Part shown: piece by piece, positions 1 to 64,000 of the stretch | Layout: each line of letters begins with the position of its first letter | Numbering within the stretch: the first letter of the stretch is position 1 | Assembly: GCA_037305845.1 (NCBI GenBank) | Contig: CP147778.1 | Coordinates: 1,760,001 to 1,824,000, forward strand | Length of the DNA: 64,000 nucleotides | Source of the DNA: Candidatus Freyarchaeum deiterrae | GTDB lineage: Archaea; Asgardarchaeota; Jordiarchaeia; Jordiarchaeales; Jordiarchaeaceae | Reading direction: 5' to 3' | Notes under the pieces: model-generated | What the model saw: the letters and a program-made list of their open reading frames with translations, nothing else | The model's database searches: none | What the model was told of the DNA's origin: nothing | Position numbers and translations under genes: made by a program

Positions 1-2
1 GT

Positions 3-1178
3 TTTAATAAACTTCTGCAGCATAACATTCTCTTCGCGGCTTCCGTTTTAAAAAGAGTAAGATTAGACATAAGAGAAGGTTTTTTGCGAGAGAGAGTAGA
101 GCTATCATCACATTACTCGCCTACACTAGCGGCGTATCTTCGAATTTTGGATAAGAATAATTTTGATTATCTTGAGGAGTACACTCCAATTGCCAAAAAA
201 GGAGTTGCATACTGTATAGGACCAGAATCCTATCATCGACCAGAGATCGAGAGATTTAGAAAAAGAATTTCAGAACGCTATACTCCTATAAGCGGCATTC
301 GAACTGTGATTATTTTACCCTGTTCCGCGAAAAAGCCTTACTCCCTCTCGCAATCTCATAGACGGTTTAGAGAAGTTATAAGGCGTGTTGGTAAAGGATT
401 AATCCAAGAAGTTATACTCTCATCTCCACTGGGATTAGTTCCAAGGGAACTTGAACAAGTGTATCCTGCGGCTCATTATGATGTTCCTGTAACTGGTGAT
501 TGGGACCAAGAAGAAATAGAAATAGCTTCAGTCTCTCTTTCTAAATATTTTGAAAAATTAGATAAAGAAACCGTATTAATAGCACATCTAGATGGTGGAT
601 ACAAGCAAGCTTGTTTAAAGGCTTCTAATATATCAGGAAAAAAGGTAATATTCACCGACATAAATGGCAACGCAGCAGGAGAAAGTAGCTTATCCAGCTT
701 GAAAAAAACCTTAGAAGAGTATGCTGACCTGTCGGGAACTAAAGAGACATCGAAAATAGACTCGTTAAGAAAAATTGTTGATTACCAATTCGGAATAGGC
801 GCTGGAGTAAAATTGATCCCTAGCTATGCAGATGTGAAAAGAGACCGAGTGGGAAATGTAAAAATTCTGCTAGACAAACAATTAGTCGCCTCATTTAACC
901 AAGCGTATGGTTTATTCAAATTAACTCTCAAAGGTGCTGAGAGCTTGTCCAATTTCGGATATTGGATAGAATTTGATGGGGACATAGTAAGTGGTACAAA
1001 TCTTTTCGCTCCTGGTGTTAAAGATGCAGATCCAAAGATTCGACCCGAAGACTTTGTACTTATTTATAATCGTTCAAAAGAACTAATTGCAGTGGGAACA
1101 TCCAACATGAGTGGTTTAGAGATGAGACACTCGAAAAAAGGCATCGCGGTTAAATTTACTGAGAAAAAGATGGAATAA
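3..1178 (+). CDS. arcS: Archaeosine synthase subunit (ArcS/TgtA2), 5'-truncated by the window edge
   Basis: Frame is open from base 3. LPCSAKKPYSLSQSH motif, PAAHYDVPVTGDW, C-terminal PUA domain (LFAPGVKDADPKIRPED). Next to RaSEA. Confidence 0.9.
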   Translation, partial: FNKLLQHNILFAASVLKRVRLDIREGFLRERVELSSHYSPTLAAYLRILDKNNFDYLEEYTPIAKKGVAYCIGPESYHRPEIERFRKRISERYTPISGIRTVIILPCSAKKPYSLSQSHRRFREVIRRVGKGLIQEVILSSPLGLVPRELEQVYPAAHYDVPVTGDWDQEEIEIASVSLSKYFEKLDKETVLIAHLDGGYKQACLKASNISGKKVIFTDINGNAAGESSLSSLKKTLEEYADLSGTKETSKIDSLRKIVDYQFGIGAGVKLIPSYADVKRDRVGNVKILLDKQLVASFNQAYGLFKLTLKGAESLSNFGYWIEFDGDIVSGTNLFAPGVKDADPKIRPEDFVLIYNRSKELIAVGTSNMSGLEMRHSKKGIAVKFTEKKME

Positions 1179-1180
1179 AA

Positions 1181-2248
1181 ATGTTTGAAGCCAATGATTC
1201 TGAATTAGTTAATAAGATAATTGAAATTCGTCGAAAAAATTTGAACAGATTTAGAAAGGATTTCAAAGAGAAACCTGTAAAATACTGGTTGGAAAAGGAC
1301 AGATTTTTGAACAAGATTGGGACTTCTTTAGTCGTTATTCTTGCCACGAGAGGTTGTAATTGGGCATTATCCAGCGGAGGGGGCTGCTCGATGTGCGGTT
1401 ACATTTATGATTCTCCCTTAACTATTCCAGATTCTGATTCTTTAATCAAACAATTTGATTTAGCGTGTAAAGCTAGCATACCGGTTAAAGACTCCTTGGC
1501 AATTAAGATTTTTACTTCGGGAAGTTTTTTTGATGAGAGGGAAGTCCCGAAATCCGCACAAGAAGCAATTCTAAAAAGAATAGTTATGGATAAACGGGTT
1601 GAAGAAGTAATTGTTGAAACAAGGCCAGAATATGTTAATAAGGAAATTTTAAAGGAATGCTGTGAGATTCTGGGAAAAATCCATTTTGAGATAGCAATTG
1701 GTCTGGAAACAAGCAATGATAATATTAGAAATAATTATATAAACAAAGGTTTTAAACTCAAAGACTTTGAGAGAGCTGTTTCCATAGCTAAGCACTCCGG
1801 AGTAGGCGTCAAATCCTACCTCCTCATAAAACCTCCATTTCTAAGGGAGAGAGAAGCCATAATAGATTCTACAAACTCTGCTATAGATTCTTTTAAAATG
1901 GGAGTTGATTCGGTGTCCTTTAACCCCTGTACAGTACACAAAGGTACTCTGGTGGAACATCTTTGGGAAATAGGCAGATACAGGCCTCCGTGGCTTTGGA
2001 GCATAATTGAAATCCTGAAAAATACCTCCGAAAAGTTAAATGACAAAATAAGAATAATCTGCAGTTTAGCTGGAATAGGAAGCGAAAAAGGCCCCCATAA
2101 CTGTGGAAAATGCGACGCGAGAATCCGTGAACTACTGAATGAATTTACATTAACTCAAAACCCCGAAGTACTATCCAATATTGAATGCGACTGTAAACAA
2201 GAATGGCTTGATTATTGCGAATCAGAGTTTATCTGGAACTATTTCTGA
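1181..2248 (+). CDS. Archaeosine biosynthesis radical SAM protein RaSEA
   Basis: TRGCNW..GGCSMCGY, KIFTSGSFFD, ETRPE, GPHNCGKCD motifs; immediately downstream of arcS. Confidence 0.88.
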   Translation: MFEANDSELVNKIIEIRRKNLNRFRKDFKEKPVKYWLEKDRFLNKIGTSLVVILATRGCNWALSSGGGCSMCGYIYDSPLTIPDSDSLIKQFDLACKASIPVKDSLAIKIFTSGSFFDEREVPKSAQEAILKRIVMDKRVEEVIVETRPEYVNKEILKECCEILGKIHFEIAIGLETSNDNIRNNYINKGFKLKDFERAVSIAKHSGVGVKSYLLIKPPFLREREAIIDSTNSAIDSFKMGVDSVSFNPCTVHKGTLVEHLWEIGRYRPPWLWSIIEILKNTSEKLNDKIRIICSLAGIGSEKGPHNCGKCDARIRELLNEFTLTQNPEVLSNIECDCKQEWLDYCESEFIWNYF

Positions 2249-2368
2249 TAAATAAAAATAATAGTAAGTAATCTTTTAATTTTAAAAAGCATAGTACATA
2301 AGTAGATTTAACTTTTTTAAAACATAGTACTAATACAATAAATATCAACAAAGTGGAGGATTAAGAAG

Positions 2369-2905
2369 ATGAGTCCGGTAATTATGTTTCAAGATAAAAA
2401 GCCAAAAATTCATAAAGACGCGTATGTTAGCCCACAAGCAACTCTAGTAGGAGATGTCGAGGTCGGAGAATTCACAAATATCTGGCCAGGAAGCGTAATT
2501 AGGGGCGACTTTGCAAAAGTACAAATCGGCGCTTACACAAATATACAAGATGGATGCGTAGTTCACGCTCATACAGCGGATACTCCAGTTATTGTTGGAA
2601 ACTTTGTCACTGTTGGAAGCAATGTGGTGATGCATGGCTGTTACTGTGGAGACGCAGTTGTGATAGGAGACGGCGTAATAATATATGAAGGCGTGACCAT
2701 CGGAGAAGGAGCTTTTGTTTCTCCAGGATCGATTTTGGTACAAAACATGGTTATTCCACCCCGATTAACTGTCTCAGGCGCGCCAGCGAAGCAAATCAGG
2801 GAACTATCAAGGGAAGACATTACAAAACAAAGGGAAAGGGCTGAAATCATCGCAAGGGTATTCTCAAAACTCCGAAGATGGATACCTTCTGAGACGGCCC
2901 TCTAG
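2369..2905 (+). CDS. Gamma-class carbonic anhydrase family (left-handed beta-helix) protein
   Basis: Hexapeptide repeats; IRGD, NIQD..VVH motifs; GGAGG SD upstream. Confidence 0.85.
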   Translation: MSPVIMFQDKKPKIHKDAYVSPQATLVGDVEVGEFTNIWPGSVIRGDFAKVQIGAYTNIQDGCVVHAHTADTPVIVGNFVTVGSNVVMHGCYCGDAVVIGDGVIIYEGVTIGEGAFVSPGSILVQNMVIPPRLTVSGAPAKQIRELSREDITKQRERAEIIARVFSKLRRWIPSETAL

Positions 2906-3233
2906 GAAGCCCCTTTGGCACAAAACAAGTCTTTGTTTAGATACTCATCGTGTCTCCTGTGAAAACAATATCCAGACAGAGTGGAAATAGAATGCCATTT
3001 AAAAATTGATATTTGAATTCTTTAAAAGAATTCAAAAATTCTATTACTCCTTTTTTTAGTTAATAACTGAATTTATTTAACTTTATGATTTCACCATTAA
3101 GTAGCCTTTTAAAAATATTAAATTTCATATTTGTTAGTATATAATAAGACCTTAGTTTTGCACCCATTAGGTTAAAGATTTATTTTACATTACATAATAG
3201 TTGACAGTTGACTTACTTCAATGGAGGTTGTTC

Positions 3234-4727
3234 ATGTCTAAATGGCCTTTTATTGCGGGCGACTACTTTGTTGGAAACGAAAAATCTGCTATTGCCGTAG
3301 TTACTTGCGGATCTTACGAGTTACCAAAAGAGTTAGCTAAGCTGAGTAATAAAATAGCAATTGTTGGTTTCTGTGAAACTGAAAATGATGGAATAGCAAA
3401 GATTCTACAAAACCTAGCTTCTAACCCCTATGTTAGAATACTTATTATCTGCGGTGAAAGAGTGGTTGGTCATGAACCCGGACAAACACTCATATCGCTC
3501 TACAATAATGGGATTGATAAAAACTACAAAATCAAAGGGAGTGAGGGAACTATCCCCATTCTTCACCCAAACTATTTTCACGGAGATGATCCGAATAAAT
3601 TTGTTGAAAGATTTCAAAGACAAATCATCAATGTCTTAGACGCCAGGGGAGAAACTGACATTGAAAAAATAATCTCTTTCATCAATGAGTTTGATGAACA
3701 AAATCTCTCTCCCTTTCCTGAGGATCCTATCCTTCCTTTAAGACCCAAAGTCGAATACGATTGGGATACAGGGGTAAAGCGATTTCTAGACGAAAACAGA
3801 TTCTATTTTAATAAGGGCATACCTCTGTTAAATCCTTTAATATTTACTGGACAATTGAAAGTTTATGATATCGCAGGAATTAAGATAGGCGGGCAGAGAG
3901 GCGAGTATCCTATAATTTTGGCTGGTACCATGTTTTACAGGGGAGATAAATTAGTAAGTAATCACGATGAAGGCCTTTTTGATAAAACTAAGGCCGAGGA
4001 GCAAATTAGAAAGCAAGACGAAAACTCATTAAAGTACGAACTTCCTGCAATTGTACACATCGTAGGAGAGACTACTAAAGCTTTAACAAATTATCTTCTA
4101 TTTGTCGCGGATTCTACAGATTCACCAATAATTATCGATTCACCCATTTTAGAATCAAGAATAGAAGCGATGAGCGTAGCCAAAGATACGGGGCTAGATA
4201 GTAGAGTAATATACAACTCAGTGATTAGCGCGGATAAAAAAGAAAAAAACCTAATAAACGAAATTGGAACAATAGAATATTCCATAGTTTTACCCTTTGA
4301 TGTAAAACTAACCTCAAGGATTAGCAGACTTGAGGAAATACTGAAATTTGTCGGAGACGCAATCAAAAATCCGATCATCGATCCTGGTGTCTCTATTCTA
4401 GGAGAAGGTTCGCTAAGCGCTTTGCATGCGGCTTGGTTGCTCAAAAATTATTATGGTTACCCCGTGTGTATTGGAGTGCATAACTTACAGTCTAGAATCA
4501 CTGAAAGTAAGAAGGAATTAAAAGAACTCGATTTCTCATTTGATTATGCTCTACCTTCCTTTTATGGAATTGATATAAATCTTTACGGTCCAATAAAAAA
4601 CGCAGATAGTATATTCAGAGAGGTAGCAGCTGTTGAAGCTGCAATTGCGGATGAGAATGTAAATACCATTGGAGTTTCTCCTAAACCTCCTCATCCCTAC
4701 TATGCTGTGAACCTTGGTCGTGAATAA
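3234..4727 (+). CDS. Soluble MtrA-MtrH (MtxA-MtxH-like) fusion: corrinoid protein plus methyl-H4MPT/H4F methyltransferase
   Basis: N-terminal WP..GDY.VG, G.CETENDGI.K...N..SNP..R, GHEPGQ (cobamide His). From about residue 205, IAGIKIGGQRGEYP..LAGTMFY (MtrH start), IIDS, YNS, YGPI. ATG 3234 follows a GGAGG SD (ORF track starts at TTG 3201). No TM anchor. Confidence 0.85.
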   Translation: MSKWPFIAGDYFVGNEKSAIAVVTCGSYELPKELAKLSNKIAIVGFCETENDGIAKILQNLASNPYVRILIICGERVVGHEPGQTLISLYNNGIDKNYKIKGSEGTIPILHPNYFHGDDPNKFVERFQRQIINVLDARGETDIEKIISFINEFDEQNLSPFPEDPILPLRPKVEYDWDTGVKRFLDENRFYFNKGIPLLNPLIFTGQLKVYDIAGIKIGGQRGEYPIILAGTMFYRGDKLVSNHDEGLFDKTKAEEQIRKQDENSLKYELPAIVHIVGETTKALTNYLLFVADSTDSPIIIDSPILESRIEAMSVAKDTGLDSRVIYNSVISADKKEKNLINEIGTIEYSIVLPFDVKLTSRISRLEEILKFVGDAIKNPIIDPGVSILGEGSLSALHAAWLLKNYYGYPVCIGVHNLQSRITESKKELKELDFSFDYALPSFYGIDINLYGPIKNADSIFREVAAVEAAIADENVNTIGVSPKPPHPYYAVNLGRE

Positions 4728-4729
4728 AA

Positions 4730-6004
4730 ATGAGTTTTTACGGTCCATATTTGATTCGAACTAGAAGCATAGATGTTGCATGGAGAAGCTGTATCAACAC
4801 AATTATTGAGAAGGGAATAAAACAAACAACTGAAGATAAAAGGCAAGAGACCAAAGAAACATTTTGTGCAACAATCCACATAAGTGATTGGCAAAGCGGG
4901 AAACTTGTTCCAACAAATTATATTGGACTAAGTGAGGATCTAATTCTCGAAAATTATATTCCACAGTACCTTAGTTCCGAAAGAGGAGAACACATATACA
5001 GCTATGGATGGGCAATGCGTAAAAGGTTCATGTTTAATCAATTAGACTACATCAAAGATCAGTTAAGCAGTGGAAAGAGTGTGGCATTCGCCCAATTCTG
5101 GAACCCCGCAACAGACATCACAAGCACAAATCCACCCTGTATAAATATAGTTCTTTTTCATAAGATAAATTCTAAAATTCACTCAACCATATACCTTAGA
5201 AGCAATGATATGGCAAGAGCCTACCCAGACGATGTTGCAGGTGTTTACACTGTATTTTTAACTGAGGTTTCGAGCAGATTTGGTGGAAAAAAGGCTATGG
5301 GCACCATAACTACAATCTCTGGATCTGCACACGTATATGAAACTTCTATCAACGAAATTAAACAAAGCTCTTTCGGCTCAATATCCGCTTCCAACTCTAA
5401 TCCAAAAATTAATGAAGAAAATTTGGCTGGACCGGTACTCTTCCGGTCGCACAATTTAAAAGGCCTTTTACACGAATTAGAGGTCAAGTTTCCTAAATAC
5501 TCCAAGCCTCAGGGAAAACAAAATTACTATCTATATTTCGGTTTCAAATTGGAAGAAATAAATCTAGAGTTAAAAGAATTTGAGAATCAAGCGGAAAAAA
5601 TTGTACATGGCGCAGAAAATCTCGGAAAAGCTCTAAGGTTCTATAAAGCTAAAACGGACGATGGAGAACCAGTAACAATTGATCAAATAGAATTGGCTAA
5701 AAGAAAATTAGAGGAATCAAATCAAAGCAGGAGAATAATTATTACGCCTAATAATCCTTGGATAAAAGGGTACGACCTAAATCCTTTAATTATACAATTT
5801 TTGTTAAGGCAAGGTCGCCTATTTACTTCCGTGCTTTTCGCAGATTACTCGATAAAACATATCCTGTCGGGAATTTACTTAATTAAGGCAATTCAAAATG
5901 AAATGCTGAATGGAAATAAATACAGTTTGGGGCCTATGGCGTTTTTCTTCATGCCCGCGAATAATGGCTCTGAAACTGTAGACTTCTCAGACATACTTAG
6001 TTAA
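4730..6004 (+). CDS. Thymidylate synthase/dCMP hydroxymethylase superfamily protein with two TS-like domains
   Basis: Domain 1: YSYG, WNP, NPPC (Cys137), RSND, SAHVYE. Domain 2: DQI, SRR, NP, QFLLRQGRL, but no catalytic Cys. Starts 2 nt after the mtrA-H stop. Confidence 0.8.
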   Translation: MSFYGPYLIRTRSIDVAWRSCINTIIEKGIKQTTEDKRQETKETFCATIHISDWQSGKLVPTNYIGLSEDLILENYIPQYLSSERGEHIYSYGWAMRKRFMFNQLDYIKDQLSSGKSVAFAQFWNPATDITSTNPPCINIVLFHKINSKIHSTIYLRSNDMARAYPDDVAGVYTVFLTEVSSRFGGKKAMGTITTISGSAHVYETSINEIKQSSFGSISASNSNPKINEENLAGPVLFRSHNLKGLLHELEVKFPKYSKPQGKQNYYLYFGFKLEEINLELKEFENQAEKIVHGAENLGKALRFYKAKTDDGEPVTIDQIELAKRKLEESNQSRRIIITPNNPWIKGYDLNPLIIQFLLRQGRLFTSVLFADYSIKHILSGIYLIKAIQNEMLNGNKYSLGPMAFFFMPANNGSETVDFSDILS

Positions 6005-6293
6005 CATGAGAAATGTTCAAAACTCAATTAGTAAAGCATCGGTCCGCATAAGCGTAAAAAATTTACCTACTAAAAACTATATTTTTGGATACTGCCTAAT
6101 AGCGTCCAACTATGGAAAGTGTTGTTGCTTAAGATATATTTAAAAAATGTTAATGTGTGGTGGATACACATATAAGACATCTTTAATAAAAGATATAAAT
6201 TGTGTAATAGATACATTATTATCATAGTGTGTGAAATTGGTTTAAGCGTTAAAGAAACTTGTTGATGTATTAAGAAATAGGAGGTAGAAGTAC

Positions 6294-7025
6294 ATGTTTG
6301 CAGCTCCTGGATTAGGCTACGACCGAGCCATCACGATTTTTTCACCCGACGGTCGTCTCTTTCAAGTTGAGTATGCAATAGAGGCTGTACGTCGAGGTAC
6401 CACCGCTATAGGTGTGAGGTGTAAGGACGGCGTAGTGCTTGCGGTAGAAAAACGTGTGTTAGCTCTCCAGGATCCCGAGAGCGTAGAGAAAATATTTGTC
6501 ATTGATGCGCACATAGGAACCGCAATCGCCGGACTGACGGCTGACGCGCGTGTTCTGGTAAATCAAGCTAGAGTTCAGGCTCAGGTTAATCGTCTTACAT
6601 ATGATGAGCCTATTAATGTTGAAAGTTTAACTAGGTATATTGGTGACACTAAACAGATGTACACTCAACATGCAGGTGTTAGGCCTTTTGGTGTTTCTTT
6701 CCTAATAGCTGGCGTAGACGAACTAGGCCCTAAACTATTTATGACCGATCCTTCTGGAACTTACTGGTCTTATTGGGCAGCTGCTATAGGTAGTGGGTCT
6801 CAGGCTGCTAAGGAAGTTTTAGAGAAGGAGTATAAGCAGATTATGGGTCTTGAGGAGTCTATTAAACTTTCTCTAAAGGCTTTGAATCAGGTATTAGAAT
6901 CTGAACTTGATCCTTCAAAAGTGGAAGTTGCAGTGGTAGACGTTACATCAAAGATTTTTAAGAGACTGTCTTCTAGTGAGGTTCAAGGTTATATCGATGA
7001 GATTAGAAAGTCTCGTAGTACTTAG
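6294..7025 (+). CDS. psmA: Proteasome alpha subunit
   Basis: YDRAITIFSPDGRLFQVEYA, RPFGVS; GGAGGT SD. Confidence 0.97.
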   Translation: MFAAPGLGYDRAITIFSPDGRLFQVEYAIEAVRRGTTAIGVRCKDGVVLAVEKRVLALQDPESVEKIFVIDAHIGTAIAGLTADARVLVNQARVQAQVNRLTYDEPINVESLTRYIGDTKQMYTQHAGVRPFGVSFLIAGVDELGPKLFMTDPSGTYWSYWAAAIGSGSQAAKEVLEKEYKQIMGLEESIKLSLKALNQVLESELDPSKVEVAVVDVTSKIFKRLSSSEVQGYIDEIRKSRST

Positions 7026-7027
7026 GA

Positions 7028-7756
7028 ATGATAGTTATGTCTATGCGCGGCGATAAGTGGGTTGATTTAGGTGACACTGTAGTAGCTCGTTTAGAGACCC
7101 ACGGTGAAAAATTTGAGATTCTTGTCAATCCCAATAAGGCATGGGAGTATCGCCGCGGTCAAAATATTGACCTATCTGAGATACTAAAAAGTTATGACAT
7201 CTTTGATGATGCACATAAAGGTCTTAAAGCAACAGAGGGAAAACTGCTAGAAGCCTTTGAAACAACAGACATAAATAAAATTGCTCCGATTATACTAAAA
7301 AAGGGATTTATACAACTCACTACGGAACAGCGTAGGGAGATGACTAATAACAAAAGAATGCAGATAATTAACATTCTTGCCCGTAATTGTATTAATCCTC
7401 AGACAGGCCTTCCTCATCCCCCAGCAAGAATCGAACGAGCTATGGAAGAGGCGAAGGTTTCAATCGACTTATGGAGAAGCCCCGAGGAGCAAGCAAAAGA
7501 TGTATTAAAAATGATTCAGCCAATAATACCAATAAGAATGGAACTCTTAAAACTGGCTGTAAAATTTCCACCGGACTATTCCGGTAAGGGATATAGCATC
7601 GTGGAACGTTTTGGAACCGTAACTAAGGACGAATGGCAGAAAGACGGTTCCTGGATTGCTATGATGGAAATTCCTGCCGGGCTTAGGGGTAAGCTCATAG
7701 AAGCGTTAAATAACCAAACTAAGGGAAAGGCAGAAGTAAAATTCATTAAAGATTGA
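7028..7756 (+). CDS. sdo1: Ribosome assembly factor SBDS
   Basis: VARL...GEKFEILV, NPQTGLPHPPARIE; conserved position after psmA. Confidence 0.95.
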   Translation: MIVMSMRGDKWVDLGDTVVARLETHGEKFEILVNPNKAWEYRRGQNIDLSEILKSYDIFDDAHKGLKATEGKLLEAFETTDINKIAPIILKKGFIQLTTEQRREMTNNKRMQIINILARNCINPQTGLPHPPARIERAMEEAKVSIDLWRSPEEQAKDVLKMIQPIIPIRMELLKLAVKFPPDYSGKGYSIVERFGTVTKDEWQKDGSWIAMMEIPAGLRGKLIEALNNQTKGKAEVKFIKD

Positions 7757-8448
7757 AAGGTGGTTTATCTTTGTCATTACATTTTAAAAATAGGAAAATA
7801 GTAGTACCCGGGGAGTTACTTGCCGAGGGCGCATATAAACCCGGCGAGGGAGCCTTCAGAGAAGGTAACTATATTTACTCCTCCGTAGTGGGCTTGGCGG
7901 AGGCTAAAGGTAAAATTGTAGAAGTTGTTGCTTTTGAGGGCGCATATATTCCAAAAGTTGGTGATGTAGTTATAGGAAAAGTTGAGGACGTAAAGATGAC
8001 TTCATGGCGAATTGATATACATTCACCATACCAAGCCACAATGCATCCGGTAAACGTTTTTGAACGACGTATGGATACTATGAAAGACGACCTCCGCCGA
8101 TACTTCGACGTGAAAGACACACTGGTTGCTAAAATAATGTCCTTTGACCGAACAAAGACTCCTGTGCTTACCGTAAGAGAGCGTGGTCTCGGTAAACTTC
8201 AAGGCGGATATCTGGTAGAAATGCTACCAACTAAAATCCCGCGTTTGATCGGTCGTAAGGGTTCAATGATAAATATGATTAAAAAAGAAACTAGATGTCA
8301 GATTACTATCGGCCAGAACGGGATAATTTGGGTCTCTGGCAAGAGTTTCGAAGAAGAAGAGCGAGTTATTAAAGCTATAAGACAGATTGAACGAGAGGCT
8401 CATACTCCTGGTTTAACTGATAGGATTAGAGATTTAATTCATAAGTAA
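7753..8448 (+). CDS. rrp4: Exosome RNA-binding protein Rrp4
   Basis: VVPGELL, YIPKVGDVVIG (S1), PRLIGRKGSMI (KH). True start may be TTG 7771. Confidence 0.95.
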   Translation: MKGGLSLSLHFKNRKIVVPGELLAEGAYKPGEGAFREGNYIYSSVVGLAEAKGKIVEVVAFEGAYIPKVGDVVIGKVEDVKMTSWRIDIHSPYQATMHPVNVFERRMDTMKDDLRRYFDVKDTLVAKIMSFDRTKTPVLTVRERGLGKLQGGYLVEMLPTKIPRLIGRKGSMINMIKKETRCQITIGQNGIIWVSGKSFEEEERVIKAIRQIEREAHTPGLTDRIRDLIHK

Positions 8449-8470
8449 ATTTTGTTAGGTGAGTGAGTAA

Positions 8471-9247
8471 ATGGAAGAACCTCATATTTCCTCCCAAATT
8501 AAACTAATAGCTGAAGATAATTTGAGACTTGACAAAAGAAAATTAGATGAACTTCGACCAATTAAGTTGGAAGTTGGAGTTCTCTCAAGAGCTGATGGCT
8601 CTGCGTATATCGAACAAGGAAGAAGTAAGATTCTTGCAGCGGTTTACGGTCCGCGTGAACTACACCCTCGCCATCTTGCACAACCTGACGAGGCTTTACT
8701 GCAATGTATTTATAGAATGGCTACCTTCTCTGTGGAAGAGAGGAAAAGCCCAGCGCCATCACGTAGAGAAACAGAACTTTCTAAGGTCATAACCGAATCT
8801 CTCGCCCCCGCGGTTTTTCTAAAATATTATCCGAGATCGTCCATAGATGTTTATATACAAGTAATCCAAGCCGATGGGGGAACCAGATGTTCAAGTATAA
8901 CAGCCGCTTCCTTAGCCTTAGCAGATGCCGGTATCCCATTACGTGATTTAGTAGCGGCTTGTGCCGCAGGCAAGATAGATGGAAAAGTAGCTCTCGATTT
9001 GAGTGACATTGAGGATAAAAGCGGGGAAGCAGACTTACCTGTTGCTATAATGCCAAGAAAAAATTTGATTACACTAATACAGATGGACGGGTTTTTGACC
9101 AAGCAAGAATTTGTCGAAGCCTACGAACTAGCTGTAAAGGGTTGTCAAAAAATTTACGACATGCAAAGAGAAGTTCTCATACAAAAGTATATTAGTATTC
9201 AAGAGGAGTTCTCAGAAGAAGAAAACGAACCAGATAATGGAGGTTAA
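8471..9247 (+). CDS. rrp41: Exosome catalytic subunit Rrp41
   Basis: [29 protein letters not shown]. Confidence 0.96.
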
Positions 9248-9250
9248 AAA

Positions 9251-10069
9251 ATGCCTCACAGTCTTATTACGGAAATTGAATCAAAGTACATAAGATCACT
9301 TATGGGTAGAGAAAGCAGAGTTGATGGCCGCGGATTGAAGGAGATGCGTCCAATCACGATTGAATACGGAATAGTAGAGAAGGCTTGTGGGTCAGCCAGA
9401 GTAACTATAGGTAGCACAAAGGTTATTGTTGGAGTGAGCGCAGAGGTTGGAACACCCTTCCCTGACACCCCTAACGCGGGGGTTGTGACATGCACCGCAG
9501 AATGTTCACCGATGGCGTCTCCCTACTTTGAACCAGGCCCACCCAATGAAGACTCTATCGAATTAGCAAGAGTTGTTGATAGAGGCATAAGGGAATCTAA
9601 AATGGTAGACGTAGATAAACTCTGCATAATCCCTAATGAAAAAGTGTGGATTCTCTTCGTAGATATTTATGTTATTGACCACGGAGGAAATCTATTCGAC
9701 GCCTCCTCTCTAGCAGCTGTCAGCGCTTTACTTACAACTAAAATTCCAAAAATTGAAGTAGAGGATGGAAAGGTAAAAAAACTTAATGAAAAAACACCCC
9801 TTCCAGTGAAAGACATACCAATTTCCTTAACTTTCGCAAAGATAGATGAACAACTATGTGTAGATCCTATATTAGAAGAAGAAAACGTTATGGACGCTAG
9901 AATTACTATAGTTTACGATCAGGGTGGCAACATTGTAGCTATGCAAAAAGGAGAACGAGGGGCATTAACTACCTCGGATCTTTACAAAGCTGTAGACTTG
10001 GCGGAAAATATGTCAAAAGAAATTAGAGAAAAATATATTTCCCCCATTTTGAAAAAGGAGGCCTCCTAA
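9251..10069 (+). CDS. rrp42: Exosome subunit Rrp42
   Basis: [30 protein letters not shown]. Confidence 0.96.
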
Positions 10070-10356
10070 TGCCGAGAACTAAAAAGGTTGGAATTGCAGG
10101 CAGATTCGGAGTAAGATACGGAACAAAGGTAAGAAAGAGAGTAAAAACAATTTTAGAAGATATGAACAAGTCACATAAATGCCCACGATGCGATACCAAA
10201 GCTGTTAAGCGAGTATCTGCTGGTATTTGGTCTTGCAAAAAATGTGGATACACCTTCACAGGTGGCGCTTATCTTCCTGTTACTCCTTTAGGTAAAGAAA
10301 AAGGAAGAGCAATAGAAACAATCACTTATGGTTCGGAAAAAGAACCCAAAAAGTAG
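10069..10356 (+). CDS. rpl37ae: 50S ribosomal protein L37Ae (eL43)
   Basis: [20 protein letters not shown]...[12 protein letters not shown]. Confidence 0.97.
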
Positions 10357-10561
10357 TCTAAATATGTACAATCTCAATATCGAGATTAAGGCTCTTCCTA
10401 ATTCTTACCTGGGGAGCACGGACATATACCATAAAATAAGACAAGACTTCCTTAGTCGCAAATACAATATAGTTTGATATTTTCATAATCAAAATTACTC
10501 AGCATTCGTAGTAAAATTATGTACAGGCATCTTGGCTAAAGATACTTGGAGAAGAACCTAA

Positions 10562-10807
10562 ATGAAAACCAAGGCAAAGGGGGTTATAGAAACTATTTTT
10601 TCTTCAAACCTGTCAGAAGTTGCTTCTAAATCTCTTTTGCCTGAAATTATTTCTGGACCTAGTGAACGGTATAGAGTTAAATTAAAAAGAGATGGAGACA
10701 TTATAAGTTTAGAAATTGAGGCTGAAGATACGGTTGCTCTCAGAGCAGCATTAAACTCGTATCTCCGATGGCTAAAAATAATTCATGACATTAATGAACT
10801 TATTTAG
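10562..10807 (+). CDS. pcc1: KEOPS complex subunit Pcc1
   Basis: IEAED..ALRAALNSYLRW motif; position before pfdB. Confidence 0.9.
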   Translation: MKTKAKGVIETIFSSNLSEVASKSLLPEIISGPSERYRVKLKRDGDIISLEIEAEDTVALRAALNSYLRWLKIIHDINELI

Positions 10808-10818
10808 GAGGAGATTTA

Positions 10819-11187
10819 TTGTCTGGAAGCGAACTACCCCCCCAGGTGCAGCATCAAATTTCAATGCTGCAGCAACTGCAACAAAAGATGGAAATAATTA
10901 TCACTCAAAGAAATCAATCCGAAATTCAGCTTAAAGAAACAGAACAAGCTCTAAGTGAACTTGAAAAAATAGAACAAGGAAACGATGTATACAAAATGGT
11001 CGGAACATTGCTAATAAAGGCCAAACCAGAAAAAATTAAGGAAGAACTTAAAGACAGAAAGGAAACTCTTGAGTTAAGAGTAAAAACTCTACAAAGACAG
11101 GAAGAACGTTCAAAAAAACAACTAGAAGAAATGCGCGCAAAAGTGCAAGAAACACTTCAGCAAAGGGATATAAGCCCGGCGGGCTAA
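10819..11187 (+). CDS. pfdB: Prefoldin beta subunit
   Basis: LPPQVQ, coiled coils, VYKMVGTLLI. Confidence 0.95.
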   Translation: MSGSELPPQVQHQISMLQQLQQKMEIIITQRNQSEIQLKETEQALSELEKIEQGNDVYKMVGTLLIKAKPEKIKEELKDRKETLELRVKTLQRQEERSKKQLEEMRAKVQETLQQRDISPAG

Positions 11188-11188
11188 A

Positions 11189-11491
11189 ATGAGCGACGAA
11201 AAAAAAGTGGATCCAAAAGATTTACCGATAGAAGTACTTGAAGAATTATGCGTTTTTGCCGAGAGTGAGATAAGAAAATATATTTATTCAAAATGCCCCC
11301 GGAAGGATATTACTCAATTGGAAATTATAGTGAAGATTGGAGTAGAAAAAACAACAAATTTATCCATCGAAGTAAATCTCGAAACTGCTTCTTTATCCGA
11401 GGAAGATAATAAAACTTTAGCAGAAGAAGCAGTGAGAATTACGATGAATGCTGTTGATGAAAAATTATCAGGGTTATCACGTTGGTCCTGA
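11189..11491 (+). CDS. DUF3194-like small archaeal protein
   Basis: Size, AE..IRKYI.SK pattern, and the usual position between pfdB and the DHH gene. Confidence 0.6.
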   Translation: MSDEKKVDPKDLPIEVLEELCVFAESEIRKYIYSKCPRKDITQLEIIVKIGVEKTTNLSIEVNLETASLSEEDNKTLAEEAVRITMNAVDEKLSGLSRWS

Positions 11492-12480
11492 ATATATTTG
11501 AGGCCTTCTTTAAGAGTCATCCCAAAAAAATTTTGATTCTTTGTCATCAAAATGCAGATCCTGATGCGTTATGTAGTGCTTACGCTATCAAAAATCTAAT
11601 TGCAAGCCTTTTTCCCAGAATTGAGTCACTTATAGGCTCTGATGATTTAAGCAAAATTTCAAACGGTATCTTGGAATATCTTCAGATATCTATCGCTAAA
11701 GAATTCAACATTGAACTATTTGACGCCTTCATAATAGTTGATACCAATAATGTTGAACAGTTGGGGTGCTACCGATTGGTTTCAACTCTTTCAAAACCGA
11801 TAATGTTTGTTGATCACCACACGCCTCAACTTTCTACCACCCAAATCACCAAATATACGTTGATCGATGAAACATCATCCTCAACCGCAGAAATAGTATA
11901 CAATCTTTTTAAGGAAGCTGGTGTTAAGCCGAGCCCTGATACTGCGATGGCCTTGCTCATTGGAATAACCTATGACAGTAAACATTTTCTTCTAGCCAAT
12001 GCTTCAACTTTCAAAACCACTACGGATCTTATCGACGCGGGGGCTGATTATACTTCTGCAATTGAAAGACTTCGTACTCCGATGCCTAGATCCGAGAGAA
12101 TAGCGAGGTTAAAAGCTATTAACCGAGCAGAAATAAACGATGTCAAAAATTGGATAATCGTTGTCTCTAATGTGAGTGCCTACGAAGCTAGTGCCTGCCG
12201 AGCGCTGATCGAAACAGGAGCAGACATAGCAATTGTAGGCGCTAAAAAAAAGAACGCTATGAGAATAAGTGCTCGAGCCACACAAAACATCCATAAAAAA
12301 ACTGGTATTCATTTAGGAAAACTAATGGAAGAATTAGGCGCCTTAGTTGAGGGTATGGGAGGAGGGCATTCAACTGCAGCGGGATTTAATGGAAAGGATA
12401 ATTACGCTAAAGCCATTAAACATTTACTGAAACTAATCGAAAAACAACTAGAAAACGCACCACCAGCTCCGAGAGATTAA
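11482..12480 (+). CDS. DHH/DHHA1 phosphoesterase (NrnA-like)
   Basis: HQNADPDA, VD, DHH, GGGH motifs. Confidence 0.9.
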   Translation: MVLNIFEAFFKSHPKKILILCHQNADPDALCSAYAIKNLIASLFPRIESLIGSDDLSKISNGILEYLQISIAKEFNIELFDAFIIVDTNNVEQLGCYRLVSTLSKPIMFVDHHTPQLSTTQITKYTLIDETSSSTAEIVYNLFKEAGVKPSPDTAMALLIGITYDSKHFLLANASTFKTTTDLIDAGADYTSAIERLRTPMPRSERIARLKAINRAEINDVKNWIIVVSNVSAYEASACRALIETGADIAIVGAKKKNAMRISARATQNIHKKTGIHLGKLMEELGALVEGMGGGHSTAAGFNGKDNYAKAIKHLLKLIEKQLENAPPAPRD

Positions 12481-12730
12481 AGGAGGGGCAACATTTCAAA
12501 TAAATATTAGCTCTAAAAATCATGCCAATAAAATTATGTCGGTCATCTTTTTAGTCGAAGGTAAATATTAATCTCCGGCAAACATAATTAAATATTCTAC
12601 ACTTATTTTTTATTTCTAAATTTGAATAAACTAGAAAAACGCCTTCTATAGAAAATAATGTTCTCAAGGATGAGTTTTCCAACCCTGTAAATACCTCGCA
12701 CAAAGTCTAGCACTAGTATAAATTAAACTG

Positions 12731-13456
12731 TCACAGTATTAATCCAAACAATGGTGGTGAGAATAAGTTTCCAAGTGTTAGACCAAATAACAGTAGTATT
12801 CCCTGAATAATGCATATAATTCCTAATGGGATTGCTATTACTGGGAAAGTCAGAATCCATGCTATTGTTTTAAATATAGTTTCAATAAACTTGAAAAGTA
12901 AGTAAGTAACAATGAGAGTAACTGCAAAGATTAGAATTAGCCATTGGATCTCTACTGTGCTGAAGACTTTCCATACTATGACGGTAATGCCTGTGCTTAC
13001 AAGCAGCGCTAGAAGAGCTGCCCAAGGAAACATTTTGATTGGTTTCATTACGAGGCCAAATCCCACAAATAATAGAATACCCCAGGTGTAGACTGCGTTA
13101 ATCCAGAAATAGTACTTGTACTGAAAGATTAACCCTAGTAAATATCCCGCAAATCCGTAAACACTTTGAACTCCGCTAATCGCCGCCAAATACGTCATTA
13201 AAAAGCTTTGAAATATACTTCCTCCTGTTATCCATATCTGGACAGCCGAGATTATGCATAAAGCCCCTATAATGATGCCTAAGTAAATTATCGCTTTAAT
13301 TAAAAGTTGCATTCTATTTCCTACAGTTGCGAAGGCTCTCTCGAGAAGCCTGCCCGCGGAAGAAATTCCTGCGAGAATTAATAATAATGGGACTAGCTTG
13401 ACTAGTAGTGGTATATCGACTACAAACTGGTACCCGAATTGGAGAGGAATTACCAT
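12731..13456 (-). CDS. Multi-pass membrane protein of unknown function
   Basis: About 7 hydrophobic segments; GAGG SD upstream. Confidence 0.7.
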   Translation of the reverse strand: MVIPLQFGYQFVVDIPLLVKLVPLLLILAGISSAGRLLERAFATVGNRMQLLIKAIIYLGIIIGALCIISAVQIWITGGSIFQSFLMTYLAAISGVQSVYGFAGYLLGLIFQYKYYFWINAVYTWGILLFVGFGLVMKPIKMFPWAALLALLVSTGITVIVWKVFSTVEIQWLILIFAVTLIVTYLLFKFIETIFKTIAWILTFPVIAIPLGIICIIQGILLLFGLTLGNLFSPPLFGLIL

Positions 13457-13720
13457 TTTACTCCCTCGACCTTGGTGGTCTAACTAGATAAGTGCTAACA
13501 TGATAAAAAAGGATTTTGTATGGTGCAAAAAAAGCTAATAAGGCTTAAGCCAAAAATTTCTTGATTATATTACTCGATGAATGTAAATAATATATTTTAC
13601 ATATTATACGTAAAATTTTATATTATAGACAAAATTATAATAATATAAAATTATTGGTTTATTTTTTCAAAATATTGAAGTATATGGAAATTAAAAAGTG
13701 GAATGTAACTTGGTTTTAAG

Positions 13721-14335
13721 GTGTTTTTATTGACTAAGGTAGAATTCATTGCTCTTAGTTGGGACGAAGTCTACGACTTATTATTAAAGCTGGCAAAAAA
13801 AATTGTTGACCAAAATTTTAAGCCGGATTTAATAGTGGGTATCGCTCGTGGAGGATGGGTTGTTGCGCGTATACTATCCGATCTATTAGACATAAGGAAG
13901 ATTGGAAGCATTCGAGTAGAATTTTATGAAGATGTTCTCTTAACACGGGTGCGTCCTCTTATAACTCAAGAAATTTCGGTAGAGGTTGGAGGGAAGAAGG
14001 TATTACTTTGTGATGATGTGGCGGATACTGGTAAGAGTCTTGAAGTTGCTGCAGATTATCTTAAGAAAAAGGGTGTCTCTGATATGAAGATTTCCACTAT
14101 ACATTTGAAACCAAAATCTTTAGTCTGTCCAAACTATTATGTTTCAGAAACCGATGCATGGATTATTTATCCCTGGGAGGTTTTCGAATCAATTAAGAGC
14201 ATCGCTAGAAAATTAGAACAAAAAGGTAAAACTTCAGAGGAAATTAAAAAGGAGCTTATACAGACTGGAATCCAACCTAAGTATATTAATTACTTTATGG
14301 ATTGGATCAAGGTAATCGAAAGATTTCAGGTTTAA
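13721..14335 (+). CDS. Type I phosphoribosyltransferase (purine PRTase-like)
   Basis: GIARGG, VLLCDDVADTGKS PRPP loop, WIIYPWE. Confidence 0.9.
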   Translation: MFLLTKVEFIALSWDEVYDLLLKLAKKIVDQNFKPDLIVGIARGGWVVARILSDLLDIRKIGSIRVEFYEDVLLTRVRPLITQEISVEVGGKKVLLCDDVADTGKSLEVAADYLKKKGVSDMKISTIHLKPKSLVCPNYYVSETDAWIIYPWEVFESIKSIARKLEQKGKTSEEIKKELIQTGIQPKYINYFMDWIKVIERFQV

Positions 14336-14369
14336 TGCGTATCTCAATTAATAGAAGGAGTAATTCTAA

Positions 14370-14951
14370 ATGATAATCAAAACTGTTGAGGAGGGACGCC
14401 ATTTCATAGCTGTTTTCGGCCTGGAAACATCAAGAATTGATTTACCCCTTCTTCTTAATGATATAAGTGAGTTAAGTAGAGAAACCGGTGTAACCATACA
14501 ACTTTTTGATTCTTCTCTACTTGCTTCTTGGGAGCATCTTTTTTTTGGGGCTTTGAATGCTCTGAGAGCTTTTAGTCATTGTAAAAATATTTCAAATAAC
14601 TTGTCTGTTGAATGCTTACTCTACACTTCCGGTCAAAGACAGATTAGCGTAGCGGTAAAGAATTTTGGAGTGAAGCCTGACAGTAGAAACATTGGAGTTA
14701 TCCTAATAGGTAACGCGCAGGGTCTTCTTCATGAGGTTCATAAAAAAGTATTGTTAATAACCAAAGGCCTGGAAAATGATACTGTTTTGTTAATCAATGA
14801 CAGGGAAAAATTTGATAGTATTCGTAGTTTTTTCCGAATCACAGAGACCGAGTTAAGCACAATTTGTGATTTGGATGAATGGAGTTCCTGTGTTGAAGCG
14901 TTAATTAAATACTGTATTGAGAGATCCTCATTACTAATTTTGCAGAAATGA
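14370..14951 (+). CDS. cgi121: KEOPS complex subunit Cgi121
   Basis: H..F....A..AF...NIS..L..E.LLY.SGQRQI..A...G. Confidence 0.88.
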   Translation: MIIKTVEEGRHFIAVFGLETSRIDLPLLLNDISELSRETGVTIQLFDSSLLASWEHLFFGALNALRAFSHCKNISNNLSVECLLYTSGQRQISVAVKNFGVKPDSRNIGVILIGNAQGLLHEVHKKVLLITKGLENDTVLLINDREKFDSIRSFFRITETELSTICDLDEWSSCVEALIKYCIERSSLLILQK

Positions 14952-14993
14952 TTGTTCAGGATGGCTTCGTATTGAAGTAAAAGCATGGATACT

Positions 14994-15629
14994 CTATTTT
15001 TTAATTGCTATTAGTTTTTCTATAGATTGGCGACTTGTTTGACCCTCGCGGAGAATAATGGGTGGTTTTCGAGTTAGATCAATAATTGTGGAAGGTTGAT
15101 CACTGGAAGTTTCCCCACCGTCTATTATCATATCTATATTTCTTCCAATTTGTTCTTGAACTTGTTGTGCGTTCATTGCTGAAGGTTCGCCTGAAATGTT
15201 GGCGCTTGTTCCTACTAAAACACCATCGAGACACCCAGCCAATAATTGTGGGACCTTGTGAGAAGGTAGTCTAATAGCTATATTGTCTCTGTTTCCTGTG
15301 ACGATTCTGGGTATTTTAATGCGGGTTTTTAGAACCAGAGTTAATGTACCTGGCCAAAAGCTCTTCGAAAGTAAATCGGCCTCTGGAGTAAATTCTGCTA
15401 TTCTTCTGGCAACACTTTCATCCGACACAAGTATTGGCAGCCCTAGTTCTACTTTTCTCTTTTTTACTTTCAATAAATTTTCTACCGCATTGATGTTAAA
15501 TGGATCAGCTCCCAAACCGTAAACCGTGTCAGTTGGATATGCCACTAATTTTCCTTTTCTGAGCAATTTTCCTGCTTCTTTTATGATCTCCATATCTGGG
15601 TTTTCTGGTTCTATCCTCACTTTTCTCAA
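14994..15629 (-). CDS. sua5: L-threonylcarbamoyladenylate synthase (TsaC/Sua5, YrdC domain only)
   Basis: PTDTVYGLG, K.R, WPG.LT, TSANISG, PSTIID. Confidence 0.92.
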   Translation of the reverse strand: MRKVRIEPENPDMEIIKEAGKLLRKGKLVAYPTDTVYGLGADPFNINAVENLLKVKKRKVELGLPILVSDESVARRIAEFTPEADLLSKSFWPGTLTLVLKTRIKIPRIVTGNRDNIAIRLPSHKVPQLLAGCLDGVLVGTSANISGEPSAMNAQQVQEQIGRNIDMIIDGGETSSDQPSTIIDLTRKPPIILREGQTSRQSIEKLIAIKK

Positions 15630-15716
15630 TCTCTGTACCAGCTCCTATATCTCAATTAAAAGGAAACTGTAATAAGTCACTTTTTACTAACGAAAATTAA
15701 ACTCTTTATTCCCTTT

Positions 15717-16757
15717 TTGAGGTTTGTGAAGTTGGAGGCTGTAATACTTGCTGCGGGTAAAGGTGAACGGATGGGCGCTCTTTCCAAGTTTATCCCTAAG
15801 CCAATTATTCCCATAGCCAACCGTCCTATAATTGAACACTTAATTCTGGCGTATAAAAAAGCTGGTATTTCAGACTTTATAATTGTAATTGGGCACCTCG
15901 GAAATCAGATAAGAAATCAATTGAGAGATGGATCTCATCTGGGAGTATCAATAAGGTACAAGCGTTCCCAAAACTATGAATTAGGACCCATACATTCCCT
16001 ACTCGCAGCTGAGAATGAAATTTCTACAAATGAATTTTTTGTGAGTCCCGCTGATTTCATAGTAGATCCGAGGGCGATTCAAACTATAAAGAAAAGTCAC
16101 TCAAGAAAGGGCGTAACAGTGGCTGCGGATATGAGCTCCAGCTCTAAATCTGGAACTACCCTATACACTTGCCCAAAAGACCAGAAATTTGGTCGAGTCT
16201 CTGGTTTTTGTGAACCGGTTTTAAAGGGGGGGGCGCCACACCTATGTGTAAGTCTTCTAATATGCAACACTTCGATTTTTCAGTACATTTATGAGGCGCT
16301 CGGAAATGGATCAAACATACTTTTGGATGCTTTAAATCTTCTTATTCAGCAAGGCCAATTGGTATGTTTTATCGATGTCTCTAAAAATTTTTGGTTCGAT
16401 GTGGACACTGTCTCAGATTTACTTCAAGCAAACGAATTTATGCTTAAAAGAAGACTCATACCTCAAAATAATTTCTATGTTAAAGACTCTAAACAAGTGG
16501 GAGGCCCACTAAAGAAGGAATTTAAAATTGATTTGGATAAAACTTCTACCATTAGTGGACCTGCTGTCCTCGGACTCAACTGCCATATTAGCCCTGGATG
16601 TAGAGTGGGTCCTTTTGTATCTCTTGCTTGCAAGAGTGAGATTGCTTCCGGGGCAACTGTTCAGAATTCACTGCTTTTCGGTAATGCAGTGGTAGAAGAA
16701 AATAATCACCTCTCCAAGGCGGTATTATTTAAAAACCTATTATTAAAATCTGCATAA
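15717..16757 (+). CDS. Sugar-phosphate nucleotidyltransferase with C-terminal LbH domain
   Basis: ILAAGKGERM...PKP, WFDVDT; hexapeptide tail. Confidence 0.85.
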   Translation: MRFVKLEAVILAAGKGERMGALSKFIPKPIIPIANRPIIEHLILAYKKAGISDFIIVIGHLGNQIRNQLRDGSHLGVSIRYKRSQNYELGPIHSLLAAENEISTNEFFVSPADFIVDPRAIQTIKKSHSRKGVTVAADMSSSSKSGTTLYTCPKDQKFGRVSGFCEPVLKGGAPHLCVSLLICNTSIFQYIYEALGNGSNILLDALNLLIQQGQLVCFIDVSKNFWFDVDTVSDLLQANEFMLKRRLIPQNNFYVKDSKQVGGPLKKEFKIDLDKTSTISGPAVLGLNCHISPGCRVGPFVSLACKSEIASGATVQNSLLFGNAVVEENNHLSKAVLFKNLLLKSA

Positions 16758-16771
16758 AGTGGGGACGTATA

Positions 16772-17389
16772 TTGCCTTCTAATTACAGAATTAAACGCAT
16801 CTTTAAACCTGTAATTATTAAAATGGCTAAGAGTTTTGCACGTGCGGGTTTTACCCCCAATCAAGTTACTATTCTTGGACTAGTTTTCTCTCTATTTGCG
16901 TTTTTTGCTATTTCATTTGATATCCCAGTTCTTTACGGAATTTTAGTATTTGTTGCGGGCCTATTAGATGGGGTAGACGGAGCTTTGGCTAAAATTACAG
17001 GTTCAGCCTCTCCAAAAGGGGGGTTTTTAGATTCTCTAACAGACAGATACTCTGACTTTATCCTAATCTTTGGATTCTTATTCTGGAAGGGCCATTCAAA
17101 CTTTTACTTTTCAATTCCATTCAACTGGTGGGTGGTAATGTCTCTGGCAGGATTCATAATGGTAAGTTACACTCGGTCTAAAGGAGAATTCTACGACTTG
17201 GACTTGGATCGAGGGATAGCAGGTAGATCAGAAAGATTATTTATATTATTTATGTTTTCTATTCTCTATCTGTACGATATCGATTTTCCAGTTTACGGGT
17301 TGATTGCTGCAGGGATACTCGCAAATTTAACAGCAATTTACCGTATTGCAATAGCTCTCAAAAATTTACGCAGAAATCAGAATATATGA
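16772..17389 (+). CDS. CDP-alcohol phosphatidyltransferase family protein
   Basis: TPNQVT and DGVDGALA...G..LDSLTDR signature. Confidence 0.92.
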   Translation: MPSNYRIKRIFKPVIIKMAKSFARAGFTPNQVTILGLVFSLFAFFAISFDIPVLYGILVFVAGLLDGVDGALAKITGSASPKGGFLDSLTDRYSDFILIFGFLFWKGHSNFYFSIPFNWWVVMSLAGFIMVSYTRSKGEFYDLDLDRGIAGRSERLFILFMFSILYLYDIDFPVYGLIAAGILANLTAIYRIAIALKNLRRNQNI

Positions 17390-17477
17390 AATTGATTTTT
17401 AGCAATTTTCGACAAAAAATAATAAAATTAAAATTCTAGCTAAAATAGATTAGAAGAATGGCTTAAAAATACTCTGT

Positions 17478-18020
17478 TTGACTGACCAGCTTTATGGAGA
17501 TTTTATTATGATCTCAGAAATTATTTTTAACGAACTTATTCGCTTCGGTGTTGATTTCGTTGTCTCGGTACCCAGTAATCTTTTTAAAAATCTCTTAATT
17601 ATGCTAGAAAAGGCGCCAGAAATACTACACGTGCCCGTAACCCGAGAAGAGGAGGGTGTAGGAGTAGCTGCTGGAGCATATCTAGGGGGCAAAACACCCG
17701 CTCTAATCATACAAAACAGTGGGCTAGGTAACTCAATTAATGCTCTTGCATCTCTCAACAAGGTTTTCAAAATTCCACTTCTTATTCTAGTAGCTCAGAG
17801 AGGAGGCAAGGCAGAGACGATTCCCGCACAGATACCTATGGGAGAAGCTACCCCCCGACTGCTGGACGCTATAGATATTCCACACTACACACCCAAAAGC
17901 GTAGAGCAGATCCCTAAAGCTTTTCAAAGAGCAAAAAAATCATTTCAAACACATGAGATTCCGGTAGCAGTATTAATTGAAATGGAATTGATGAAGGATG
18001 AAGAGAATAGAAGCTATTAA
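17478..18020 (+). CDS. comD: Sulfopyruvate decarboxylase subunit alpha
   Basis: SVPS, TREEEGVGVAAGAYLGG, QNSGLGNSINAL, Q.PMG. Start may be ATG 17508. Confidence 0.88.
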   Translation: MTDQLYGDFIMISEIIFNELIRFGVDFVVSVPSNLFKNLLIMLEKAPEILHVPVTREEEGVGVAAGAYLGGKTPALIIQNSGLGNSINALASLNKVFKIPLLILVAQRGGKAETIPAQIPMGEATPRLLDAIDIPHYTPKSVEQIPKAFQRAKKSFQTHEIPVAVLIEMELMKDEENRSY

Positions 18021-18558
18021 AATTATAATTGATGAACTAGAAAATGAACTAGTAGTATGCAATCTCGGTTTTCCATCAAGAGAACTTTACAGCATTAAAG
18101 ATAGACCTGAAAACTTCTATATGCTAGGCTCTATGGGCTTGGCTTCCTCCATTGGGTTAGGTCTCAGCTTGTCTAATACAAAACATGTTGTAGTTATGGA
18201 CGGAGATGGATCAATTCTAATGAACCTAGGCTCTATGGCAACAATAGCCAATCATTCCCCCAAAAATCTGACAATAATCATATTTGATAACCAATCCTAC
18301 GGTTCAACAGGAGGACAACCGAGTTACACTGCAGGTAAAACAGATTTAGCAGCCATAGCAACTGGTGCAGGAATTGAAAAAGTTTTAATTGTTGCCTCTC
18401 CACAAAAACTTAGAACAGCTTACAAAAACTCCAAAAAAGAATTAACCGTAATAGTAACAAAAGTCGAAAAAGAAAATGCTGATGTACCAGTAATAGGAAT
18501 CTCTCCTGAGGAGATAAAAAACAGATTTCTAAATGCAGCTAAAAAATCGATAACGTAA
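17998..18558 (+). CDS. comE: Sulfopyruvate decarboxylase subunit beta
   Basis: NLGFPSREL, FYMLGSMG, DGDGS...N TPP motif, YGSTGGQ. Confidence 0.88.
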   Translation: MKRIEAIKIIIDELENELVVCNLGFPSRELYSIKDRPENFYMLGSMGLASSIGLGLSLSNTKHVVVMDGDGSILMNLGSMATIANHSPKNLTIIIFDNQSYGSTGGQPSYTAGKTDLAAIATGAGIEKVLIVASPQKLRTAYKNSKKELTVIVTKVEKENADVPVIGISPEEIKNRFLNAAKKSIT

Positions 18559-18910
18559 AACGTTGAATACCCAGTAGAGAAAATTGAACAGAAAGATACG
18601 CGATAAATGTTGGAATGCGTATCCAACAAGATATTCCTAATCCTGTGCCGCAGACGTATATATTCGATATGAGTTCTCTCCTTACGGCCTGTTAAGGCCT
18701 CTCCGGGCCTGAAGCCATAGTTCAGCGTGTGATTCCGATACCCCCTATCAAAGGATAGATTATAAGCCAACTTTTGGAAGAAAAATCTCCAAAATACTAA
18801 ATTAAACTCCTTAGCAAAAACATTAATCCGATTATCCGTTTGAGAATAAGTAATATTAAAAAAGGGTGTCAACTAAAGTCAAAGAGTTCATCATAACATT
18901 AAAATGATGG

Positions 18911-19771
18911 GTGACAAGATTGACCAAGTACGTAGACCAAATTTTTAGACTATCCGAAGTTGAAAGAACAGAAAAACCCAGAAACGAGGGAATAACTGTA
19001 ATCATAGACACTGGACAAGGGTTAAACGCAACTAGAGATCTACTTGAATCCGCCTCAAACTACATTGACTATTGTAAGATGGGGTGGGCAACTTGGATAA
19101 TAATGCCTAAAAACATTATAAAAAAGAAACTAAAACTTTACCATGATCATAACATACAAACCTTGAGTGGAGGATCTGCATTTGAAGCTGCTGTACTCAC
19201 TGGGAAACTAGAAGAGTTTCTGGAAACCCTCCAGACCTTGGGATTCACAGCCATCGAAATCTCCACGGGTATCATCGATATTCCCCCTAAAGAAAAATCA
19301 AAACTAATAAAGAATACCAAAAAAATGGGATTTCGAACCATAATGACCGAAGTAGGTAGAAAAAATAAAGAGGAAGATGCCAAGCTCGAAATAGCTGATC
19401 GGATCCAACAAATTAAATCCGATCTAGAAGCGGGCGCCGACTTTGTAACCATTGAATCCCGGGAGAGTGGAATCGGAATAGGCCCCTATGACGAAGAAGG
19501 TAAAGTAAAAGAACCATTCGTAGAAAAAATAGCTAACCAAATAATCACCAAAAAAACAATTTGGGAGGCCCCCCTTAAATCCCAGCAAGTATGGCTCATC
19601 ACCCGATTCGGGCCGAATACCAATCTAGGAAACATAAAACCCACTGAAGTCATCCCTCTAGAAACAATCCGCCTGGGACTAAGAGGCGATACCATGACCA
19701 AATTCCTGGGCCGAAAGATAAGTGATAAATCCGCTAAAACAAGAAAAATAACCACAAAAACCAAACCATGA
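18911..19771 (+). CDS. comA: Phosphosulfolactate synthase
   Basis: KPR..G.T..ID.G, DY.K.GW.T, EVG.K, ESRESG, WEAP, LE..RLGLRGDT. Confidence 0.92.
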   Translation: MTRLTKYVDQIFRLSEVERTEKPRNEGITVIIDTGQGLNATRDLLESASNYIDYCKMGWATWIIMPKNIIKKKLKLYHDHNIQTLSGGSAFEAAVLTGKLEEFLETLQTLGFTAIEISTGIIDIPPKEKSKLIKNTKKMGFRTIMTEVGRKNKEEDAKLEIADRIQQIKSDLEAGADFVTIESRESGIGIGPYDEEGKVKEPFVEKIANQIITKKTIWEAPLKSQQVWLITRFGPNTNLGNIKPTEVIPLETIRLGLRGDTMTKFLGRKISDKSAKTRKITTKTKP

Positions 19772-20454
19772 AAGACATTAAAATTAAAGTTAACCTAGCT
19801 TTCGGGGAACAGGGGGCTCTAAAAGCTAGCCAAAAAAACCACATTATAGTGTTAGTAGACACCTTAAGAGCCAGCACCACCATTACCACCGCACTGGATA
19901 ACGGCGCCAAAAAAATAATAACAACCACAACAGTGGAAGAAGCAAAAAAAATAGCCAAACTAATTAGAAAAAATATCATACTCGCAGGAGAACGGCATGG
20001 ATTCAAAATCAAAAATTTCCAACTAGGAAACAGCCCTCTCGAATTTACTCCTCAAAGAGTAAAAGGTAAAACCATAATACTCACTACGACGAACCTCACC
20101 CGAGTAGCGAATAGTACCCAAAACGCATCCAACGTTCTAATTGGCTGCCTCATAAACGCCAAATCAGTGGCCCAAAAAGCAGAAAAAACAGCTCGAAAAA
20201 AAGGGAATTCCATCACAATAATACACGTTGGACGGTTAGATCAACACGCTCCAGAAGACTACATCACAGCTCAAACAATAAAAAACTATATTCTAAACCA
20301 GCCCTTACCACAAAACACCGCACAAAAAATCTTCAAATCACCAAATGCTCAATACCTGATTCAAATAGGATATCAAAAAGACGTAGAATATTGCAGCCGG
20401 ATAAACACCACAACCACAGTACCAATTTACAAAAACCAATCCATTCAAAAATAG
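19768..20454 (+). CDS. comB: 2-phosphosulfolactate phosphatase
   Basis: VDTLRASTTI, GERHG..I..F.LGNSP, TTTN.T, ED; 4-nt overlap with comA. Confidence 0.92.
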   Translation: MKDIKIKVNLAFGEQGALKASQKNHIIVLVDTLRASTTITTALDNGAKKIITTTTVEEAKKIAKLIRKNIILAGERHGFKIKNFQLGNSPLEFTPQRVKGKTIILTTTNLTRVANSTQNASNVLIGCLINAKSVAQKAEKTARKKGNSITIIHVGRLDQHAPEDYITAQTIKNYILNQPLPQNTAQKIFKSPNAQYLIQIGYQKDVEYCSRINTTTTVPIYKNQSIQK

Positions 20455-20554
20455 CAAAAACAAATTATTGAAATTTGCCAGAAAGTAGTTGAAACTCTAT
20501 TTACAAACTGTTAGAAAATTGCCACAATTCAATGAACATATATCTCAGCCATTT

Positions 20555-21256
20555 TCATTCTCGAATCCAGACAACTTTTCGAGCATCATCCTTTTTGCCC
20601 TTAAGATAAAAAACCCTCAAACCGTACTCCCACGCCAACTGCTGTAGAGCTACTGCACTAATGCGTGTACCATCAGTTACATCCATAATAATCTCTTTTC
20701 TTCCGATCTCTCTCTCAACAATATTCTTAGTCACTTCGTACATCCTCTTAAAATCGTACATAGCATACTCTGGAACCCAAATAATCTCCGCGTTATCTGG
20801 TTTACCCCCGACTCTGGTCCGCATCTCATTCTCCGCGATAAAAACATAAAGATCTGGATCAATCCCTGACTGTTCTCTTAAACGGCGCCCCACTTCCCTC
20901 ACCAACAATGGCTCACTATCTAAACTGCTCAAACACAAAACAGGTGCACTTACATTCAAGTATCTACGTACAGCTTGTACCATACTCGGAATAATCTCCG
21001 CATACTTACTCTTCCACTCCCGATACCGGTTTATAAGACCACTATTCTCTAAAGCCTGCAAATTAAAATACAGCTTGGCATCACTAATATTATCCACGCT
21101 CACTCCCAGCTCTTTCGCCAAAGCATCCCTAAGTTCATATCCTGTCTTAGGTCCCTCTAACAGCTCTTTCAAAATTATCCGGCGTGCTTCAACACCACCA
21201 ATAGCCCGCTCGACAATCATCAGTGAATCGCTCAAATTCAACACATCCAGCAACAA
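20555..21256 (-). CDS. Winged-HTH (PadR/ArsR-like) plus CARF-like domain regulator
   Basis: N-terminal IL..L.EGPKTGYEL...LYFNL..LE..GLI. C-terminal IMDVTDGTR.SA.AL...A.EYG..VFY resembles the CARF DxTGGxK/R motif. Confidence 0.65.
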   Translation of the reverse strand: MLLDVLNLSDSLMIVERAIGGVEARRIILKELLEGPKTGYELRDALAKELGVSVDNISDAKLYFNLQALENSGLINRYREWKSKYAEIIPSMVQAVRRYLNVSAPVLCLSSLDSEPLLVREVGRRLREQSGIDPDLYVFIAENEMRTRVGGKPDNAEIIWVPEYAMYDFKRMYEVTKNIVEREIGRKEIIMDVTDGTRISAVALQQLAWEYGLRVFYLKGKKDDARKVVWIRE

Positions 21257-21814
21257 TCTATCCGTTAATAATTATATAATAACAGTTATTCTTCTAACCA
21301 CCAACTACTCAGAAATTAAACCAACCTACCAAATATAACAACACGGTTTTTCTAAATGATGGTATTATATGGAACATGTTTCAAATGGTATAGAAAACAA
21401 TAATTGTCAAGATAAATTGTCCCAAACAAAATAATAAATTTAACCCCAAAGAAACAGGGAGATTTAGAATATTTTGTTCTAAGCTTGAAATAAGGCGTTC
21501 ATAAAATCTATTTTTTCTTTTTTTAAAAATTCTAAAAATAGGGTACACCTTGAAAAATTTTAGAAAACAGGTCGCTTTCTCATACGGAGAACAATTTGGG
21601 AACATCAACTTTATGGATGATATCGATGATAAAGATTAGGTAAAAAAAACATTTAAAAGTCCTAAAATCAATAATATAATCAAACGAAAATTTAATTTTT
21701 GTAATTAATACAAAACACAACCAACAACAAAAAACCTACCAAAAAATATACAAACAAAAATAAATAATAAAAACAAAAAATTTATAAAAACAATTAAAAA
21801 ATGAGGTAAAAAAT

Positions 21815-22969
21815 ATGGCAATAGGACCACCCGAAGAAGAACTTGTTGCTGCAAAACCCCTTGTACTAGACAACGGAACAGGACTAACCAAAAACGGATA
21901 CGCTGGCGAAGACCAACCGAGATCAGTATGGCCAACCTGCATAGGATACCCAAAATACACATCAATCATGACCGACGTTGAACACTACACCCGAGAATAC
22001 TACATCGGAGAAGAAGCCCTAAACCTAAGAGGTGTACTAAGATTAGTATACCCCGTAGAACACGGAACCGTAAACGACTGGGACGCCATGGAAAAAATAT
22101 GGCACTACACTTTCTTTAACGACCTACGAGTTGACCCAGCCGAACACCCAGTATTACTCACAGAAGCACCATTAAACCCACGCAAAAACCGAGAAAAAAT
22201 GGCAGAAATCATGTACGAAACCTTCAACGTACCCGCAATGTACGTAGCCATGCAAGCAGTGCTCTCATTATACGCCTCCGGAAGAACCACTGGTCTCGTA
22301 ATAGACTCCGGTGACGGTGTAACCCACATTGTACCCATATACGAAGGATTCGCACTCACCCATGCCATCACAAGAATTGACCTAGCAGGGAGAGACCTTA
22401 CTGAGTACCTCCGTCGACTACTGAGACAGAGAGGATACTCACTAGTGTCAAGTGCAGAACGAGAAATAGTTCGTGACATAAAAGAAAAACTGTGCTACGT
22501 TGCACTAGACCCCGAAAAAGAACTAAAATTAGCGGAGAAAGTCGCGGGCATGGAGAAGACCTACATGCTACCCGACGGTGAAACCATCACAATATCCAGT
22601 GAAAGGTTCTTGGCGCCTGAAGTGTTCTTTAACCCAGGAGTAGTAGGTCTAGATGCTATGCCTCTTGACGAGGTAATAGTAGATTGCGTCAAGAAATGTG
22701 ACGTTGACCTACGTCGTGACCTTTACGGAAACATAGTCCTCAGCGGCGGCAGCACAATGTTCCCAGGACTAAAAGAACGACTCCACAAAGAAATCAGCGA
22801 ACTAGTACCCGAAAACATTGAAATCAAAATAATTGCACCCCCAGAACGAATGTACAGTGTCTGGATCGGCGGGTCAATTTTGTCTTCTTTGAAGACTTTC
22901 CAGAAGATGTGGGTCACTAGGAAGGAGTATCAGGAGCAAGGTTCTTCTGCTATTCACCGATGCTTCTAA
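21815..22969 (+). CDS. Asgard actin (lokiactin-type)
   Basis: [76 protein letters not shown]-terminal HRCF. Confidence 0.98.
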
Positions 22970-22974
22970 AAAGC

Positions 22975-23040
22975 TTACACTTATTCTCCTTTCTCCTTTC
23001 TCCTTTTTTTCATTTTTTTTATCTTATCTGTTTTTAGGAG
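22975..23040 (+). terminator. T-rich intrinsic terminator after actin
   Basis: Several oligo-T runs directly after the stop codon. Confidence 0.55.
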
Positions 23041-23483
23041 TAATTCAATATTTTTTGATTGGGTTATAGGGTTGTTATAAACCGTTAACATGTTCATGCA
23101 GATTTAAGCAGATGTGTCCTTTTTGCTGTGTTTTTATAATATGGGCATGTTGAAAGGTATGGTGGGTATTTTCCCCGTATCCTTTCTGATAATACGAAAT
23201 TTTAAATATTAATTGGAAGAGAAAAGTATGCACTTGGTTGCAAGGGAAAAGGGAGTTAATTTATTAAAAAATTATATGTGGCGTGCTAGTTTCGTATTTC
23301 TTTTCTCCTCCCCATTTTTCTTATCCGCCCTTCCCTCCCCCTCCTCCTCCCTTTTCCTTCTACTTTTAGTTTTCTTATTTTGAATTGATCATTTTTATAC
23401 TTTCTATTTAGTTTTCTAGTGGTTTTTTTGGTTTATAATCATTATAATTATTTTGATAAAAACAGTTTACGAGCTTTTGGGTG

Positions 23484-24674
23484 TTATTTCTTGATGAAGA
23501 GTTTCATGAATTGTTCTCCTTCCAAAAGGCCTAGTGAACCTCTTTTGGCTGATGATTCGTCGTATTTACTTACTTCGTCACCTTTTTCTTTGTTAGAGTA
23601 GATTGCTACAGGTACTGGGTCGTTACTGTGGGTTTTGATTTTTATTGGAGTGGGGTGGTCTGGTAGTATTGCAATCTTGTAATCGTTGCTTAGATTGCCT
23701 ATTTTGTTTAAGATTTTTCCTACGATTTTTTCGTCTATGTTTTCTATGGCTTTGATTTTGTTTTCAATGTCTCCCGCGTGGCTTGCCTCGTCTGGGGCTT
23801 CAACGTGAATGTAGACGAAGTCTCCGTCTTCTAGAGATTTTAGAGCACATTCTGCTTTTCCCGTATAGTTTGTTTCATAGTATCCAGTGGCTCCTGGGAC
23901 TTGTATGACTTTAAGTCCTATTAGCAAACCTATTCCTTTTATCAGATCTACCGCGGAAATTATAGCTCCTTTAACTCCAAACTTTTCCTCGAAACTCTGC
24001 AAATTGGGTTTTTTACCCTGCCCCCATGGCCATATAGAATTTGCAGGGGCTTTTCCATCTCGGATTCTCTTTATGTTAATTGGATGGTTCTTTAGAATTT
24101 CTTGGGACTTTCTTATAAGTTCTAACAGGATTTCGCTTCCCTTCCCTCTTGGAAGATAGGGGTCAATGATTTTATCAGTGATATCGTGTGGTGGGGTGCA
24201 TTCCGTTTTTTCGGTTCTGTTGTTTATTATCACTAAAATATGCCTATAACTTACTCCGTTGTAGAATTTAATCGAATGACTTGCCAGTTTTATATTCATG
24301 GTTTCGATAAGTTTCTTGGCTTCCTCGCTGCTTATGTGTCCAGCACTGTAATCCTCCATCCTTCCGTCTTTAAGTGTTATTAGATTACAACGGAAGGCAT
24401 TTTCGTTCTCCTCAAGTTTTATTCCTAGAGAAATTGCTTCTATGGGGCCCCTTCCTGTATAGTATTTTAGTGGGTCGTAACCTAAGACTGATAGGTTTGC
24501 TACATCAGACCCTGGTTGCATTTTGTCCGGCACTGTTCTTAATGTTCCGTTTCTCCCCTTTAGAGCAATAAAATCCATATTTGGCTTATTGGCGACCTGT
24601 AGGGGGGTTTTGCCATTTAGTTCTTCTAAAGGATAGTCTGCCATTCCGTCTCCAACAATTACAATGTACTTCAT
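23484..24674 (-). CDS. apgM: 2,3-bisphosphoglycerate-independent phosphoglycerate mutase (archaeal type)
   Basis: GDGMAD, GKTPL, PGSDVANL, PDEASH.GD, PDHPTP, H..DPVP. Confidence 0.92.
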   Translation of the reverse strand: MKYIVIVGDGMADYPLEELNGKTPLQVANKPNMDFIALKGRNGTLRTVPDKMQPGSDVANLSVLGYDPLKYYTGRGPIEAISLGIKLEENENAFRCNLITLKDGRMEDYSAGHISSEEAKKLIETMNIKLASHSIKFYNGVSYRHILVIINNRTEKTECTPPHDITDKIIDPYLPRGKGSEILLELIRKSQEILKNHPINIKRIRDGKAPANSIWPWGQGKKPNLQSFEEKFGVKGAIISAVDLIKGIGLLIGLKVIQVPGATGYYETNYTGKAECALKSLEDGDFVYIHVEAPDEASHAGDIENKIKAIENIDEKIVGKILNKIGNLSNDYKIAILPDHPTPIKIKTHSNDPVPVAIYSNKEKGDEVSKYDESSAKRGSLGLLEGEQFMKLFIKK

Positions 24675-24918
24675 AGAGTGTGCACCAATATTCTAAATTT
24701 GTATTTCCACTTAGTTTAATAGAAAAATTTAAGCGGGCTTCGTTTCTGTTCACATTATTGTGAACTTTAGCACTAAGTTTATTTAAAATTGATTCAGAAT
24801 GTTCAACTAACTCCAAATATGTCCTCATGAAATTTTTCATTTCAAATAATTCCGAAAAATTAAACTAATCTTGTAAAAGAAATAGTTTAGATTCTTTTAT
24901 TTTCACATAGGAGGGATT

Positions 24919-25413
24919 TTGTTGCCTCTTCAAATTGGTGTTATTGGAAGTGACGGCGATATAGACGAAAAGGTAAGAATCTTGGCAGAGAATTTGGGTC
25001 GAATGATTGCTGTTCAAGGAATGATTCTTGTTTGTGGAGGGCACTCTGGAGTAATGGAAGCTGCAGCTAGTGGTGCAAAGGAGGAAGGTGGCACTACAGT
25101 TGGTATTATACCTGAGGTGGATAAAAGGGGAGCTAATCAATTTTGCGATATTGTGATTGCTACTGGTATCGGTAGGGCGAGAAATCTGGTGGTGGTAAAT
25201 TCGAGTGATGTGGTTGTTGCGATATCTGGAGGTTCTGGTACGCTCTCTGAGATTGCGTTAGCTCTTGCAGAGAACAAGATGGTTATTGTGTTAAAGGGAT
25301 CTGGGGGAGTGTCTGATTTGGTCGCAGGTAAAATGATAGGTAATTGCAAGGTTATAGAGGCAGAGTCTCCTGAAGAAGTGATCGAAATGATTTTGAATCA
25401 TGGAAAATTCTGA
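24919..25413 (+). CDS. TIGR00725/LOG-family Rossmann protein
   Basis: IGVIG, CGG.SGVMEA, RN......SD, GGSGTLSEI. Confidence 0.85.
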   Translation: MLPLQIGVIGSDGDIDEKVRILAENLGRMIAVQGMILVCGGHSGVMEAAASGAKEEGGTTVGIIPEVDKRGANQFCDIVIATGIGRARNLVVVNSSDVVVAISGGSGTLSEIALALAENKMVIVLKGSGGVSDLVAGKMIGNCKVIEAESPEEVIEMILNHGKF

Positions 25414-25429
25414 AATCTGTGATGTGTTT

Positions 25430-26140
25430 TTATCTGAATCCTCTTTGAATGAATATATTTGTTGTTAGCAGTCCTAGGCTAAATGCTAATACGAAAAGTA
25501 GTAAGGAAGCTAGAGCATAGATGGAAGGATGTTTTGTTTCCCCTATCTTTGCCGAGGAATACGATGCCATTATACTAACAATTCCAAGTGCGATTAACGT
25601 TGGCCAATAAACACCTATTTCGAAGCCAGTCATTGTTGTCGGTAGATACTGATACTGAAGAAAGTTTGATGATATGGAAAACAGTGGCGCTAGGGAACTG
25701 ATTAGCCCGAGAATAGCTGAGGTGGCTACTGAGAGTATCTTTATTTTGAATAATTGGGCATTGAGTTGATTTTTTCGCTCCTCTACTAACTGTTGATCTT
25801 CTCTTATCTCCCATATGGTTCTCTCAAGCATTCTTCCTGCTTCTTGGGAGTTTTTAGTTAAAGCCTTCTTAACTAACCATAAAATCCTTCTGACTTGTAT
25901 ACTATCACTTAACTCATCAAAGAAGTTCCAAGCCTCTTCTAGAGAAGATTTCCCTACACTAATCTCATTTACTATGGACATTAACTTTTGTTTTATGGGT
26001 CCCGAATAATTTATTGCAGCTATTCTCAAAGAGGTTTCAGGACTTTTTCCCTTCTTCAATTCTTCGCTAAGAAAAGTTAGAAAAGCCAAAATCTCTTGAA
26101 ATATATTTTCATTTTCAAGTTCCAAATTTATTACTTCCAC
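25430..26140 (-). CDS. Type II secretion F / TadC-like membrane platform protein
   Basis: G.SPE.SL helical T2SF region plus 3 TM segments; downstream of the ATPase. Confidence 0.7.
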   Translation of the reverse strand: MEVINLELENENIFQEILAFLTFLSEELKKGKSPETSLRIAAINYSGPIKQKLMSIVNEISVGKSSLEEAWNFFDELSDSIQVRRILWLVKKALTKNSQEAGRMLERTIWEIREDQQLVEERKNQLNAQLFKIKILSVATSAILGLISSLAPLFSISSNFLQYQYLPTTMTGFEIGVYWPTLIALGIVSIMASYSSAKIGETKHPSIYALASLLLFVLAFSLGLLTTNIFIQRGFR

Positions 26141-26214
26141 TTCTTTCTTTGCTAATATTTTATTTGTTCTTTTGCATTTAACTTCTAATTCTTATAGGGA
26201 ATTATCATGACTTC

Positions 26215-27126
26215 TTAGTCTTTGGAACTATTGTAAGCATGTTTTGGTTTGGATTTTTCTAACAAGTTAGTTTTGCTCTGTGTAGCGAATTTTTCGAGAA
26301 TTACTAGAATCATAATTTGTATAGGTATCAATATTAAAATCAGTGGATTGGCACCCATGCCTCTTAACAATAGTCCTAAAGATACGACTATAGGTATGAA
26401 AAAACCTATGCCCATGACAATTAGCAAGCGGCCTTCCAACTCTAACGTATGCTTTTGATATTCATTTCTAACTTCACGTTGTGCTATTTTTATTGTTCTA
26501 TCAACTAGATTTTCTGATATCTCCGAGGATTTTAGTATGGCAGGAATGTGTATTTTTAATGTTTCTGATGGTTGGTTTATGGCGAAATTTATCAGCAGTT
26601 TCTCTGGTTTTTCACCCGAGTTAACTTGATTTGCCAAACTCTTAAATTCTGTAGAAATAATGGGATAGTCCGCGTTTGCTACCAAGAGAATAAAATCAAA
26701 AATCGAACCTGTGGAAGATAATATAAAGAGTAGTTCTTCAAGAATGAAATCGGCGTACCTAGCTATTGTCCAACGGTTTTTATTATATTTTTTTGGTAAA
26801 TAAGTGATTGCAAAATTGCTTGCTAAAACAAACATTGCGATTGAGAGCATCGCGCCCACTAATATGTTAAACATGATACCAATAATTAAAGTTAAAAACG
26901 CTATAGTGAGACCAAAGCCTAACGATCCGGCGGCCACTTCCTCCGCTGTGATTTGTCCTTCTTTAAAGAAGTATTCTGTAGAAATTATTAATTCCCTAGA
27001 AATCATTCGTTTGCCAATTCTTCTCAGCGTTTTATTTTTTCCAAAGATTTTAGATATTCTTTCTATGAAACTTGATTCTTTAGCTTTTTTATTTCTTCTA
27101 TGATTATTTGTCTTACCTCTCTCCAA
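26215..27126 (-). CDS. Type II secretion F / TadB-like membrane platform protein
   Basis: YPIISTEF......SGE.PE..L motif; TM segments at both ends. Confidence 0.72.
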   Translation of the reverse strand: MERGKTNNHRRNKKAKESSFIERISKIFGKNKTLRRIGKRMISRELIISTEYFFKEGQITAEEVAAGSLGFGLTIAFLTLIIGIMFNILVGAMLSIAMFVLASNFAITYLPKKYNKNRWTIARYADFILEELLFILSSTGSIFDFILLVANADYPIISTEFKSLANQVNSGEKPEKLLINFAINQPSETLKIHIPAILKSSEISENLVDRTIKIAQREVRNEYQKHTLELEGRLLIVMGIGFFIPIVVSLGLLLRGMGANPLILILIPIQIMILVILEKFATQSKTNLLEKSKPKHAYNSSKD

Positions 27127-29321
27127 TTAATCACTTCCTTCTCCATCTCTTGCTCTGAGAGCAACGCATAAAGATGATGAAAAATGAGAATGTTCCTTGG
27201 TAAATCGAAAATTTGTTCTTCAGCCATGGCTGAAAATATTTTTTTGTATGTTTCCAATTCATCTAGAAATGATTTCTCATCGATATGCTCTAACATTTTT
27301 ATTTTTTCTAGTGTTGGTGTGTTGAACAATTCCGAAGAAGCTATTAACTCCTTAACTTTAGGTTCCCAGGTGAAAACTTCTATTATAACTTCTTGAGAAA
27401 GAACACTTTGGATGTCCTTAAACATCTCTTTCTTTTTAAAATCAATCTCACATACACGCACCACTCTTCTTTTCCTTTTAAAATGGGATTTCATACGATT
27501 AATCTGAACTATAATAGATAAATCTCGTAAGCATGCTGGGGAAACCTCGTGATGGACAACCCATCGTAGAATCATATCCTCAACTGACGCCCCGTGGCAT
27601 GTTTGAAGTCCAGATATTCCTGAAGAAAGGGCATGAAACATAGCTTGGCTGTCCTGCGCAGTTTGTATTTCTCCTAAGAATACCCAGTCCGGAGAGCGAT
27701 GAAGTAGACGCGTGATCTCTTTGCTTTTGTTACGTCCTTTACTTTCATCTCCTTCAAATGGTTCAACTTTAAAACGGGTTTGATGCTTTCCATATTCTGT
27801 TTGAGGGATACTCTCAATCACATCTTCCAAGTAAATTTTTCTCCAATCCTGCGGAGTTAAGATGTCTAGAGCATTAATTAAGGTTGTTTTCCCTGCTCCT
27901 GATTCCCCAACTACCGTGATATTCATTCTTCGCAAGAGACAAAAAAGTAGATATGCCGCTGTTTGTACATCCAAAGTTTCGTTAGATATAAGTTCTGGAA
28001 GTGTGTAAGGATTCTTTCTAAGCTTTCTACAGTCCAGTTGCACTCCTTCGGCTGCCAAGGGTGCACTATCTATAGAAATCCGTATATGAAAACTGTCTGT
28101 AATTATTTCTGTTTTAAGGGAAGGTTTTGATTCATCGAGCTGCATATCACTTTCTGCTCTTACACGCGTTATTATTCTCTCAATATCTCGTTCTGTTAAC
28201 GATACTGATGTTCTACACCTCCCCCATTTTCTGTGATCCAAGTAAATATTTGTGCTTTCTTTATCCAAATAAAACTCTTCTACACTTGAATCCAGAAGAA
28301 AAGGCGCGACGGTACCCATACCAATACTTTCGTAGCAAGATATTTCAGATATTTTTTCAGAAGAATCAGCAGGTATTTCGGGATACTTGTTACGTAAAAA
28401 GTTTAATGCTTCACTTTTTCTTATTTTTATCAGTTCATCTATCCTAAAAAAATCTTTTTTATTAGTAAGAATTTGGCTGGCTCCCAGTTCATTTATGACT
28501 TCTTTAAGAAAATTTTTTCCAGAAGTATTTATATCCGACTCCTCAACATAATAAAAACGTTCGGTTGAATTTTTATCTAAATATACTGTAATAACGTACG
28601 GCCCAGCTTCATATGTGTCTATTAAAATTCTATCCTCTGCTTCAGCCTCCTCACTCACACTCGGCTCGTCTCTTTGAATACAAGAAAGTAAATAATTGTA
28701 TAAAACGTTTCTTGGTTTGTTCTTAATGCTAGGTTTTAAATTATTATACTGTTCTATAATCTTTGTTTCCTCTAAGGGTTCTCTAAGGGTTTCAATTACA
28801 GAGGTGAATTTGTCGTAGCATTGGACACAAAGACTGCTTTCTTTATCAAATGATTCATTGCAAGTACCTTTCTCTTTCAGCTCCAAGTACGCTCTTACTG
28901 GATCTTGATAGATAAGGCCAGCCTTACTATCGCTCCCAAATATCGTGTCCAAATATTCTTTTCTCTCACTTTCACAGACACTGGCCTTAGGGCAATTTGC
29001 AATAACCAATTTCCTAACTTTGAGTTTCTTTTTTAAAATCTTAGAAATCGCTTTTGCGGTCTCTAATAAATATTCTGTTTGAATTTTGTTGAAACTATTA
29101 ATTGTAGTGGGTGAATAAAATACCATTTCGTCAACATTATCTTCTTTTTCTAGGTTGTTTAGGCACTCTGACATGCAAGCGGAACTGCTTCTTGGATCCG
29201 CTTCGTTTTTATTTTTACAGTGCTTACCACATTTAAATGTTAGCTTGTAGAAAACTTTATTTTCTTTCTTTTCAAAGTCACGCTGAATTTTCGTACAATT
29301 TTTTAGTGTAGTTTTCAACAT
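27063..29321 (-). CDS. VirB11/CpaF/FlaI-family secretion ATPase with Cys-rich N-terminal extension
   Basis: Walker A GESGAGKT, ED..E, R.PD...LGEI, QTCHG His-box. Confidence 0.9.
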   Translation of the reverse strand: MLKTTLKNCTKIQRDFEKKENKVFYKLTFKCGKHCKNKNEADPRSSSACMSECLNNLEKEDNVDEMVFYSPTTINSFNKIQTEYLLETAKAISKILKKKLKVRKLVIANCPKASVCESERKEYLDTIFGSDSKAGLIYQDPVRAYLELKEKGTCNESFDKESSLCVQCYDKFTSVIETLREPLEETKIIEQYNNLKPSIKNKPRNVLYNYLLSCIQRDEPSVSEEAEAEDRILIDTYEAGPYVITVYLDKNSTERFYYVEESDINTSGKNFLKEVINELGASQILTNKKDFFRIDELIKIRKSEALNFLRNKYPEIPADSSEKISEISCYESIGMGTVAPFLLDSSVEEFYLDKESTNIYLDHRKWGRCRTSVSLTERDIERIITRVRAESDMQLDESKPSLKTEIITDSFHIRISIDSAPLAAEGVQLDCRKLRKNPYTLPELISNETLDVQTAAYLLFCLLRRMNITVVGESGAGKTTLINALDILTPQDWRKIYLEDVIESIPQTEYGKHQTRFKVEPFEGDESKGRNKSKEITRLLHRSPDWVFLGEIQTAQDSQAMFHALSSGISGLQTCHGASVEDMILRWVVHHEVSPACLRDLSIIVQINRMKSHFKRKRRVVRVCEIDFKKKEMFKDIQSVLSQEVIIEVFTWEPKVKELIASSELFNTPTLEKIKMLEHIDEKSFLDELETYKKIFSAMAEEQIFDLPRNILIFHHLYALLSEQEMEKEVINWREVRQIIIEEIKKLKNQVS

Positions 29322-29513
29322 ATAATTCCCTTAAAAATTTTAAAAGTACAGTATTTAAGCACCGCTCTATCTATTGCCTTTTTTTATGGGATAAATTTCA
29401 GATATAAAAATTAGAAATTATTGTGGGGTTTAAATACCAGCTTATCTCAAAAAAATAGAAGATAAATTTGAAATTTACTAAACACATGAAAAAAGATTTA
29501 AAGGGGTAGCAAA

Positions 29514-29720
29514 ATGACTAGGAAGATTCTGGATTTCATCCTTAAAATGTTCAAGGATGACAAAGGTTCACCACTGGTTGAAGAAGGAATTTTAATTGGT
29601 CTCGCAATTCTTAGTGTAACTATACTAGTAGGGATAATTTTGAGTATACTTGGTTGGACAGGGAACTCTATATCAAATATTTTCAACTACTTGAATCGCA
29701 TCGCTAACGGGTTTTTTTAG
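29514..29720 (+). CDS. Flp-like type IV pilin
   Basis: Class III signal peptide FKDDKG|SPLVE (Glu at +5), then a hydrophobic helix; divergent from the ATPase. Confidence 0.8.
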   Translation: MTRKILDFILKMFKDDKGSPLVEEGILIGLAILSVTILVGIILSILGWTGNSISNIFNYLNRIANGFF

Positions 29721-30045
29721 ATGGTCATTAATAGCACCATATACAAGATCCAAAACCAAGAATATGGATATGATGGAGTACTATTTGAATAAAACAAGTA
29801 TAGGTCGTCTCTGTCAAGAACTATCAGTTTGATTAAGTAAATGGTTTTAAATTAATCCTAGTATTGAAAATCAAATAATAATTAACTCAAGATTATTCCA
29901 CAAAAAGGGAGAGATATACTGACCGTAGCAAAAATAAAAATAATCTATAGCTGGTTTTCCTAAACAATATTAGATTTCCAAGATTGAATGGTTAAATTAA
30001 ACTAAAAGTAAAAATTATTTTGTTCTCGAACTAAGATAAATTTTA

Positions 30046-30195
30046 TGGTGCTCCGGCCGGGAAATTCGGATTGACACCAAGTGTTAATCATTCGAACCCG
30101 GGTCGAGGAGGCGAATGGACAGGCGATTCATTTGAATCGTCTAAAGCCCCTTATGCTTAGCCATATCTTGTTTGGCCGGGCTACACCACCGGAGC
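30046..30195 (-). tRNA. tRNA-Glu(UUC) with three BHB introns (21/22: 30157-30171; 34/35: 30115-30143; 59/60: 30063-30090), CCA encoded
   Basis: Spliced 78 nt: GCTCCGGTGGTGTAGCCCGGCCAAGCATAAGGGGCTTTCGCCTCCTCGACCCGGGTTCGAATCCCGGCCGGAGCACCA; full cloverleaf. Confidence 0.9.
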
Positions 30196-30511
30196 TCTTT
30201 ATCAGACTTGTAAAAAACACTTTAGGTATTAAATTTTTCTATTTTAATTGTCAATCTACTTAACTTGTCATGCCCCATAAAAACAGTTATCTCCCAATTG
30301 TGTTTTCGGATTTAATTATAGGTCTTTATATCTGAATTTCCAATTATAGTTTTTGTTTAATACTTTCGGTTAACTCTCTTTCTCCAATATCCGTGTATGT
30401 TGAAAAGGTAATTTTTTATTTTTAATCTAGTTAAAAGTATTTTTAAAAATATTTTTTTTATTAATTAAAAATTAATATATTAAAAGTAATTAAAAATATG
30501 GTGATTTATTT

Positions 30512-31522
30512 ATGAGCCATCAAGACAACGATAAACTGCTTTGCCCTGAATGTTCAAGCACGCTAGTGTTGCACTCTGGTGAATTTGTGTGTAGCAACTG
30601 TGGTTTAGTTGTTTCTAAGCAATATTTAGCCCCAGTTTTCAAGATTAATCAAGAAAATCTATCAACTAGCCAATACAAACACTATGTAGCATTAGGAAAA
30701 AGAATGCACATAGTTGATGGAATGGGTAGTTACATTGATTTTCAGCGCACACCATTCTTTTATGATGGTCAAGGCACCCCACTTTCTTCGGACAGACAAG
30801 CTCTATATAGAAAACTGAAATTTAGATATAGTCTACGTTTAAGAATAGATAAAAAAGAATCGGATTATCGCGCGTTAAAATCATTAAATCATGTTGCTTC
30901 TATGTTAGAAATTTCGGATTCTATAAGAGATAGAGCTGCATATATCTATCAAAAAGCTGTCAAAAAAATTGATAAAAAAATCTCAAACCACATAGTTCTG
31001 ATCGCTGCTTGTCTTTTTTTTGCAATTAGAGAATATAAAGAATTAGCACCAGTAACAATACAGGAAGTCACACAGAACTTTAAAAAACTAGGCCATAGAA
31101 TAAATGTCAAAAAAGTAATAAGAACAGCTCTTGAATTAAGATCCTTATTTATCCAAGAACATCCAAAAATCAGAAAGAGCGAAGAGTACTTACACAGGAT
31201 AATATCTGACGTTGTATCTTCACCAATTGTTGAACGCCGTCTAAAAGAAAGAGAACTCACTACAGAAGATTACAGAAATTTATTAACACAAAAAAGTTAT
31301 TCTATTTTAACTAAAATTGACAGTATTAATCGTGGTGGAAGAAATCCCTACATTTTTGCAGTGTCCACAGTTTATTCTGCCGATCGTATACTATTTAAGA
31401 AATTAGCTAAGAAACCAATTTTAACGCAAAAAATCTTGGCCAAAATAACTAAAGTTGCAGAGTACAGCATTAGGGATCATTACACAAGTGTACTGAAACC
31501 GATGATAATACTTGGTAAATAA
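30512..31522 (+). CDS. Divergent TFB/TFIIB-family protein
   Basis: N-terminal Zn ribbon CPEC...CSNCG plus two cyclin repeats (GRNP, TQK.LA....V.E..IR). Confidence 0.8.
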   Translation: MSHQDNDKLLCPECSSTLVLHSGEFVCSNCGLVVSKQYLAPVFKINQENLSTSQYKHYVALGKRMHIVDGMGSYIDFQRTPFFYDGQGTPLSSDRQALYRKLKFRYSLRLRIDKKESDYRALKSLNHVASMLEISDSIRDRAAYIYQKAVKKIDKKISNHIVLIAACLFFAIREYKELAPVTIQEVTQNFKKLGHRINVKKVIRTALELRSLFIQEHPKIRKSEEYLHRIISDVVSSPIVERRLKERELTTEDYRNLLTQKSYSILTKIDSINRGGRNPYIFAVSTVYSADRILFKKLAKKPILTQKILAKITKVAEYSIRDHYTSVLKPMIILGK

Positions 31523-31599
31523 TTATAAACCAAAGTATCAAGGTGCAGAATTTTTTAACATAAAGAAAATCTTATCAAACAAATTTAATGTCATATTTT

Positions 31600-33507
31600 T
31601 TATTTTAATCTAATCGTCTCTAGATTTTGAGGCGCTCTGGTTTCTATCTTAAACACCTTATGAGCTGTACTCGCCAGATTAATACATTTTGAATTTTCAC
31701 CATGACAAGCAATTATTCTTTCGGGTTTAGGAGATAGCTTTCTAAGATAATCTAGTAGCTGCCTCCTATCGCTGTGGCCTGAGAAACCATCCACCGCGTT
31801 AATGTCCATTCTTACATTGACCATTTCTGTTTTTCCCTCCTTAGTTTTCATAGGTATCTCCTTCCAACCCTTCTGCACCCTACGTCCGAGTGTTCCTTCC
31901 ACTTGGTAAGAAACGAATAACAGAGTATTTTTGGGATTGGACGCCATTAATTGGAAGTATTCCACACTTGGTCCGCCACTCAACATACCGGAAGTCGCCA
32001 TTATTATGCAAGGGTCTCCTTCGATGATATCCGGTCTTGAACTGGATCCTTCTACTTGTTGGAAAAAGTCTGCCAGAAAAGGATTGCTTCCTTGATGGAA
32101 GATTCTTTCTCGCAGCTCTTTCGACAGGTATTCCGGATGAGTTGTGTGAATTGCAGTAGCTTCGCTTATCATTCCATCAATGTAAACTGGTACCTCTCGT
32201 AACATCCTTTTTCTCATATATTCTTCTATTACTAACATGAGTTCCTGCGCCCGCCCCACTGCTAGAACAGGAATAAGGACTTTGCCATCTTTAGATAGAG
32301 TTGCATTTATTATCTCTACTAAGTCTCTTTCTGCTCTTCTTCGTGAAGGCATGATATCATTGGGCGCTCCATAAGTGCTTTCAATTATAATTGTTTCCAG
32401 TCTTGGAAATGTAAAATTTGCAGATTCCAATAGGTGTGATTTCGAAAATTTGAAATCGCCCGTGTAAGCAATATTGTATAGACCATCGCCTATATGTAAG
32501 TGCGCAATCGCTGAGCCCAATATATGACCCGCATTATGAAGAGTAAGTCGTATATCTGGAGCAATATCTGTTACTTCGCCGTAATCTAGAGGGATTGTGT
32601 GCAAAATTGCTTTTCTAACATCTTTCTGACTATAAGGGGAAAGTTTTCCTTCTCGTTCTGCCACATCCAGATAATCCAATTGTAGAAGTGTCATTAAGTT
32701 TAGCGTGGCTCTGGTACAATAGATAGGGCCTTCATAACCATATTTGAATAAAAAGGGTAAAAATCCACTATGGTCCAGGTGGGCATGAGTAATTATAACA
32801 GCGTCCAAATTTTCTAAATCGAATTCTGGTAAATCTATGCGTGGAAAAGTTTGGTTTGAAACTCCTACATTAACACCGCAATCAATTAAAACGGAGCTTT
32901 CAGTAGTTTGAACGAGAATTGCAGTTCTTCCTACTTCTCTAAAGCCACCGAGAGCAGTTACACGCAACCAGCCATCTTTAACTAATAACGGACGATGTAT
33001 TCTCCTTCCAATATTTCTTAAAATCTGCTTTCTACTCTCACTTTCTGTTTGCAAAGCATGCCTAATTTTTAGTACCATTTCTGAGGTAAGTGGAGGAGTT
33101 CTAATCACTGAAGGTCTCCAGAGAACAGTCCTCGTTATTTCTTTCAGTGTTACACCATTTCTTCCGATAACGAGGCCTGGCTTTTTTGCTTCAATTATAA
33201 CCTCGCCTACATTTTCGTCGAAAGTTACGTTTGTTACTTCCGCTTCTTTAGTAACTATTTCTTTTACCTTTTGTGCAGCCTCTGCTTGCGGCATTCTAAC
33301 AGATGGATCTGATCTAATTACTATTCTCTTGCGTATGCGCTTAGCAAGTTCTTTAACAAGTTCATTATCATCTACTAAAATTTTAGGATTTTTGAGATAT
33401 ATGGCAATCTCTGGTCCTTCAAATTCCACTTCTGTAACATTAGCTTCTTTGGGGATTCCTTGTAAAATAGAATTTTTTATTTCACTAAGAATTTCTTGCG
33501 ATAACAA
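31600..33507 (-). CDS. Beta-CASP ribonuclease aCPSF1 (FttA)
   Basis: Two KH domains, LGGFREVGR, HAHLDH, NAGHILG, GFSGHSD. Confidence 0.96.
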   Translation of the reverse strand: MLSQEILSEIKNSILQGIPKEANVTEVEFEGPEIAIYLKNPKILVDDNELVKELAKRIRKRIVIRSDPSVRMPQAEAAQKVKEIVTKEAEVTNVTFDENVGEVIIEAKKPGLVIGRNGVTLKEITRTVLWRPSVIRTPPLTSEMVLKIRHALQTESESRKQILRNIGRRIHRPLLVKDGWLRVTALGGFREVGRTAILVQTTESSVLIDCGVNVGVSNQTFPRIDLPEFDLENLDAVIITHAHLDHSGFLPFLFKYGYEGPIYCTRATLNLMTLLQLDYLDVAEREGKLSPYSQKDVRKAILHTIPLDYGEVTDIAPDIRLTLHNAGHILGSAIAHLHIGDGLYNIAYTGDFKFSKSHLLESANFTFPRLETIIIESTYGAPNDIMPSRRRAERDLVEIINATLSKDGKVLIPVLAVGRAQELMLVIEEYMRKRMLREVPVYIDGMISEATAIHTTHPEYLSKELRERIFHQGSNPFLADFFQQVEGSSSRPDIIEGDPCIIMATSGMLSGGPSVEYFQLMASNPKNTLLFVSYQVEGTLGRRVQKGWKEIPMKTKEGKTEMVNVRMDINAVDGFSGHSDRRQLLDYLRKLSPKPERIIACHGENSKCINLASTAHKVFKIETRAPQNLETIRLK

Positions 33508-34379
33508 CTCGTATCCTCCTTACTATTCCGAAGAATTATTCTCTCTCATTTAGATTTTACTTGGATGTAATGCACTCGATTCGTTTCGAGTCTGGTAAAC
33601 TCTAATTCCGGAATATTCGGCAGTTGTATTTTGGAGGGATAATCCCTTTACTTTGTTCTCTAAAATAACTTATGTTAACCAAACTAGTTTTTGGGTGATT
33701 TTTATGTTAGAATAATTTTGTTAGTTTTTGAAACTTCTTCAGCTCATTATCGGATCCAAGCATCCGAGTTTAGGGCAAGTCTTAGATATAAAATCTTGAA
33801 CAACAAATATTATGCACCTAACATTGAATTCTTAAGCTTAAGAAAAATCGACTTGCAGAACTTACGTTCACTGATTACCCGCGAGGTAATAAATATTTCG
33901 TAAAAAGTAGGAGAAGAGCAACTGCTACCGGCTAAGGCTATGCGGTTTGCACAGGGGTCACTACACTCCTTGGCAATTTGGTACACATCCAATCAAAAAA
34001 CCTTATACATTGCTACTTAAGCCAAATGTTTCCGCTTTGCAGACAAGCTGGTTGACTGCAGCTCCTATGCTGGAAAACTGGTACCAGTGCTCCGACATTA
34101 CAAAAAATTTATCAGAAAATATTTAAAGACAACTCGAATCCTTCTCACCCTTTCTCATGGAGCCTTCGCGAGGTGCTTAGATAACAAATTGTATTTAAAT
34201 CTTTAGACTTATTTTTAAGGTAGTAAAAGATATACTTAACTATGCCCAAAAATGAGGATTAATATTTTAGCAGGCTCCTAGAGTTAGTAGTAATGATTCT
34301 TCTTAAAAAAAATTAAAATGCGAAAGACAGAAAGGTAAATAAAACAATCGTATAAAATAATAATGACTTTAGCCAACCG

Positions 34380-35447
34380 GTGAAAAAAGGCATGAAATTA
34401 GACTTTTCCACAGATAAAAGGTTACCTAGTTCAATTTTGATTGACCAAAATGCCATCGAAAGAATAGGAAAAGTTTGCTCAAAATTGGGTATTTCAAACA
34501 GAGTTCTGATGGTATCAGATCCTACAGTAATCAAAATTACTGAAGATAAAATTTCCAAATCCCTTCAAGAATCAAAAATAGACTACTCTGTTAAGTTAAT
34601 AGACGAATCTACAAAAGCGGCTGTTGAACAAGTTAGAGAAGAAATTCGAAAATTGAAAAGCAAAGTTATATTGGGAGTGGGAGGCGGGGGTGTTATAGAT
34701 GTATCAAAACTTTCTGCAACACAAGAAAACATACCTTTTATTAGTGTTCCCACCACAGCCTCCCATGATGGAATCGCTTCTCCTCGTGCAAAAATCAATA
34801 ATGTTGCTCCGTATTCTATTGAGGCGAATGGTCCCATCGCAATTATCGCGGATATAGATATAATATCAAGAGCTCCGTATCGACTAACTGCATCGGGTTG
34901 TGGGGATTTATTAGCTAAAATTACTGCTGTGAAAGATTGGGAATTATCCCATTTGCGCACAAATGAAAAGTTTGATGAAAAAGCCGCAAATTTGGCGAGA
35001 GGAAGTGCTGAAAGCCTAATAAAAAATGCTGAATTAGTAAAGAAAAGAACTAAAAAAGGTTATCAGAAAGTTGTTGAGGCTCTGATTAACTGCGGCATTT
35101 GCATGTCTTTGGCTGGTTCAAGCCGCCCTTCGAGTGGTTCTGAACATATGTTTAGCCATACATTGGATCAGATAGCACCTAATCCCGCATATCATGGAGA
35201 ACAGTGTGGAATTGGAACCATAATTATGATGTATTTACATGATGATGATTGGATGAAAATAGTTGATACTTTGAAAATAGTTGGGGCTCCAACAAGCGCG
35301 AAAGAAATACACATTGATAGTGAGTTGATCATCAAAGCGCTTTGCGAGGCAAGAGACCTTAGGAAAGATAGGTACACCATACTTGATGAAAAAATAATGG
35401 TTCCTAAAGTAGCAGAAGAAATTGCAACAATTACTGGAGTTATTTGA
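34380..35447 (+). CDS. egsA: sn-glycerol-1-phosphate dehydrogenase
   Basis: GVGGG..ID..K, VPTTASHDG, SRPSSGSEH..SH, HGEQ. Confidence 0.94.
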   Translation: MKKGMKLDFSTDKRLPSSILIDQNAIERIGKVCSKLGISNRVLMVSDPTVIKITEDKISKSLQESKIDYSVKLIDESTKAAVEQVREEIRKLKSKVILGVGGGGVIDVSKLSATQENIPFISVPTTASHDGIASPRAKINNVAPYSIEANGPIAIIADIDIISRAPYRLTASGCGDLLAKITAVKDWELSHLRTNEKFDEKAANLARGSAESLIKNAELVKKRTKKGYQKVVEALINCGICMSLAGSSRPSSGSEHMFSHTLDQIAPNPAYHGEQCGIGTIIMMYLHDDDWMKIVDTLKIVGAPTSAKEIHIDSELIIKALCEARDLRKDRYTILDEKIMVPKVAEEIATITGVI

Positions 35448-35917
35448 GAGATAATAAATTTTTGGAGATCAACATGACTGGTATTTTAACTCTTGTTGGT
35501 ATTAAACAGGCGAAGAAAGGAGCAAAATTTGTAAATGTCGGTCATGCCGAAATATGTGAAAATTGTGAACTTTACAAGGTATGTATCGGTAATCTAGAGC
35601 CTAAGAGAGTGTATGAAATTATTGATATTCGTAACATAGAACATCCATGTAAAATTCACGAAGAAGGTGTCCGAGTCGTAGAAGTTGCACACTCAAATAT
35701 TCAAGCAGCTTTAGAGGCTAGGCAAGCCATACCTGGCGCTACAATCACTTATTCGCCAATAGAATGCACTTTTTATGATTGCCCTTCCCTAGATATCTGC
35801 AAACCTAGTGGGCTATTTGAAGGGGATAAGTGCCTCATTGAAAATTTATTAGAAAAGATAAATGTATGTAGAGCAGGAAAGGCTCTTAGAATGGTGAATC
35901 TTAAGTTTTTGCGGTAG
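35444..35917 (+). CDS. UPF0179 family protein
   Basis: TLVG...AK.G..F, C..C..Y.VC..NL, H.C..H..GV; usual egsA neighbour. Confidence 0.85.
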   Translation: MRDNKFLEINMTGILTLVGIKQAKKGAKFVNVGHAEICENCELYKVCIGNLEPKRVYEIIDIRNIEHPCKIHEEGVRVVEVAHSNIQAALEARQAIPGATITYSPIECTFYDCPSLDICKPSGLFEGDKCLIENLLEKINVCRAGKALRMVNLKFLR

Positions 35918-36617
35918 CGGGCTTTTCGAATATTTCCAAGAATTTAACACTTTCAAAACCAAAATTTGAAAAGATATCACTTACAATTCCAATTTTAGCA
36001 AATTGAATATTTTCAGTAAGCACTGCTTCATTGGGTATAGCTATTTCAACTGACTTTTCACCAACATTAATTTTAAATTTGCTAAGATCTATGCCCACAA
36101 TTCTTCGACTAATGAGAGCTTTTATTTTATCCTCATCATTTTGCAGTATGTTCTTTACTGTTACCTCGTATTCTAAGATCTGGCCTGCTAATGGATGATT
36201 CATATCAACACGAATTCTACCACCGCCTACCTTTTGAACGGTACCTAGTCGTCCCTTTATTCGGATCGTCATTCCTGGCCTTGGTTTAACATTTTGTTTT
36301 AAAAATTCCCTAGCGGGAAAGACTTTTACATTCTTGGGATCTTTTTCACCAAATCCTTTTTCTGGAGGGATTTCTATAGTTTTCGTCTCCCCAATATGTA
36401 ATCCTTCTAAGGCTTCATCTAATCCAGGAAGGACCCAACCGGCACCAACTACAACAAGTCTGGGTTGATATATCTCTCGTTCATTAAAAATATCTGCTTT
36501 CATAGCCACTTCTTGGACTGTAGTATCAAAAACCTTGGCATTATCTTTGATACGCCCAATAAACTCAACTAAAACAAAGTCATTTTTCTTAATTTTCCTT
36601 TCCTTACTTTCTGACAT
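35901..36617 (-). CDS. slyD: FKBP-type peptidyl-prolyl isomerase (long archaeal SlyD-like)
   Basis: FDTT, GLDEAL, PPEKGFG, DMNHPLAG. Confidence 0.9.
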   Translation of the reverse strand: MSESKERKIKKNDFVLVEFIGRIKDNAKVFDTTVQEVAMKADIFNEREIYQPRLVVVGAGWVLPGLDEALEGLHIGETKTIEIPPEKGFGEKDPKNVKVFPAREFLKQNVKPRPGMTIRIKGRLGTVQKVGGGRIRVDMNHPLAGQILEYEVTVKNILQNDEDKIKALISRRIVGIDLSKFKINVGEKSVEIAIPNEAVLTENIQFAKIGIVSDIFSNFGFESVKFLEIFEKPATAKT

Positions 36618-36970
36618 TACTGTTCACCACGTAATTCTAGAAATTCCAGTAATAGATTATTATTAAACCTTTTTGGTTTCTTGACCTATCGTATAATTGT
36701 TAGCTTCTCTCATCTTGTTAATTTTTTAGAAGCCAAAACTTTTTCTTTCCTTTTCCACATTTTTTCCGTTTGGAAGACTTCGCCAAAACATATTATTTAC
36801 CACAAAACTTCTTAGAGATTAAAACACGAATGTTTAATATGAATCATTTCCCTTACTATGGGAACACTGTATTATAATCTATTGAGTATCTCAATTTATA
36901 ATTCAGCCTGATAATTACTTGAGTTAAAAACTAATTATAACATACTCATAGATAAGGGTGAAGATTAAAA

Positions 36971-37510
36971 ATGATTGAAGTTGAAATAAAATGCCCTATA
37001 AGTGATCCTGAGGTCATCGCTGAAAAATTGTTACGAAAGGTTAACGCAAAATTCATTAAAACAGTTTTTCAAAAAGATTTCTACCTGCAACACCCTTCAA
37101 GAGATTTCAAAGAAACTGATGAAGCGGTAAGAATACGTGATTCAGATGAAGGAACTCAATTAACATATAAAGGCCCTAAAATAGATGCTTTAACAAAAAC
37201 AAGAGAGGAACTATGTGTTAACGTAGATAATCTTGAAATAATTCTAAAAATTTTTGAAAGAATAGGATTTCTACCCATTGCTAAGGTAATTAAATCTCGA
37301 AGAATTTTTCACATAGATGGAAATATAATTGCATCTATAGACAAGGTTCAGGATCTGGGTAACTTTATAGAATTAGAGTATGATGCTGAGGATTCTACTC
37401 TAGTAGAAGTTAAAAGAGAGGAGTTATTCTCTACACTGGCCAAATTGGGTCTATCAAGGGAGAAAACTGAAAGGAGATCCTATTTAGAACTGATAACATC
37501 AAGATTCTAA
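36971..37510 (+). CDS. cyaB: CYTH-domain protein (class IV adenylate cyclase-like)
   Basis: EVEIK, RIR, LTYKGPK, REE, K.R, LG.FIELE, SYLE. Confidence 0.9.
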   Translation: MIEVEIKCPISDPEVIAEKLLRKVNAKFIKTVFQKDFYLQHPSRDFKETDEAVRIRDSDEGTQLTYKGPKIDALTKTREELCVNVDNLEIILKIFERIGFLPIAKVIKSRRIFHIDGNIIASIDKVQDLGNFIELEYDAEDSTLVEVKREELFSTLAKLGLSREKTERRSYLELITSRF

Positions 37511-37644
37511 AAAGTTATTAAATTATATTTTTCGTTCTGAATTTATTGAGCCGCTTATTCACCCACGTTAGATTTAAGTCGTTCCACTCTTTATGAGAAA
37601 TTGGTGAAGGTAAAAATTATTGAATTAAAAGGAAGTAAAACTAT

Positions 37645-37872
37645 ATGTGTCTAGCAATACCCGCCAAAGTACTCGAAATAAATGGTGAAAAGGCTGTTGT
37701 AGATTTTGGAGGCGTTAAGAGAGAAGCATGGATAACACTAGTAGATAACGTAAGAGTGGGAGATTATCTAATAATCCATACAGGGTACGCGATTCAAAGA
37801 TTGGATAAAAAGGATGCTGAAGAAACGTTAAAATTGTTCAAAGAGCTTGAAAGTTTTGAAAACCAAAAATAA
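37645..37872 (+). CDS. hypC: Hydrogenase maturation chaperone HypC
   Basis: MCLAIP, VDFGGV, GDY..IHTGYAI. Confidence 0.95.
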   Translation: MCLAIPAKVLEINGEKAVVDFGGVKREAWITLVDNVRVGDYLIIHTGYAIQRLDKKDAEETLKLFKELESFENQK

Positions 37873-38282
37873 GAGTTCATGAGAAATAAACTTTCAGATG
37901 AAAATTATTGTAAGTGTTGGTTAATCTGTTTTTTGCTTTTTTAACTAAAACTTTACAGAGCGTGCCAATACTTTTTTCCTTCTCCGATACGACAAGAGTA
38001 CCATTCACTATGTTTGTTACATAAGTGTAGTATCCTGTCCGTTTTCTGTTTCCATTTATTAAAGGAGGTTTATTCTCGGGAATTCTTTTTATAAAAGCAG
38101 GTATCCTGCATCATTATTACAGGACTCCCTGTCTAAGTCAGACGCCTTAGGATGCCAAAAATTTTTCATTGAAGTATTTCAAGCTATAAATGAGGCATTT
38201 TATACCTCAAAATGCGAGTTTTTTCACGTTTTTTGGTGCGACATAAATAAGGATTAAATTGTGAAAGGGGAGCAAAAATAGC

Positions 38283-38687
38283 TTATTTCAGAGGAACATA
38301 CATGCTGCTTTTTGTTGCACCTATTCCGGGGCTCCCGTGCATCACACGTTTACAAGTTGGGGAGTATTCACCCAAATAGTGACCTATCATCTCCGGTTCA
38401 ACTTTTATTTCAATAAAAGTTTTCCCATTATGAATCGCAACATCTAATCCCACCATCTCAGGCAAGATTACCATATCTCGATTATGAGTACGCACCATCA
38501 CCTTTTTACCCTTTCTTTGTGCTCTCTTTGCTCGCCTAAGTTTCTCGAGCAATTTTTTTTGACGGGGAGGGAGGCCTCTTAATAAGCTTCTTCTCTGACG
38601 CGAAGGTAGAAGTTTTATAAACTCATCCATCGGCATCCTCTGAAGCTCTTCCAAAGAAGACCCGCGATATGTGAACTTTTTAACCAT
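38283..38687 (-). CDS. rps19p: 30S ribosomal protein S19P (uS19)
   Basis: FTYRG, RTH.RDM.ILPEMVG, GHYLGE, HG.PGIGAT.SS.YVPLK. ATG 38687 preferred over TTG 38696. Confidence 0.97.
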
Positions 38688-38793
38688 AATCTTCAACCTT
38701 ATTTCGCTTTTAAAGCTATAAACTGAATTAAAATGATTAAATTTAAAGTTTTCTCAAGATAAATATAGTTTTCCATACTTTAGGCAATTGAAT

Positions 38794-38810
38794 AGAAAAA
38801 AATTTATATT
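38794..38810 (+). promoter_or_regulatory. BRE-TATA promoter of tRNA-Pro
   Basis: GAAAAAAA-TTTATATT about 28 nt upstream of the tRNA 5' end. Confidence 0.6.
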
Positions 38811-38835
38811 ATCTATTCTTCGTCTTAAATACTAT

Positions 38836-39053
38836 GGGGTTGTAGTCTAGAGGATTAAGGTTCTCTTAGACCGGAAAAATTGGTATGAGCCCTCGAGAAC
38901 CCCCTCGATGGGTACAATTCCGCTTAAGGCTTTTTAAGCGGCGAGAGTCCTGCCTGGGGCGGAGAACTCAGAGTTTTCCACTGAACGCAGGCGGTCCCGA
39001 GTTCAAGATACCATCTCAAATCGGTTGGTTTGGAAATCTCGGCAACCCCACCA
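38836..39053 (+). tRNA. tRNA-Pro(GGG) with five introns (15/16: 38851-38878; 24/25: 38889-38917; 25/26: 38919-38947; 37/38: 38960-38985; 59/60: 39008-39036), CCA encoded
   Basis: Spliced 77 nt: GGGGTTGTAGTCTAGATTGGTATGATTCCTGCCTGGGGCGCAGGCGGTCCCGAGTTCAAGTCTCGGCAACCCCACCA; all four stems pair; oligo-T follows. Confidence 0.88.
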
Positions 39054-39065
39054 TTTTTTCTCTTT

Positions 39066-40247
39066 TTATGAGGAATTAGAACCAGCATCTACAGTGTAAT
39101 CTCTGGAAAAACTTGGCTGTCGATTCCTTTTTTTCCAAGCCATAACCGCAGAAATTATCGATAGAGCAGAGACGGGGGTAAGAATGGCGATCTTACTCGT
39201 AAGCGAATCTCCTTCACTTAAAAATGGCAATAATGTTAATGCTGAAAAGCCTGATGTCTCTTTTTCAACCGTATAATAAGTACTTGAATCATTGATACAC
39301 TGGGTTCCATTGTAAAAAACAAGTACATTTAACGCATATTTGCCAGATATTAAGGGCGCGTTAATAGTTCCTGTCCAATTATTGCCCGCTGCATTCTCTA
39401 ATGGAAAACTATCATTAATAAACACTAAAACTAGGGGGTCACTATAATTAAGTTCTATATTCACAAGAATTGGCGTATTTGGCTCAACTCTGGTTGCATT
39501 CAAAGCAATCGATACAATTTCTATGGAGGGGGAAATAATAGACACATTAAATTCACTTTCAGTTGAACCATATAATTGAGTACCTCCAAATTCTAGATAA
39601 AAGCTAAGCTGTCCAATAGCAGTACCAGGTGGAATCATCCAAGATAATTTACAATGGCCAAATGCATCCGTAGTTGATTCAGTAAGATTATTGTTTTGGT
39701 AATCGCACAATTGTACCTGCTGATTGGAAATCGAATTGTAAATGTTATCCTTTAGGTCTGCTTCAACTACCAAATACTCTCCAGAATAAGCTGACATCTG
39801 GTAGGTGAGATTCACAAAAGTTGTTCTGGCTTTAATAAGAAGATCAGTATACACAGGTATAGCATCGGGCCTACTAGGACATGAAGCTTTGATGGTCGTT
39901 AATCCTAGGGGGCAATTCTGTGCTATACCCCAATTTAGCACCGCGTACCCACTAGAATTAGTATATTCACCACCAATTGACAGATTGTTTGTCAAATCGT
40001 CAAAATAGGTTATTACTCCTGTAAGAGGGTCTCCGCTCGAATTCATAATTCTCACGGTTACTGTTACATATTCGCCCCTATAACAGATCAAGGGTTGGCT
40101 CTTGCTCAATGAACCAGTTGAAAAATTGGATGGGTAACAGATGTTATTCTGGTATCGTGTAAATATAAAAACTAGCATTAAGACTGAAATTATTAGCATG
40201 ATTCGACCTTTTTTGCCGAAGATTATTTTTCTATAATGAAGTTTCAT
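39066..40247 (-). CDS. Membrane-anchored extracellular protein with Ig-like folds
   Basis: N-terminal basic plus hydrophobic signal; two similar T..G...L.W.I....G repeats; many NxS/T; C-terminal TM plus KKR. Confidence 0.75.
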   Translation of the reverse strand: MKLHYRKIIFGKKGRIMLIISVLMLVFIFTRYQNNICYPSNFSTGSLSKSQPLICYRGEYVTVTVRIMNSSGDPLTGVITYFDDLTNNLSIGGEYTNSSGYAVLNWGIAQNCPLGLTTIKASCPSRPDAIPVYTDLLIKARTTFVNLTYQMSAYSGEYLVVEADLKDNIYNSISNQQVQLCDYQNNNLTESTTDAFGHCKLSWMIPPGTAIGQLSFYLEFGGTQLYGSTESEFNVSIISPSIEIVSIALNATRVEPNTPILVNIELNYSDPLVLVFINDSFPLENAAGNNWTGTINAPLISGKYALNVLVFYNGTQCINDSSTYYTVEKETSGFSALTLLPFLSEGDSLTSKIAILTPVSALSIISAVMAWKKRNRQPSFSRDYTVDAGSNSS

Positions 40248-40479
40248 GATTACACCTAAGAAAATATTGCGGTCGAATATTTATACCCCCCTTTTTATCT
40301 GAAAATTAGGAGTAATTATATTTGTTTTTTTATCTTTTATAAGTTAAAATGTGTAAAAGGCGAATATTTTTACTTAAAACGCGGTAAAAGCGTTAAGCAA
40401 AATATTAAACTAATCCTATAAATAAAGGATTAGTAAAAAAGGAATTCAGTTTGTTATTATCTAATGGAGCGAGATTTAA

Positions 40480-41532
40480 TTGGCTAAGACTGGTATCATT
40501 TATCATCCAGATTATTTAGAACATGAAACTGGAAATCATCCCGAAAATAAAAAGAGATTAATAGTCACAATGGATTTTTTGAAAGAAAAGGGCGTTTTAG
40601 ATAGACCAGAAATTGAAATGTTCAGCCCTGAAAAGGCACCTACTGAAATAGTTGCTCTAAACCATAGTATGGAGTACATAGAACATGTTAATCACCTCAG
40701 TGAAAGAGGAGGAGGAATGCTCGACCCAGACACTGTTGTTAGCGCTAGAACATTCGAGGTAGCACTCAGAGCTGTTGGAGGGGCATTATTAGGCGCAGAA
40801 AAAATTAAGAAAGGCGAAGTTGAAAACAGTTTTGCATTAGTAAGACCACCAGGACATCACGCAACTTATGATCACGGACATGGTTTTTGTATCTTTAACA
40901 ATATAGCTATCTTATCTAGATATATGCTCAAAAATTGGGGTGTTAAAAGAATTCTTATAGTTGATTTTGATGCCCACCACGGGAATGGCACGCAAGACTC
41001 TTTTTACGACAGCCCGAATGTTTTATACTTCACCTTACAACAATGGGGAATATACCCTGGATCAGGTTGGTACCAAGAAATCGGAGAAAAAGAGGGAAAA
41101 GGATATACCGTAAATGTGCCTCTACCTTGGGGAACCGATGATGAAAGCTATCTTTTTGCTCTCCGAGAATTGCTCTATCCAATAGCGGATCAGTATAATC
41201 CCGAATTTATTCTGGTTTCAGCGGGTTTTGATTCACACTACTCTGACACATTGACATCTATGAATATTAGTTCCGCAGGACATGGAAAAATAATGGAAAC
41301 AATCTTAGACATTGCTAAACAGAAATGCGGTGGTAAAGTTGCAGTGCTTCTCGAAGGAGGATACAGCCTGCCAGCCCTTCCACAAAGCATATTTAACGTG
41401 ATTTCTCGCATGGCAGATTTGGGCGAATTCCTTGAAGATGACCAGCCAAAATCTGAACCAAGAACTAGAGAAGAGGTACAGCGGCTAGTAGACGAAATCA
41501 AGAAAGTATTAAAACCCTATTGGAAATTCTAA
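40480..41532 (+). CDS. Histone deacetylase family protein
   Basis: HPE...R, RPPGHH, GFCIFNN, DFDAHHGNGTQ, SAGFD.H, LEGGY. Confidence 0.95.
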   Translation: MAKTGIIYHPDYLEHETGNHPENKKRLIVTMDFLKEKGVLDRPEIEMFSPEKAPTEIVALNHSMEYIEHVNHLSERGGGMLDPDTVVSARTFEVALRAVGGALLGAEKIKKGEVENSFALVRPPGHHATYDHGHGFCIFNNIAILSRYMLKNWGVKRILIVDFDAHHGNGTQDSFYDSPNVLYFTLQQWGIYPGSGWYQEIGEKEGKGYTVNVPLPWGTDDESYLFALRELLYPIADQYNPEFILVSAGFDSHYSDTLTSMNISSAGHGKIMETILDIAKQKCGGKVAVLLEGGYSLPALPQSIFNVISRMADLGEFLEDDQPKSEPRTREEVQRLVDEIKKVLKPYWKF

Positions 41533-41605
41533 ACTCACGTCTAGGGAAAAAATCATAATAAATACTACTTTATTTAAAATAATCCTCATACTACTACTGT
41601 TTGGC

Positions 41606-43825
41606 TTAGTTAAAATCTTTTAATGATGTTTGCTTATCGGTTGGAAAAATTAAATTCGCATTACCTTCTGTTGTATTATTCAGTTGTTCCTTAATTTTTT
41701 TGGCTAATTCTTTACCTATGGTAGGAATTTTTGATAGCTCTTCAATGTTTACAGAGGCTAAATCCCGAGTGTTCTTCAGGCCAGCATCGTATAATCTTCT
41801 TGCTCTAATTCGCCCTATTCCAACGAGTTTTACAAGGTCTAATAGTTCTTCTTTCACTCCGTAATTTATTCTTGTTCTAATGCGTCGGATATAGGAGAAT
41901 TCCTCCTTAATATTTAATAGCTTTGCAATTTCGTACGTGGAGTAGAGCAACCAATCTGCTGTTTCAACAAACCTAAATATGTCACCTGAACCCACCCCAA
42001 ATTGTGAAATAATCTGATCCTCCGAAGCTTCGCTAATCCATCTATCAAGCAAATAAGTCATCTTCAATTCGGATAAAAACCATTCATACTCCCCTGGATC
42101 ATCCCCTTCATTTGGCGGAATTATACGAAGTTCAAATTTATGTTCATCAGCAAAAAAACTCAATTCCTTGTAATCTTTTCTCCCAAGATAGAGACGCGGC
42201 ATATCAGACGTATGGGAAATTAGATGTAAATAGCCAATATCCGCTGGTTGCTCTACATTTGCCTTTAGACCATCTCTAATTATAACCGCTGACATGGGGT
42301 CAATGTAGAGTTCCGATATTCTTCTACCAAAGGGTGTGGCAACTAAAATATTTTTTTCAGGCTCTATCATCCCCTCTGATACCAAAAAAGTAAGGATACC
42401 ATCCAGAATCATTTCAATAAAATCTGAACCGAACTGATGAGCATAGAAGGTGTTCTCCATAAACGCCATTATACCTTTACGGTTGTTAGCATAATTCGAA
42501 GCAATCGTAGCAAGTATCTGCGTTCTGAGAAAAGACTCTGATGCTAATTTTGATTCAATAATTTCTGGAGCGCCCTTAATGTACCTCTCCATAAGTATAT
42601 TCTCCTCCCCCGCACTCTTGGCTATAAGAACAGACTCTCCCTCAATGTCGTATTTCGGTCTTCCTGCCCTACCAGCCATTTGCTTATACTCTAGAACCGG
42701 AATCAGTCTATACCCAAAATTAGAATCATATCTTCTATAATTTCTAATAATCACTCTTCTAGCAGGAAGGTTAACCCCGGCAGCTAAAGTAGGGGTTGCA
42801 CAAACCACTTTAATCAAATTATTTTTAAAATTCTCCTCAACCACCTTTCTTTGATTATAATTAAGCCCAGCATGATGAAAAGCCACCCCACCTTCAATGC
42901 AAGACGCTAACTGCTTAGAAATTTGTGTAAGTTCTCCACCATGAAGCAGCTCCCGCGCCAGGAGCTTAAGCCTCTTTTTCTCAACATTACTCAGGTAACT
43001 GGATAAAATACTGGAAACGCGGCTCGCAATGGAAACAGCATTTCTTCTTGTAGAATCAAATATTAAAGCCTGCCCTCTGTTCTTTATGGTATCAACCGCT
43101 AAACAAATTGAATATTCCGGATCTATTAAAGGGACACTTTGAGAACTACCATCCAAGTAACTAATAACTCCATTATGAAGCACCCCCTCTTTTAGAATTA
43201 CTGGCCTCCAATCACTTAAGACTAATTCTGCCTCCAACCATTCCGCAAGTTGATTCGCATTGCTTATTGTTGCACTAAGAGCAATAATCTGCGCGGTAGG
43301 ATTTATCTGTCGCAAACGTGCAAGAACCACTTCAAGTGTCGGTCCACGATCAGTGGAATTAATCAGGTGAATTTCATCAGCAATAATTACTGTAATTTTA
43401 GAAATCCAATCCGCGTGATGCCTCAGAAGAGAATCCGCTTTCTCGTTAGTACAGACTAAAATATCATATCTGCCAAGTTCGGAACCCGAAGAATCAAGAT
43501 CTCCTGTAGACAAACCAACTCTTATTCCAAGGCTTTCCCATTTCTTAAATTCTTCAAATTTTTCGCTGGCGAGGGCACGTAAAGGTACAAGATAGATGGC
43601 TTTACCTTTATTTAATATGCTCTTAATCATACATAATTCTGCGATTAGTGTTTTTCCGGAAGCTGTAGGAATAGCCAAAACTAGATTCACGTTATTCAAA
43701 ACACCTGCTCTAACAGCATCCTCCTGGGGAGGATAAAGAGATTTATAGCCCAACTCGACCAAAATTTTTTTAACAGCCTCTGAAATATCTAGATCTTCTA
43801 TAAGCAAAATACAACCCTCAGGCAA
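41606..43825 (-). CDS. hel308: Ski2-like DNA helicase Hel308/Hjm
   Basis: PTASGKT, DEIH, SAT, FHHAGL, TPTLAAGVNLPA, QMAGRAGRP, C-terminal HhH. Confidence 0.95.
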   Translation of the reverse strand: MPEGCILLIEDLDISEAVKKILVELGYKSLYPPQEDAVRAGVLNNVNLVLAIPTASGKTLIAELCMIKSILNKGKAIYLVPLRALASEKFEEFKKWESLGIRVGLSTGDLDSSGSELGRYDILVCTNEKADSLLRHHADWISKITVIIADEIHLINSTDRGPTLEVVLARLRQINPTAQIIALSATISNANQLAEWLEAELVLSDWRPVILKEGVLHNGVISYLDGSSQSVPLIDPEYSICLAVDTIKNRGQALIFDSTRRNAVSIASRVSSILSSYLSNVEKKRLKLLARELLHGGELTQISKQLASCIEGGVAFHHAGLNYNQRKVVEENFKNNLIKVVCATPTLAAGVNLPARRVIIRNYRRYDSNFGYRLIPVLEYKQMAGRAGRPKYDIEGESVLIAKSAGEENILMERYIKGAPEIIESKLASESFLRTQILATIASNYANNRKGIMAFMENTFYAHQFGSDFIEMILDGILTFLVSEGMIEPEKNILVATPFGRRISELYIDPMSAVIIRDGLKANVEQPADIGYLHLISHTSDMPRLYLGRKDYKELSFFADEHKFELRIIPPNEGDDPGEYEWFLSELKMTYLLDRWISEASEDQIISQFGVGSGDIFRFVETADWLLYSTYEIAKLLNIKEEFSYIRRIRTRINYGVKEELLDLVKLVGIGRIRARRLYDAGLKNTRDLASVNIEELSKIPTIGKELAKKIKEQLNNTTEGNANLIFPTDKQTSLKDFN

Positions 43826-44119
43826 GCCAACAAATTAAACTAACCATAACCATATAAATATCATTTTTCGAAGCAAGTATTTAACGAAATCATCTTAAAC
43901 TATCTATTAGAAATTATAAACTGAACGCTCAAAATCATAACACAATCTCAATTACAAAGTAAAGCCTTTATAATTTAAAAAACATTAAAATTTTCCTAAA
44001 ACAGCACAAATACAGGCATAAAAACAAGGATTGCTGTTACGAAAGCAAAAAATTTATCTAATATTAACTGCAACTAACTACCACAACTCTTTGCGTCAAA
44101 TCCATAAAAATAAAGGTAT

Positions 44120-44286
44120 GGGCCCGTAGCTCAGAGGAATAAACTAATACTTCCGAGAAACCTGGTAGAGCGACAGAATTCTGCCAGAAAATCGTCGAAG
44201 CTCATATGTAACGCTGAGAAACCTGTTGGTCCAGGGTTCGAAAGAGCTTTATCAGTAAAGCTCCGAACATCCCTGCGGGCCCACCA
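44120..44286 (+). tRNA. tRNA-Ile2(CAU) with four BHB introns (15/16: 44135-44160; 30/31: 44177-44199; 37/38: 44207-44220; 59/60: 44243-44269), CCA encoded
   Basis: Spliced 77 nt: GGGCCCGTAGCTCAGCCTGGTAGAGCGACAGGCTCATAACCTGTTGGTCCAGGGTTCGAATCCCTGCGGGCCCACCA. The GGGCCC acceptor is typical of archaeal Ile rather than Met tRNAs. Confidence 0.88.
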
Positions 44287-44629
44287 CCACTAAAATAACA
44301 CAATTCAATAATCATTATTAAGCTCGCACAAAAATAATACTGCTTCACTTTTTAAAACAAATATTTCATACCCTCTTAAACCACTTTATCTTTACTCAAT
44401 CACCCCATAACATCCGCATTATGTTCTTCCATACTATTGCTTGCGGTTGAAATTTAGCGGTTAAGCAAAGCCTACTACCACATTCAAAGTAAACTAGGCC
44501 ACAAAATTCAAATCAGACTTTCACATTTTTTGATACCTTCTTTCACCTATCAGATTCACCCCAAACAAAGTATAAGCCGCTAAATCCATCAATTAAATCC
44601 CTCAACTCAAAAATTTATCATTTCCAAAA

Positions 44630-44647
44630 CCGAAAAAGTTATATTAA
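44630..44647 (+). promoter_or_regulatory. Putative BRE-TATA promoter of the 16S rRNA transcript
   Basis: CCGAAAAAG-TTATATTA, about 250 nt upstream of the 16S, followed by a hairpin-rich leader. Confidence 0.55.
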
Positions 44648-44840
44648 CACAATCCGAAGGCATAAGTGCGGAAAATTATCCGTGAAATAGCCATAGCAAC
44701 CGGCGTCAATCCAGAAAAAGGGTCAAAGACCAAATATGAAGGATTGAAAATATTCCGCTATGGAAAAAATCAAATAAATGCGGATTTGAATAACTGGGCG
44801 TGCAAACGTCTGAAAGATTCATGATCCTAGAAAGGCTCAT

Positions 44841-46567
<1,727 letters not shown>

Positions 46568-46739
46568 TGGGCTTTCTTTTGTTCTATTGTTTTTTTCTTT
46601 AATGGGTTTGTTTTTTCTGTCTGTAATTTTTTCCGTGTTTGTCCTCTTGTTCTCGAAATTTTCACTCGAATTTTTTAATAAGTGCAAATCACAACATCAA
46701 AACAAAAAAGGGAAAAAGAAGTTTTAAACCTCGTCGTTT

Positions 46740-48182
46740 CTAGGTTCCACGCCTAGACCGCAAGAAGACAATAGTGCCTAACACTACCACAGCGGCTAAG
46801 AGACCACCGCCTATTAAAAGCGGCAAGCTAAGTCCAGTACCAGACTGACCAAGCACCATAGCCAGAAGAGGCAGAGGTGAAATACTGGCAGAAGAAAGGT
46901 TTCCAACTCGGAAGTAAACACCTAAGCCACTACCATCCTGACCCAAGCTCTCCCAAGCTACCACGAAGGACCCATTCTCAAGGCATTGAACTGAAGGATA
47001 CTCTTGACGGTCATTGATGTATTCGTTCACATGAACCTCGTCGGTAAAACTTTGCCCCATTGAGTTGAAGACCCTACAGTAAATACCGTCGTTAGCTTCA
47101 CCATAACCTTCCTGAAGCCAACTACTCCATACAACGATGTAGCCTGAATTATTAGAGAAACAGCATACAGAAGGCATCCTCTGATGGGCCGAGGTGTAGG
47201 TATTCACTTGAATATCGCCAGTCAGGGCATTACCCGCAGAGTTGAATAACCTAGTGTAAACCCCTTCGGCACTTCCGTCAGGGCTCTCCCAAGCCATAAC
47301 GAAGGCTCCATTAGAGAAACAATAGACAGTAGCATGATTTTGAGAGTACTCTATGTTAACAGGTGCGAGAATATCATTGGTCTGATTATTTCCCGAAGAG
47401 TCGAAAATTTTAAAGTAAACATCCCACCAGTTATAGACATCCTGATTATCCCACACTACAACAAAGGATTCATTACCGACACAGCAGACATTCGCATTTT
47501 CTTGTTCGAAGGCGGTTTCAGTGTTCACCTGTATGTCATCGGTTAGATTGTTGCCCGTAGAGTCAAAAACCTTGATATAAACACTGTCATCATCTATCTG
47601 ACCAGCACCTTCCCAAGCTACAACGAACCCATCGTTATCGAAACAGTATACAGAAGCAAAATTTTGCCTGTTTGCGGTGTAGCCATTCACCCGAACGTCA
47701 TCGGTAGTGTTGTCACCGGCAGAGTTGAAAAGCTTAAAATAAACGTCGGCGTTACCAGTTTGATTGCTGTCCCATGCTACAACGAAGGAGCCATTAGAAC
47801 GAGTGGACAAAGAGGGATTTGCCTGATTATTTGAGGTGTTACCGTTCACTCTTATATCTTCAGTCAAGTTATTACCTGTGGAGTCAAAAATTTTGAAGTA
47901 AACATCCAAGTCTCCAGTCTGATTGCTATGCCAAGCGATTACGAAGGAACCGTCGGAACGACTGCGGAGAGAAAGACTCGCTTGGTCATTTGTGGTGTTA
48001 GTGTTTACACGAGTTTCGTTCCCCCATACCACAATCAAACCCTTAGAAGTCGACTGCTGAACAGTAATTGTATGAGTTAATGACCACATTGGTGTCGGAG
48101 TGTTTTTCACTGTTAGTGCCACCGTGGTTAGACTCAGAGTGAGAGCCACCAGAATTAGAGCAAAAACCGTTTTTTTCTTAAT
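46740..48182 (-). CDS. Secreted, membrane-anchored repeat protein (about 7 repeats of ~54 aa, probable beta-propeller)
   Basis: Repeats VN..T...Q..(P/A).V....G.FVV.W.......VY.K.F.S.G; C-terminal TM plus RSRR. Start extended to ATT 48182 (see findings); ORF track starts at 48149. Confidence 0.82.
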   Translation of the reverse strand: MKKKTVFALILVALTLSLTTVALTVKNTPTPMWSLTHTITVQQSTSKGLIVVWGNETRVNTNTTNDQASLSLRSRSDGSFVIAWHSNQTGDLDVYFKIFDSTGNNLTEDIRVNGNTSNNQANPSLSTRSNGSFVVAWDSNQTGNADVYFKLFNSAGDNTTDDVRVNGYTANRQNFASVYCFDNDGFVVAWEGAGQIDDDSVYIKVFDSTGNNLTDDIQVNTETAFEQENANVCCVGNESFVVVWDNQDVYNWWDVYFKIFDSSGNNQTNDILAPVNIEYSQNHATVYCFSNGAFVMAWESPDGSAEGVYTRLFNSAGNALTGDIQVNTYTSAHQRMPSVCCFSNNSGYIVVWSSWLQEGYGEANDGIYCRVFNSMGQSFTDEVHVNEYINDRQEYPSVQCLENGSFVVAWESLGQDGSGLGVYFRVGNLSSASISPLPLLAMVLGQSGTGLSLPLLIGGGLLAAVVVLGTIVFLRSRRGT

Positions 48183-48827
48183 CCGTATTCCTCCTCATAC
48201 TTGTGAACTCATTATCTTAAATTATCACAACTCCTCTCTTCACGAAAATTACACTAACCTATCTCAATCTCAGAATTGTTTTAGTATAAAAATTTAATGC
48301 AAGCATCATATACTGCTTTAACACTATTTCATAAAAACCTCCCACCAACAATAGAATAAAACATGAATTTCAATAATCGGAGACTTTCACCCATTTTTCT
48401 AACAGGAGAATCTATCCCCCAAAATATGTAATTTTTTTACACATTTTTACATATTTTTTGCAAACGATAGTTAAACAACGGATAACCCGCCTCCTTATAC
48501 TAAAAGAAAAAAATCTCATAAAACTCTAAAATGGAAACCAAAGATAAAAACGAGATAAATGGAAAAAAACAGCAAAAAACGGAAAAAAATAATGAAAAAA
48601 AGGCTTTAAAAACCTCCAAATCAAACAAAAACCCCCCAAAAAAACAAGCATACGCCTTTATAAAGGAAAACGCCACCAGAAAACCACTTGGATGCGGCGC
48701 AAAAATCACCTCAATAGACTTTCTCACGAAATAACAAAAATCAATACATAAAATTGTTAAAACAGCGCCGCATCACCAAACAAACAACCAATATGAGAAT
48801 CAAAAAAATGGAGGGAGGCGAACCCTT

Positions 48828-49430
48828 TTGCTCAGCACCATGAAAATGGCGGAAAGATGGGCAGCAGCCACCATAGCACTGCTCGCGGTAAGCATCATCA
48901 CGCTGGCCTACCACTCCACAAAGGTATACTGGTACACCAGCCTAACACTAGCACTGACGCTGGGGCCCACGCCCACGGGAATCCTCAGTCTCGCAGTCCT
49001 TAGCGCCTACCCGGCGGAATTCAGCATAGGGGTAAACGCAGGCATCTTCGCGGGATTCTGGTACAAACTCTTACTGGACCTAGCCTACCTGGCACCCGTA
49101 GGAGTAGCCCTCTTCACAAGCCTAGTCGTCACCCTGTGCTACTCCCTGAGAGAGTTCCCAGGCTGCGAAACAGCCGACGGCATAGTAAAGAGAATAAACC
49201 AGATAATAACTCTGGGCGAAGAACGAGACCAGATGGAAGCAACCCTAGCCCTGATCGTGATACCCTGCATACTAATGAGCATCCAAACCTACGTCTACGC
49301 TCTAACACCGGTAACAAACCCCCTAAACCCCCTAATCCTAGTCATAATCCTCGCACTAAACCTGCTGACCACGTACAATTTCGGCACAAGCATAGGACGC
49401 ATCATACAACGTGAAGAAGTAATACGCTAA
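48828..49430 (+). CDS. Integral membrane protein of unknown function
   Basis: About 6 hydrophobic segments; GGAGGGAGG SD; TTTATAAA box near 48657. Confidence 0.72.
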   Translation: MLSTMKMAERWAAATIALLAVSIITLAYHSTKVYWYTSLTLALTLGPTPTGILSLAVLSAYPAEFSIGVNAGIFAGFWYKLLLDLAYLAPVGVALFTSLVVTLCYSLREFPGCETADGIVKRINQIITLGEERDQMEATLALIVIPCILMSIQTYVYALTPVTNPLNPLILVIILALNLLTTYNFGTSIGRIIQREEVIR

Positions 49431-49968
49431 AAGGTGGATTTGCAATGAAGACGGGAAAAAGAACATGCTACAGCGTTTAATCTACAAACCATTCCCAAAC
49501 CCGCACAAAACCATAAAACAAGATGATTCGGAGTAAGCGGGGACAATAAATACCCCCATAACAAGAAAAACTAAAATGATGCTGAGGTACCAGGTTCTCA
49601 TGGGACATATATTTAGTACCTGAGATGCCTGTTCTGCTGGCGCGCTTGCCTGGTACCTTAGCGACCAATTCTCCTATACAAGCGGGTCTGGTTCAAAACT
49701 TGTTTCATCCGAAGCGTTAAAACTATTTTTCCTGAGGTCTGTAACCGCTTCCCGATTCAACACCTTTAAGAAAGAGCTTTTATCCGAAATATAATAAATC
49801 TTCCGATTTTTCATACCACTCTCAAATCTTACATAAATGAGAGCAGGGAAGACCTTCACACACGCCCAAAACCTGTTTGAACTTTTCCAATTAGGCTCTC
49901 TTCAGTCTCTGCAAGTGCCAAACTCTTTCGAAAAATTCAGGCTCAAAAGAGATCTGCCCTCCTATAAA

Positions 49969-49986
49969 CCAAAAAGTTTATAATAA
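49969..49986 (+). promoter_or_regulatory. Putative BRE-TATA promoter of the giant ORF
   Basis: CCAAAAAG-TTTATAATAA, same layout as the rRNA and tRNA promoters. Confidence 0.55.
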
Positions 49987-50227
49987 AGATAAACGGAAAA
50001 AGTACAAGCGCGTCGACAGGGGATAAAAGGTACACTAAATATCACACCATGTGCCGTAAGGCACACAAACCAACTCAAATTAACTTAACTCGGTTCGTAA
50101 AGAACTGCTTGAATAAATGAATAAATGCGAGGAGCTTATTTGAGGAGGCTGGATGGGTAGTGAGCGTACCCGGGTTTGGAGGATATCGAGTTAACAATCG
50201 TGGGAGGATGCTACCATAGGGGCCATC

Positions 50228-53200
50228 ATGTGCGTATTCCTGATCGCACTCTTCATAGGTGCGGACGCCCAGCAGATGCAAGCGGTCCAACAGCAGATAG
50301 ACGACATCCTCCACTACGTGAACATGCCCGATATACAGCAGGCGGAAAGAGACGGAAACATCACCCACTCTCTCAACATTTTCTTCCAAGGACAAGCAAT
50401 AGGACTATACGAAGGAGGATGGCCCTGGGGACACGGCTACGAAGCCGACGTGTGGGATTCCGACTATGAAAAGACCAACCCTGGCCACGTCTACGTCTAT
50501 AATAACACCAAGAATATAGGAGGCCGAAGAACCCTCTACTTCGAAATAATAAGTTACCCATACTACGACATAAACAGCCTCCCCGACGGCTTGGTGCGCG
50601 AACTGTGCGGTAACTACACAGACCCCCTAGCCAAACCTGAACCGCTGGTAATCTACTGCCAGTACGATGATGAGAAGGTTCCCTGGGCTGGCGACAAAAC
50701 CTCGCTCTCCACGTTTCTGGGAAGAATGCTTCTACTCTCCAAGCTCAGGCACATAGACTACAGCAGCCCCATAGACCTAGCGGAGCAGTGGTCCAATTAT
50801 CTGGATAGGTATCAGTTCGACTTCAACGATCTGGACTACATATATCGGAACTTTCCTCTGGTATTGCAGAATCCCTGGTTATGGCTCCAAAGCGGCTCCA
50901 GCCTGAACAGTTTAATGGAGCTTGTAGGCTCCGGTGTAAAGCTGAGTGATTTCAGCTTCGTGAGCGGCGATAACCCGCTATTCAATTTTCTGAACTCCGT
51001 TTGGGGGGCGGAGGAGTACCACTCCCTCTGGGAGGCGGCTTTTAACCAAACCAACGCCTGGCAGCTAGTACGCTACAACGATACCTTTGTACCTCTGCCA
51101 TACTTGGTAACCTACACCCACATCTTGGACGAGATGGGTGTTCTCGACCTGTTTGGCGAATCGGGCTCCGAACTCTACGGCGCGTATAATAATTGGGGCC
51201 TCAATCTGAACGGTTCCAACTCTTTGTATAGTTACGAGTTCATCCTGAGCAGTATCTTTGATTCACGGGCGGAAAGCCTTCTAATTGATAGCTGTAGCAA
51301 CGCCTCAATGTGGAACGCAACCGGGGAGAACGCTACCCTATCCACAGACGGCTACAGCGTAACAGTAAGCGTTATGGGCAACCACTCAAACACCACCACC
51401 CTCAGCCACAATTTAGCTCAGCCCGTAGACCTCTCCCCTTATGACAGCTTGCTTCTGTGGTTCAATATGATTAACGCCACTAGAAGCAACTTCGCAACCC
51501 TCAAGATTACTCTGTATGATGGGGAGGGAGACTGGAGGGAATACTCCACCTGGGCTTACGATACCTCTGACAGGTGGGAGAGAATAACACTGGACTTGGA
51601 TGAACCTGACCTTCAGAGTGGAAGCTTCGGCTCCCTGACCAATATCACTATTACCGCCACCCTCAACCAAATCCTCAATTACAGCCTCTCAATTGATGAT
51701 GTTCGCGTCAATTCTCATATATTGGGTGAGTGCCTCTGGGACACAGATTGGTCGCATCAACTGGTTAATGGGACTGGAGACCTCAACATCGCGGTTTACG
51801 GCTTCCCCTACGTTTACGACTACTATCCATACAGCCTCGGTCTCGAGTGGAACTTGTCCAGTTCAAACGGCTCCGCCGCTTACGTTTATGATCCTCAAGG
51901 GGTCTGGAGCCTTGATTCCCAGAGCTTCCTAACCTTCATGCTCTACGGCTTTGGGACCGAGGATCAGAACGCCAGCCTCAAGGTACGCCTGTGCATCGAT
52001 GAAAACAACTCTCTGGACTACTCTCTGGGAAAGGTGGACTGGTACGGTTGGAGAAAAGTAGTCATCCCCCTAAGCCTGATGAATGAGACTGGAAACGAGA
52101 ATCTCTCCAGCGTGGACTACCTCAAATTTGAACTCGGCGAAATGAGTAACGGCACAGGAATGCTGGTTGTGAGCGATGCGGAATTGGACTCCGCTCAATG
52201 GGCTAAGGTGGAGTTCGTGGTTCCTGATACGGTGCGCGATGCGGACGGTGACAACCACCCCAGCATAAGTCTGGACTGCTGGAATGGAGCAGAGTGGGTT
52301 ACAGTGGGGCAGTGGGATGCGGACGATTCAAACAGCACTATAGCACAAGAAACACTGTGGGGCAATCTAACATATCTGGACGGCACCCCTTCGAGTGACC
52401 TCTTCTCAGGTCAGAGTCTATGCTTGTATCCTGTGGGCACTGGATCTCAGAATCCCTACTCAGGTTTTGCTGGAGACATAAACTATACTACGGCGGAGGA
52501 CTCTGCGGGCTTTGCTGTACTGCTGCCTTCTCCCTCTCAAGAAAACCTGAGCAGTGTCCTGTTCAGGGTGGAGGTGTGCTTTGATGACTCAAACTATTAT
52601 GTTAACACTCGGGATTATCCGCTCGCCTTCTTTTACTTTAACTCCTCTTTCACCAACATGAGCCTGAAGGCTAACGATACTGAAATGGCCGAGCATGAAC
52701 TGTTTTACGGTAACGGTTCCACGGTTCTCTTCCTCGACTTGGAGGCCGCTCTGGATAACGTGAACCTCAAGGAGTTTCGAGCAGACGCTGGAAATGTAAC
52801 CCTAACCTCAGCCTTTTTCAGTTGTTTGGATGATTGGACGGTGGACAGCCTGAACTCCACCGTTTTTGTGGCGGGTGGTGAGGAGGAAGGAGGAGTCTTC
52901 GTTCAGGGCTCGGAACACCTCTATCTAAACTACACCTTCTCACCCGAACTCAGCATAAGCTATGATAATGCTTATGTTGATGTGGTTTACTCCAGCTCCT
53001 ACAGCAGCAGTAGTGAGCAAAACCAGACGAACCTCGCCCTTTGGGTAAGGGTTGATGATAACTGGCTGAATTACAGCCTGCCCAACGACGCGGAATCCAA
53101 GAGGATTCGAATCCCACTCAACGGCACCCACATGGAAGAAATATGCTTTGAGCACACTACAAATAATACTACTACCGACTGGTTCAAAGTTGAATCCCTA

Positions 53201-56200
53201 GAAGTTTTCTACCTCACCAACATCACACAATATTTACAGACTGCTCTAGGCTATATGAATGAAACCAGTTTGACGGCACCCGGATACAATCCCCGATTCA
53301 CTCAGACACTGAACACGACAGAGCTTCCCACGAGTTTGTCCGCGTGGGCATATGTGAACGGAAGCAGCTCGCTCACCGTAGAGTTCTTTGATGAGAATGG
53401 AGCCTTCCTAAAATCGGATACGGTGTGCAGCGGGGGTTCCAACTGGTATCCGGTCTGCCTAGTGGACTTGACTCAGCCTGCGAACGCATCAACTCTGAAG
53501 TTTATAGTGGCAGCGGATAAACTGGATCATGCTTACCTCTGTCCCTCAATCTTGACCAGCAGTGGAATATATGAAAGCTTCAACAGCCTTGAGGGCTGGA
53601 CTGCTTTAGGCAACGGGACAGCGGAGAATAACAGTCAGGGATTAACGGTAACACTGAACAACGGGACTCTGACCCTGTGGACTGATGTATCGGAGCTGGG
53701 ATTCGACTTTTCAAGTTTCGACACCATAGCCGCCGCATATAACATAAGCGGCGACGTGAAGGCGAACATAGTTTTCGACTGGCTTCTTGTGGATGCGGAC
53801 GGAAACCAAGCGGAGTATCAGTCTTACGTGAATCTGTCCCGAGATTCAGCTTGCGCTATTGACCCTATATCCCAGTATTATAAGATTTATGCTCCAATTT
53901 CCTTCCCATTTGAGGATTGTGTGGAGAACTTCTCTTACACGAATTTTGACTTGAACCGAATCATGCTCAACTTCTCGGGAACCGGTCAGGCTAACGTATC
54001 CTGGGTTCAGACCCTGTATATTCCCGATTGGTACTTCATATCGGTAACCGAGAATATAACATCAACCCACCTATACGTGAACTGGCTCACCAAATCCCTA
54101 GTGTTCGGCGGCGTTTTTAACAGCAGTGCGGGTGAGCCGAACTGGGTGGGGCTTATGCACACTTTCTCAGAGGATGTGAACCTCACAACTAATCCAGTAT
54201 TGGAAGTGAATTTCCGAACCCAGAACACCAGCCTCAAGCTGGGCTTAGAAGTCTTGGTTTATGATGAGCTGGGCTTTCAGTGGGTATGGGCGAAGCTACC
54301 CGCCTCAGAAGTTATCTTCGAGCACCCCATATACACACCAACCTTCGTGAACATTCCCGATTACCTTCGGTCGAACAACGGACGTCTGTACACATCCCTC
54401 CGAGCCATCCGACTGTACGTGAATGATACAACTGGTAACTATTCCGGACTGGGAAGCATGGAGATATCAAGCATTTGGCTACACCCCGCCTGCGGCGCTC
54501 CCCTGTCTTTCTTGGTATTGGATGATTTCGAGGCCGATGACCTTTCCCGGTGGCAGGAAGAGGCGGGCTGGCTTCTCCCCTACACCGACCTCAACCAGTG
54601 GAGCAGCAACCAGATAATCTGCGGCGGAAACATAGCGTATGGTCCCCCTGGTTGGGAGGACGACAGCTTTCAGACCGGCTGGTACAGCGGGTACAACTAC
54701 TCCTCAAACGGTGACGTCCTGACTTGGACCCCCTCCAACTACCCGTTAAACGTCTACAACATCACCGGCGGTAGCTCAGACGCCGAGGTCGAGTTAAGCA
54801 CGTATCTCAATACTCGGTGGTTCCGCCCCGGGGACACTCAGATGAGGCTGGGCCGCGAGGACACGACCTGTTGGGTCTACGTACCTCCCTATGCTTATCC
54901 TGTTACTGTATATGTTTACAAGCGAACCTTCGTCCGGTTTCCGCTCTACATCCCCGAGAACGCTATCATAACCAACGCTTGGATAAGCCTCAAGTCTAAG
55001 ACCAACGAAACCAATAGCATTCCCTGCGCCGTAAACCTGCTGGACTCCGGCAACTTTCCAGAATTCACAGACGACCCCTGGAATTGGCCGACCTCTGGTG
55101 GCGCTGTGGGTTGGACTGCGCCGAGTACCATTGCGGATTGCTGGTACAATACTTCAAACATTTCCACATTGGTTCAACGTTTCATAAACACGACGGGATA
55201 CTACCCCGGTAAATACGTGGGATTCAGACTTATGGACAACGATACCATAGGTGCCTGGAAGACTTGGTATACCTACGAGAGTGACCCGCAGAATGCCCCC
55301 AAGCTCTACGTGTCCTATACCGTTCCGGGGAACTACTACATTTCGAAGGCTGTAAATGTGGATGTCGGCGAGTATCCCTGCCTCGTTTTCAGAGCGAAGT
55401 GTAACGTGGACAACAGCACGATACATCTGGCTCTAGGAACTCCTGAGGATCGTTACTATTTTAAAACTTACTTCGAACTCAATCAGTCCTACCGAACCTT
55501 CGCTATTCCCATATCCAACGGCTTCAACGCCACCAGCATCACGATCTTTTATCCAGACTTTCAAAACGTGAAAGTGGACATAGACTATCTAGGACTGCTA
55601 AGGTCGGTGAGTCTCGAGGGCACGGTAATGAACAGCTCCCTCTCGGTGAACGGTGGATTTGAAAACGGCGACTTCTATAACTGGACCCTGTCGCAGTGCT
55701 ACGGGTGCACAGTTGAATCCCCTGAGTTGGTTGCTGAGGGGGTTCATGCTGGGAATATTACCTGCAATGGTGTTGGTCAGTGGCTTTCACGCACCGTGTC
55801 TGGTGATAACATAGTCAAGTTCTCAATCTACAAGCCGAGTAGCTTTAACGCAAGTAACAGATACTTCTTCCAACTATACGATGCAGACCCGTGGGGCTCA
55901 GGGAAAAAGATAACTTTCTACTTGGTGGACTCCTTTGATACAAATATGAGTGAATATGGAGACAGTAAAAACAAGGCTCTCAAATGGTCTCAGAAGAATG
56001 GAACCTATAAAGACTACTACATAGACCCCCACGCCCTGTATAATCTATACTGGAATAATACTGACCCCACACAGATTGAGGTTCGGTTCGGTGTGGAGGC
56101 AAACCAGTCATCGAACATGGTTATCGACGGCTTCGGGGTCTGGGACCGCGGTTCAGGTTTGGCACCAAATAATATTGCGATTTATCCAAGCATGCCTTTG

Positions 56201-59200
56201 GATAATCATGATTCTCTGAAGCTTTTGTACTCATTTCCCAGTGAGAGCACCGATGTCTGCACTTACACCTTCACCATAGATAGGGACTTCAGTCAAGAGA
56301 AGTACTTCTCCCTCTGGGTTTACCAAGACCAGTACAATAAGAAGTGGAACCACACGCTGGACATTTGCCTGCGCTGCAAGGACGGTAGCTTCGGCGGCTG
56401 GAACATGACCATGAACTGGTCGCAGGATTTGAAGAGGCTGGTTCTCCCACTGGACAATTTCACGTACGAGTCTGGATCAGTGGTTTCTGGGCAGTTGGAA
56501 AAAATAGTAGTCAGTTTGAAAGACCAGTACGGTTACGTCAAGGAGGACGGCTGGATTCTATTAAGCGGTCTGCTTTTCGGACACCAGTACAATTTCACTC
56601 TCACCAGTGAGAGCTATAGCGGAAGCGGAGCGGTGAGAATACAGAATCCGAGTGGAGGCTGGGTAAAAATATTTGCGTCGGGTAACGAAACGGGTACTAT
56701 TCCCTTCACGCCCGATGAGCTTCTCTGCTTCGCGGCTAAGCCTAAGGGTGACACTCCCTGGGCGGTCATGGTGGATTTAGCTCTAAAGGATGGGAGCACC
56801 GCAACCCTCGTCTGGTACCGCGGCAGTCGTCCCATTCCCTCAGAGTATCCTTACGATTACTTAACACAGATTGACTCTAACCCCGACAACTGGAACGAGT
56901 ACCGCCTGAACCTGTTCGACGCCGTAAAGAACTACGCCGAGCAGATGGGCAGGGGCGGCTTCCAGCGCATAGAGAAGATTGCGTTTCTAGTGGGCCCAGG
57001 GGAGGTGGTTTTCGACAGCGTTCTCGTGAGGAATGTTCCTGAGAACCTAGATACCAGCCCCTTAAGCGTCTTAAGCAGCCCTGTGATATTCTTCTACGAC
57101 GAGGCTTATCCCTGTAGTTGCGGCGCGGGAGGGAATGACTGGAGTTTGGTTAACGAGACCCTTACCACGCTTGAAGCAGGTTTAAAGAGCATGAACATCA
57201 GTGTGGTTTGGGCTGATGCTCAGGAAGTGAGGAAACTTGTAAGCACTTATCCCCGAAGCGTCCTTGTAATCGTAGGTAGTATTGTGCCCGATACCCTCTG
57301 CGGTAGGGAGGGTTATTCGGTTCTTGAAAACTTCGTGGAGCGTGGAGGCACGGTACTCTTTCTCAGTGATGATTACGCTCCCGTAAGCGCTGTAGGGCGG
57401 GAGGGATACGAAACACTCTGGTTCCAAGGTATGGGGCTGGAGTATCTTTTGGACGCTAAGTCTCCGACCATAGAGCTATTCAACTATTCAAGTTTGAAGC
57501 CTCTGAGCATAACCATGGATCCTACAGAGATGGGGGGCGGTCTCGGAGCTTTAAACGGTTTGAACACTTCGGGTTTCGCGTGGCTCATCCCCTACCTCCG
57601 TTATCAAAACCTGTGGGTTGAAACCTACTACTACAACAGTTCAGAACAGTTGGGGCGTGGAGTATGTGTGCGTCCTCAAGACTCGTTGGGCTACGTGGCG
57701 GAGTTCCCTCTGTCAATGGTTTCGGATGGTAACGATACCGGTGTGGTTGTGAAGTTTGTATCCGACCACTTTATCGATTTGTGGCTGGACACGTCTGGTT
57801 CTAACTTCGATGACTATGAGAGGCCTTTACCGGGGGTCTCCGATGAAAAGTTTATGGACTACTATGGAGAGATGAAGGCAGGAAACTGGAGCTTCTCAAC
57901 TGATATACCGGAGGAGGAATACTACGCTTCCGCAGAGTTCCAAGCCTTCTGGCACGTTTACCTGAACGCCTCCCTGAGTTCCGAGAGAAACGACTCCATA
58001 ACCGCCACCTATACGGTTAGCCCGAACAGCACCATTCTTCTATCGGAGTTCCCGTTCTTCACCGCAACGGTTCTCACTATAGGAAACTATACTAGGCTCA
58101 AGTTGGAGGCGGAAGTTTCGGGGCAATACTACACCCTTTTTGACGATAATGCGTCTGATTGGCGCAAGTACGTCTGGTATCTTCCCAATATTTGCGCGGA
58201 GGACGAATTTCAGGGTATGCGGGTAACTTTGTACGAGAACGATACCTGCGGTACGGGTAATGCGAGCGTCACGCTCACCAACTTAGGCGCTTACACTGTA
58301 GCCGTGCCTGAATACGGTTTCCCAAAATCCCTGAATGTGAACTTCCAGAACTCCTCTGTTTATGATTACCTGTTCTCAGGGGACAGTGATTATCCCTTCA
58401 TGGGCTTCAAGTTTAACGACACTCAGAACAGCGTTTACACTATAACCCGAGAATATCCCCACCCCTTCAGTTTCTTGGAATACCCCTACTTGGAGTTCGC
58501 CTCATCGGGCAGCGAGGGAAACTACACGGTGGAGCTGTGGCTTCAGAAGAAGTGTGGCGAGCAGAGCTACGCTTGGTACCTGCTTGACTGTTTCAACGGC
58601 TCCGATTCAGGCTCCTCACAAATGGTTATGGGATACAACCTCTACGCTAAATTCAATGCTTACTACGAACAATTCAAGAGTATAACTGCCGACCTGAAGG
58701 GCTGGAAATTAATTGTGAGGGGCAACGCCTCGCAGAACTCCTCAAAGAACTGCCTCTTCACACTAAAATACATCGCCCTCACCGATTATTACACCGGTTG
58801 GAGAATATACCCCGGTGGAATGGACTACACTGGTGGGCAAGGTTACGGTGATGGAGGAGAAATCGTCCTGAGCTTGGAGCAAGAATTAGGAGCATCAGAT
58901 AGCAGCATAAGCTCGAAGGAGAATATCGGTCTCAGTCCAAACGTCAGCTCGGTGGGTGATAGTAGCAGTTCAGGGCAGGATTCCCCTACCGTATCTGAGA
59001 GTGTCAAACCCTCCGAAGTGGATGTTTCCGAAATAGTCTCAAAGGAGGACTACTGCCTGAGCCCCAGCGCCTGGTGCGTATATAACAGCAGCGGGGGAGT
59101 CGAAGCCAAAATAGTGTCTGGCGAGTTCATTGAACTCCGGATGAGGCGGGCAATCGCCGATGACTGGGCGATGTTCAGATACGATCTGGGTGAGGGTGTT

Positions 59201-62200
59201 AACGTTTCTCAAACCAATTTCATAGACTTTAAGATGAGAGTGAGGCCCGAGGGTGGACTAAGGATTGTGGCTTACGCCGAGTTTTCATCTGCTGGTGGCC
59301 TTGTGGAGCTGGGTGAGTACTCGGCTGACGGAGTTTGGATTTCTTGGAGGCTTGATGTTCTTTCTCTGCTGGCGAAGGCGGGGGTCAACAATAGTTTGGT
59401 GACAGGGCTGGTGTTCAAGCTGGTGTGTGAGGGTGGCTCCGGCAGATACGACTGCTATGTGGATCTCTCTTACCTCAAGTTCTCGGGTTTCGCCTCATGG
59501 CGGGGCGGCTTGTCAACACTGTTCTATGATGATGGTGTCTACTCGGTTTTCCACTTTGAAGGCCTACAGGGGGCCACAATAATCTACAGCATACCTTCCG
59601 ATTATCACGACTTCAGCCTCACCTTCAATGCCAACTATCTCCTTGAGAAAACCAGTAAGGGCGTAAATGTGTTCTTCTACGACTTCACACAGGGAAGCTG
59701 GGTACATATATCAACCCTTGACCGAATGGACTCTTGGGAGAATGTAAGCGTGGGCATCGATGGAAACTTTGTGAGAGGTTATGACGGCAGATTTCTGGTG
59801 TATTTAGCTCCCATATACTCTCAGGATATTGACGTGAATCTCAGATTAGACTCGGCTGAGGTTATGGCAACCACCTCCACTCAGAACTACCTCGTTCAGA
59901 GCGGCTTATTGACTATGGGTTTGGACGGCACAGTGGATAGTGGTGATAGTTCACTGCCCACAAACTTGGATCACGTTTTCGACCACTTGGGCGGGGAGGC
60001 GGTGTGGTTTGGCGAAGACTACTACCGCGGCGGTAGCGTGAGCGACTGGCTTACCGGTTGGAGTTACCGCAAACCAGTGAGAGTGAATAATAGCGGCTCA
60101 GTGGATCTTTACAATTTTCAGGTTAAGCTAACACTTCAAGGGACTAATTCCAGTCAGGTGGGATACGTGGACTTTGGTAAGATTGCTCCCGACGGCAGTG
60201 ATATCCGGTTTACCGCAGCTGACGGGCTGAACCCTATTAGTTTCTGGATTGAGAACTGGAACAACACTAACCAGACTGCCACTGTGTGGATCAAGTGCCC
60301 GCTTCTAGGGAATAACTCGGTGACCGTTTACTACATGTACTACGGTTTCAAGAATGCGGAGAGCCTGAGCAACGGTGAGGACACCTTCCTATTCTTCGAC
60401 GACTTCTCCGGAGATATTCTGAATCCGGGGAACTGGATTGTTACGGGAAACGTGACCGTGAACAATGGCGTGGTAACCATAGGCGGGAACTCCATTGAGT
60501 CGAGGATTGAGAGCACTTACAAGTACGGTAATATGACGATTGTTCAGTGTCGGGGCCAAGTTTCAGACGACTGGAGTACGCCCACTCAGGTTACGAGGAT
60601 CTACTCTGTGGATGGCTCCGCTTCAGACTCCGAGTTATGGACCGTGGTTGTATATGGTACTTATTATGAGAATCACTATACCTTGAGCTCAATGATGCTG
60701 GGGCCCTACATTTATTATGGGAGTCCTTTTGGATCCCTCAGCGACTTCGTTAGGTTCAAGCTCGACATCCCCGTGGGCTCAACTATCACCAACGCCTACA
60801 TCAGTTTGAAGTCTACCAACAACGAGAGTAGCACCAACATTCAGAGCCAGGTGTGGCTGCTTAACTATTACAACTGTCCAGACTTCAGCGGCGGCGCCGT
60901 CGCTATCCAAGACATGCCCACTGTCGGTAGTCCTGTTTACTGGACTCCGACGGTTACCTATCAGGACTGCTGGTGCAACACCGCGAATATTTCCAGCCTC
61001 ATACAGAGTTACATAAGCATGAGTAATTATCAGCCCGGTGTCTGCTACGTGGGTCTCAGACTTAACGATATGAATACTCAGGTGGCTGATAAGAGTTGGT
61101 ATCAGTACGATAGCGGTGCGGGTAACGCGCCTAAACTTGTGGTCGCCTATGTTCCTCCCCCTGGTGAGGGTCAGTCGAGCGCTGTTGTATCTCTCAGCGA
61201 TTACTCAGACCCTGACCCCAGTGATGTTATCACCCTTGGGCAAGTTGACTGTTACGATTATAAGGGTAAGTGGGTGGGTGCGTTTAGGGACTATCCTCCA
61301 ATCAATTACACCATAGTGAATACTAACTGGTCTGCGGACACCAACTGGCATACTTTCCAAATATACTGGCTGGGGGCTAACAGCACCAGTCTGTGGATTG
61401 ATAGCAATAAGTGCAATATAAGTAGTTGGTATGTTCCCGACGGGGATAATCCTCTGCGTGTTATGCATGAGGCTAACGCTGCGCAGAGGAGCGGCACTAA
61501 GCTTTTTGTGGATTACACCTTCGTGAGGAAGTATGCTCAGGTTGAGCCGATGGTGAGTTATGATTCGGAGCAACTTCCACCCAGCATTCCACCCGCTTCG
61601 TCTTCTTCTGTTCCTGTTGACCGGTTGAGTGGCTCTGAGATGGTGCATTTGTACTGGCATATGCTTGAGAATGTTTCAAGTATTGATGATTACTACTTGG
61701 AGTTCCGATTGCGCAGTGATATGGGTGCGGTTTTCAAGGAGAATGTTCAGGGTGAAGCGAACGCTAAACTGGATTTGTACAGGGAGTTTATGCTCTCCCT
61801 CAGGAGCGTAATAGAGCCGCCTGTGAACTATTCTCCTGATAGTGATTACAGTAATGTGAATATGACGGTTAGACTATATGTGCAGTACTTCTACGCGAAC
61901 AATTCGGCTATCCCGAACGGCACCATTCTGTTCAATGAGACCACAATCACCTATCTTGATGATAATAACTGGGTTAGCTATGTTCTTGATGTTCCCAGTA
62001 GAGCTCCGGCTGGAGCTAGTAAATGGACGCCCCTTATACGGGCTGTGGGTCGCCCTGCGGACAGCTTCTGCCATCTGTTCATTGACGATATGAAGTGCCC
62101 CCAGACCTACCAGACTTCGCAGCAGAACACGAGTGCTAATATTGCTTGGGTGGCGGGAGGAGATGGACATGGGCATGTTTTGAACTGCTCTAGTAATGGT

Positions 62201-64000
62201 AGTGGGGACTTGACTATTTGGGACCAGATTTTGAATATTCCTTTCTCACCCGACTTGCTGTTTAACTTCGACATTAACCCAATTAGTGGTGATGGCTGGT
62301 GGCTAGGGTTAAAGTTCCGAGTGCAGCTTTATGAATTTTTAACCAGTTACAACGCTACGCTGAACGTTACCTCTCCCACTAGTTACGTGGGTCCTGTGGA
62401 TGTTTCTTTGAGCTTTGATAACGGGAGTTGCTATAAGGGTAGTTTGTTCGTGATGGAGGATAACGCGACCCATGTTCCTTTCACCGTAAGGAATCAGACC
62501 GTTTTAGGAGACTATGTTTCGAATATGAGTATCAGCATTCTCGCGAATGTTTCTGCGGGTGAGACGAAGCAGTACAAGATATTTTGGTCGGATTACGATA
62601 ATCCGCTGCCTGATCTGGTTTCGCCGAACCTAAGGGTTGTGAACTGGACTGATAGCACTCAAGGCGAGAATGTTTCCGTGAACTGCACAGCTACGGATGC
62701 AAACATGAGCCGAGTAGTTCTGCACTACTATGATGGTTCTGCTAATTGCAGTAAGGACTTGGTTTTGCAGTCCGGTTTCTACGTAGGGAATTTCTCCTAC
62801 TCTGGGTCTTACCAGTTTTGGGTGGAGGCTTTTGATAATTGCAGTAACCCTATGAGGACTTGGATTTACCCCAGTAATTTGCCAGTTTTGAATGTCAATA
62901 TGAGTGAGAGTGAGGTTTATATCCGCGACAGCATTCCCGCGGGCACCGATTCTGTTTGGCTGTACTACAGTAACGGTGCTGAGAAGTGCCTGAATAGCAC
63001 GGAGAATAGTTTGACTTACGGTTACCGGTTGAATTGCGGTGAGGGTTGGAACCGATTCCCGCGTCTTCCCTACTCGGACATCTTGGAGATTTTCACTCTT
63101 CGGTATGAGACTCTGCCCACTTGGGAGCCTATGGTTCTTGAGAGGATTGAAGGGGGCGGTATCGGTAATAGTAGTTATATGCTTGATAATATGAGGTGGG
63201 GGTTGTATCCGCGTACGGTTCTTGACTACTCCAGGCAGAGTGCTATGAACTTCTACTTCAGCTATGACTCCAGTATTCCTGTGGTTAGTATTGTTTCGGG
63301 GCATGTGCTTTCTGGTGTGGCTTTGCTTAATGCTAGTTGCAGCGATATTCCTTCACAGATTTTGAATGAAACTATAGGGGGCATTGAGCATGTGGAGTAC
63401 ACTGTTTCTAATAGTACGGGTGTGGTTTATAATTCGATCATGGTGAAGGAGCATACGGGGAACGATACTTATGTTTATACTGATTTCTGGTACGATTACT
63501 TTGATTCGACTCTGCTGCCCGATGGCTTCTACAAGCTGAATGTGAGTGTTTGGGATAAGTCTGGTAACCGGGCGGATGACCTACAGTACGTTATAGTTTA
63601 TAATAGCAGGCCTCTAGTGGAGTTCCTCAACGTTTATGGTAACATGAGTGTGGGTGGGGTTCTCAAGGTGCTTGTGAGAACCACTGATGTGTTTGATGTT
63701 ACCAACACCAGCCTCACGGTTACCAATATTGGAACGGGTAACACTACAGTTTACAATATGAGGGAGGGCTACTTCCAGAACCAAAATGTCTGGATTTACA
63801 ATGTGCTGTTTAACCAGAGTGGAACATACACCCTGAGCTGTAATGCTACGGACTACTTCGGCGTGGGGAGCGATATGGTGAGTGTGGACATTTCTGTGGA
63901 TACGAATCTGCCCAATGTGGTTATTAACTCTCCGCAGCCGAATGAGTGGGTTGGTGGGCGGTATCTCCTGAATGTGACTGCTTTTGATGATAACAATATT
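50228..64000 (+). CDS. Giant (over 4,590 aa) secreted/surface glycoprotein with DUF2341, two DNRLRE/CBM96-like, lectin-like and Ig-like modules; 3'-truncated by the window
   Basis: The frame starting MCVFLIALFIGADAQQ at 50228 is the same frame as the last codons YLLNVTAFDDNNI. The ORF track has no stop-terminated ORF in this frame, consistent with no stop after 50194. DUF2341-type WSYRKP..NFQV..DGSDIRF..FWIE.W..VWIK..YYG..FFDDF at about 60050-60410. Abundant NxS/T. Confidence 0.9.
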   Translation, partial: MCVFLIALFIGADAQQMQAVQQQIDDILHYVNMPDIQQAERDGNITHSLNIFFQGQAIGLYEGGWPWGHGYEADVWDSDYEKTNPGHVYVYNNTKNIGGRRTLYFEIISYPYYDINSLPDGLVRELCGNYTDPLAKPEPLVIYCQYDDEKVPWAGDKTSLSTFLGRMLLLSKLRHIDYSSPIDLAEQWSNYLDRYQFDFNDLDYIYRNFPLVLQNPWLWLQSGSSLNSLMELVGSGVKLSDFSFVSGDNPLFNFLNSVWGAEEYHSLWEAAFNQTNAWQLVRYNDTFVPLPYLVTYTHILDEMGVLDLFGESGSELYGAYNNWGLNLNGSNSLYSYEFILSSIFDSRAESLLIDSCSNASMWNATGENATLSTDGYSVTVSVMGNHSNTTTLSHNLAQPVDLSPYDSLLLWFNMINATRSNFATLKITLYDGEGDWREYSTWAYDTSDRWERITLDLDEPDLQSGSFGSLTNITITATLNQILNYSLSIDDVRVNSHILGECLWDTDWSHQLVNGTGDLNIAVYGFPYVYDYYPYSLGLEWNLSSSNGSAAYVYDPQGVWSLDSQSFLTFMLYGFGTEDQNASLKVRLCIDENNSLDYSLGKVDWYGWRKVVIPLSLMNETGNENLSSVDYLKFELGEMSNGTGMLVVSDAELDSAQWAKVEFVVPDTVRDADGDNHPSISLDCWNGAEWVTVGQWDADDSNSTIAQETLWGNLTYLDGTPSSDLFSGQSLCLYPVGTGSQNPYSGFAGDINYTTAEDSAGFAVLLPSPSQENLSSVLFRVEVCFDDSNYYVNTRDYPLAFFYFNSSFTNMSLKANDTEMAEHELFYGNGSTVLFLDLEAALDNVNLKEFRADAGNVTLTSAFFSCLDDWTVDSLNSTVFVAGGEEEGGVFVQGSEHLYLNYTFSPELSISYDNAYVDVVYSSSYSSSSEQNQTNLALWVRVDDNWLNYSLPNDAESKRIRIPLNGTHMEEICFEHTTNNTTTDWFKVESLEVFYLTNITQYLQTALGYMNETSLTAPGYNPRFTQTLNTTELPTSLSAWAYVNGSSSLTVEFFDENGAFLKSDTVCSGGSNWYPVCLVDLTQPANASTLKFIVAADKLDHAYLCPSILTSSGIYESFNSLEGWTALGNGTAENNSQGLTVTLNNGTLTLWTDVSELGFDFSSFDTIAAAYNISGDVKANIVFDWLLVDADGNQAEYQSYVNLSRDSACAIDPISQYYKIYAPISFPFEDCVENFSYTNFDLNRIMLNFSGTGQANVSWVQTLYIPDWYFISVTENITSTHLYVNWLTKSLVFGGVFNSSAGEPNWVGLMHTFSEDVNLTTNPVLEVNFRTQNTSLKLGLEVLVYDELGFQWVWAKLPASEVIFEHPIYTPTFVNIPDYLRSNNGRLYTSLRAIRLYVNDTTGNYSGLGSMEISSIWLHPACGAPLSFLVLDDFEADDLSRWQEEAGWLLPYTDLNQWSSNQIICGGNIAYGPPGWEDDSFQTGWYSGYNYSSNGDVLTWTPSNYPLNVYNITGGSSDAEVELSTYLNTRWFRPGDTQMRLGREDTTCWVYVPPYAYPVTVYVYKRTFVRFPLYIPENAIITNAWISLKSKTNETNSIPCAVNLLDSGNFPEFTDDPWNWPTSGGAVGWTAPSTIADCWYNTSNISTLVQRFINTTGYYPGKYVGFRLMDNDTIGAWKTWYTYESDPQNAPKLYVSYTVPGNYYISKAVNVDVGEYPCLVFRAKCNVDNSTIHLALGTPEDRYYFKTYFELNQSYRTFAIPISNGFNATSITIFYPDFQNVKVDIDYLGLLRSVSLEGTVMNSSLSVNGGFENGDFYNWTLSQCYGCTVESPELVAEGVHAGNITCNGVGQWLSRTVSGDNIVKFSIYKPSSFNASNRYFFQLYDADPWGSGKKITFYLVDSFDTNMSEYGDSKNKALKWSQKNGTYKDYYIDPHALYNLYWNNTDPTQIEVRFGVEANQSSNMVIDGFGVWDRGSGLAPNNIAIYPSMPLDNHDSLKLLYSFPSESTDVCTYTFTIDRDFSQEKYFSLWVYQDQYNKKWNHTLDICLRCKDGSFGGWNMTMNWSQDLKRLVLPLDNFTYESGSVVSGQLEKIVVSLKDQYGYVKEDGWILLSGLLFGHQYNFTLTSESYSGSGAVRIQNPSGGWVKIFASGNETGTIPFTPDELLCFAAKPKGDTPWAVMVDLALKDGSTATLVWYRGSRPIPSEYPYDYLTQIDSNPDNWNEYRLNLFDAVKNYAEQMGRGGFQRIEKIAFLVGPGEVVFDSVLVRNVPENLDTSPLSVLSSPVIFFYDEAYPCSCGAGGNDWSLVNETLTTLEAGLKSMNISVVWADAQEVRKLVSTYPRSVLVIVGSIVPDTLCGREGYSVLENFVERGGTVLFLSDDYAPVSAVGREGYETLWFQGMGLEYLLDAKSPTIELFNYSSLKPLSITMDPTEMGGGLGALNGLNTSGFAWLIPYLRYQNLWVETYYYNSSEQLGRGVCVRPQDSLGYVAEFPLSMVSDGNDTGVVVKFVSDHFIDLWLDTSGSNFDDYERPLPGVSDEKFMDYYGEMKAGNWSFSTDIPEEEYYASAEFQAFWHVYLNASLSSERNDSITATYTVSPNSTILLSEFPFFTATVLTIGNYTRLKLEAEVSGQYYTLFDDNASDWRKYVWYLPNICAEDEFQGMRVTLYENDTCGTGNASVTLTNLGAYTVAVPEYGFPKSLNVNFQNSSVYDYLFSGDSDYPFMGFKFNDTQNSVYTITREYPHPFSFLEYPYLEFASSGSEGNYTVELWLQKKCGEQSYAWYLLDCFNGSDSGSSQMVMGYNLYAKFNAYYEQFKSITADLKGWKLIVRGNASQNSSKNCLFTLKYIALTDYYTGWRIYPGGMDYTGGQGYGDGGEIVLSLEQELGASDSSISSKENIGLSPNVSSVGDSSSSGQDSPTVSESVKPSEVDVSEIVSKEDYCLSPSAWCVYNSSGGVEAKIVSGEFIELRMRRAIADDWAMFRYDLGEGVNVSQTNFIDFKMRVRPEGGLRIVAYAEFSSAGGLVELGEYSADGVWISWRLDVLSLLAKAGVNNSLVTGLVFKLVCEGGSGRYDCYVDLSYLKFSGFASWRGGLSTLFYDDGVYSVFHFEGLQGATIIYSIPSDYHDFSLTFNANYLLEKTSKGVNVFFYDFTQGSWVHISTLDRMDSWENVSVGIDGNFVRGYDGRFLVYLAPIYSQDIDVNLRLDSAEVMATTSTQNYLVQSGLLTMGLDGTVDSGDSSLPTNLDHVFDHLGGEAVWFGEDYYRGGSVSDWLTGWSYRKPVRVNNSGSVDLYNFQVKLTLQGTNSSQVGYVDFGKIAPDGSDIRFTAADGLNPISFWIENWNNTNQTATVWIKCPLLGNNSVTVYYMYYGFKNAESLSNGEDTFLFFDDFSGDILNPGNWIVTGNVTVNNGVVTIGGNSIESRIESTYKYGNMTIVQCRGQVSDDWSTPTQVTRIYSVDGSASDSELWTVVVYGTYYENHYTLSSMMLGPYIYYGSPFGSLSDFVRFKLDIPVGSTITNAYISLKSTNNESSTNIQSQVWLLNYYNCPDFSGGAVAIQDMPTVGSPVYWTPTVTYQDCWCNTANISSLIQSYISMSNYQPGVCYVGLRLNDMNTQVADKSWYQYDSGAGNAPKLVVAYVPPPGEGQSSAVVSLSDYSDPDPSDVITLGQVDCYDYKGKWVGAFRDYPPINYTIVNTNWSADTNWHTFQIYWLGANSTSLWIDSNKCNISSWYVPDGDNPLRVMHEANAAQRSGTKLFVDYTFVRKYAQVEPMVSYDSEQLPPSIPPASSSSVPVDRLSGSEMVHLYWHMLENVSSIDDYYLEFRLRSDMGAVFKENVQGEANAKLDLYREFMLSLRSVIEPPVNYSPDSDYSNVNMTVRLYVQYFYANNSAIPNGTILFNETTITYLDDNNWVSYVLDVPSRAPAGASKWTPLIRAVGRPADSFCHLFIDDMKCPQTYQTSQQNTSANIAWVAGGDGHGHVLNCSSNGSGDLTIWDQILNIPFSPDLLFNFDINPISGDGWWLGLKFRVQLYEFLTSYNATLNVTSPTSYVGPVDVSLSFDNGSCYKGSLFVMEDNATHVPFTVRNQTVLGDYVSNMSISILANVSAGETKQYKIFWSDYDNPLPDLVSPNLRVVNWTDSTQGENVSVNCTATDANMSRVVLHYYDGSANCSKDLVLQSGFYVGNFSYSGSYQFWVEAFDNCSNPMRTWIYPSNLPVLNVNMSESEVYIRDSIPAGTDSVWLYYSNGAEKCLNSTENSLTYGYRLNCGEGWNRFPRLPYSDILEIFTLRYETLPTWEPMVLERIEGGGIGNSSYMLDNMRWGLYPRTVLDYSRQSAMNFYFSYDSSIPVVSIVSGHVLSGVALLNASCSDIPSQILNETIGGIEHVEYTVSNSTGVVYNSIMVKEHTGNDTYVYTDFWYDYFDSTLLPDGFYKLNVSVWDKSGNRADDLQYVIVYNSRPLVEFLNVYGNMSVGGVLKVLVRTTDVFDVTNTSLTVTNIGTGNTTVYNMREGYFQNQNVWIYNVLFNQSGTYTLSCNATDYFGVGSDMVSVDISVDTNLPNVVINSPQPNEWVGGRYLLNVTAFDDNNI

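What the first reader, a model, noticed from the sequence alone, without database searches (positions are those of the whole stretch)
3234..6004. Candidate B12-linked pyrimidine methylation system: MtrA-MtrH fusion coupled to a TS-family enzyme
Seen: two genes 2 nt apart, flanked by AT-rich spacers. Gene 1 fuses an MtrA-type corrinoid domain (His in GHEPGQ, codon 3471-3473) to an MtrH-type methyltransferase. It has no membrane anchor and no other mtr subunit lies nearby. Gene 2 is thymidylate-synthase-like. Known: MtrH moves CH3 from methyl-H4MPT to the MtrA cobamide, whereas classical TS uses methylene-folate and needs no corrinoid. Inference: the fusion makes methyl-cobamide for the TS-like partner. 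The partner's Cys would activate C5 of the pyrimidine for direct methylation, or the pair works in the demethylating direction. I know of no characterised pathway of this kind.
Basis: partly seen in the sequence, partly recalled or inferred. Interest (0 to 1): 0.9.

Follow-up and report, generated by a model that had tools for sequence, protein, structure and literature searches.

The report
B12 methyl-carrier paired with thymidylate synthase
In this Asgard archaeon and its relatives, the only recognisable thymine-making enzyme is an unusual single-chain thymidylate synthase that always follows, and is predicted to bind, a soluble vitamin-B12-type methyl-carrier protein, which points to an untested B12-dependent route to a DNA base.

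Summary
Gene 1 (3234-4727) is a soluble MtrA-MtrH fusion. The cobamide His80 and the MtrH catalytic Asp302 and Asn417 are invariant in 13 orthologues. Gene 2 (4730-6004) starts 2 nt later and is a tandem, single-chain thymidylate-synthase (TS) pseudo-dimer. The N-half keeps Cys137, RSxD and HxY, lacks the Arg-Arg pair, and has Asp168 where TS has the uracil-selecting Asn. The C-half keeps little more than Arg334-Arg335.

The pair is adjacent in 18 of 18 Asgard genomes that carry gene 2 (five families; named loci are Jordarchaeia/Freyarchaeia, Atabeyarchaeia and Sifarchaeum), while the flanking genes differ. None of the 18 has ThyX. In this closed genome gene 2 is the only TS-family hit.

A complex model scores 0.92 against 0.00 for the best control. 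Other archaea fuse a His-bearing MtrA domain directly to a TS domain.

Best reading (about 0.5): methyl-pterin to cobamide to C5 of a Cys-activated dUMP or dCMP. This chemistry is untested. The main rival is an ordinary methylene-pterin TS.

The MtrAH fusion is published as an orphan. I found no paper that links it to TS. This scan has flagged the same module on other genomes.

The parts
2906..3233 (.). AT-rich upstream spacer (27% GC) with Shine-Dalgarno-like GGAGG at 3223-3227, six bases before the ATG
3234..4727 (+). Gene 1: soluble MtrA-MtrH fusion, 497 aa (P0001)
3237..3731 (+). MtrA-type corrinoid-binding domain (residues 2-166)
   Evidence: Pfam PF04208, E 7.5e-36; matches PDB 5L8X and 5LAA at E 1e-29
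3471..3473 (+). His80 codon (CAT) in VVGHEPGQT, the predicted lower axial cobamide ligand
   Evidence: invariant in 13 orthologues; aligned with the GH of solved MtrA; codon checked
3732..3848 (+). Linker of about 39 residues between the MtrA and MtrH domains, with no hydrophobic anchor; inferred flexible tether
3849..4706 (+). MtrH/MtgA-type methyl-pterin:corrinoid methyltransferase domain (residues 206-491). Asp302 (4137-4139) and Asn417 (4482-4484) are invariant. This domain holds the predicted contact surface for gene 2's product.
4730..6004 (+). Gene 2: single-chain tandem thymidylate-synthase-fold protein, 424 aa (P0002)
4730..5374 (+). N-half TS domain (residues 1-215). It keeps Cys137, Arg157-Ser158-x-Asp160, His201 and Tyr203, and lacks the Arg-Arg pair.
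5138..5140 (+). Cys137 codon (PPC motif), the predicted catalytic nucleophile
   Evidence: invariant in 16 family members; aligns with the TS catalytic Cys
5231..5233 (+). Asp168 codon, at the position of the uracil-selecting Asn of TS (E. coli Asn177)
   Evidence: aligned to the PFN motif of solved TS; invariant Asp in the family; Asn in short archaeal TS and in MtrA-TS fusions
5375..5434 (+). Interdomain linker (residues 216-235), predicted to lie on the MtrH domain
   Evidence: contacts at 214-226, 231 and 234-239
5435..6001 (+). C-half: degenerate TS fold without Cys, RSxD or Asn
   Evidence: hhalign probability 98.1%, E 1e-13 against short archaeal TS; model pLDDT 89.9, with solved TS entries filling nearly all of the top Foldseek list at TMq about 0.65-0.68
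5729..5734 (+). Arg334-Arg335 codons in SRRIIITPNNP, equivalent to the TS Arg pair that reaches into the partner subunit's site
   Evidence: invariant; aligned with the SRR of archaeal TS
6005..6293 (.). AT-rich downstream spacer (29% GC) before the proteasome alpha gene

Best explanation
The two genes encode one soluble enzyme complex that is this lineage's thymidylate-making system. It probably works as a corrinoid relay.

**Proposed steps (all inferred):**
1. The MtrH domain takes the methyl group from methyl-H4MPT, or a methyl-folate, and puts it on the Co(I) cobamide held by His80 of the tethered MtrA domain.
2. The MtrA domain swings to the single active site of the TS pseudo-dimer, which sits docked on MtrH.
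3. There Cys137 adds to C6 of the pyrimidine nucleotide. The activated C5 takes the methyl group from methyl-Co(III). The C5 proton is removed and Cys137 leaves.
4. The pterin stays in the tetrahydro state, so no dihydropterin reductase is needed.

**Shown here:** the domain make-up and conserved residues; the strict adjacency and co-occurrence; the absence of other thymidylate synthases; the predicted interface; and the independent MtrA-TS fusions.

**Inferred:** every chemical step, the methyl donor, and the substrate. I lean to dUMP because the genome has dCTP deaminase and dUTPase. The invariant Asp168 keeps dCMP open, with later deamination to dTMP.
For: 1. **Adjacency.** The gene pair sits on the same strand with gaps of 2-80 nt in 18 of 18 genomes that have gene 2, and in 12 of 12 named loci. 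Only these two genes are shared among 9 loci.
2. **Co-occurrence.** Full-length orthologues of the fusion (48-82% identity) appear only in genomes with gene 2. Gene 2 is in 17 of 19 sampled genomes of five families and in 0 of 182 other Asgard genomes.
3. **No other thymidylate synthase.** ThyX is absent from 18 of 18 pair genomes but present in 16 of 26 other relatives. In the closed own genome, gene 2 is the only PF00303 hit.
4. **Conserved residues.** His80, Asp302 and Asn417 of the fusion are invariant. So are Cys137, Arg157, Ser158, Asp160, His201, Tyr203, Arg334 and Arg335 of gene 2.
5. **Predicted complex.** Scores were 0.92, 0.91 and 0.92 against a best control of 0.00. The runs share at least 66% of contacts and the partner's pLDDT is at least 90. 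That mark was reached by 58 of 80 solved complexes and 2 of 110 mismatched pairs, roughly, because my own alignments were used. I know of no solved MtrH-TS complex that the model could have memorised.
6. **Independent fusions.** Among homologues of P0052, 66 proteins join an MtrA domain to a TS domain. 48 of them keep the GH histidine. They carry Thermoprotei and DPANN names.
7. **Cobamide use and dUMP supply.** The genome has 15 B12-binding-domain hits above the cut-off. It also has dCTP deaminase and dUTPase above their cut-offs.
8. **Precedent in logic.** The core methionine synthase MesA is predicted to take methyl groups from MtrA (PMC7857596).
Against: - No biochemistry and no expression data exist for this pair.
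- Asp160, the counterpart of the pterin-binding Asp169 of E. coli TS, is invariant. This fits a pterin still bound in the TS site.
- The predicted interface uses the MtrH domain. No MtrA-domain residue is in contact with the TS.
- Five loci with MtrA(His)-TS fusions have no MtrH gene next to them.
- Most DPANN-type fusions lack the His, so an MtrA-like fold can accompany TS without an obvious cobamide ligand.
- Asp168 predicts a cytosine substrate, yet no clear dCMP or 5-methyl-dCMP deaminase was found.
- Methyl transfer from methyl-Co(III) to a carbon nucleophile by a polar route has only one precedent that I recall (TsrM), and none in a TS fold.
- From memory, and not readable here, Nyce and White 1996 found methylene-level C1 units in archaeal dTMP synthesis.
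Confidence: 0.5

Rival explanations
1. Gene 2 is an ordinary, though single-chain, archaeal thymidylate synthase. It uses methylene-H4MPT or methylene-folate as both carbon and hydride donor. The MtrAH fusion is a co-transcribed and perhaps bound C1 enzyme with another acceptor or an accessory role.
For: The TS fold and nearly the full catalytic set are kept, including the Asp160 counterpart of the pterin-binding Asp. [quoted passage not shown] The MtrA domain is not in the predicted interface.
Against: This reading gives no role for an invariant cobamide ligand and an intact methyl-pterin site in a partner that never separates from the TS across five families. It does not explain the independent MtrA(His)-TS fusions. 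It does not explain why Asn became Asp only in this family. No FolA-type reductase is present, though archaeal dihydromethanopterin reductases were not searched.
Confidence: 0.27
2. The TS-like enzyme acts on a cytosine nucleotide (dCMP or CMP). It makes a 5-methyl or 5-hydroxymethyl product for DNA or metabolite modification rather than for bulk dTMP supply.
For: Asp168 is invariant at the position where dCMP hydroxymethylase has Asp. From memory, the Asn-to-Asp TS mutant methylates dCMP. Foldseek also lists the CMP hydroxymethylase MilA.
Against: The genomes would then have no thymidylate synthase at all. The dCTP deaminase and dUTPase route to dUMP is present, and its product would have no consumer. 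His201 and Tyr203, which bind the deoxyribose 3'-OH in TS, are kept.
Confidence: 0.12
3. The pair runs in the demethylating direction. It strips the C5 methyl group from thymine or 5-methylcytosine nucleotides and feeds it to H4MPT, as methylotrophic corrinoid systems do with their substrates.
For: The layout resembles the substrate methyltransferase, corrinoid protein and MtrH-type methyltransferase of known demethylating systems such as MtgB/MtgC/MtgA. MtgA is a close structural relative of the MtrH domain.
Against: Co(I) attack on a C-bound methyl group with a carbanion as leaving group is chemically far harder than O-, N- or S-demethylation (established chemistry, inference). The genomes lack any other thymidylate synthase.
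Confidence: 0.03
4. The adjacency is inherited operon structure without functional or physical coupling.
For: All 18 genomes belong to one phylum and to five families, so the number of independent events is small.
Against: The flanks are reshuffled while the pair stays together at 38-47% (TS) and 48-53% (fusion) identity. The two genes co-occur strictly. The interface is predicted with high confidence against clean controls. Independent fusions of the same two folds exist elsewhere.
Confidence: 0.08

Closest known systems
Short archaeal (methanogen-type) thymidylate synthase, NCBIfam TIGR03283, ThyA superfamily PF00303
   Same: Both have the TS fold. Both have the PC catalytic Cys, RSxD, the HxY deoxyribose binders and the YxYG motif. 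TIGR03283 is the best family match for the N-half.
   Different: Gene 2 is one chain with two diverged TS folds instead of a homodimer. Its Arg-Arg pair is only in the C-half, and Cys, RSxD and HxY are only in the N-half. It has Asp in place of the uracil-selecting Asn, whereas short archaeal TS keeps Asn. It scores below the equivalog cut-off, 114.9 against 174.55. It has an obligate MtrAH neighbour.
MtrA and MtrH of the methanogen methyl-H4MPT:coenzyme M methyltransferase (PDB 5L8X, 5LAA, 8Q3V, 9QTP/9QTQ, 8Z9U)
   Same: The MtrA fold with the His ligand and the MtrH TIM-barrel methyl-pterin domain are both present.
   Different: The two are fused into one soluble chain. There is no membrane anchor and there are no MtrB-G partners (PMC11291895). 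Scores fall below the equivalog cut-offs. The acceptor cannot be the membrane MtrE/CoM site.
Asgard 'MtrAH fusion' clade described by Valentin-Alvarado et al. 2024 (PMC11291895)
   Same: It is the same protein family and the same lineages, Freyarchaeia and Atabeyarchaeia.
   Different: That paper leaves the methyl acceptor open and suggests coenzyme M. It never mentions thymidylate. Here the invariant neighbour and predicted binding partner is identified as a TS-fold enzyme.
Corrinoid three-component methyltransferase systems (e.g. MtgB/MtgC/MtgA) and cobalamin-dependent methionine synthesis (MetH; MesA predicted to use MtrA, PMC7857596)
   Same: The logic is the same: methyl-pterin, then a Co carrier, then the acceptor. 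MtgA is a close relative of the MtrH domain (E 5.7e-38). MesA is a precedent for an anabolic enzyme predicted to draw methyl groups from MtrA.
   Different: Here the acceptor enzyme has a TS fold and would methylate a carbon, not a thiolate. The corrinoid domain is of the MtrA type, not the B12-binding PF02310 type.
MtrA-TS fusion proteins of Thermoprotei and DPANN archaea (uncharacterised, annotated 'thymidylate synthase' or 'MtrA')
   Same: The same two folds are combined. 48 of 66 keep the GH histidine.
   Different: There the MtrA domain is fused to the TS, not to MtrH. The TS domain is canonical (RR, Cys, Asn). No MtrH gene is adjacent. Many DPANN forms lack the His and add a DUF4346 domain.
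T4 dCMP hydroxymethylase and CMP hydroxymethylase MilA (cytosine-specific TS-fold enzymes)
   Same: Both have Asp at the Asn177 position (and established knowledge). MilA appears among the structural matches.
   Different: Those enzymes are homodimers that use methylene-folate and add water. They have no corrinoid partner and are not the host's only TS-family enzyme.

Membership tests
Thymidylate synthase ThyA (PF00303) | TS fold and a Pfam score above the gathering cut-off | tested here: met
   41.9 bits against a cut-off of 24.3. Foldseek top hits are TS, E 3.6e-12.
Thymidylate synthase ThyA (PF00303) | Catalytic Cys in the P-C motif, RSxD, and the H-x-Y deoxyribose binders | tested here: met
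   Cys137, Arg157-Ser158-x-Asp160, His201 and Tyr203 are invariant in 16 sequences.
Thymidylate synthase ThyA (PF00303) | Asn that selects uracil (E. coli Asn177) | tested here: not met
   Asp168 is invariant. Short archaeal TS and MtrA-TS fusions keep Asn.
Thymidylate synthase ThyA (PF00303) | Homodimer in which each subunit gives an Arg-Arg pair to the other's site | tested here: not met
   It is a single chain of two TS folds. The Arg-Arg pair is only in the C-half and the Cys only in the N-half. One composite site is inferred.
Thymidylate synthase ThyA (PF00303) | Uses 5,10-methylene-pterin as carbon and hydride donor | not testable with these tools
   This needs an enzyme assay.
Methanogen-type TS equivalog TIGR03283 | Score above the curated cut-off | tested here: not met
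   114.9 bits against 174.55.
MtrA (PF04208; TIGR01111) | MtrA fold with the corrinoid-ligating His | tested here: met
   Pfam 123.8 bits against 25. His80 aligns with the GH of 5L8X and 5LAA and is invariant.
MtrA (PF04208; TIGR01111) | C-terminal membrane anchor and membership of the MtrA-H complex | tested here: not met
   No hydrophobic segment was found. There is no other MtrA in the genome and there are no mtr genes nearby. The equivalog score is 121.2 against 249.15. The absence of the full complex is also stated in PMC11291895.
MtrH / MtgA methyl-pterin:corrinoid methyltransferases (PF02007) | TIM-barrel domain with the conserved Asp and Asn of the pterin site | tested here: met
   Pfam 192.3 bits against 22.8. 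Asp302 and Asn417 align with the residues replaced in the MtgA variant entries 6SJO and 6SJP. Both are invariant.
MtrH / MtgA methyl-pterin:corrinoid methyltransferases (PF02007) | Equivalog-level identity (TIGR01114 MtrH, NF047990 MtgA) | tested here: not met
   185.4 against 271.4, and 148.4 against 550. It is a separate clade.
Corrinoid three-component methyltransferase systems | Corrinoid carrier, methyl-pterin methyltransferase, and a second methyltransferase specific for the other substrate | tested here: inconclusive
   The first two components are present in gene 1. Gene 2 is the candidate third component by adjacency, co-occurrence and predicted binding. Its methyl-corrinoid activity is untested.
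Corrinoid three-component methyltransferase systems | Reductive activase (RamA or RACo type) for the corrinoid | not tested
   This was not searched in the own genome. A RACo gene lies near one MtrA-TS fusion locus, next to CdhD.
Cytosine-specific TS-fold enzymes (dCMP or CMP hydroxymethylases) | Asp at the Asn177 position | tested here: met
   Asp168.
Cytosine-specific TS-fold enzymes (dCMP or CMP hydroxymethylases) | Acts on a cytosine nucleotide with methylene-folate and water | not testable with these tools
   This needs an assay. Genome context (dCTP deaminase, dUTPase, no other TS) argues for a role in dTMP supply.

The most novel reading that the evidence does not exclude
This is a third, cobamide-dependent class of thymidylate synthesis. 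A TS-fold enzyme takes a ready-made methyl group from a protein-bound methyl-cobamide, loaded from methyl-H4MPT or methyl-folate by MtrH, and puts it on C5 of dUMP or dCMP. The pterin stays in the tetrahydro state. The same principle would then hold for the many archaeal proteins that fuse a His-bearing MtrA domain directly to a TS domain.
Probability: 0.45. Interest if true: 0.92.

Novelty: new variant of a known kind. Interest (0 to 1): 0.8.

Why it matters
Only two ways of making thymidylate de novo are established: ThyA and the flavin enzyme ThyX. A B12-dependent route would be a third.

It would add carbon methylation by a TS fold to the known chemistry of corrinoid methyl transfer. It would explain how several Asgard lineages make DNA without ThyX, a canonical ThyA or FolA.

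It would also give a function to the orphan 'MtrAH' fusion, which the literature discusses as a methanogenesis remnant. It would tie DNA synthesis in these organisms to cobamide supply, which matters because the own genome shows no CobS.

Even if the chemistry proves classical, the protein is of interest to enzymologists. A single-chain TS with one composite active site, docked on a corrinoid protein, is a natural half-of-the-sites design.

Tried and rejected
- **Expression.** No RNA holder was listed for the stretch, so nothing can be said on expression or co-transcription.
- **tRNA call.** ARAGORN calls a tRNA-Val at 4618-4690 (-) inside gene 1. Rfam finds no tRNA there, so I treat it as a false positive.
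- **Direct comparison of the two halves.** BLASTP of the N-half against the C-half found nothing (E 1.5). Homology showed only with profiles and folds.
- **MtrA domain tree.** In a quick tree, the Asgard fusion clade is well supported (98). Its position relative to TS-fused and methanogen MtrA rests on weak or long branches, and the careful search did not finish. No donor or order of events is claimed.
- **MtrH next to MtrA-TS fusions.** None was found in five loci.
- **Literature.** Searches for DUF4346 and for MtrA plus thymidylate synthase gave nothing relevant. Nyce and White 1996 (PMC177745) is not held. What I say of it, and of Krone 1994, is from memory.
- **Model geometry.** Model coordinates are not exposed. 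I could not measure the distance between the Arg-Arg pair and Cys137, or judge whether the MtrA domain can reach the TS site.
- **Methionine synthase as the acceptor.** I considered that the fusion mainly serves methionine synthesis. A core methionine synthase gene lies elsewhere, beside its own B12-binding protein, so this is not favoured.
Full report
**What is there**

Gene 1 runs 3234-4727 on the plus strand and encodes 497 aa. A GGAGG lies six bases before its ATG. Pfam finds an MtrA domain at residues 2-166 (E 7.5e-36) and an MtrH domain at 209-481 (E 1.4e-56). NCBIfam finds the same two families, below every equivalog cut-off.

- The MtrA part aligns with the solved soluble MtrA domains 5L8X and 5LAA at E 1e-29. 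His80 (codon 3471-3473) lies on their GH motif.
- The MtrH part matches MtrH (8Z9U, E 4.9e-41) and the methyl-folate enzyme MtgA (6SJ8, E 5.7e-38). Asp302 and Asn417 lie where the MtgA variant entries 6SJO and 6SJP carry replacements.
- There is no hydrophobic anchor.

Gene 2 starts 2 nt after gene 1's stop and runs 4730-6004, encoding 424 aa. Both spacers around the pair are 27-29% GC, against 37% in the genes.

**Gene 2 is a single-chain TS pseudo-dimer**

Only residues 88-212 hit Pfam TS. The methanogen-type model TIGR03283 covers residues 8-209, below its cut-off.

In an alignment of 16 family members the N-half keeps several TS catalytic residues invariant. These are Cys137 in PPC, Arg157-Ser158-x-Asp160, His201 and Tyr203. 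It has no Arg-Arg pair.

The C-half keeps an invariant SRR...NP motif (Arg334, Arg335). It has no Cys, no RSxD and no Asn.

The two halves do not match by BLASTP. A profile of the C-half, however, matches short archaeal TS at 98.1% probability and E 1e-13, with the Cys position deleted.

- The whole protein folds with pLDDT 85 and pTM 0.89, and its structural matches are TS.
- The C-half folded alone reaches pLDDT 89.9 and also matches TS, at TMq about 0.65-0.68.

In TS homodimers the Arg pair of one subunit binds the nucleotide phosphate in the other subunit's site (established knowledge). This pattern therefore predicts one composite active site. I could not measure it, because model coordinates are not exposed.

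**Asp168**

Asp168 aligns with the Asn of the PFN motif of solved TS, which is E. coli Asn177. It is Asp in all 16 family members. Short archaeal TS of other Asgard families keeps Asn, and so do almost all MtrA-TS fusions. From established knowledge, this Asn selects uracil, dCMP hydroxymethylase has Asp there, and the Asn-to-Asp TS mutant methylates dCMP.

**The organism**

The window lies in a closed 3.58 Mb archaeal genome. The closest gene 2 homologues carry Jordarchaeia and Freyarchaeota names. A complete Freyarchaeia genome from wetland soil is published (PMC11291895), and metagenome runs from wetland and freshwater sediment hold the stretch.

**Is the pairing conserved?**

Among 40 relatives, all 14 that have the long gene 2 homologue (41-79% identity) have a full-length orthologue of the fusion (48-82% identity). 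It sits directly upstream on the same strand.

In 12 named loci the same holds in 12 of 12. These loci are Jordarchaeum madagascariense, other Jordarchaeia and Freyarchaeota, Sifarchaeum subterraneum, Atabeyarchaeia-1 and -2, LC30, and one labelled Thermoproteota. Only these two genes are shared among nine loci, while the flanks differ between lineages.

In a sample of 201 Asgard genomes, gene 2 occurs in 18. All 18 belong to five families, which hold 19 sampled genomes in total. It occurs in none of 182 others. The three genomes newly found in that sample also have the fusion next door. Full-length fusion orthologues were seen only in genomes with gene 2.

The 18 genomes are related, so they represent few independent events. 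Still, the pair has stayed together at about 40-50% identity while its surroundings changed.

**Is there another thymidylate synthase?**

The own genome has no ThyX hit, and gene 2 is its only PF00303 hit. None of the 18 pair genomes has ThyX. Sixteen of 26 other relatives do, and a further family has a short canonical TS instead.

Two draft genomes with the pair show extra TS-like pieces. One has two TAG stops inside it. The other lies in a genome with 8% estimated contamination.

The own genome also has other relevant features:

- A dCTP deaminase and an archaeal dUTPase, both above their curated cut-offs.
- No FolA-type reductase.
- 15 B12-binding-domain hits above the cut-off.
- No CobS hit.

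Its single cytidine-deaminase-family protein looks more like TadA or a cytosine deaminase than like a dCMP deaminase.

**Do the proteins bind?**

I folded the fusion and gene 2's product with my own orthologue alignments. The scores were 0.92, 0.91 and 0.92, and the best of three controls scored 0.00. The runs share at least 66% of their contacts, and the partner's pLDDT is at least 90.

In the tool's calibration, 58 of 80 solved complexes and 2 of 110 mismatched pairs reached that mark. These counts hold only roughly here. This supports binding but does not show it.

The interface joins the MtrH domain (residues 212-345 and 484-487) to three parts of gene 2's product. These are its first strand and helix (7-24, 50-53), its interdomain linker (214-239) and residues 253 and 257. 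No MtrA residue is in contact, which leaves that domain on its 39-residue tether. I know of no solved MtrH-TS complex that the model could have memorised.

**Independent fusions**

An exhaustive search with gene 2's product found only five cluster representatives of its own family. About a hundred further representatives of 450-500 aa carry the TS domain behind an extra N-terminal part of about 170 aa.

Pfam reads these as an MtrA-like domain, then TS, then PterinBD-DUF4346. Their names are Woesearchaeota, Nanoarchaeota and other DPANN. Most lack the GH histidine.

A second group fuses a much more MtrA-like domain to a canonical TS domain. Among homologues of P0052, 66 proteins have both domains. 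Of these, 48 keep the His and 41 have RR, Cys and Asn. Their names are Thermoprotei, Aenigmarchaeota, Nanohaloarchaea and DPANN. Their MtrA part is 40-45% identical to the roughly 240-residue proteins that sources name MtrA.

In five such loci no MtrH gene is adjacent. These fusions show that the MtrA fold and the archaeal TS fold have been joined more than once. The His-less forms warn that the MtrA-like fold may accompany TS without a cobamide.

**How it most likely works**

The simplest reading that uses every conserved part is a corrinoid relay:

1. MtrH moves the methyl group of methyl-H4MPT (or a methyl-folate) to Co(I) on the MtrA domain.
2. That domain carries methyl-Co(III) to the single TS site.
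3. C5 of the Cys137 adduct takes the methyl group.

The pterin is not oxidised, so no dihydropterin reductase is needed. All of these steps are inferred.

In logic, the closest precedents are MetH and the core methionine synthase MesA. MesA uses methylcobalamin in vitro and is predicted to draw on MtrA in vivo (PMC7857596).

For the substrate I lean to dUMP, because the dCTP deaminase and dUTPase route exists. Asp168 keeps dCMP open, followed by deamination. I put about 0.8 on the pair being one functional unit that supplies dTMP, and about 0.5 on the corrinoid chemistry.

**What speaks against it**

- Asp160, the counterpart of the pterin-binding Asp of TS, is invariant. A pterin may therefore still bind in the TS site.
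- The MtrA domain is not in the predicted interface.
- Fusions elsewhere lack a neighbouring MtrH.
- Polar methyl transfer from methyl-Co(III) to carbon is rare.
- There are no expression or enzyme data.

The main rival is a classical methylene-pterin TS with a bound C1 partner of unknown role, which I put at about 0.27.

**What is known**

Valentin-Alvarado et al. 2024 describe the fused MtrA-like/MtrH polypeptide of Atabeyarchaeia, Freyarchaeia and other Asgard archaea. They call its biochemical activity unclear and suggest coenzyme M as the acceptor. They do not mention thymidylate. Adam et al. 2022 call the role of MtrAH outside methanogens unclear. Filee et al. 2023 survey Asgard ThyA and ThyX without any mention of Mtr or fusions, and without these lineages. 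Searches for MtrA with thymidylate synthase and for DUF4346 found nothing relevant.

Earlier entries of this scan report the same module, and the MtrA-TS fusions, on other genomes. My tests were run independently and agree with them.

**Verdict**

The functional coupling is well supported by comparative and structural prediction. The proposed B12-dependent methylation is plausible and testable but unproven.

It is a new variant built from known families. If the chemistry holds, it is a third class of thymidylate synthesis.

Noticed in passing
window 4618-4690 (-): ARAGORN calls a tRNA-Val (anticodon TAC) inside the coding region of gene 1. Rfam finds no tRNA at gathering score, so it is probably a false positive.
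   Followed up: partly
window 44896-46517 (+): An archaeal 16S rRNA gene spans 1622 nt against a model of 1478 positions, so it may hold an insertion. No 23S rRNA match follows it in the window, and the next ORFs are on the other strand. The rRNA genes therefore seem unlinked.
   Followed up: no
window 50228-64000 (+): A giant open reading frame of at least 4591 aa runs off the end of the window.
   Followed up: no
P0039, P0041, P0043, P0048 and about 100 more: DPANN proteins annotated 'thymidylate synthase' have the layout MtrA-like domain, then TS, then PterinBD-DUF4346. The MtrA-like part usually lacks the GH histidine. No paper in the library mentions DUF4346.
   Followed up: partly
P0052, P0053, P0138, P0210-P0249; loci L041-L048: Direct fusions of a His-bearing MtrA domain to a canonical TS domain (RR, Cys, Asn) occur in Thermoprotei and DPANN contigs. 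No MtrH gene is adjacent. One locus lies 2 kb from RACo and CdhD genes.
   Followed up: partly
own genome, whole: There are 15 B12-binding-domain (PF02310) hits above the cut-off but no CobS hit. The organism may depend on salvaged cobamides.
   Followed up: no
G035:C26 and G025:C77: Another Asgard family (f7) has a short canonical TS and no ThyX. It also has a different 545-aa MtrA-MtrH fusion with a second MtrH, about 20 kb from the TS on the same contig and not adjacent to it.
   Followed up: no
G005:C121:10322-10828 and G001:C536:2249-2659: Two draft genomes of the same genus hold a second TS-like stretch. One has two in-frame TAG codons. It may be a pseudogene, contamination or recoding.
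   Followed up: no
window 1181-2248 and 2369-2905 (+): A 355-aa protein without a Pfam match and a hexapeptide-repeat transferase lie upstream of the pair. Both recur upstream of the pair in one distant locus (L036) but not in the others.
   Followed up: partly

What the first reader, a model, noticed from the sequence alone, without database searches (positions are those of the whole stretch)
4730..6004. TS-like protein is a single-chain pseudo-dimer with the cytosine-specifying Asp
Seen: RSNDMARAYPDDV aligns with E. coli ThyA RSCDVFLGLPFNI, placing Asp168 (5231-5233) at the Asn177 position. Known: Asn there selects dUMP, and Asp selects dCMP as in T4 dCMP hydroxymethylase. Domain 1 has the catalytic Cys137, RSxD and HxY but lacks the phosphate-binding RR pair. 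Domain 2 has SRR (Arg334-335) but lacks Cys and RSxD. In TS dimers the RR pair comes from the other subunit. Inference: the two halves form one composite active site acting on (d)CMP, giving 5-methyl- or 5-hydroxymethyl-(d)CMP, either as a dTMP precursor via deamination or as a modified base.
Basis: partly seen in the sequence, partly recalled or inferred. Interest (0 to 1): 0.78.

Follow-up and report, generated by a model that had tools for sequence, protein, structure and literature searches.

The report
Single-chain pseudo-dimer thymidylate synthase module
This Asgard archaeon's only thymidylate-synthase-type gene fuses a catalytic copy of the enzyme fold to a dead copy that keeps just the arginine pair normally lent by the partner subunit. 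It carries the residue that normally selects cytosine rather than uracil and always sits behind a corrinoid/pterin methyltransferase gene, so these archaea probably make thymine nucleotides in an undescribed way.

Summary
ORF 4730-6004 (424 aa) has Cys137, Arg157-Ser-Asn-Asp160, His201/Tyr203 and Asp168 at the Asn177 position, and the Arg-Arg pair is deleted from domain 1. Residues 236-424 form a catalytically dead TS fold (VIA Z 12-15.7 to TS-family chains only) that keeps an invariant Ser-Arg-Arg. A TS-dimer-like packing of the two halves is inferred, not measured.

New findings:
- This is the only ThyA/ThyX-type gene in the closed 3.58 Mb genome and in two other closed genomes.
- A MtrA-MtrH fusion gene lies immediately upstream in all 18 Asgard genomes (5 families, of 400 scanned) that carry the two-domain form. 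The full-length fusion occurs nowhere else among them.
- DPANN archaea fuse an MtrA-like domain, an Asn-type TS and DUF4346 into one chain.

Asp is invariant in the two-domain clade, and Asn is found in 138 of 143 other archaeal-type TS domains. The substrate is unresolved. Asp predicts dCMP. Against that, the genomes keep dCTP deaminase or a dCMP-deaminase-like gene, and four of five related genomes lack any dCMP-deaminase-family gene, so the route from 5-methyl-dCMP to dTMP is unclear. A ribonucleotide substrate and a purely DNA-modifying role are disfavoured. I found no description of this in the searchable literature.

The parts
3234..4727 (+). MtrA-MtrH fusion gene. The ORF opens at TTG 3201, but the start is probably ATG 3234. 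The stop TAA 4725-4727 lies 2 nt before the TS start.
   Evidence: Pfam MtrA (res 13-177) plus MtrH (res 220-492); NCBIfam. It is immediately upstream, on the same strand, in 18 of 18 two-domain TS loci. It is the only other conserved gene within +/-8 kb in 4 families. The full-length fusion is present in exactly those 18 of 400 Asgard genomes.
3468..3485 (+). GHEPGQ motif of the MtrA domain (His at 3471-3473), aligned with GHITGQ of solved MtrA.
   Evidence: Alignment to PDB 5l8x MtrA, E 1.3e-29. GH(E/A)PGQ is invariant in four Asgard families. That this His is the cobamide ligand comes from my own knowledge of MtrA and was not tested.
4730..6004 (+). Two-domain TS-fold gene, 424 aa plus stop.
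   Evidence: AF2 model: pLDDT 86.2, pTM 0.91.
4730..5368 (+). Domain 1 (res 1-213): the catalytic TS domain.
   Evidence: PF00303, 41.9 bits against a cut-off of 24.3. TIGR03283, res 8-209, 114.9 bits. VIA Z 21.9 (9iqu), 20.0 (MilA) and up to 18.3 (canonical TS) over res 2-224.
5138..5140 (+). Cys137, the predicted nucleophile (PPC motif).
   Evidence: Invariant.
5198..5209 (+). Arg157-Ser158-Asn159-Asp160, equivalent to E. coli R166-S167-x-D169.
   Evidence: The Asp169 equivalent is retained, unlike in 5-hydroxy-dCMP synthases (PMC13326640).
5228..5233 (+). Asp167-Asp168. Asp168 sits at the Asn177 specificity position; residue 167 is Asp or Glu in all two-domain forms.
5330..5338 (+). His201-Val-Tyr203, equivalent to His207/Tyr209, which bind the 3'-OH.
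   Evidence: Their role is described in PMC5175136.
5369..5434 (+). Inter-domain linker (res 214-235).
   Evidence: pLDDT 60-68, below 50 at res 215-217.
5435..6001 (+). Domain 2 (res 236-424): a degenerate TS fold with no nucleophile.
   Evidence: Single-domain TS HMM hits, E 7.6e-11 to 2.6e-4. AF2 of this domain alone, pLDDT 92.2. Foldseek hits to TS at E about 1e-7, TMq 0.63-0.66. VIA Z 12.0-15.7 for seven TS-family chains; the next hit scores 5.5. Catalytic positions are replaced.
5726..5734 (+). Ser333-Arg334-Arg335, equivalent to the R126'/R127' pair that the partner subunit supplies in TS dimers.
   Evidence: Invariant and aligned to the SRR of single-domain TS.

Best explanation
The gene encodes the catalytic part of a conserved two-gene module, mtrA-mtrH fusion plus TS-fold pseudo-dimer. 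This module is the lineage's only thymidylate-synthase-type system. The protein is an internally duplicated TS. The N-terminal half holds the nucleophile Cys137, the phosphate and sugar ligands (Arg157, Ser158, His201, Tyr203), the pterin-contacting Asp160 and the base-reading Asp168, but has lost the Arg-Arg pair. The C-terminal half is a dead TS fold whose invariant core is that Arg-Arg pair. Packed as a TS dimer (inferred), the chain has one composite active site instead of two. It adds a pterin-derived C1 unit to C5 of a 2'-deoxypyrimidine 5'-monophosphate, working with the MtrA-MtrH protein, which handles the methyl- or methylene-tetrahydromethanopterin cofactor. My leaning is that Asp168 makes the substrate dCMP. 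The product would then be 5-methyl-dCMP, and thymine nucleotides would arise by a later deamination, through a dCTP-deaminase-family or dCMP-deaminase-like enzyme or on the enzyme itself. Sequence and fold evidence support the duplication, the complementary residues, the gene pairing and the sole-TS status. The dimer-like packing, the direction of C1 flow and the identity of the base are inferred. My estimates: architecture about 0.9, functional coupling to MtrAH about 0.85, cytosine as the base about 0.45.
For: Architecture:
- Invariant Cys137, Arg157, Ser158, Asp160, Asp168, His201, Tyr203 and Ser333-Arg334-Arg335 across 20 homologues.
- Arg-Arg deleted from domain 1 and kept in domain 2.
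- Domain 2 is a TS fold.
- The whole-chain model has pTM 0.91.
- 14 of the 26 conserved domain-2 positions lie in res 333-360. This segment aligns to the Arg-Arg strand and the Cys strand of domain 1.

Sole TS:
- One PF00303 hit and no ThyX in the closed genome.
- No ThyX in 5 related genomes.
- A single TS hit in closed genomes G002 and G004.
- No TK1.

Coupling to MtrAH:
- Adjacent in 18 of 18 loci.
- The only conserved neighbour.
- The full-length fusion is confined to the same 18 of 400 genomes.
- The stop and start codons are 2 nt apart.
- DPANN fuse MtrA-like, TS and DUF4346 in one chain, and one 877-aa protein adds a degenerate second TS domain.

Cytosine as the base:
- Asp in all of about 37 two-domain-clade sequences (fragments included), against Asn in 138 of 143 other archaeal-type TS domains.
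- The Asn-to-Asp change arose once, at the base of a monophyletic clade (support 0.909).
- The Asn/Asp rule holds in TS, T4 dCMP hydroxymethylase, MilA, BcmA and 5-hydroxy-dCMP synthases (PMC8670742, PMC5175136, PMC13326640).
- The closest structures to domain 1 are dCMP- or CMP-specific enzymes.

Deoxy sugar: Ser158, Arg334, His201 and Tyr203.

Pterin still used: Asp160 is retained (title of PDB 1bjg).
Against: - No assay was done, and the packing of the two halves was not measured.
- The genome keeps the ordinary route to dUMP: dCTP deaminase (TIGR02274, 142 bits against a cut-off of 92.8) and dUTPase (NF002598, 171.5 bits against a cut-off of 130). This pair is expected when TS uses dUMP.
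- Four of five related genomes, two of them closed, have no dCMP-deaminase-family gene. In those genomes 5-methyl-dCMP has no obvious deaminase.
- The window genome's own PF00383 protein looks TadA-like.
- No dedicated supply of dCMP was identified.
- One rule taken from phage and bacterial enzymes does not carry over to archaeal-type TS. The position-143 rule says Leu gives a methyl product and an acidic residue gives hydroxymethyl. Asn-type single-domain Asgard TS have Glu three residues before the Cys, so the position-177 rule might also fail here.
- An invariant Arg163 and Asp/Glu167 next to Asp168 could alter how it reads the base.
- MtrA-like partners (the DPANN fusions) and pseudo-dimers (P0112) both occur with Asn. 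Neither feature therefore requires Asp.
Confidence: 0.45

Rival explanations
1. Same single-site pseudo-dimer and same MtrAH partner, but the substrate is dUMP. On this reading it is simply the cell's thymidylate synthase, fed by dCTP deaminase and dUTPase (or by a dCMP deaminase in one family). Asp168 would read uracil with help from invariant Arg163 or a raised pKa, or would serve the altered cofactor chemistry.
For: - It is the sole TS-type gene, with no ThyX.
- dCTP deaminase plus dUTPase are present in the window genome, as they are in methanogens (both families ring in the M. jannaschii control). The Asn-type single-domain form is shown here for other Asgard archaea.
- The family without that dCTP deaminase has a ComEB-like dCMP deaminase. 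This is the usual either/or pattern for dUMP supply.
- No dCMP-deaminase-family gene in 4 of 5 relatives.
- Nothing else in the pathway looks rewired.
- The position-143 rule already fails in archaeal-type TS.
Against: - An invariant Asp has been kept over a deep clade, while 138 of 143 archaeal-type TS domains outside that clade have Asn.
- In every characterised subfamily Asp goes with cytosine, and Asn-to-Asp swaps reverse the preference.
- The change is not explained by the MtrA-like partner or by the pseudo-dimer, since both occur with Asn.
Confidence: 0.4
2. It is a dCMP (or CMP) hydroxymethylase or methylase that makes a modified cytosine for DNA or for a small molecule, as in T4 gp42 or MilA. 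dTMP would then come from salvage or from an unknown enzyme.
For: - Asp168 together with a polar or acidic residue three before the Cys (Asn134 here, Asp in the Njord-type sequences). This resembles the Asp177 plus Asp/Glu143 signature of hydroxymethylases (PMC13326640).
- The closest structures are MilA and a phage dCMP hydroxylase.
- A weak dNK-family kinase hit (46 bits) leaves some salvage possible.
Against: - There is no other ThyA or ThyX in three closed genomes, and no TK1 in the one genome checked (G000).
- The gene is chromosomal, vertically conserved in five families and always single-copy.
- Asn-type archaeal TS also have an acidic residue at the '143' position.
- Ser158 and Arg334 argue against a ribonucleotide.
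Confidence: 0.08
3. The second half is only a structural appendage or a docking surface for MtrAH, and the chain still forms homodimers through domain 1. The Ser-Arg-Arg would then be conserved for another reason.
For: The packing was not measured. Profile-profile comparison of the two halves is weak on its own (hhalign E 0.05, probability 1.1%).
Against: - The loss of Arg-Arg from domain 1 and its retention in domain 2 are reciprocal. A second, independent pseudo-dimer clade (P0089, P0112) and the 877-aa fusion show the same pattern.
- The SRR of domain 2 aligns to the SRR of single-domain TS.
- A domain-1 homodimer would have no Arg pair at either site.
Confidence: 0.05

Closest known systems
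Short archaeal thymidylate synthase (NCBIfam TIGR03283, thy_syn_methano; the single-domain forms of about 210 aa in other Asgard archaea)
   Same: It is the best family match (res 8-209, E 3.3e-33). It shares the short TS fold without the ThyA C-terminal segment, and the same Cys, RSND and HxY motifs.
   Different: The score of 114.9 is below the 174.55 cut-off. Those proteins have Asn at the specificity position and carry SRR in the same chain. They have no second domain and no mtrA-mtrH within 1.5 kb in the 12 Asgard loci examined.
Canonical homodimeric ThyA (E. coli, L. casei, human)
   Same: The same fold (Z about 18, rmsd 2.6-2.9 over about 200 residues), nucleophile, Arg-Ser-x-Asp, His/Tyr and an Arg pair supplied in trans.
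   Different: Here there is one chain with one site instead of two identical subunits with two sites. Asp replaces Asn177, and the positions of Leu172 and Phe176 hold Arg163 and Asp/Glu167. Identity is 15-19%. The gene is paired with mtrA-mtrH.
Cytosine-specific TS homologues: T4 dCMP hydroxymethylase, MilA/BcmA, phage Xp12 dCMP methylase, phage 5-hydroxy-dCMP synthases
   Same: Asp at the specificity position. Domain 1 is structurally closest to 9iqu/9iqc (Z 21.9/21.3) and MilA (Z 18.8-20.0).
   Different: Those are homodimers from phages or antibiotic pathways and occur alongside a host TS. This protein is a cellular, chromosomal, sole TS-type gene. It keeps Asp160, unlike the 5-hydroxy enzymes, and Ser/Arg, unlike MilA.
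DPANN MtrA-like - TS - DUF4346 fusion proteins (about 460-500 aa; named only 'thymidylate synthase' in Woesearchaeota and Nanoarchaeota records)
   Same: An archaeal-type TS domain physically joined to an MtrA-family domain and a pterin-associated domain. They point to the same partnership as the operon here.
   Different: They have a single TS domain with Asn and mostly with Arg-Arg. The MtrA-like part lacks the His of GHxxGQ, and DUF4346 stands in place of MtrH.
MtrA and MtrH of the methanogen methyl-H4MPT:coenzyme M methyltransferase, and the Asgard MtrAH fusion described by Valentin-Alvarado et al. 2024 (PMC11291895)
   Same: The upstream gene is that fusion. Its MtrA domain aligns to PDB 5l8x (E 1.3e-29) with the GHxxGQ His, and it has a full MtrH domain.
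   Different: The paper leaves the methyl acceptor open, suggests coenzyme M and does not mention thymidylate. Here the fusion is tied to the TS-fold gene by strict adjacency and co-occurrence.
Bifunctional DHFR-TS of protists and plants
   Same: It is an analogy only: a TS joined to the protein that handles its pterin cofactor.
   Different: The partner there is a reductase in the same chain, and the TS is a canonical homodimer.

Membership tests
Thymidylate synthase superfamily (Pfam PF00303) | Profile score above the gathering cut-off | tested here: met
   41.9 bits against 24.3, res 88-212.
Thymidylate synthase superfamily (Pfam PF00303) | TS alpha/beta fold | tested here: met
   Domain 1: Z 17.5-21.9, rmsd 2.0-2.9, about 200 residues aligned. 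Domain 2: Z 12.0-15.7, with the next hit at 5.5.
Thymidylate synthase superfamily (Pfam PF00303) | Catalytic Cys, Arg-Ser-x-Asp and His-x-Tyr motifs | tested here: met
   Cys137, Arg157-Asp160 and His201/Tyr203 are invariant in domain 1. They are absent from domain 2.
NCBIfam TIGR03283 (methanogen-type thymidylate synthase, equivalog) | Score at or above the curated cut-off of 174.55 bits | tested here: not met
   114.9 bits.
Canonical thymidylate synthase, EC 2.1.1.45 (dUMP to dTMP) | Asn at the position of E. coli Asn177 | tested here: not met
   Asp168.
Canonical thymidylate synthase, EC 2.1.1.45 (dUMP to dTMP) | Arg-Arg pair in the same chain as the nucleophile domain, giving two equivalent sites per homodimer | tested here: not met
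   The pair is deleted from domain 1 and present only in domain 2.
Canonical thymidylate synthase, EC 2.1.1.45 (dUMP to dTMP) | Methylation of dUMP with a methylene-pterin donor | not testable with these tools
   Needs an enzyme assay.
dCMP-specific TS homologues (dCMP hydroxymethylase or methylase) | Asp at the Asn177 position | tested here: met
   Asp168 is invariant in all two-domain sequences.
dCMP-specific TS homologues (dCMP hydroxymethylase or methylase) | Residue at the Leu143 position: hydrophobic gives methyl, acidic gives hydroxymethyl | tested here: inconclusive
   It is Asn134 here and Asp in the Njord-type sequences. Asn-type archaeal TS also have Glu there, so the rule does not carry over.
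dCMP-specific TS homologues (dCMP hydroxymethylase or methylase) | Turnover of dCMP | not testable with these tools
   Needs an enzyme assay.
5-hydroxy-dCMP synthases (phage TS homologues) | Asn in place of Asp169 | tested here: not met
   Asp160 is invariant. The signature is from PMC13326640.
CMP-specific hydroxymethylases (MilA/BcmA) | Ala in place of Ser167 and Lys in place of Arg126' | tested here: not met
   Ser158 and Arg334 are present.
MtrA corrinoid protein family (partner gene) | MtrA fold, with the His of the GHxxGQ motif | tested here: met
   PF04208, 124 bits. Alignment to 5l8x. The motif is invariant in 4 families. Cobamide binding itself was not tested.

The most novel reading that the evidence does not exclude
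The two genes form a new kind of thymidylate-forming system. MtrH takes the methyl group from methyl-H4MPT onto the cobamide of MtrA. The single-site TS pseudo-dimer then transfers it to C5 of Cys-activated dCMP, so no dihydropterin is produced. Thymine nucleotides would arise from cytosine nucleotides by a later or on-enzyme deamination. That would be a corrinoid-dependent, cytosine-first route to thymidylate that bypasses dUMP.
Probability: 0.12. Interest if true: 0.95.

Novelty: new variant of a known kind. Interest (0 to 1): 0.74.

Why it matters
- TS is a textbook obligate homodimer, and its half-of-the-sites behaviour has long been debated. A natural single chain with one live and one dead half shows that one composite site is enough, and it gives a clean system for studying that asymmetry.
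- How archaea that use tetrahydromethanopterin make thymidylate has never been settled biochemically. PMC9931769 notes that archaeal TS characterisation was not followed up.
- The strict pairing with MtrA-MtrH, together with the DPANN fusions, names a concrete partner to test. It also gives a candidate role to the MtrAH fusion, whose methyl acceptor was left open in PMC11291895.
- The gene could otherwise be misread as a trace of methanogenesis.
- If the Asp really selects dCMP, this would be the first cellular lineage whose only route to thymine starts from cytosine nucleotides. That would bear on dUTP avoidance and on 5-methylcytosine in Asgard DNA.
- For annotation, these genes are currently named plain 'thymidylate synthase'.

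Tried and rejected
I obtained context through the genome search and the fetch from genomes instead.
- The word-index search for shorter relatives found only one fragment. Single-domain relatives came from the genome scan and the representative search.
- Direct profile-profile comparison of the two halves was weak (hhalign E 0.05, probability 1.1%). Homology of domain 2 rests on the single-domain HMM search and on the fold.
- Model coordinates are not exposed.
- Position 147, the second discriminating site in PMC8670742, is uninformative. Archaeal-type TS have Leu or Ile there whether they carry Asn or Asp.
- Gene content does not settle the order of deamination and methylation. Each genome examined has either a dCTP deaminase or a dCMP-deaminase-like gene, which fits both orders.
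- The dCTP deaminase does not track the two-domain TS across the phylum.
- No RNA holder was listed among the sequencing runs.
- P0089 has no match in the phage collection.
- Literature searches for MJ0757, DUF4346, MtrA with TS, and TS pseudo-dimers found nothing relevant.
- I considered a misassembled or frameshifted fusion of two genes and rejected it. The single ORF is conserved in 18 genomes.
Full report
**What is in the sequence**

ORF 4730-6004 (+) encodes 424 residues.
- Cys137
- Arg157-Ser-Asn-Asp160
- Asp168 (GAT 5231-5233)
- His201/Tyr203
- Ser333-Arg334-Arg335

Pfam sees thymidylate synthase only in residues 88-212 (41.9 bits, cut-off 24.3). The best NCBIfam model is the short methanogen-type TS, TIGR03283. 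It covers residues 8-209 at 114.9 bits, below its 174.55 cut-off.

HMMER alignments to solved TS chains place Asp168 under the Asn of the conserved ...PFNIAG segment. The Cys+20 and Arg+11 spacing is that of E. coli TS.

The window lies in a closed 3.58 Mb Asgard genome. Homologues carry the names Freyarchaeota, Jordarchaeia and Njordarchaeota.

**The second half is a dead TS domain that keeps the Arg pair**

I built an HMM from twelve single-domain Asgard TS only, with no two-domain sequence in it. It finds the C-terminal halves of all 13 two-domain proteins tested, with E-values from 7.6e-11 to 2.6e-4. The alignment is collinear:
- SRR aligns to SRR.
- The catalytic Cys is replaced by Leu or Ile.
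- RSND is lost.

Folded alone, residues 229-424 give pLDDT 92.2. A search that does not depend on Foldseek returns seven TS-family chains at Z 12.0-15.7, with 174-181 residues aligned; the next hit scores 5.5. Foldseek agrees, at E about 1e-7 and TMq 0.63-0.66.

Domain 1 aligns to TS-family chains at Z 17.5-21.9. It has a two-residue deletion exactly where its single-domain relatives carry Arg-Arg.

In TS-family dimers the Arg pair reaches into the partner's site (PMC5175136). The reciprocal pattern therefore implies one composite site per chain.

The full-length model is confident as one body (pLDDT 86.2, pTM 0.91). I could not read its coordinates, so the TS-dimer-like packing is inferred rather than measured.

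The pattern recurs independently in two other places:
- A second clade of 415-aa pseudo-dimers, P0089 and P0112.
- An 877-aa protein, P0143.

**How special the Asp is**

I compared 181 archaeal-type TS sequences aligned to one profile (179 catalytic domains and two domain-2-only fragments).
- Every sequence of the two-domain clade, about 37 including fragments, has Asp. The preceding residue is Asp or Glu.
- Of the 143 domains outside that clade, 138 have Asn and five have Asp: P0120, P0121, P0103, P0081 and the separate pseudo-dimer P0089.

In a tree of 157 domains the two-domain clade is monophyletic (support 0.909) with an Asn-type sister. The change therefore happened once.

The literature is consistent that Asn selects uracil and Asp selects cytosine, and that swapping them reverses the preference (PMC8670742, PMC5175136, PMC13326640).

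Other signature positions point to a 2'-deoxy substrate and to a pterin C1 donor:
- Ser158 and Arg334 match the Ser/Arg pair of deoxy-specific enzymes, not the Ala/Lys of MilA.
- His201 and Tyr203 are kept.
- Asp160, the equivalent of Asp169, is kept, unlike in 5-hydroxy-dCMP synthases.

The 'position 143' rule for methyl versus hydroxymethyl products does not carry over. Asn-type archaeal TS already have Glu three residues before the Cys.

**The partner gene**

The upstream gene fuses MtrA and MtrH. It ends 2 nt before the TS start codon.

I scanned 400 genomes of the phylum. The two-domain TS occurs in 18 of them, spread over five families.
- In all 18 the MtrA-MtrH gene lies immediately upstream on the same strand. 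None of 12 single-domain loci has it.
- Within +/-8 kb, across four families, these two genes are the only conserved ones.
- A scan with the MtrAH protein finds the full-length fusion in exactly the same 18 genomes. Other genomes have only MtrH-length paralogues.

The MtrA part aligns to solved MtrA (E 1.3e-29) and keeps an invariant GH(E/A)PGQ motif.

A search of 1.8 billion representatives shows an independent link. A large set of proteins of about 470 aa join an MtrA-like domain, an Asn-type TS and DUF4346 in one chain. The two that carry source names are labelled Woesearchaeota and Nanoarchaeota. Their MtrA-like part lacks the His.

The paper that described the Asgard MtrAH fusion leaves its methyl acceptor open and does not mention thymidylate (PMC11291895). 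The main study of Asgard thymidylate synthases mentions no fusion or duplication (PMC9931769).

**Role in the cell**

This is the only PF00303 hit in the closed genome. There is no ThyX and no TK1. A weak dNK-family hit leaves some salvage possible.

Five further genomes with the two-domain gene have no ThyX. The two closed ones have a single TS hit. Two fragmented bins of the same genus show a second, single-domain hit on other contigs, one with in-frame stops; these bins have 5-8% estimated contamination.

The module must therefore feed the thymine nucleotide pool. A role only in base modification is unlikely.

**Which base**

The evidence conflicts.

For cytosine:
- The invariant Asp, which arose once.
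- Neither the MtrA-like partner nor the pseudo-dimer requires it, because both also occur with Asn.
- Domain 1 is structurally closest to dCMP- or CMP-specific enzymes.

For uracil:
- The window genome has a dCTP deaminase and a dUTPase above their cut-offs.
- All five relatives have the dCTP-deaminase family.
- Four of the five lack any dCMP-deaminase-family gene.
- The family that lacks that dCTP deaminase has a ComEB-like deaminase instead.

This either/or pattern is what a dUMP-using TS needs. It would also allow methylation first and deamination second, at the triphosphate or the monophosphate level. Gene content cannot settle the order.

I put cytosine at about 0.45, uracil at about 0.40, and a modification-only role at under 0.1.

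**Verdict**

- The pseudo-dimer reading is strongly supported by sequence and fold.
- The cytosine reading is plausible but open.
- The MtrAH partnership is a new and firm finding from comparative genomics.

I found no description of the pseudo-dimer or of the TS-MtrAH link in the searchable literature. Other first-stage notes of this scan on the same stretch raised the corrinoid idea. I treat them as leads only.

Noticed in passing
P0039, P0041, P0042, P0048, P0082 and about 100 further proteins: A large family of proteins of about 460-500 aa joins an MtrA-like domain, an Asn-type archaeal TS domain and DUF4346 in one chain. The two with source names are labelled Woesearchaeota and Nanoarchaeota and annotated only as 'thymidylate synthase'. 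The MtrA-like part has a two-residue deletion that removes the His of GHxxGQ.
   Followed up: partly
P0089 and P0112 (415 aa, metagenome only): A second clade of TS pseudo-dimers, 37% identical to each other. Arg-Arg is deleted from domain 1 and kept in domain 2. One has Glu-Asp and the other Gly-Asn at the specificity position. The organism is unknown, and there is no match in the phage collection.
   Followed up: partly
P0143 (877 aa): One chain holds an MtrA-like domain, DUF4346, an Asn-type TS domain and a degenerate second TS domain that keeps an Arg pair.
   Followed up: partly
window 4618-4690 (-): ARAGORN calls a tRNA-Val antisense inside the 3' end of the mtrA-mtrH coding region. Rfam finds no RNA family there at E up to 1, so it is probably a false positive.
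   Followed up: yes
Asgard family f31 genomes, e.g. G323:C1 57473 and 75739, G362:C1 226753 and 206788, G335:C1 255027 and 274026: In genomes with the single-domain Asn-type TS, an MtrH-type gene lies at a recurring distance of about 18-20 kb from the TS gene. Some of these sit in open frames of about 545 aa. This may be no more than conserved synteny within the family.
   Followed up: no
G120:C536:2249-2659 and G121:C121:10322-10828: Two fragmented bins of the window's genus carry a second, single-domain TS hit on separate contigs. One has two in-frame TAG codons. This may be contamination or a real second copy.
   Followed up: no
window about 44000-64000: G+C rises from about 0.37 to 0.46-0.50 over the last 20 kb of the window.
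   Followed up: no
window 1181-2248 (+): A 355-aa ORF with a Cys-rich N-terminal part has no Pfam hit at E 0.01. It lies between a DUF5591/PUA (archaeosine-type) gene and a hexapeptide-repeat transferase gene.
   Followed up: no
window 6294-10069 (+): Downstream lies the usual archaeal run of proteasome alpha and SBDS genes, followed by ORFs that look like exosome subunits. The proteasome gene stays next to the TS gene only within the genus.
   Followed up: partly

What the first reader, a model, noticed from the sequence alone, without database searches (positions are those of the whole stretch)
38836..39053. tRNA-Pro(GGG) with five introns and a one-nucleotide exon
141 of 218 nt are intron. 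Intron 2 (GUAU/GUAC helix, bulges GA|G and AA|U) and intron 3 (long CCGCUUAA/UUAAGCGG hairpin) are separated by the single nucleotide U25 (38918). The relaxed helix of intron 3 can form only after intron 2 is removed, which implies ordered splicing. Removing all five gives a 77-nt cloverleaf whose D-arm (GTCTAG..GGTATGATTC) resembles eukaryotic tRNA-Pro. From memory, archaeal tRNAs are described with up to three introns, so five would exceed that; this needs a literature check.
Basis: seen in the sequence. Interest (0 to 1): 0.9.

Follow-up and report, generated by a model that had tools for sequence, protein, structure and literature searches.

The report
Five-intron tRNA with one-base exon
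The only proline (GGG) tRNA gene of a soil Asgard archaeon is cut by five short protein-spliced introns, and two of them flank an exon of a single base and most likely come out one after the other; heavy interruption of tRNA genes is already published for this lineage, but I found no report of a one-base tRNA exon.

Summary
The genome is the complete 'Freyarchaeia' genome of Valentin-Alvarado 2024, whose table lists this gene with three introns only. Removing five introns (15/16, 24/25, 25/26, 37/38, 59/60; 141 nt) gives a 77-nt Pro(GGG) cloverleaf, the only Pro(GGG) gene I found in the genome. U25 (38918) is very probably a one-base exon. It is invariant in 12 orthologues, a relative lacking intron 3 keeps it, and intron-free tRNA-Pro genes read GGTATGATTC. 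A 2026 preprint reports up to five insertions per Asgard tRNA gene, and ordered bulge-helix-bulge splicing is known. I found no published one-base tRNA exon, and that preprint's gap scoring merges introns 2 and 3. This scan already reported the same one-base exon in a four-intron orthologue, and a similar one in a tRNA-Tyr.

The parts
38795..38810 (+). Archaeal BRE + TATA-like promoter (A-run then TTTATAT), about 30 nt before the mature 5' end
   Evidence: Seen in sequence; conserved upstream of the orthologues L002-L004; function inferred
38836..38850 (+). Exon 1, tRNA positions 1-15
38851..38878 (+). Intron 1 at 15/16 (28 nt); central helix GUCU/GGAA 3/4, 4/4 in orthologue L103
   Evidence: same coordinates in the published table
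38879..38888 (+). Exon 2, positions 16-24; G19-U22 is the helix strand for intron 2 and U20-G23 the helix strand for intron 3
38889..38917 (+). Intron 2 at 24/25 (29 nt); central helix 4/4 in all 12 orthologues; not in the published table
38918..38918 (+). Exon 3 = single base U25 (pairs with G10 in the D-stem); third base of intron 2's 3' bulge and second base of intron 3's 5' bulge
   Evidence: Invariant in 12/12 orthologues; kept in L007, which lacks intron 3; intron-free genes have TT here
38919..38947 (+). Intron 3 at 25/26 (29 nt); 9-bp hairpin; central helix UAUG/CGAG 3/4 after intron 2 removal, UACA/CGAG 2/4 before; not in the published table
38948..38959 (+). Exon 4, positions 26-37, with anticodon GGG at 38956-38958
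38960..38985 (+). Intron 4 at the canonical 37/38 site (26 nt); central helix 2/4 but outer helices of 5 and 8 bp; +1 and +2 registers give the same product
   Evidence: published table
38986..39007 (+). Exon 5, positions 38-59
39008..39036 (+). Intron 5 at 59/60 in the T-loop (29 nt); central helix 4/4, exon helix 5 bp
   Evidence: published table
39037..39053 (+). Exon 6, positions 60-76, with encoded CCA
39054..39067 (+). T-rich tract, likely archaeal terminator
   Evidence: Seen in sequence; function inferred

Best explanation
This is the working tRNA-Pro(GGG) gene of a Jordarchaeales ('Freyarchaeia') Asgard archaeon. The precursor is matured by the splicing endonuclease EndA and the ligase RtcB, which remove five bulge-helix-bulge (BHB) introns. 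Introns 1, 4 and 5 form their motifs independently of the others. Introns 2 and 3 share one exon strand, shifted by one base (G19-U22 versus U20-G23), and U25 sits in a bulge of both motifs, so the two motifs cannot be formed at once. Intron 2 is cut first and A24 is ligated to U25. The new junction then becomes the 5' bulge (A24-U25|U) of intron 3's motif, which is cut one base 3' of the fresh ligation site and religated to U26. U25 is never released as a free nucleotide. SHOWN: the sequence anatomy, the cloverleaf, conservation of the motifs, the natural control lacking intron 3, and the presence of the enzyme genes. INFERRED: transcription, actual cut sites and the order of events.
For: Spliced product is a clean Pro(GGG) cloverleaf, and the blind parser ranks it first. 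It is the only Pro(GGG) found in a complete genome with about 20,900 CCC+CCU codons in long ORFs. Pro(CGG) and Pro(UGG) of the same genome, and four other Asgard Pro(GGG) genes with an uninterrupted D-stem, read GGTATGATTC, so the product needs U25-U26. The syntenic orthologue L007 has intron 2 directly followed by TTCCTGCC. The intron-2 helix is 48/48 cells paired. The intron-3 helix is 39/44 paired against exon UAUG versus 23/44 against the unspliced context; its invariant C pairs with G23 in 11/11 and with the unspliced partner in 0/11. Constrained folding of the precursor gives intron-2 motif +3.5, intron-3-first +7.8, slipped +12.5 and one-piece +14.6 kcal/mol above the minimum. The genome encodes two EndA paralogues and RtcB. 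The catalytic one aligns end to end with PDB 3p1z/3ajv, including the N-terminal loop region and the Tyr/His/Lys residues; such loops give broad specificity (PMC3241643).
Against: In this genome intron 3's helix is only 3/4 paired, with two G-U pairs. Intron 4 shows that a 2/4 helix can be tolerated, so pair counts alone do not forbid intron-3-first. In two relatives (L002, L010) the intron-3-first fold costs no more than the intron-2 motif. The orthologues come from two families and are not independent, and nearest-neighbour energies of BHB motifs are approximate.
Confidence: 0.78

Rival explanations
1. Same five introns and same one-base exon, but the order is only a preference: a relaxed EndA can also cut intron 3 first, using the end of intron 2 (UACA) as the helix strand. 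The final tRNA is identical.
For: The intron-3-first motif keeps the 9-bp inner helix and 2/4 central pairs here, 3/4 in L002, L006 and L010. Intron 4 is cut with 2/4. Energies are comparable in L002 and L010. The precise loss of intron 3 alone in G006 would be easiest to explain from such an intermediate (inference).
Against: The pair next to the 5' bulge is a mismatch in 11/11 genes. The strand it needs is already paired in intron 2's own motif. It costs 4.3 kcal/mol more in this genome.
Confidence: 0.12
2. Introns 2 and 3 leave as one 58-nt piece (38890-38947), using the same UAUG/CGAG helix; the first base of 'intron 2' becomes position 25. The gene then has four introns and no micro-exon.
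For: The central helix is the same as for intron 3, and 2 inner pairs are possible. The product has the right length. An affine-gap alignment prefers this parse.
Against: It gives G25 or A25 opposite G10, whereas the intron-free Pro genes found have U25. That base varies (G/A) while U38918 is invariant. It leaves intron 2's perfectly conserved own motif unexplained. It costs +14.6 kcal/mol. The version that simply drops U25 has only 0-1 of 4 central pairs in all 11 genes.
Confidence: 0.05
3. The boundaries slide: either the exon is 2-4 nt (intron 3 begins with TCC, as does exon 4), or intron 2 is cut one base later so that the two introns abut with no exon between them.
For: Registers +1 to +3 of intron 3 give the same mature sequence in this genome, and the slipped intron-2 register has 3/4 central pairs.
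Against: The shifted intron-3 registers have no inner helix. In the four sister-family genes the base after U25 is A, which rules out a TT exon. Slipped intron 2 gives G/A25 and costs +10.7 to +23 kcal/mol.
Confidence: 0.03
4. The gene is a decayed pseudogene that yields no mature tRNA.
For: Low Infernal score (40.6) in the published table; ARAGORN and Rfam do not detect it.
Against: The low score comes from the unremoved 59-nt insert. No other Pro(GGG) was found in a closed genome. Exons are nearly invariant while intron loops drift.
Confidence: 0.02

Closest known systems
Multi-intron tRNA genes of Freyarchaeia/Atabeyarchaeia (Valentin-Alvarado et al. 2024, PMC11291895, Supplementary Data 4)
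   Same: Same genome and same gene (1798836-1799053, Pro GGG); introns 1, 4 and 5 have identical coordinates.
   Different: The table gives 3 introns for this gene and at most 4 for any gene; it misses the D-stem introns 2 and 3 and the one-base exon.
Motif-free census of Asgard tRNA intervening sequences (Goswami, Ghosh, Sinha, bioRxiv 10.64898/2026.10.13.758758)
   Same: Same lineage; reports missed D-arm insertions, BHB enrichment, two-subunit EndA and 'up to five in a single gene'.
   Different: The main text does not mention nested or adjacent introns, single-base exons or splicing order. Its gap penalties, re-run here with a perfect reference, merge introns 2 and 3 into one 58-nt run, giving four. 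Its supplementary tables were not available.
Nested multiple introns of crenarchaeal pre-tRNAs with ordered BHB formation (Sugahara 2007; Tocchini-Valentini 2009; as summarised in PMC3978253 and PMC3728597)
   Same: The last intron forms its BHB only after another has been spliced; same EndA/RtcB chemistry.
   Different: Here the exon between the two introns is one base and lies in a bulge of both motifs. I could not read the two primary papers, so their shortest exon is unchecked.
Single-nucleotide exons of spliceosomal and organellar genes (Arabidopsis, PMC4674806; Fusarium CYP621A, PMC12940212; Ophiostoma mitochondria, PMC12308204)
   Same: A one-base exon between two introns (titles and search counts; papers not read).
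   Different: Those are spliceosomal or organellar introns in other genes, not protein-only endonuclease/ligase splicing of a tRNA.

Membership tests
Archaeal tRNA-Pro(GGG) gene | Spliced product folds into a canonical cloverleaf with anticodon GGG and the conserved tRNA bases | tested here: met
Archaeal tRNA-Pro(GGG) gene | Transcribed, matured and aminoacylated in vivo | not testable with these tools
BHB (EndA-spliced) tRNA introns | [quoted passage not shown] | tested here: met
   Introns 2 and 5 are 4/4; introns 1 and 3 are 3/4 (relaxed, 4/4 in some orthologues); intron 4 is 2/4 with 5- and 8-bp flanks
BHB (EndA-spliced) tRNA introns | Host encodes EndA able to cut non-canonical, relaxed motifs, and an RtcB ligase | tested here: met
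   Two EndA paralogues, one with the catalytic Tyr/His/Lys and the N-terminal loop region of PDB 3p1z; RtcB present. Sequence only, activity not tested.
BHB (EndA-spliced) tRNA introns | Cleavage at the predicted sites shown biochemically or in RNA | not testable with these tools
   No RNA or enzyme data
Nested / ordered multi-intron pre-tRNAs | One intron's BHB depends on exon sequence joined only by prior removal of another intron | tested here: met
   39/44 versus 23/44 paired cells; G23-C pair 11/11 versus 0/11
Nested / ordered multi-intron pre-tRNAs | Order is strictly obligatory | tested here: inconclusive
   Favoured by folding energy in 9 of 11 genes, about equal in L002 and reversed in L010; intron 4 tolerates 2/4 pairing

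The most novel reading that the evidence does not exclude
A tRNA exon of one base, conserved across two Asgard families, that survives only because two overlapping BHB motifs force an EndA, RtcB, EndA relay in which the bond just ligated sits inside the next bulge to be cut. This would require ligation to outrun the second cut, which points to coupling between endonuclease and ligase. It would also mean that published intron counts (up to five) are undercounts, because adjacent introns are merged.
Probability: 0.6. Interest if true: 0.6.

Novelty: new variant of a known kind. Interest (0 to 1): 0.48.

Why it matters
It sets the lower limit for an exon in protein-only tRNA splicing and gives a compact, natural substrate to test whether EndA and RtcB hand the RNA over in order: if intron 3 were cut before A24-U25 is ligated, U25 would be lost and the only Pro(GGG) tRNA would be broken. 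It also shows that both published annotations of this lineage undercount introns at this gene (three in the 2024 table, four by the 2026 census scoring). The clean loss of intron 3 alone in one relative, with a single base of exon on one side, is hard to explain by recombination with a mature cDNA, so it bears on how these introns are lost. The intron number itself and ordered splicing are not new.

Tried and rejected
ARAGORN and Rfam do not see the unspliced gene. One-piece excision dropping U25 was rejected (0-1 of 4 central pairs). One-piece excision keeping G38889, slipped intron 2 and 2-4 nt exon registers were examined and are disfavoured. A second Pro(GGG) gene was sought by motif search and a genome-wide cloverleaf scan; the two other motif hits are not tRNAs. 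My parser handles introns without an inner hairpin poorly, so its genome-wide census is incomplete; among the genes it parsed well, no other had five introns or a one-base exon. Most pattern-scan hits in metagenomes and genomes were chance matches; only those with full tRNA context were used. No orthologue was found in G003 and G005 (draft assemblies). The primary papers on nested introns (Sugahara 2007, Tocchini-Valentini 2009 and 2011) and the 2026 preprint's supplements are not held. Literature searches for one-base or five-intron archaeal tRNA cases gave nothing beyond the preprint. The sigma-70 promoter scan is not relevant to an archaeon.

Full report
Identity. The window lies in a single-contig genome of 3,576,204 bases with an archaeal 16S gene. 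The tRNA coordinates match, base for base, those in Supplementary Data 4 of Valentin-Alvarado et al. 2024 (PMC11291895) for the complete 'Freyarchaeia' genome. Entry 21 there is 1798836-1799053, Pro GGG, with three introns that map to window 38851-38878, 38960-38985 and 39008-39036, Infernal score 40.6. A same-genus genome is labelled Candidatus Jordarchaeum madagascariense (L105 = L002).

Observation. Removing 38851-38878, 38889-38917, 38919-38947, 38960-38985 and 39008-39036 (141 nt) leaves exons of 15, 10, 1, 12, 22 and 17 nt. The 77-nt product is called tRNA-Pro(ggg) by ARAGORN, with 7/7 acceptor, 5/5 anticodon and 5/5 T-stem pairs and an encoded CCA. The introns sit at 15/16, 24/25, 25/26, 37/38 and 59/60. 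A blind beam-search parser (cloverleaf template plus BHB scoring) ranks this model first, with intron 4 one base over in an equivalent register, and recovers the four published introns of the neighbouring tRNA-Ile2(CAU) exactly. It is a BHB-based tool, so it is not independent of the motif.

Is U25 needed? Yes. The genome's other two proline tRNAs, Pro(CGG) at 1625968 and Pro(UGG) at 1501840 (the latter absent from the published table), carry GGTATGATTCCTG uninterrupted. About 75 other Asgard genomes have an uninterrupted GGTATGATTCYTGCTTGGG; the eight of these loci I inspected are tRNA genes. The mature D-stem therefore needs U25 to pair with G10, followed by U26. No second Pro(GGG) gene was found, and long ORFs hold about 11,400 CCC and 9,500 CCU codons.

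Orthologues. I recovered 12 distinct genes. Seven of this genome's type have all five introns. Five of the sister family share introns 1 and 2 (four also intron 3), carry their fourth intron at 42/43 instead of 37/38, and lack the T-loop intron. A histone-deacetylase-family gene lies downstream in both families (family named from the sequence motifs, not searched), supporting orthology. U38918 is invariant in 12/12, whereas the first base of intron 2 varies between G and A. L007 (genome G006) has intron 2 followed directly by TTCCTGCC, with no intron 3: a natural control in which this U must be exon. In an RpoB tree G006 groups with G007 (has intron 3) to the exclusion of G009 (has intron 3) at 100/99 support, so a precise loss is the most parsimonious reading; the tree of the linked deacetylase gene leaves that fork open.

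Motifs. Intron 2's central helix is paired in 48/48 cells, and its inner stem shows compensatory changes between the families. Intron 3's inner stem is 93% paired with compensatory changes. Its four-base helix strand varies (CGAG, CGTG, CACG, CATG, CATA, CTTA, CGTA) but stays complementary to exon U20-G23: 39/44 cells, 4/4 in six genes and 3/4 in five. Against the four bases available before intron 2 is removed it pairs in 23/44 cells, never 4/4, and the pair next to the bulge fails in 11/11. Only 22% of random tetramers reach 3/4 or more with UAUG. The sequences are related, so these counts are not independent trials. In the four sister-family genes the base after U25 is A, which removes the register ambiguity (1 to 4 nt) that exists in this genome because intron 3 and exon 4 both begin with TCC.

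Mechanism. Introns 2 and 3 use overlapping exon strands (19-22 and 20-23), and U25 is in a bulge of each motif, so the motifs are mutually exclusive (shown by the sequence). By the established BHB rule (cut after the second base of each bulge), intron 2 is cut at A24|G and A|U25; RtcB joins A24 to U25; the bulge A24-U25|U then forms and is cut one base beyond the new junction (inferred). Constrained folding of the local precursor puts the intron-2 motif at +3.5 kcal/mol above the minimum, intron-3-first at +7.8, slipped intron 2 at +12.5 and one-piece excision at +14.6. The intron-2 motif is cheaper than intron-3-first in 9 of 11 genes, about equal in L002 and costlier in L010. Since intron 4 of this gene has only a 2/4 central helix and must still be cut, intron-3-first cannot be excluded on pair counts; it would give the same final tRNA. 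The genome has two EndA paralogues. One aligns along its length with PDB 3p1z/3ajv (E 8e-43), including the catalytic Tyr, His and Lys and the N-terminal loop region; PMC3241643 shows that such a loop confers cleavage of non-canonical introns. The other lacks the catalytic His motif, consistent with a structural subunit (by inspection). RtcB is present.

What is known. The 2024 paper reports 92-95% of tRNA genes with introns and lists up to four per gene. A bioRxiv preprint of October 2026 (10.64898/2026.10.13.758758) reports 'up to five in a single gene', mostly missed D-arm insertions, and states that none has been shown to be spliced in a cell. It does not mention nested or adjacent introns or single-base exons. 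Re-running its gap penalties on this gene with the perfect mature sequence as reference gives four runs, with introns 2 and 3 merged into 58 nt, so that census would not see the one-base exon. Ordered splicing of nested archaeal tRNA introns is established (PMC3978253, PMC3728597). One-base exons are described in spliceosomal and organellar genes. I found no report of one in a tRNA, but could not read the primary nested-intron papers. Earlier notes of this scan describe the same one-base exon in a four-intron Pro(GGG) orthologue and a similar case in a five-intron tRNA-Tyr; these are leads, not independent proof.

Verdict. It works like, and on every testable feature belongs to, the archaeal BHB multi-intron tRNAs with ordered splicing. 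Five introns equals, and does not exceed, the published maximum. The new element is a conserved one-base exon shared between two overlapping motifs, with a natural intron-3-less control. This is a new variant of a known kind, interest 0.48, with no RNA-level proof.

Noticed in passing
window 30046-30195 (-): tRNA-Glu(UUC) with three introns (21/22, 30171-30157; 34/35 inside the anticodon, 30143-30115; 59/60, 30090-30063). It is absent from the published tRNA table; the spliced form is called tRNA-Glu(ttc) by ARAGORN.
   Followed up: partly
G000:C1:1545581-1545739 (-), outside the window: Published as Met(CAT), but removing a 16-nt intron at 34/35 (GGGC/GCCC helix, 4/4) gives tRNA-Glu(CUC); probably a mis-typed gene.
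   Followed up: partly
G000:C1:1501690-1501840 (-), outside the window: tRNA-Pro(UGG) with three introns, missing from the published table. Further unlisted candidates: Leu(CAG) 1631535, Ser(CGA) 1647848, Ser(GCU) 1690305, iMet 1729308. The entry published as Ser(AGA) at 1326639 parses as a four-intron Cys(GCA).
   Followed up: partly
window 44120-44286 (+): tRNA-Ile2(CAU) with four introns and a 7-nt anticodon-loop exon, just upstream of the 16S gene; already in the published table.
   Followed up: yes
window 44896-46517 (+): The 16S rRNA match is 1622 nt against a 1478-position model, with an insert of about 90 nt near 45164-45256 that looks like an rRNA intron.
   Followed up: no
window 4618-4690 (-): ARAGORN's tRNA-Val(TAC) call lies inside a 508-codon ORF on the other strand (3201-4727) and is probably a false positive.
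   Followed up: partly
L007:1415-1584 (genome G006): Apparently precise loss of intron 3 while intron 2, one base away, is kept; hard to explain by recombination with a fully spliced cDNA.
   Followed up: partly
L162 (G000:C1:1451548-1452798, -): The RtcB profile matches only from model position 20 in a 442-codon frame; an earlier scan note says this rtcB gene itself carries a BHB intron. Not checked here.
   Followed up: no

What the first reader, a model, noticed from the sequence alone, without database searches (positions are those of the whole stretch)
44120..44286. tRNA-Ile2(CAU) with four introns and mutually exclusive BHB folds
The 30/31 intron forms GAG-CGAC-[AG|A] with GUCG-[AA|G]-CUC, using the anticodon-loop CUC. 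The 37/38 intron needs the same CUCA for its helix (CUCA/UGAG) and needs the ACAGG/CCUGU stem, which exists only after the 30/31 intron is removed. The order 30/31 then 37/38 is thus encoded in the sequence. The 59/60 intron is a perfect BHB. This tRNA normally needs agmatidine at C34 (TiaS) to read AUA, so splicing may gate decoding.
Basis: seen in the sequence. Interest (0 to 1): 0.8.

Follow-up and report, generated by a model that had tools for sequence, protein, structure and literature searches.

The report
Four-intron Asgard isoleucine tRNA gene
This is a real transfer-RNA gene of the soil Asgard archaeon Freyarchaeum that is cut by four small introns, already listed base-for-base in a 2024 paper, and its overlapping splice signals probably make some introns come out before others, a behaviour already described in archaea.

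Summary
The window is the complete Ca. Freyarchaeum genome; Valentin-Alvarado 2024 (Suppl. Data 4) lists this gene as Ile2(CAT) with the same four intron boundaries (15/16, 30/31, 37/38, 59/60). Ile2 identity holds: separate iMet and eMet exist, plus TiaS, two EndA paralogues and RtcB. The exon-helix forms of the 30/31 and 37/38 BHBs do exclude each other, and 30/31-first is the likely route. It is a bias, not a lock: the two central helices can coexist, 37/38-first is no dead end, and a toy model gives only 0.16-0.88 for this gene. The same pair occurs in dozens of Bathyarchaeia genes, and ordered archaeal multi-intron splicing is known. The scan noted similar cases on other DNA. No support for a regulatory gate on AUA decoding. 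One extra: intron 2 carries a 7-9 nt antisense copy of exon 17-24. It dominates the predicted fold, is kept in 9 of 11 orthologues, and would delay 30/31 until 15/16 is out. This is untested.

The parts
44120..44286 (+). tRNA-Ile2(CAU) precursor gene, 167 nt, five exons, encoded CCA
   Evidence: published as Ile2 CAT at genome 1804120-1804286
44120..44134 (+). exon 1 (positions 1-15); CUC 11-13 is the central-helix strand for intron 1 and the D-stem 5' strand
44135..44160 (+). intron 1 at 15/16, 26 nt, relaxed HBh' motif (3 central pairs + G-A, 4-bp intron helix, no exon helix)
44161..44176 (+). exon 2 (positions 16-30)
44177..44199 (+). intron 2 at 30/31, 23 nt, hBH motif: central CGAC/GUCG, exon helix GAG22-24/CUC32-34, no stacked intron helix
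   Evidence: central helix covaries to CGGC/GCCG in relatives
44162..44187 (+). alternative 9-bp hairpin: exon 17-24 (44162-44170) with intron-2 bases 3-11 (44179-44187); competes with the 30/31 BHB
44200..44206 (+). exon 3, 7 nt (positions 31-37), anticodon CAT at 44203-44205
44207..44220 (+). intron 3 at 37/38, 14 nt, central CUCA/UGAG, 2-bp intron helix, exon helix = anticodon stem
44221..44242 (+). exon 4 (positions 38-59)
44243..44269 (+). intron 4 at 59/60, 27 nt, canonical hBHBh' (T-stem, UUCG/CGAA, 8-bp intron helix); independent of the other three
   Evidence: absent in 4 of 11 orthologues
44270..44286 (+). exon 5 (positions 60-76) with discriminator A73 and CCA

Best explanation
An essential housekeeping tRNA-Ile2(CAU) gene that has gathered four protein-spliced BHB introns, as is normal for Freyarchaeaceae. 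EndA cuts each intron when its motif folds and RtcB joins the exons. GCUCA occurs twice in this tRNA (10-14 and 31-35), so two CUC strands compete for three GAG strands (intron 1, exon 22-24, intron 3). The result is a preferred but not absolute path: 59/60 at any time; 15/16 early; 30/31 next; 37/38 last, once the anticodon stem is continuous. TiaS then modifies C34 so the tRNA reads AUA. Shown: boundaries, pairings, enzymes present, conservation. Inferred from folding energies only: the order. Taken from established knowledge: agmatidine and its role.
For: Exact match to the published annotation. Clean mature fold. iMet at genome 1729308 and eMet at c1505101 are separate genes. TiaS, two EndA paralogues and RtcB are present. 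Full 37/38 BHB is 5.8-13 kcal/mol cheaper after intron 2 is removed in all orthologues. Intron 3 has 0-1 intron-helix pairs in 8 of 10 distinct orthologue lineages, so it depends on the anticodon stem. If a flanking helix is required, the toy model gives P(30/31 first) of 0.96-1.00 in eight orthologues. Ordered removal with 37/38 last, and archaeal cases where the last intron folds only after others are spliced, are reported (PMC3728597; PMC3978253).
Against: All order claims rest on nearest-neighbour energies without tertiary structure, pseudoknots, modifications or enzyme binding. For this exact gene P(30/31 before 37/38) ranges 0.16-0.88 with the assumptions. The TiaS hit (448 bits, E 2.6e-134, nearly full length) is under the NCBIfam cut-off of 600. 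No RNA data were examined.
Confidence: 0.7

Rival explanations
1. Strict structural lock: the 37/38 intron cannot be cut at all until 30/31 is excised and ligated, and this acts as a gate on AUA decoding.
For: The full exon-helix BHBs are mutually exclusive; 12.8 vs 0.2-3.2 kcal/mol. Intron 3 mostly lacks its own helix in orthologues. Among genes found without selecting for 30/31, either intron can occur alone, which a one-way dependence allows.
Against: The central helices are compatible; relaxed 37/38 is cheaper than the 30/31 BHB in the primary transcript. The same enzyme must cut intron 1, which has no exon helix. AUA is 32 per 1000 codons, and relatives with no anticodon-arm intron exist, so a regulatory gate is unlikely.
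Confidence: 0.12
2. No meaningful order in vivo: EndA with its specificity loop captures each relaxed motif as it forms, introns leave in any order, and the overlaps are a by-product of where introns can survive.
For: No state is a dead end. With a permissive enzyme, predicted P(30/31 first) scatters from 0.00 to 1.00 across orthologues. Each intron is gained or lost independently among relatives. Introns in these families were gained repeatedly at BHB-compatible sites (bioRxiv 10.64898/2026.10.13.758758).
Against: Large energy gaps under the stricter rule. 37/38 was always last in the C. merolae intermediates that were sequenced, though that is a eukaryotic enzyme.
Confidence: 0.15
3. The gene is an elongator or initiator tRNA-Met, or a non-functional copy.
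For: ARAGORN labels the spliced product Met by anticodon alone. Agmatidine was not measured.
Against: Acceptor stem nearly identical to tRNA-Ile(GAU) of the same genome; iMet and eMet are elsewhere. tRNAscan isotype Ile2, score 101.7. Exons are invariant across 11 orthologues except position 17 and the CCA end of one. No UAU reader in the published list or my searches.
Confidence: 0.03

Closest known systems
Freyarchaeia tRNA 22, Ile2(CAT), Valentin-Alvarado et al. 2024 (PMC11291895, Suppl. Data 4)
   Same: The same gene, same genome, same four intron start and end coordinates, same isotype.
   Different: The paper gives no structures or splicing order for it.
Heavily interrupted Asgard tRNA genes (bioRxiv 10.64898/2026.10.13.758758)
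   Same: Freyrarchaeaceae average 2.2-2.4 intervening sequences per gene, up to five, enriched at BHB boundaries; two EndA paralogues common.
   Different: Does not treat splicing order (no hits for 'order of', 'nested', 'sequential') or intron-exon pairings beyond the BHB.
Ordered processing of archaeal multi-intron pre-tRNAs (Sugahara 2007; Tocchini-Valentini 2009, as cited in PMC3728597 and PMC3978253)
   Same: The last intron forms its full BHB only after others are processed.
   Different: Here the dependence runs through the outer exon helix only; I could not read the primary papers (not held), so details of those cases are second-hand.
Cyanidioschyzon merolae multi-intron tRNAs (Soma et al. 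2013, PMC3728597)
   Same: Introns in D-arm, 37/38 and T-loop; 37/38 removed last; order follows motif stability.
   Different: Eukaryotic enzyme; the motifs there fold independently.
tRNA-Ile2 genes of Bathyarchaeia with 30/31 + 37/38 introns (found here)
   Same: Same positions, same CGAC/GUCG central helix, same clash over CUC32-34.
   Different: They lack the 15/16 intron and the antisense element in intron 2.

Membership tests
Archaeal BHB tRNA introns | Removal restores a canonical tRNA cloverleaf | tested here: met
   77-nt cloverleaf after removing all four
Archaeal BHB tRNA introns | 4-bp central helix with cuts two bases into 3-nt bulges, strict or relaxed | tested here: met
   4/4 pairs for introns 2-4, 3/4 for intron 1, paired in all orthologues; one two-sided change CGAC/GUCG to CGGC/GCCG in relatives
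Archaeal BHB tRNA introns | EndA and RtcB encoded by the host | tested here: met
   Two PF01974/TIGR00324 paralogues and one RtcB above cut-off
Archaeal BHB tRNA introns | Excision shown in RNA | not testable with these tools
   No transcript data
Archaeal tRNA-Ile2(CAU) | CAU anticodon on an Ile-type body, with separate iMet and eMet genes | tested here: met
   published isotype call
Archaeal tRNA-Ile2(CAU) | TiaS in the genome | tested here: met
   PF08489 above cut-off; NF040849 E 2.6e-134 over 3-412/422 but below its curated cut-off
Archaeal tRNA-Ile2(CAU) | agm2C34 present and Ile charged | not testable with these tools
   Established for other archaea (PMC11301382)
Obligately ordered multi-intron pre-tRNA | The last intron's motif cannot form until another intron is spliced | tested here: inconclusive
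   True for the full hBH form, not for the central helix or the HBh' form

The most novel reading that the evidence does not exclude
Intron 2 carries a selected antisense latch: its interior pairs with exon 17-24, holding the D-arm 3' strand away from the 30/31 splice fold while the 15/16 intron is still present. One intron would thus schedule the removal of another (15/16, then 30/31, then 37/38) through a pairing outside any BHB motif.
Probability: 0.3. Interest if true: 0.5.

Novelty: already known. Interest (0 to 1): 0.25.

Why it matters
As found, little: the gene, its identity and its four introns are published, and ordered multi-intron splicing is described. It remains a compact, testable substrate. 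A 167-nt RNA with natural variants (with and without the 59/60 intron, with and without the intron-2 antisense element) could show whether Asgard EndA needs a flanking helix and whether heavily interrupted tRNAs mature along fixed paths. If the antisense latch is real, intron interiors, usually treated as passive spacers, can steer the splicing of neighbouring introns.

Tried and rejected
ARAGORN and Rfam do not see the unspliced gene. A genome-wide test for introns being antisense to their own host exons found no general excess (69 introns, mean rank 0.52; 4 of 69 have 9-bp or longer runs with G-U allowed), so the hairpin is not significant in one genome alone and is no general clue to intron origin. 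Intron 4 of this gene also matches exon 17-25 over 10 bp, but it is locked in its own hairpin and not conserved: chance. The idea that the hairpin helps intron 1 fold was not clearly supported (changes of about 1 kcal/mol in either direction). The idea that intron 3 helps intron 2 by holding the D-stem 5' strand gave no consistent energy gain. A pseudoknot letting the hairpin coexist with the 30/31 central helix was considered but could not be modelled. TIGR03280 was the wrong model for TiaS. A first parser run timed out. The UAU-reader pattern was too strict to be informative. Primary papers by Tocchini-Valentini 2009, Sugahara 2007 and Marck and Grosjean 2003 were not held. Four same-genus genomes gave no Ile2 locus, probably unassembled beside the 16S gene.

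Full report
Source. The window is bases 1,760,001-1,824,000 of a single 3,576,204-base contig. This is the complete Ca. Freyarchaeum (Asgard) genome of Valentin-Alvarado et al. 2024 (PMC11291895): their Supplementary Data 4 has the row 1804120-1804286, Ile2, CAT, four introns at 1804135-160, 177-199, 207-220 and 243-269, score 101.7. With the 1,760,000 offset these are exactly the boundaries I had derived from the sequence beforehand. The gene lies between a divergent Hel308 helicase gene and the 16S rRNA gene, an arrangement kept in relatives.

Observation. Removing introns of 26, 23, 14 and 27 nt at 15/16, 30/31, 37/38 and 59/60 gives a 77-nt cloverleaf with CAU and encoded CCA. A separate intron-aware parser gave the same answer. 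Intron 4 is a full hBHBh'. Intron 1 is a relaxed HBh' with no exon helix. Intron 2 is hBH. Intron 3 has a 2-bp intron helix and uses the anticodon stem.

Identity. The genome has an initiator tRNA (1729308; A1-U72, three G-C pairs in the anticodon stem) and an elongator Met (c1505101). The third published 'Met' parses as tRNA-Glu(CUC) with a 34/35 intron. The present gene has the Ile-type acceptor stem shared with tRNA-Ile(GAU). TiaS (440 aa), two EndA paralogues and RtcB are encoded; the TiaS hit is nearly full length but under the NCBIfam cut-off. Agmatidine as the Ile determinant is established knowledge (PMC11301382). AUA is 41.5% of Ile codons and 32 per 1000 codons, so this tRNA is in heavy constant use.

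How ordinary. In this genome 5 of 32 parsed class I genes have at least four introns. A recent preprint reports 2.2 intervening sequences per gene, up to five, in this and two related families. The 30/31 plus 37/38 pair is not special either. Pattern scans returned 67 distinct Ile2 anticodon arms with both introns, 16 with 30/31 only, 4 with 37/38 only and 8 with neither. These counts are biased, because the scans asked for a 30/31 insertion and one also asked for its central helix. Of 30 genome hits with both introns, 25 are titled Bathyarchaeia. Close Jordarchaeia relatives carry one or neither intron. The reason is structural: GCUCA occurs at both 10-14 and 31-35, so the D-stem strand GAG22-24 gives any 30/31 intron a ready exon helix.

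Order of splicing (inferred, ViennaRNA). With acceptor and T stems fixed at 37 C, the full 37/38 BHB costs 12.8 kcal/mol while intron 2 is in and 0.2-3.2 afterwards. The same direction holds in all orthologues and in the 67 arms (median 12.7 vs 4.5), while the 30/31 BHB costs the same with or without intron 3 (3.2 vs 3.1). Intron 3 has at most one intron-helix pair in 8 of 10 orthologue lineages. So 30/31 first is the likely route, matching reports that the last archaeal intron folds only after others are processed and that 37/38 goes last in C. merolae. It is not shown to be obligatory. The two central helices are side-by-side hairpins and can coexist. The relaxed 37/38 fold costs only 3.4-4.5 in the primary transcript, against about 9 for the 30/31 BHB. 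Removing 37/38 first is no dead end. Asgard EndA is reported to be the (alpha-beta)2 type with the loop that permits relaxed motifs (PMC5829648), and intron 1 demands such an enzyme. A toy model with rates set by motif occupancy gives P(30/31 before 37/38) of 0.16-0.88 for this gene, and 0.96-1.00 for eight orthologues if a flanking helix is required.

Intron-2 bases 3-11 pair with exon 17-24 in a 9-bp hairpin. It is the predicted ground state whenever intron 2 is present (cost 0.1-0.2 kcal/mol) and it excludes the 30/31 BHB. Eleven orthologues, fetched mostly through the neighbouring helicase, all carry the 15/16, 30/31 and 37/38 introns. Nine keep a 7-9-bp version, across all three subclades of the helicase tree; two have lost it independently. 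One pair varies U-A/U-G, one orthologue changes C17-G to U17-A, and its sister breaks that pair. The 7-base core is identical between lineages whose four-fold sites are only 51% alike. No gene outside this clade has more than 5 such pairs. Against shuffled interiors the element raises the 30/31 cost by about 2-4 kcal/mol while intron 1 is present and mostly much less afterwards. The toy model gives 15/16 before 30/31 at 0.92-1.00 in all eight carrier lineages and 0.00-0.56 in the two that lack it; this follows from the model and is not independent evidence. Cautions: the element was picked after the fact; the intron-3 interior is also partly conserved; the region is C/A-rich; chance runs of this length occur in 4 of 69 introns; two lineages do without it. 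I put a real latch function at about 0.3.

Verdict. A real and correctly read gene that is already published, belonging to a described class. The order 30/31 then 37/38 is a probable preference, not a proven lock, and nothing supports a regulatory gate on decoding. The intron-2 antisense hairpin is the one lead I did not find described in the papers I could read. Earlier notes of this scan describe similar clashes in this genome and in other archaea; they are not independent support. Interest 0.25.

Noticed in passing
genome G000 c1545739-1545581 (outside the window): Published as tRNA-Met(CAT), but parses better as tRNA-Glu(CUC) with introns at 21/22, 34/35 (central helix GGGC/GCCC) and 59/60; the CAU is an artefact of the 34/35 intron.
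   Followed up: partly
genome G000 1729308 onward (outside the window): The initiator tRNA-Met, interrupted in the D-arm, is missing from the published tRNA table, as are Ala(GGC) 1547141, Pro(TGG) c1501840 and Glu(TTC) c1790195.
   Followed up: partly
window 30046-30195, - strand: tRNA-Glu(UUC) with three introns (21/22, 34/35, 59/60), not in the published table.
   Followed up: partly
window 38836-39053, + strand: tRNA-Pro(GGG), 218 nt; needs about 141 nt removed, as four blocks or five if the 58-nt D-arm block is two introns.
   Followed up: partly
window 44896-46517, + strand: 16S rRNA match is 1622 nt against a 1478-position model, so it probably carries insertions. A TATA-like box near 44630 suggests its own promoter, separate from the tRNA.
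   Followed up: no
window 44130-44134 with 44214-44218: Exon CUCAG (11-15) can pair with CUGAG in intron 3; the C at 44214 is invariant in 11 orthologues even where it cannot pair inside the intron. No consistent energy effect found.
   Followed up: partly
window 4618-4690, - strand: ARAGORN's only call in the window (tRNA-Val) is absent from the published table and from the Rfam hits; probably a false positive.
   Followed up: no
genome G000 1326639-1326821: Published as Ser(AGA); my parser reads a four-intron tRNA with a GCA (Cys) anticodon.
   Followed up: no
L203 and L215: The archaeal-type two-intron anticodon-arm pattern occurs in two bins titled Acidoferrum/Acidiferrales (bacteria), probably mis-binned contigs.
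   Followed up: no
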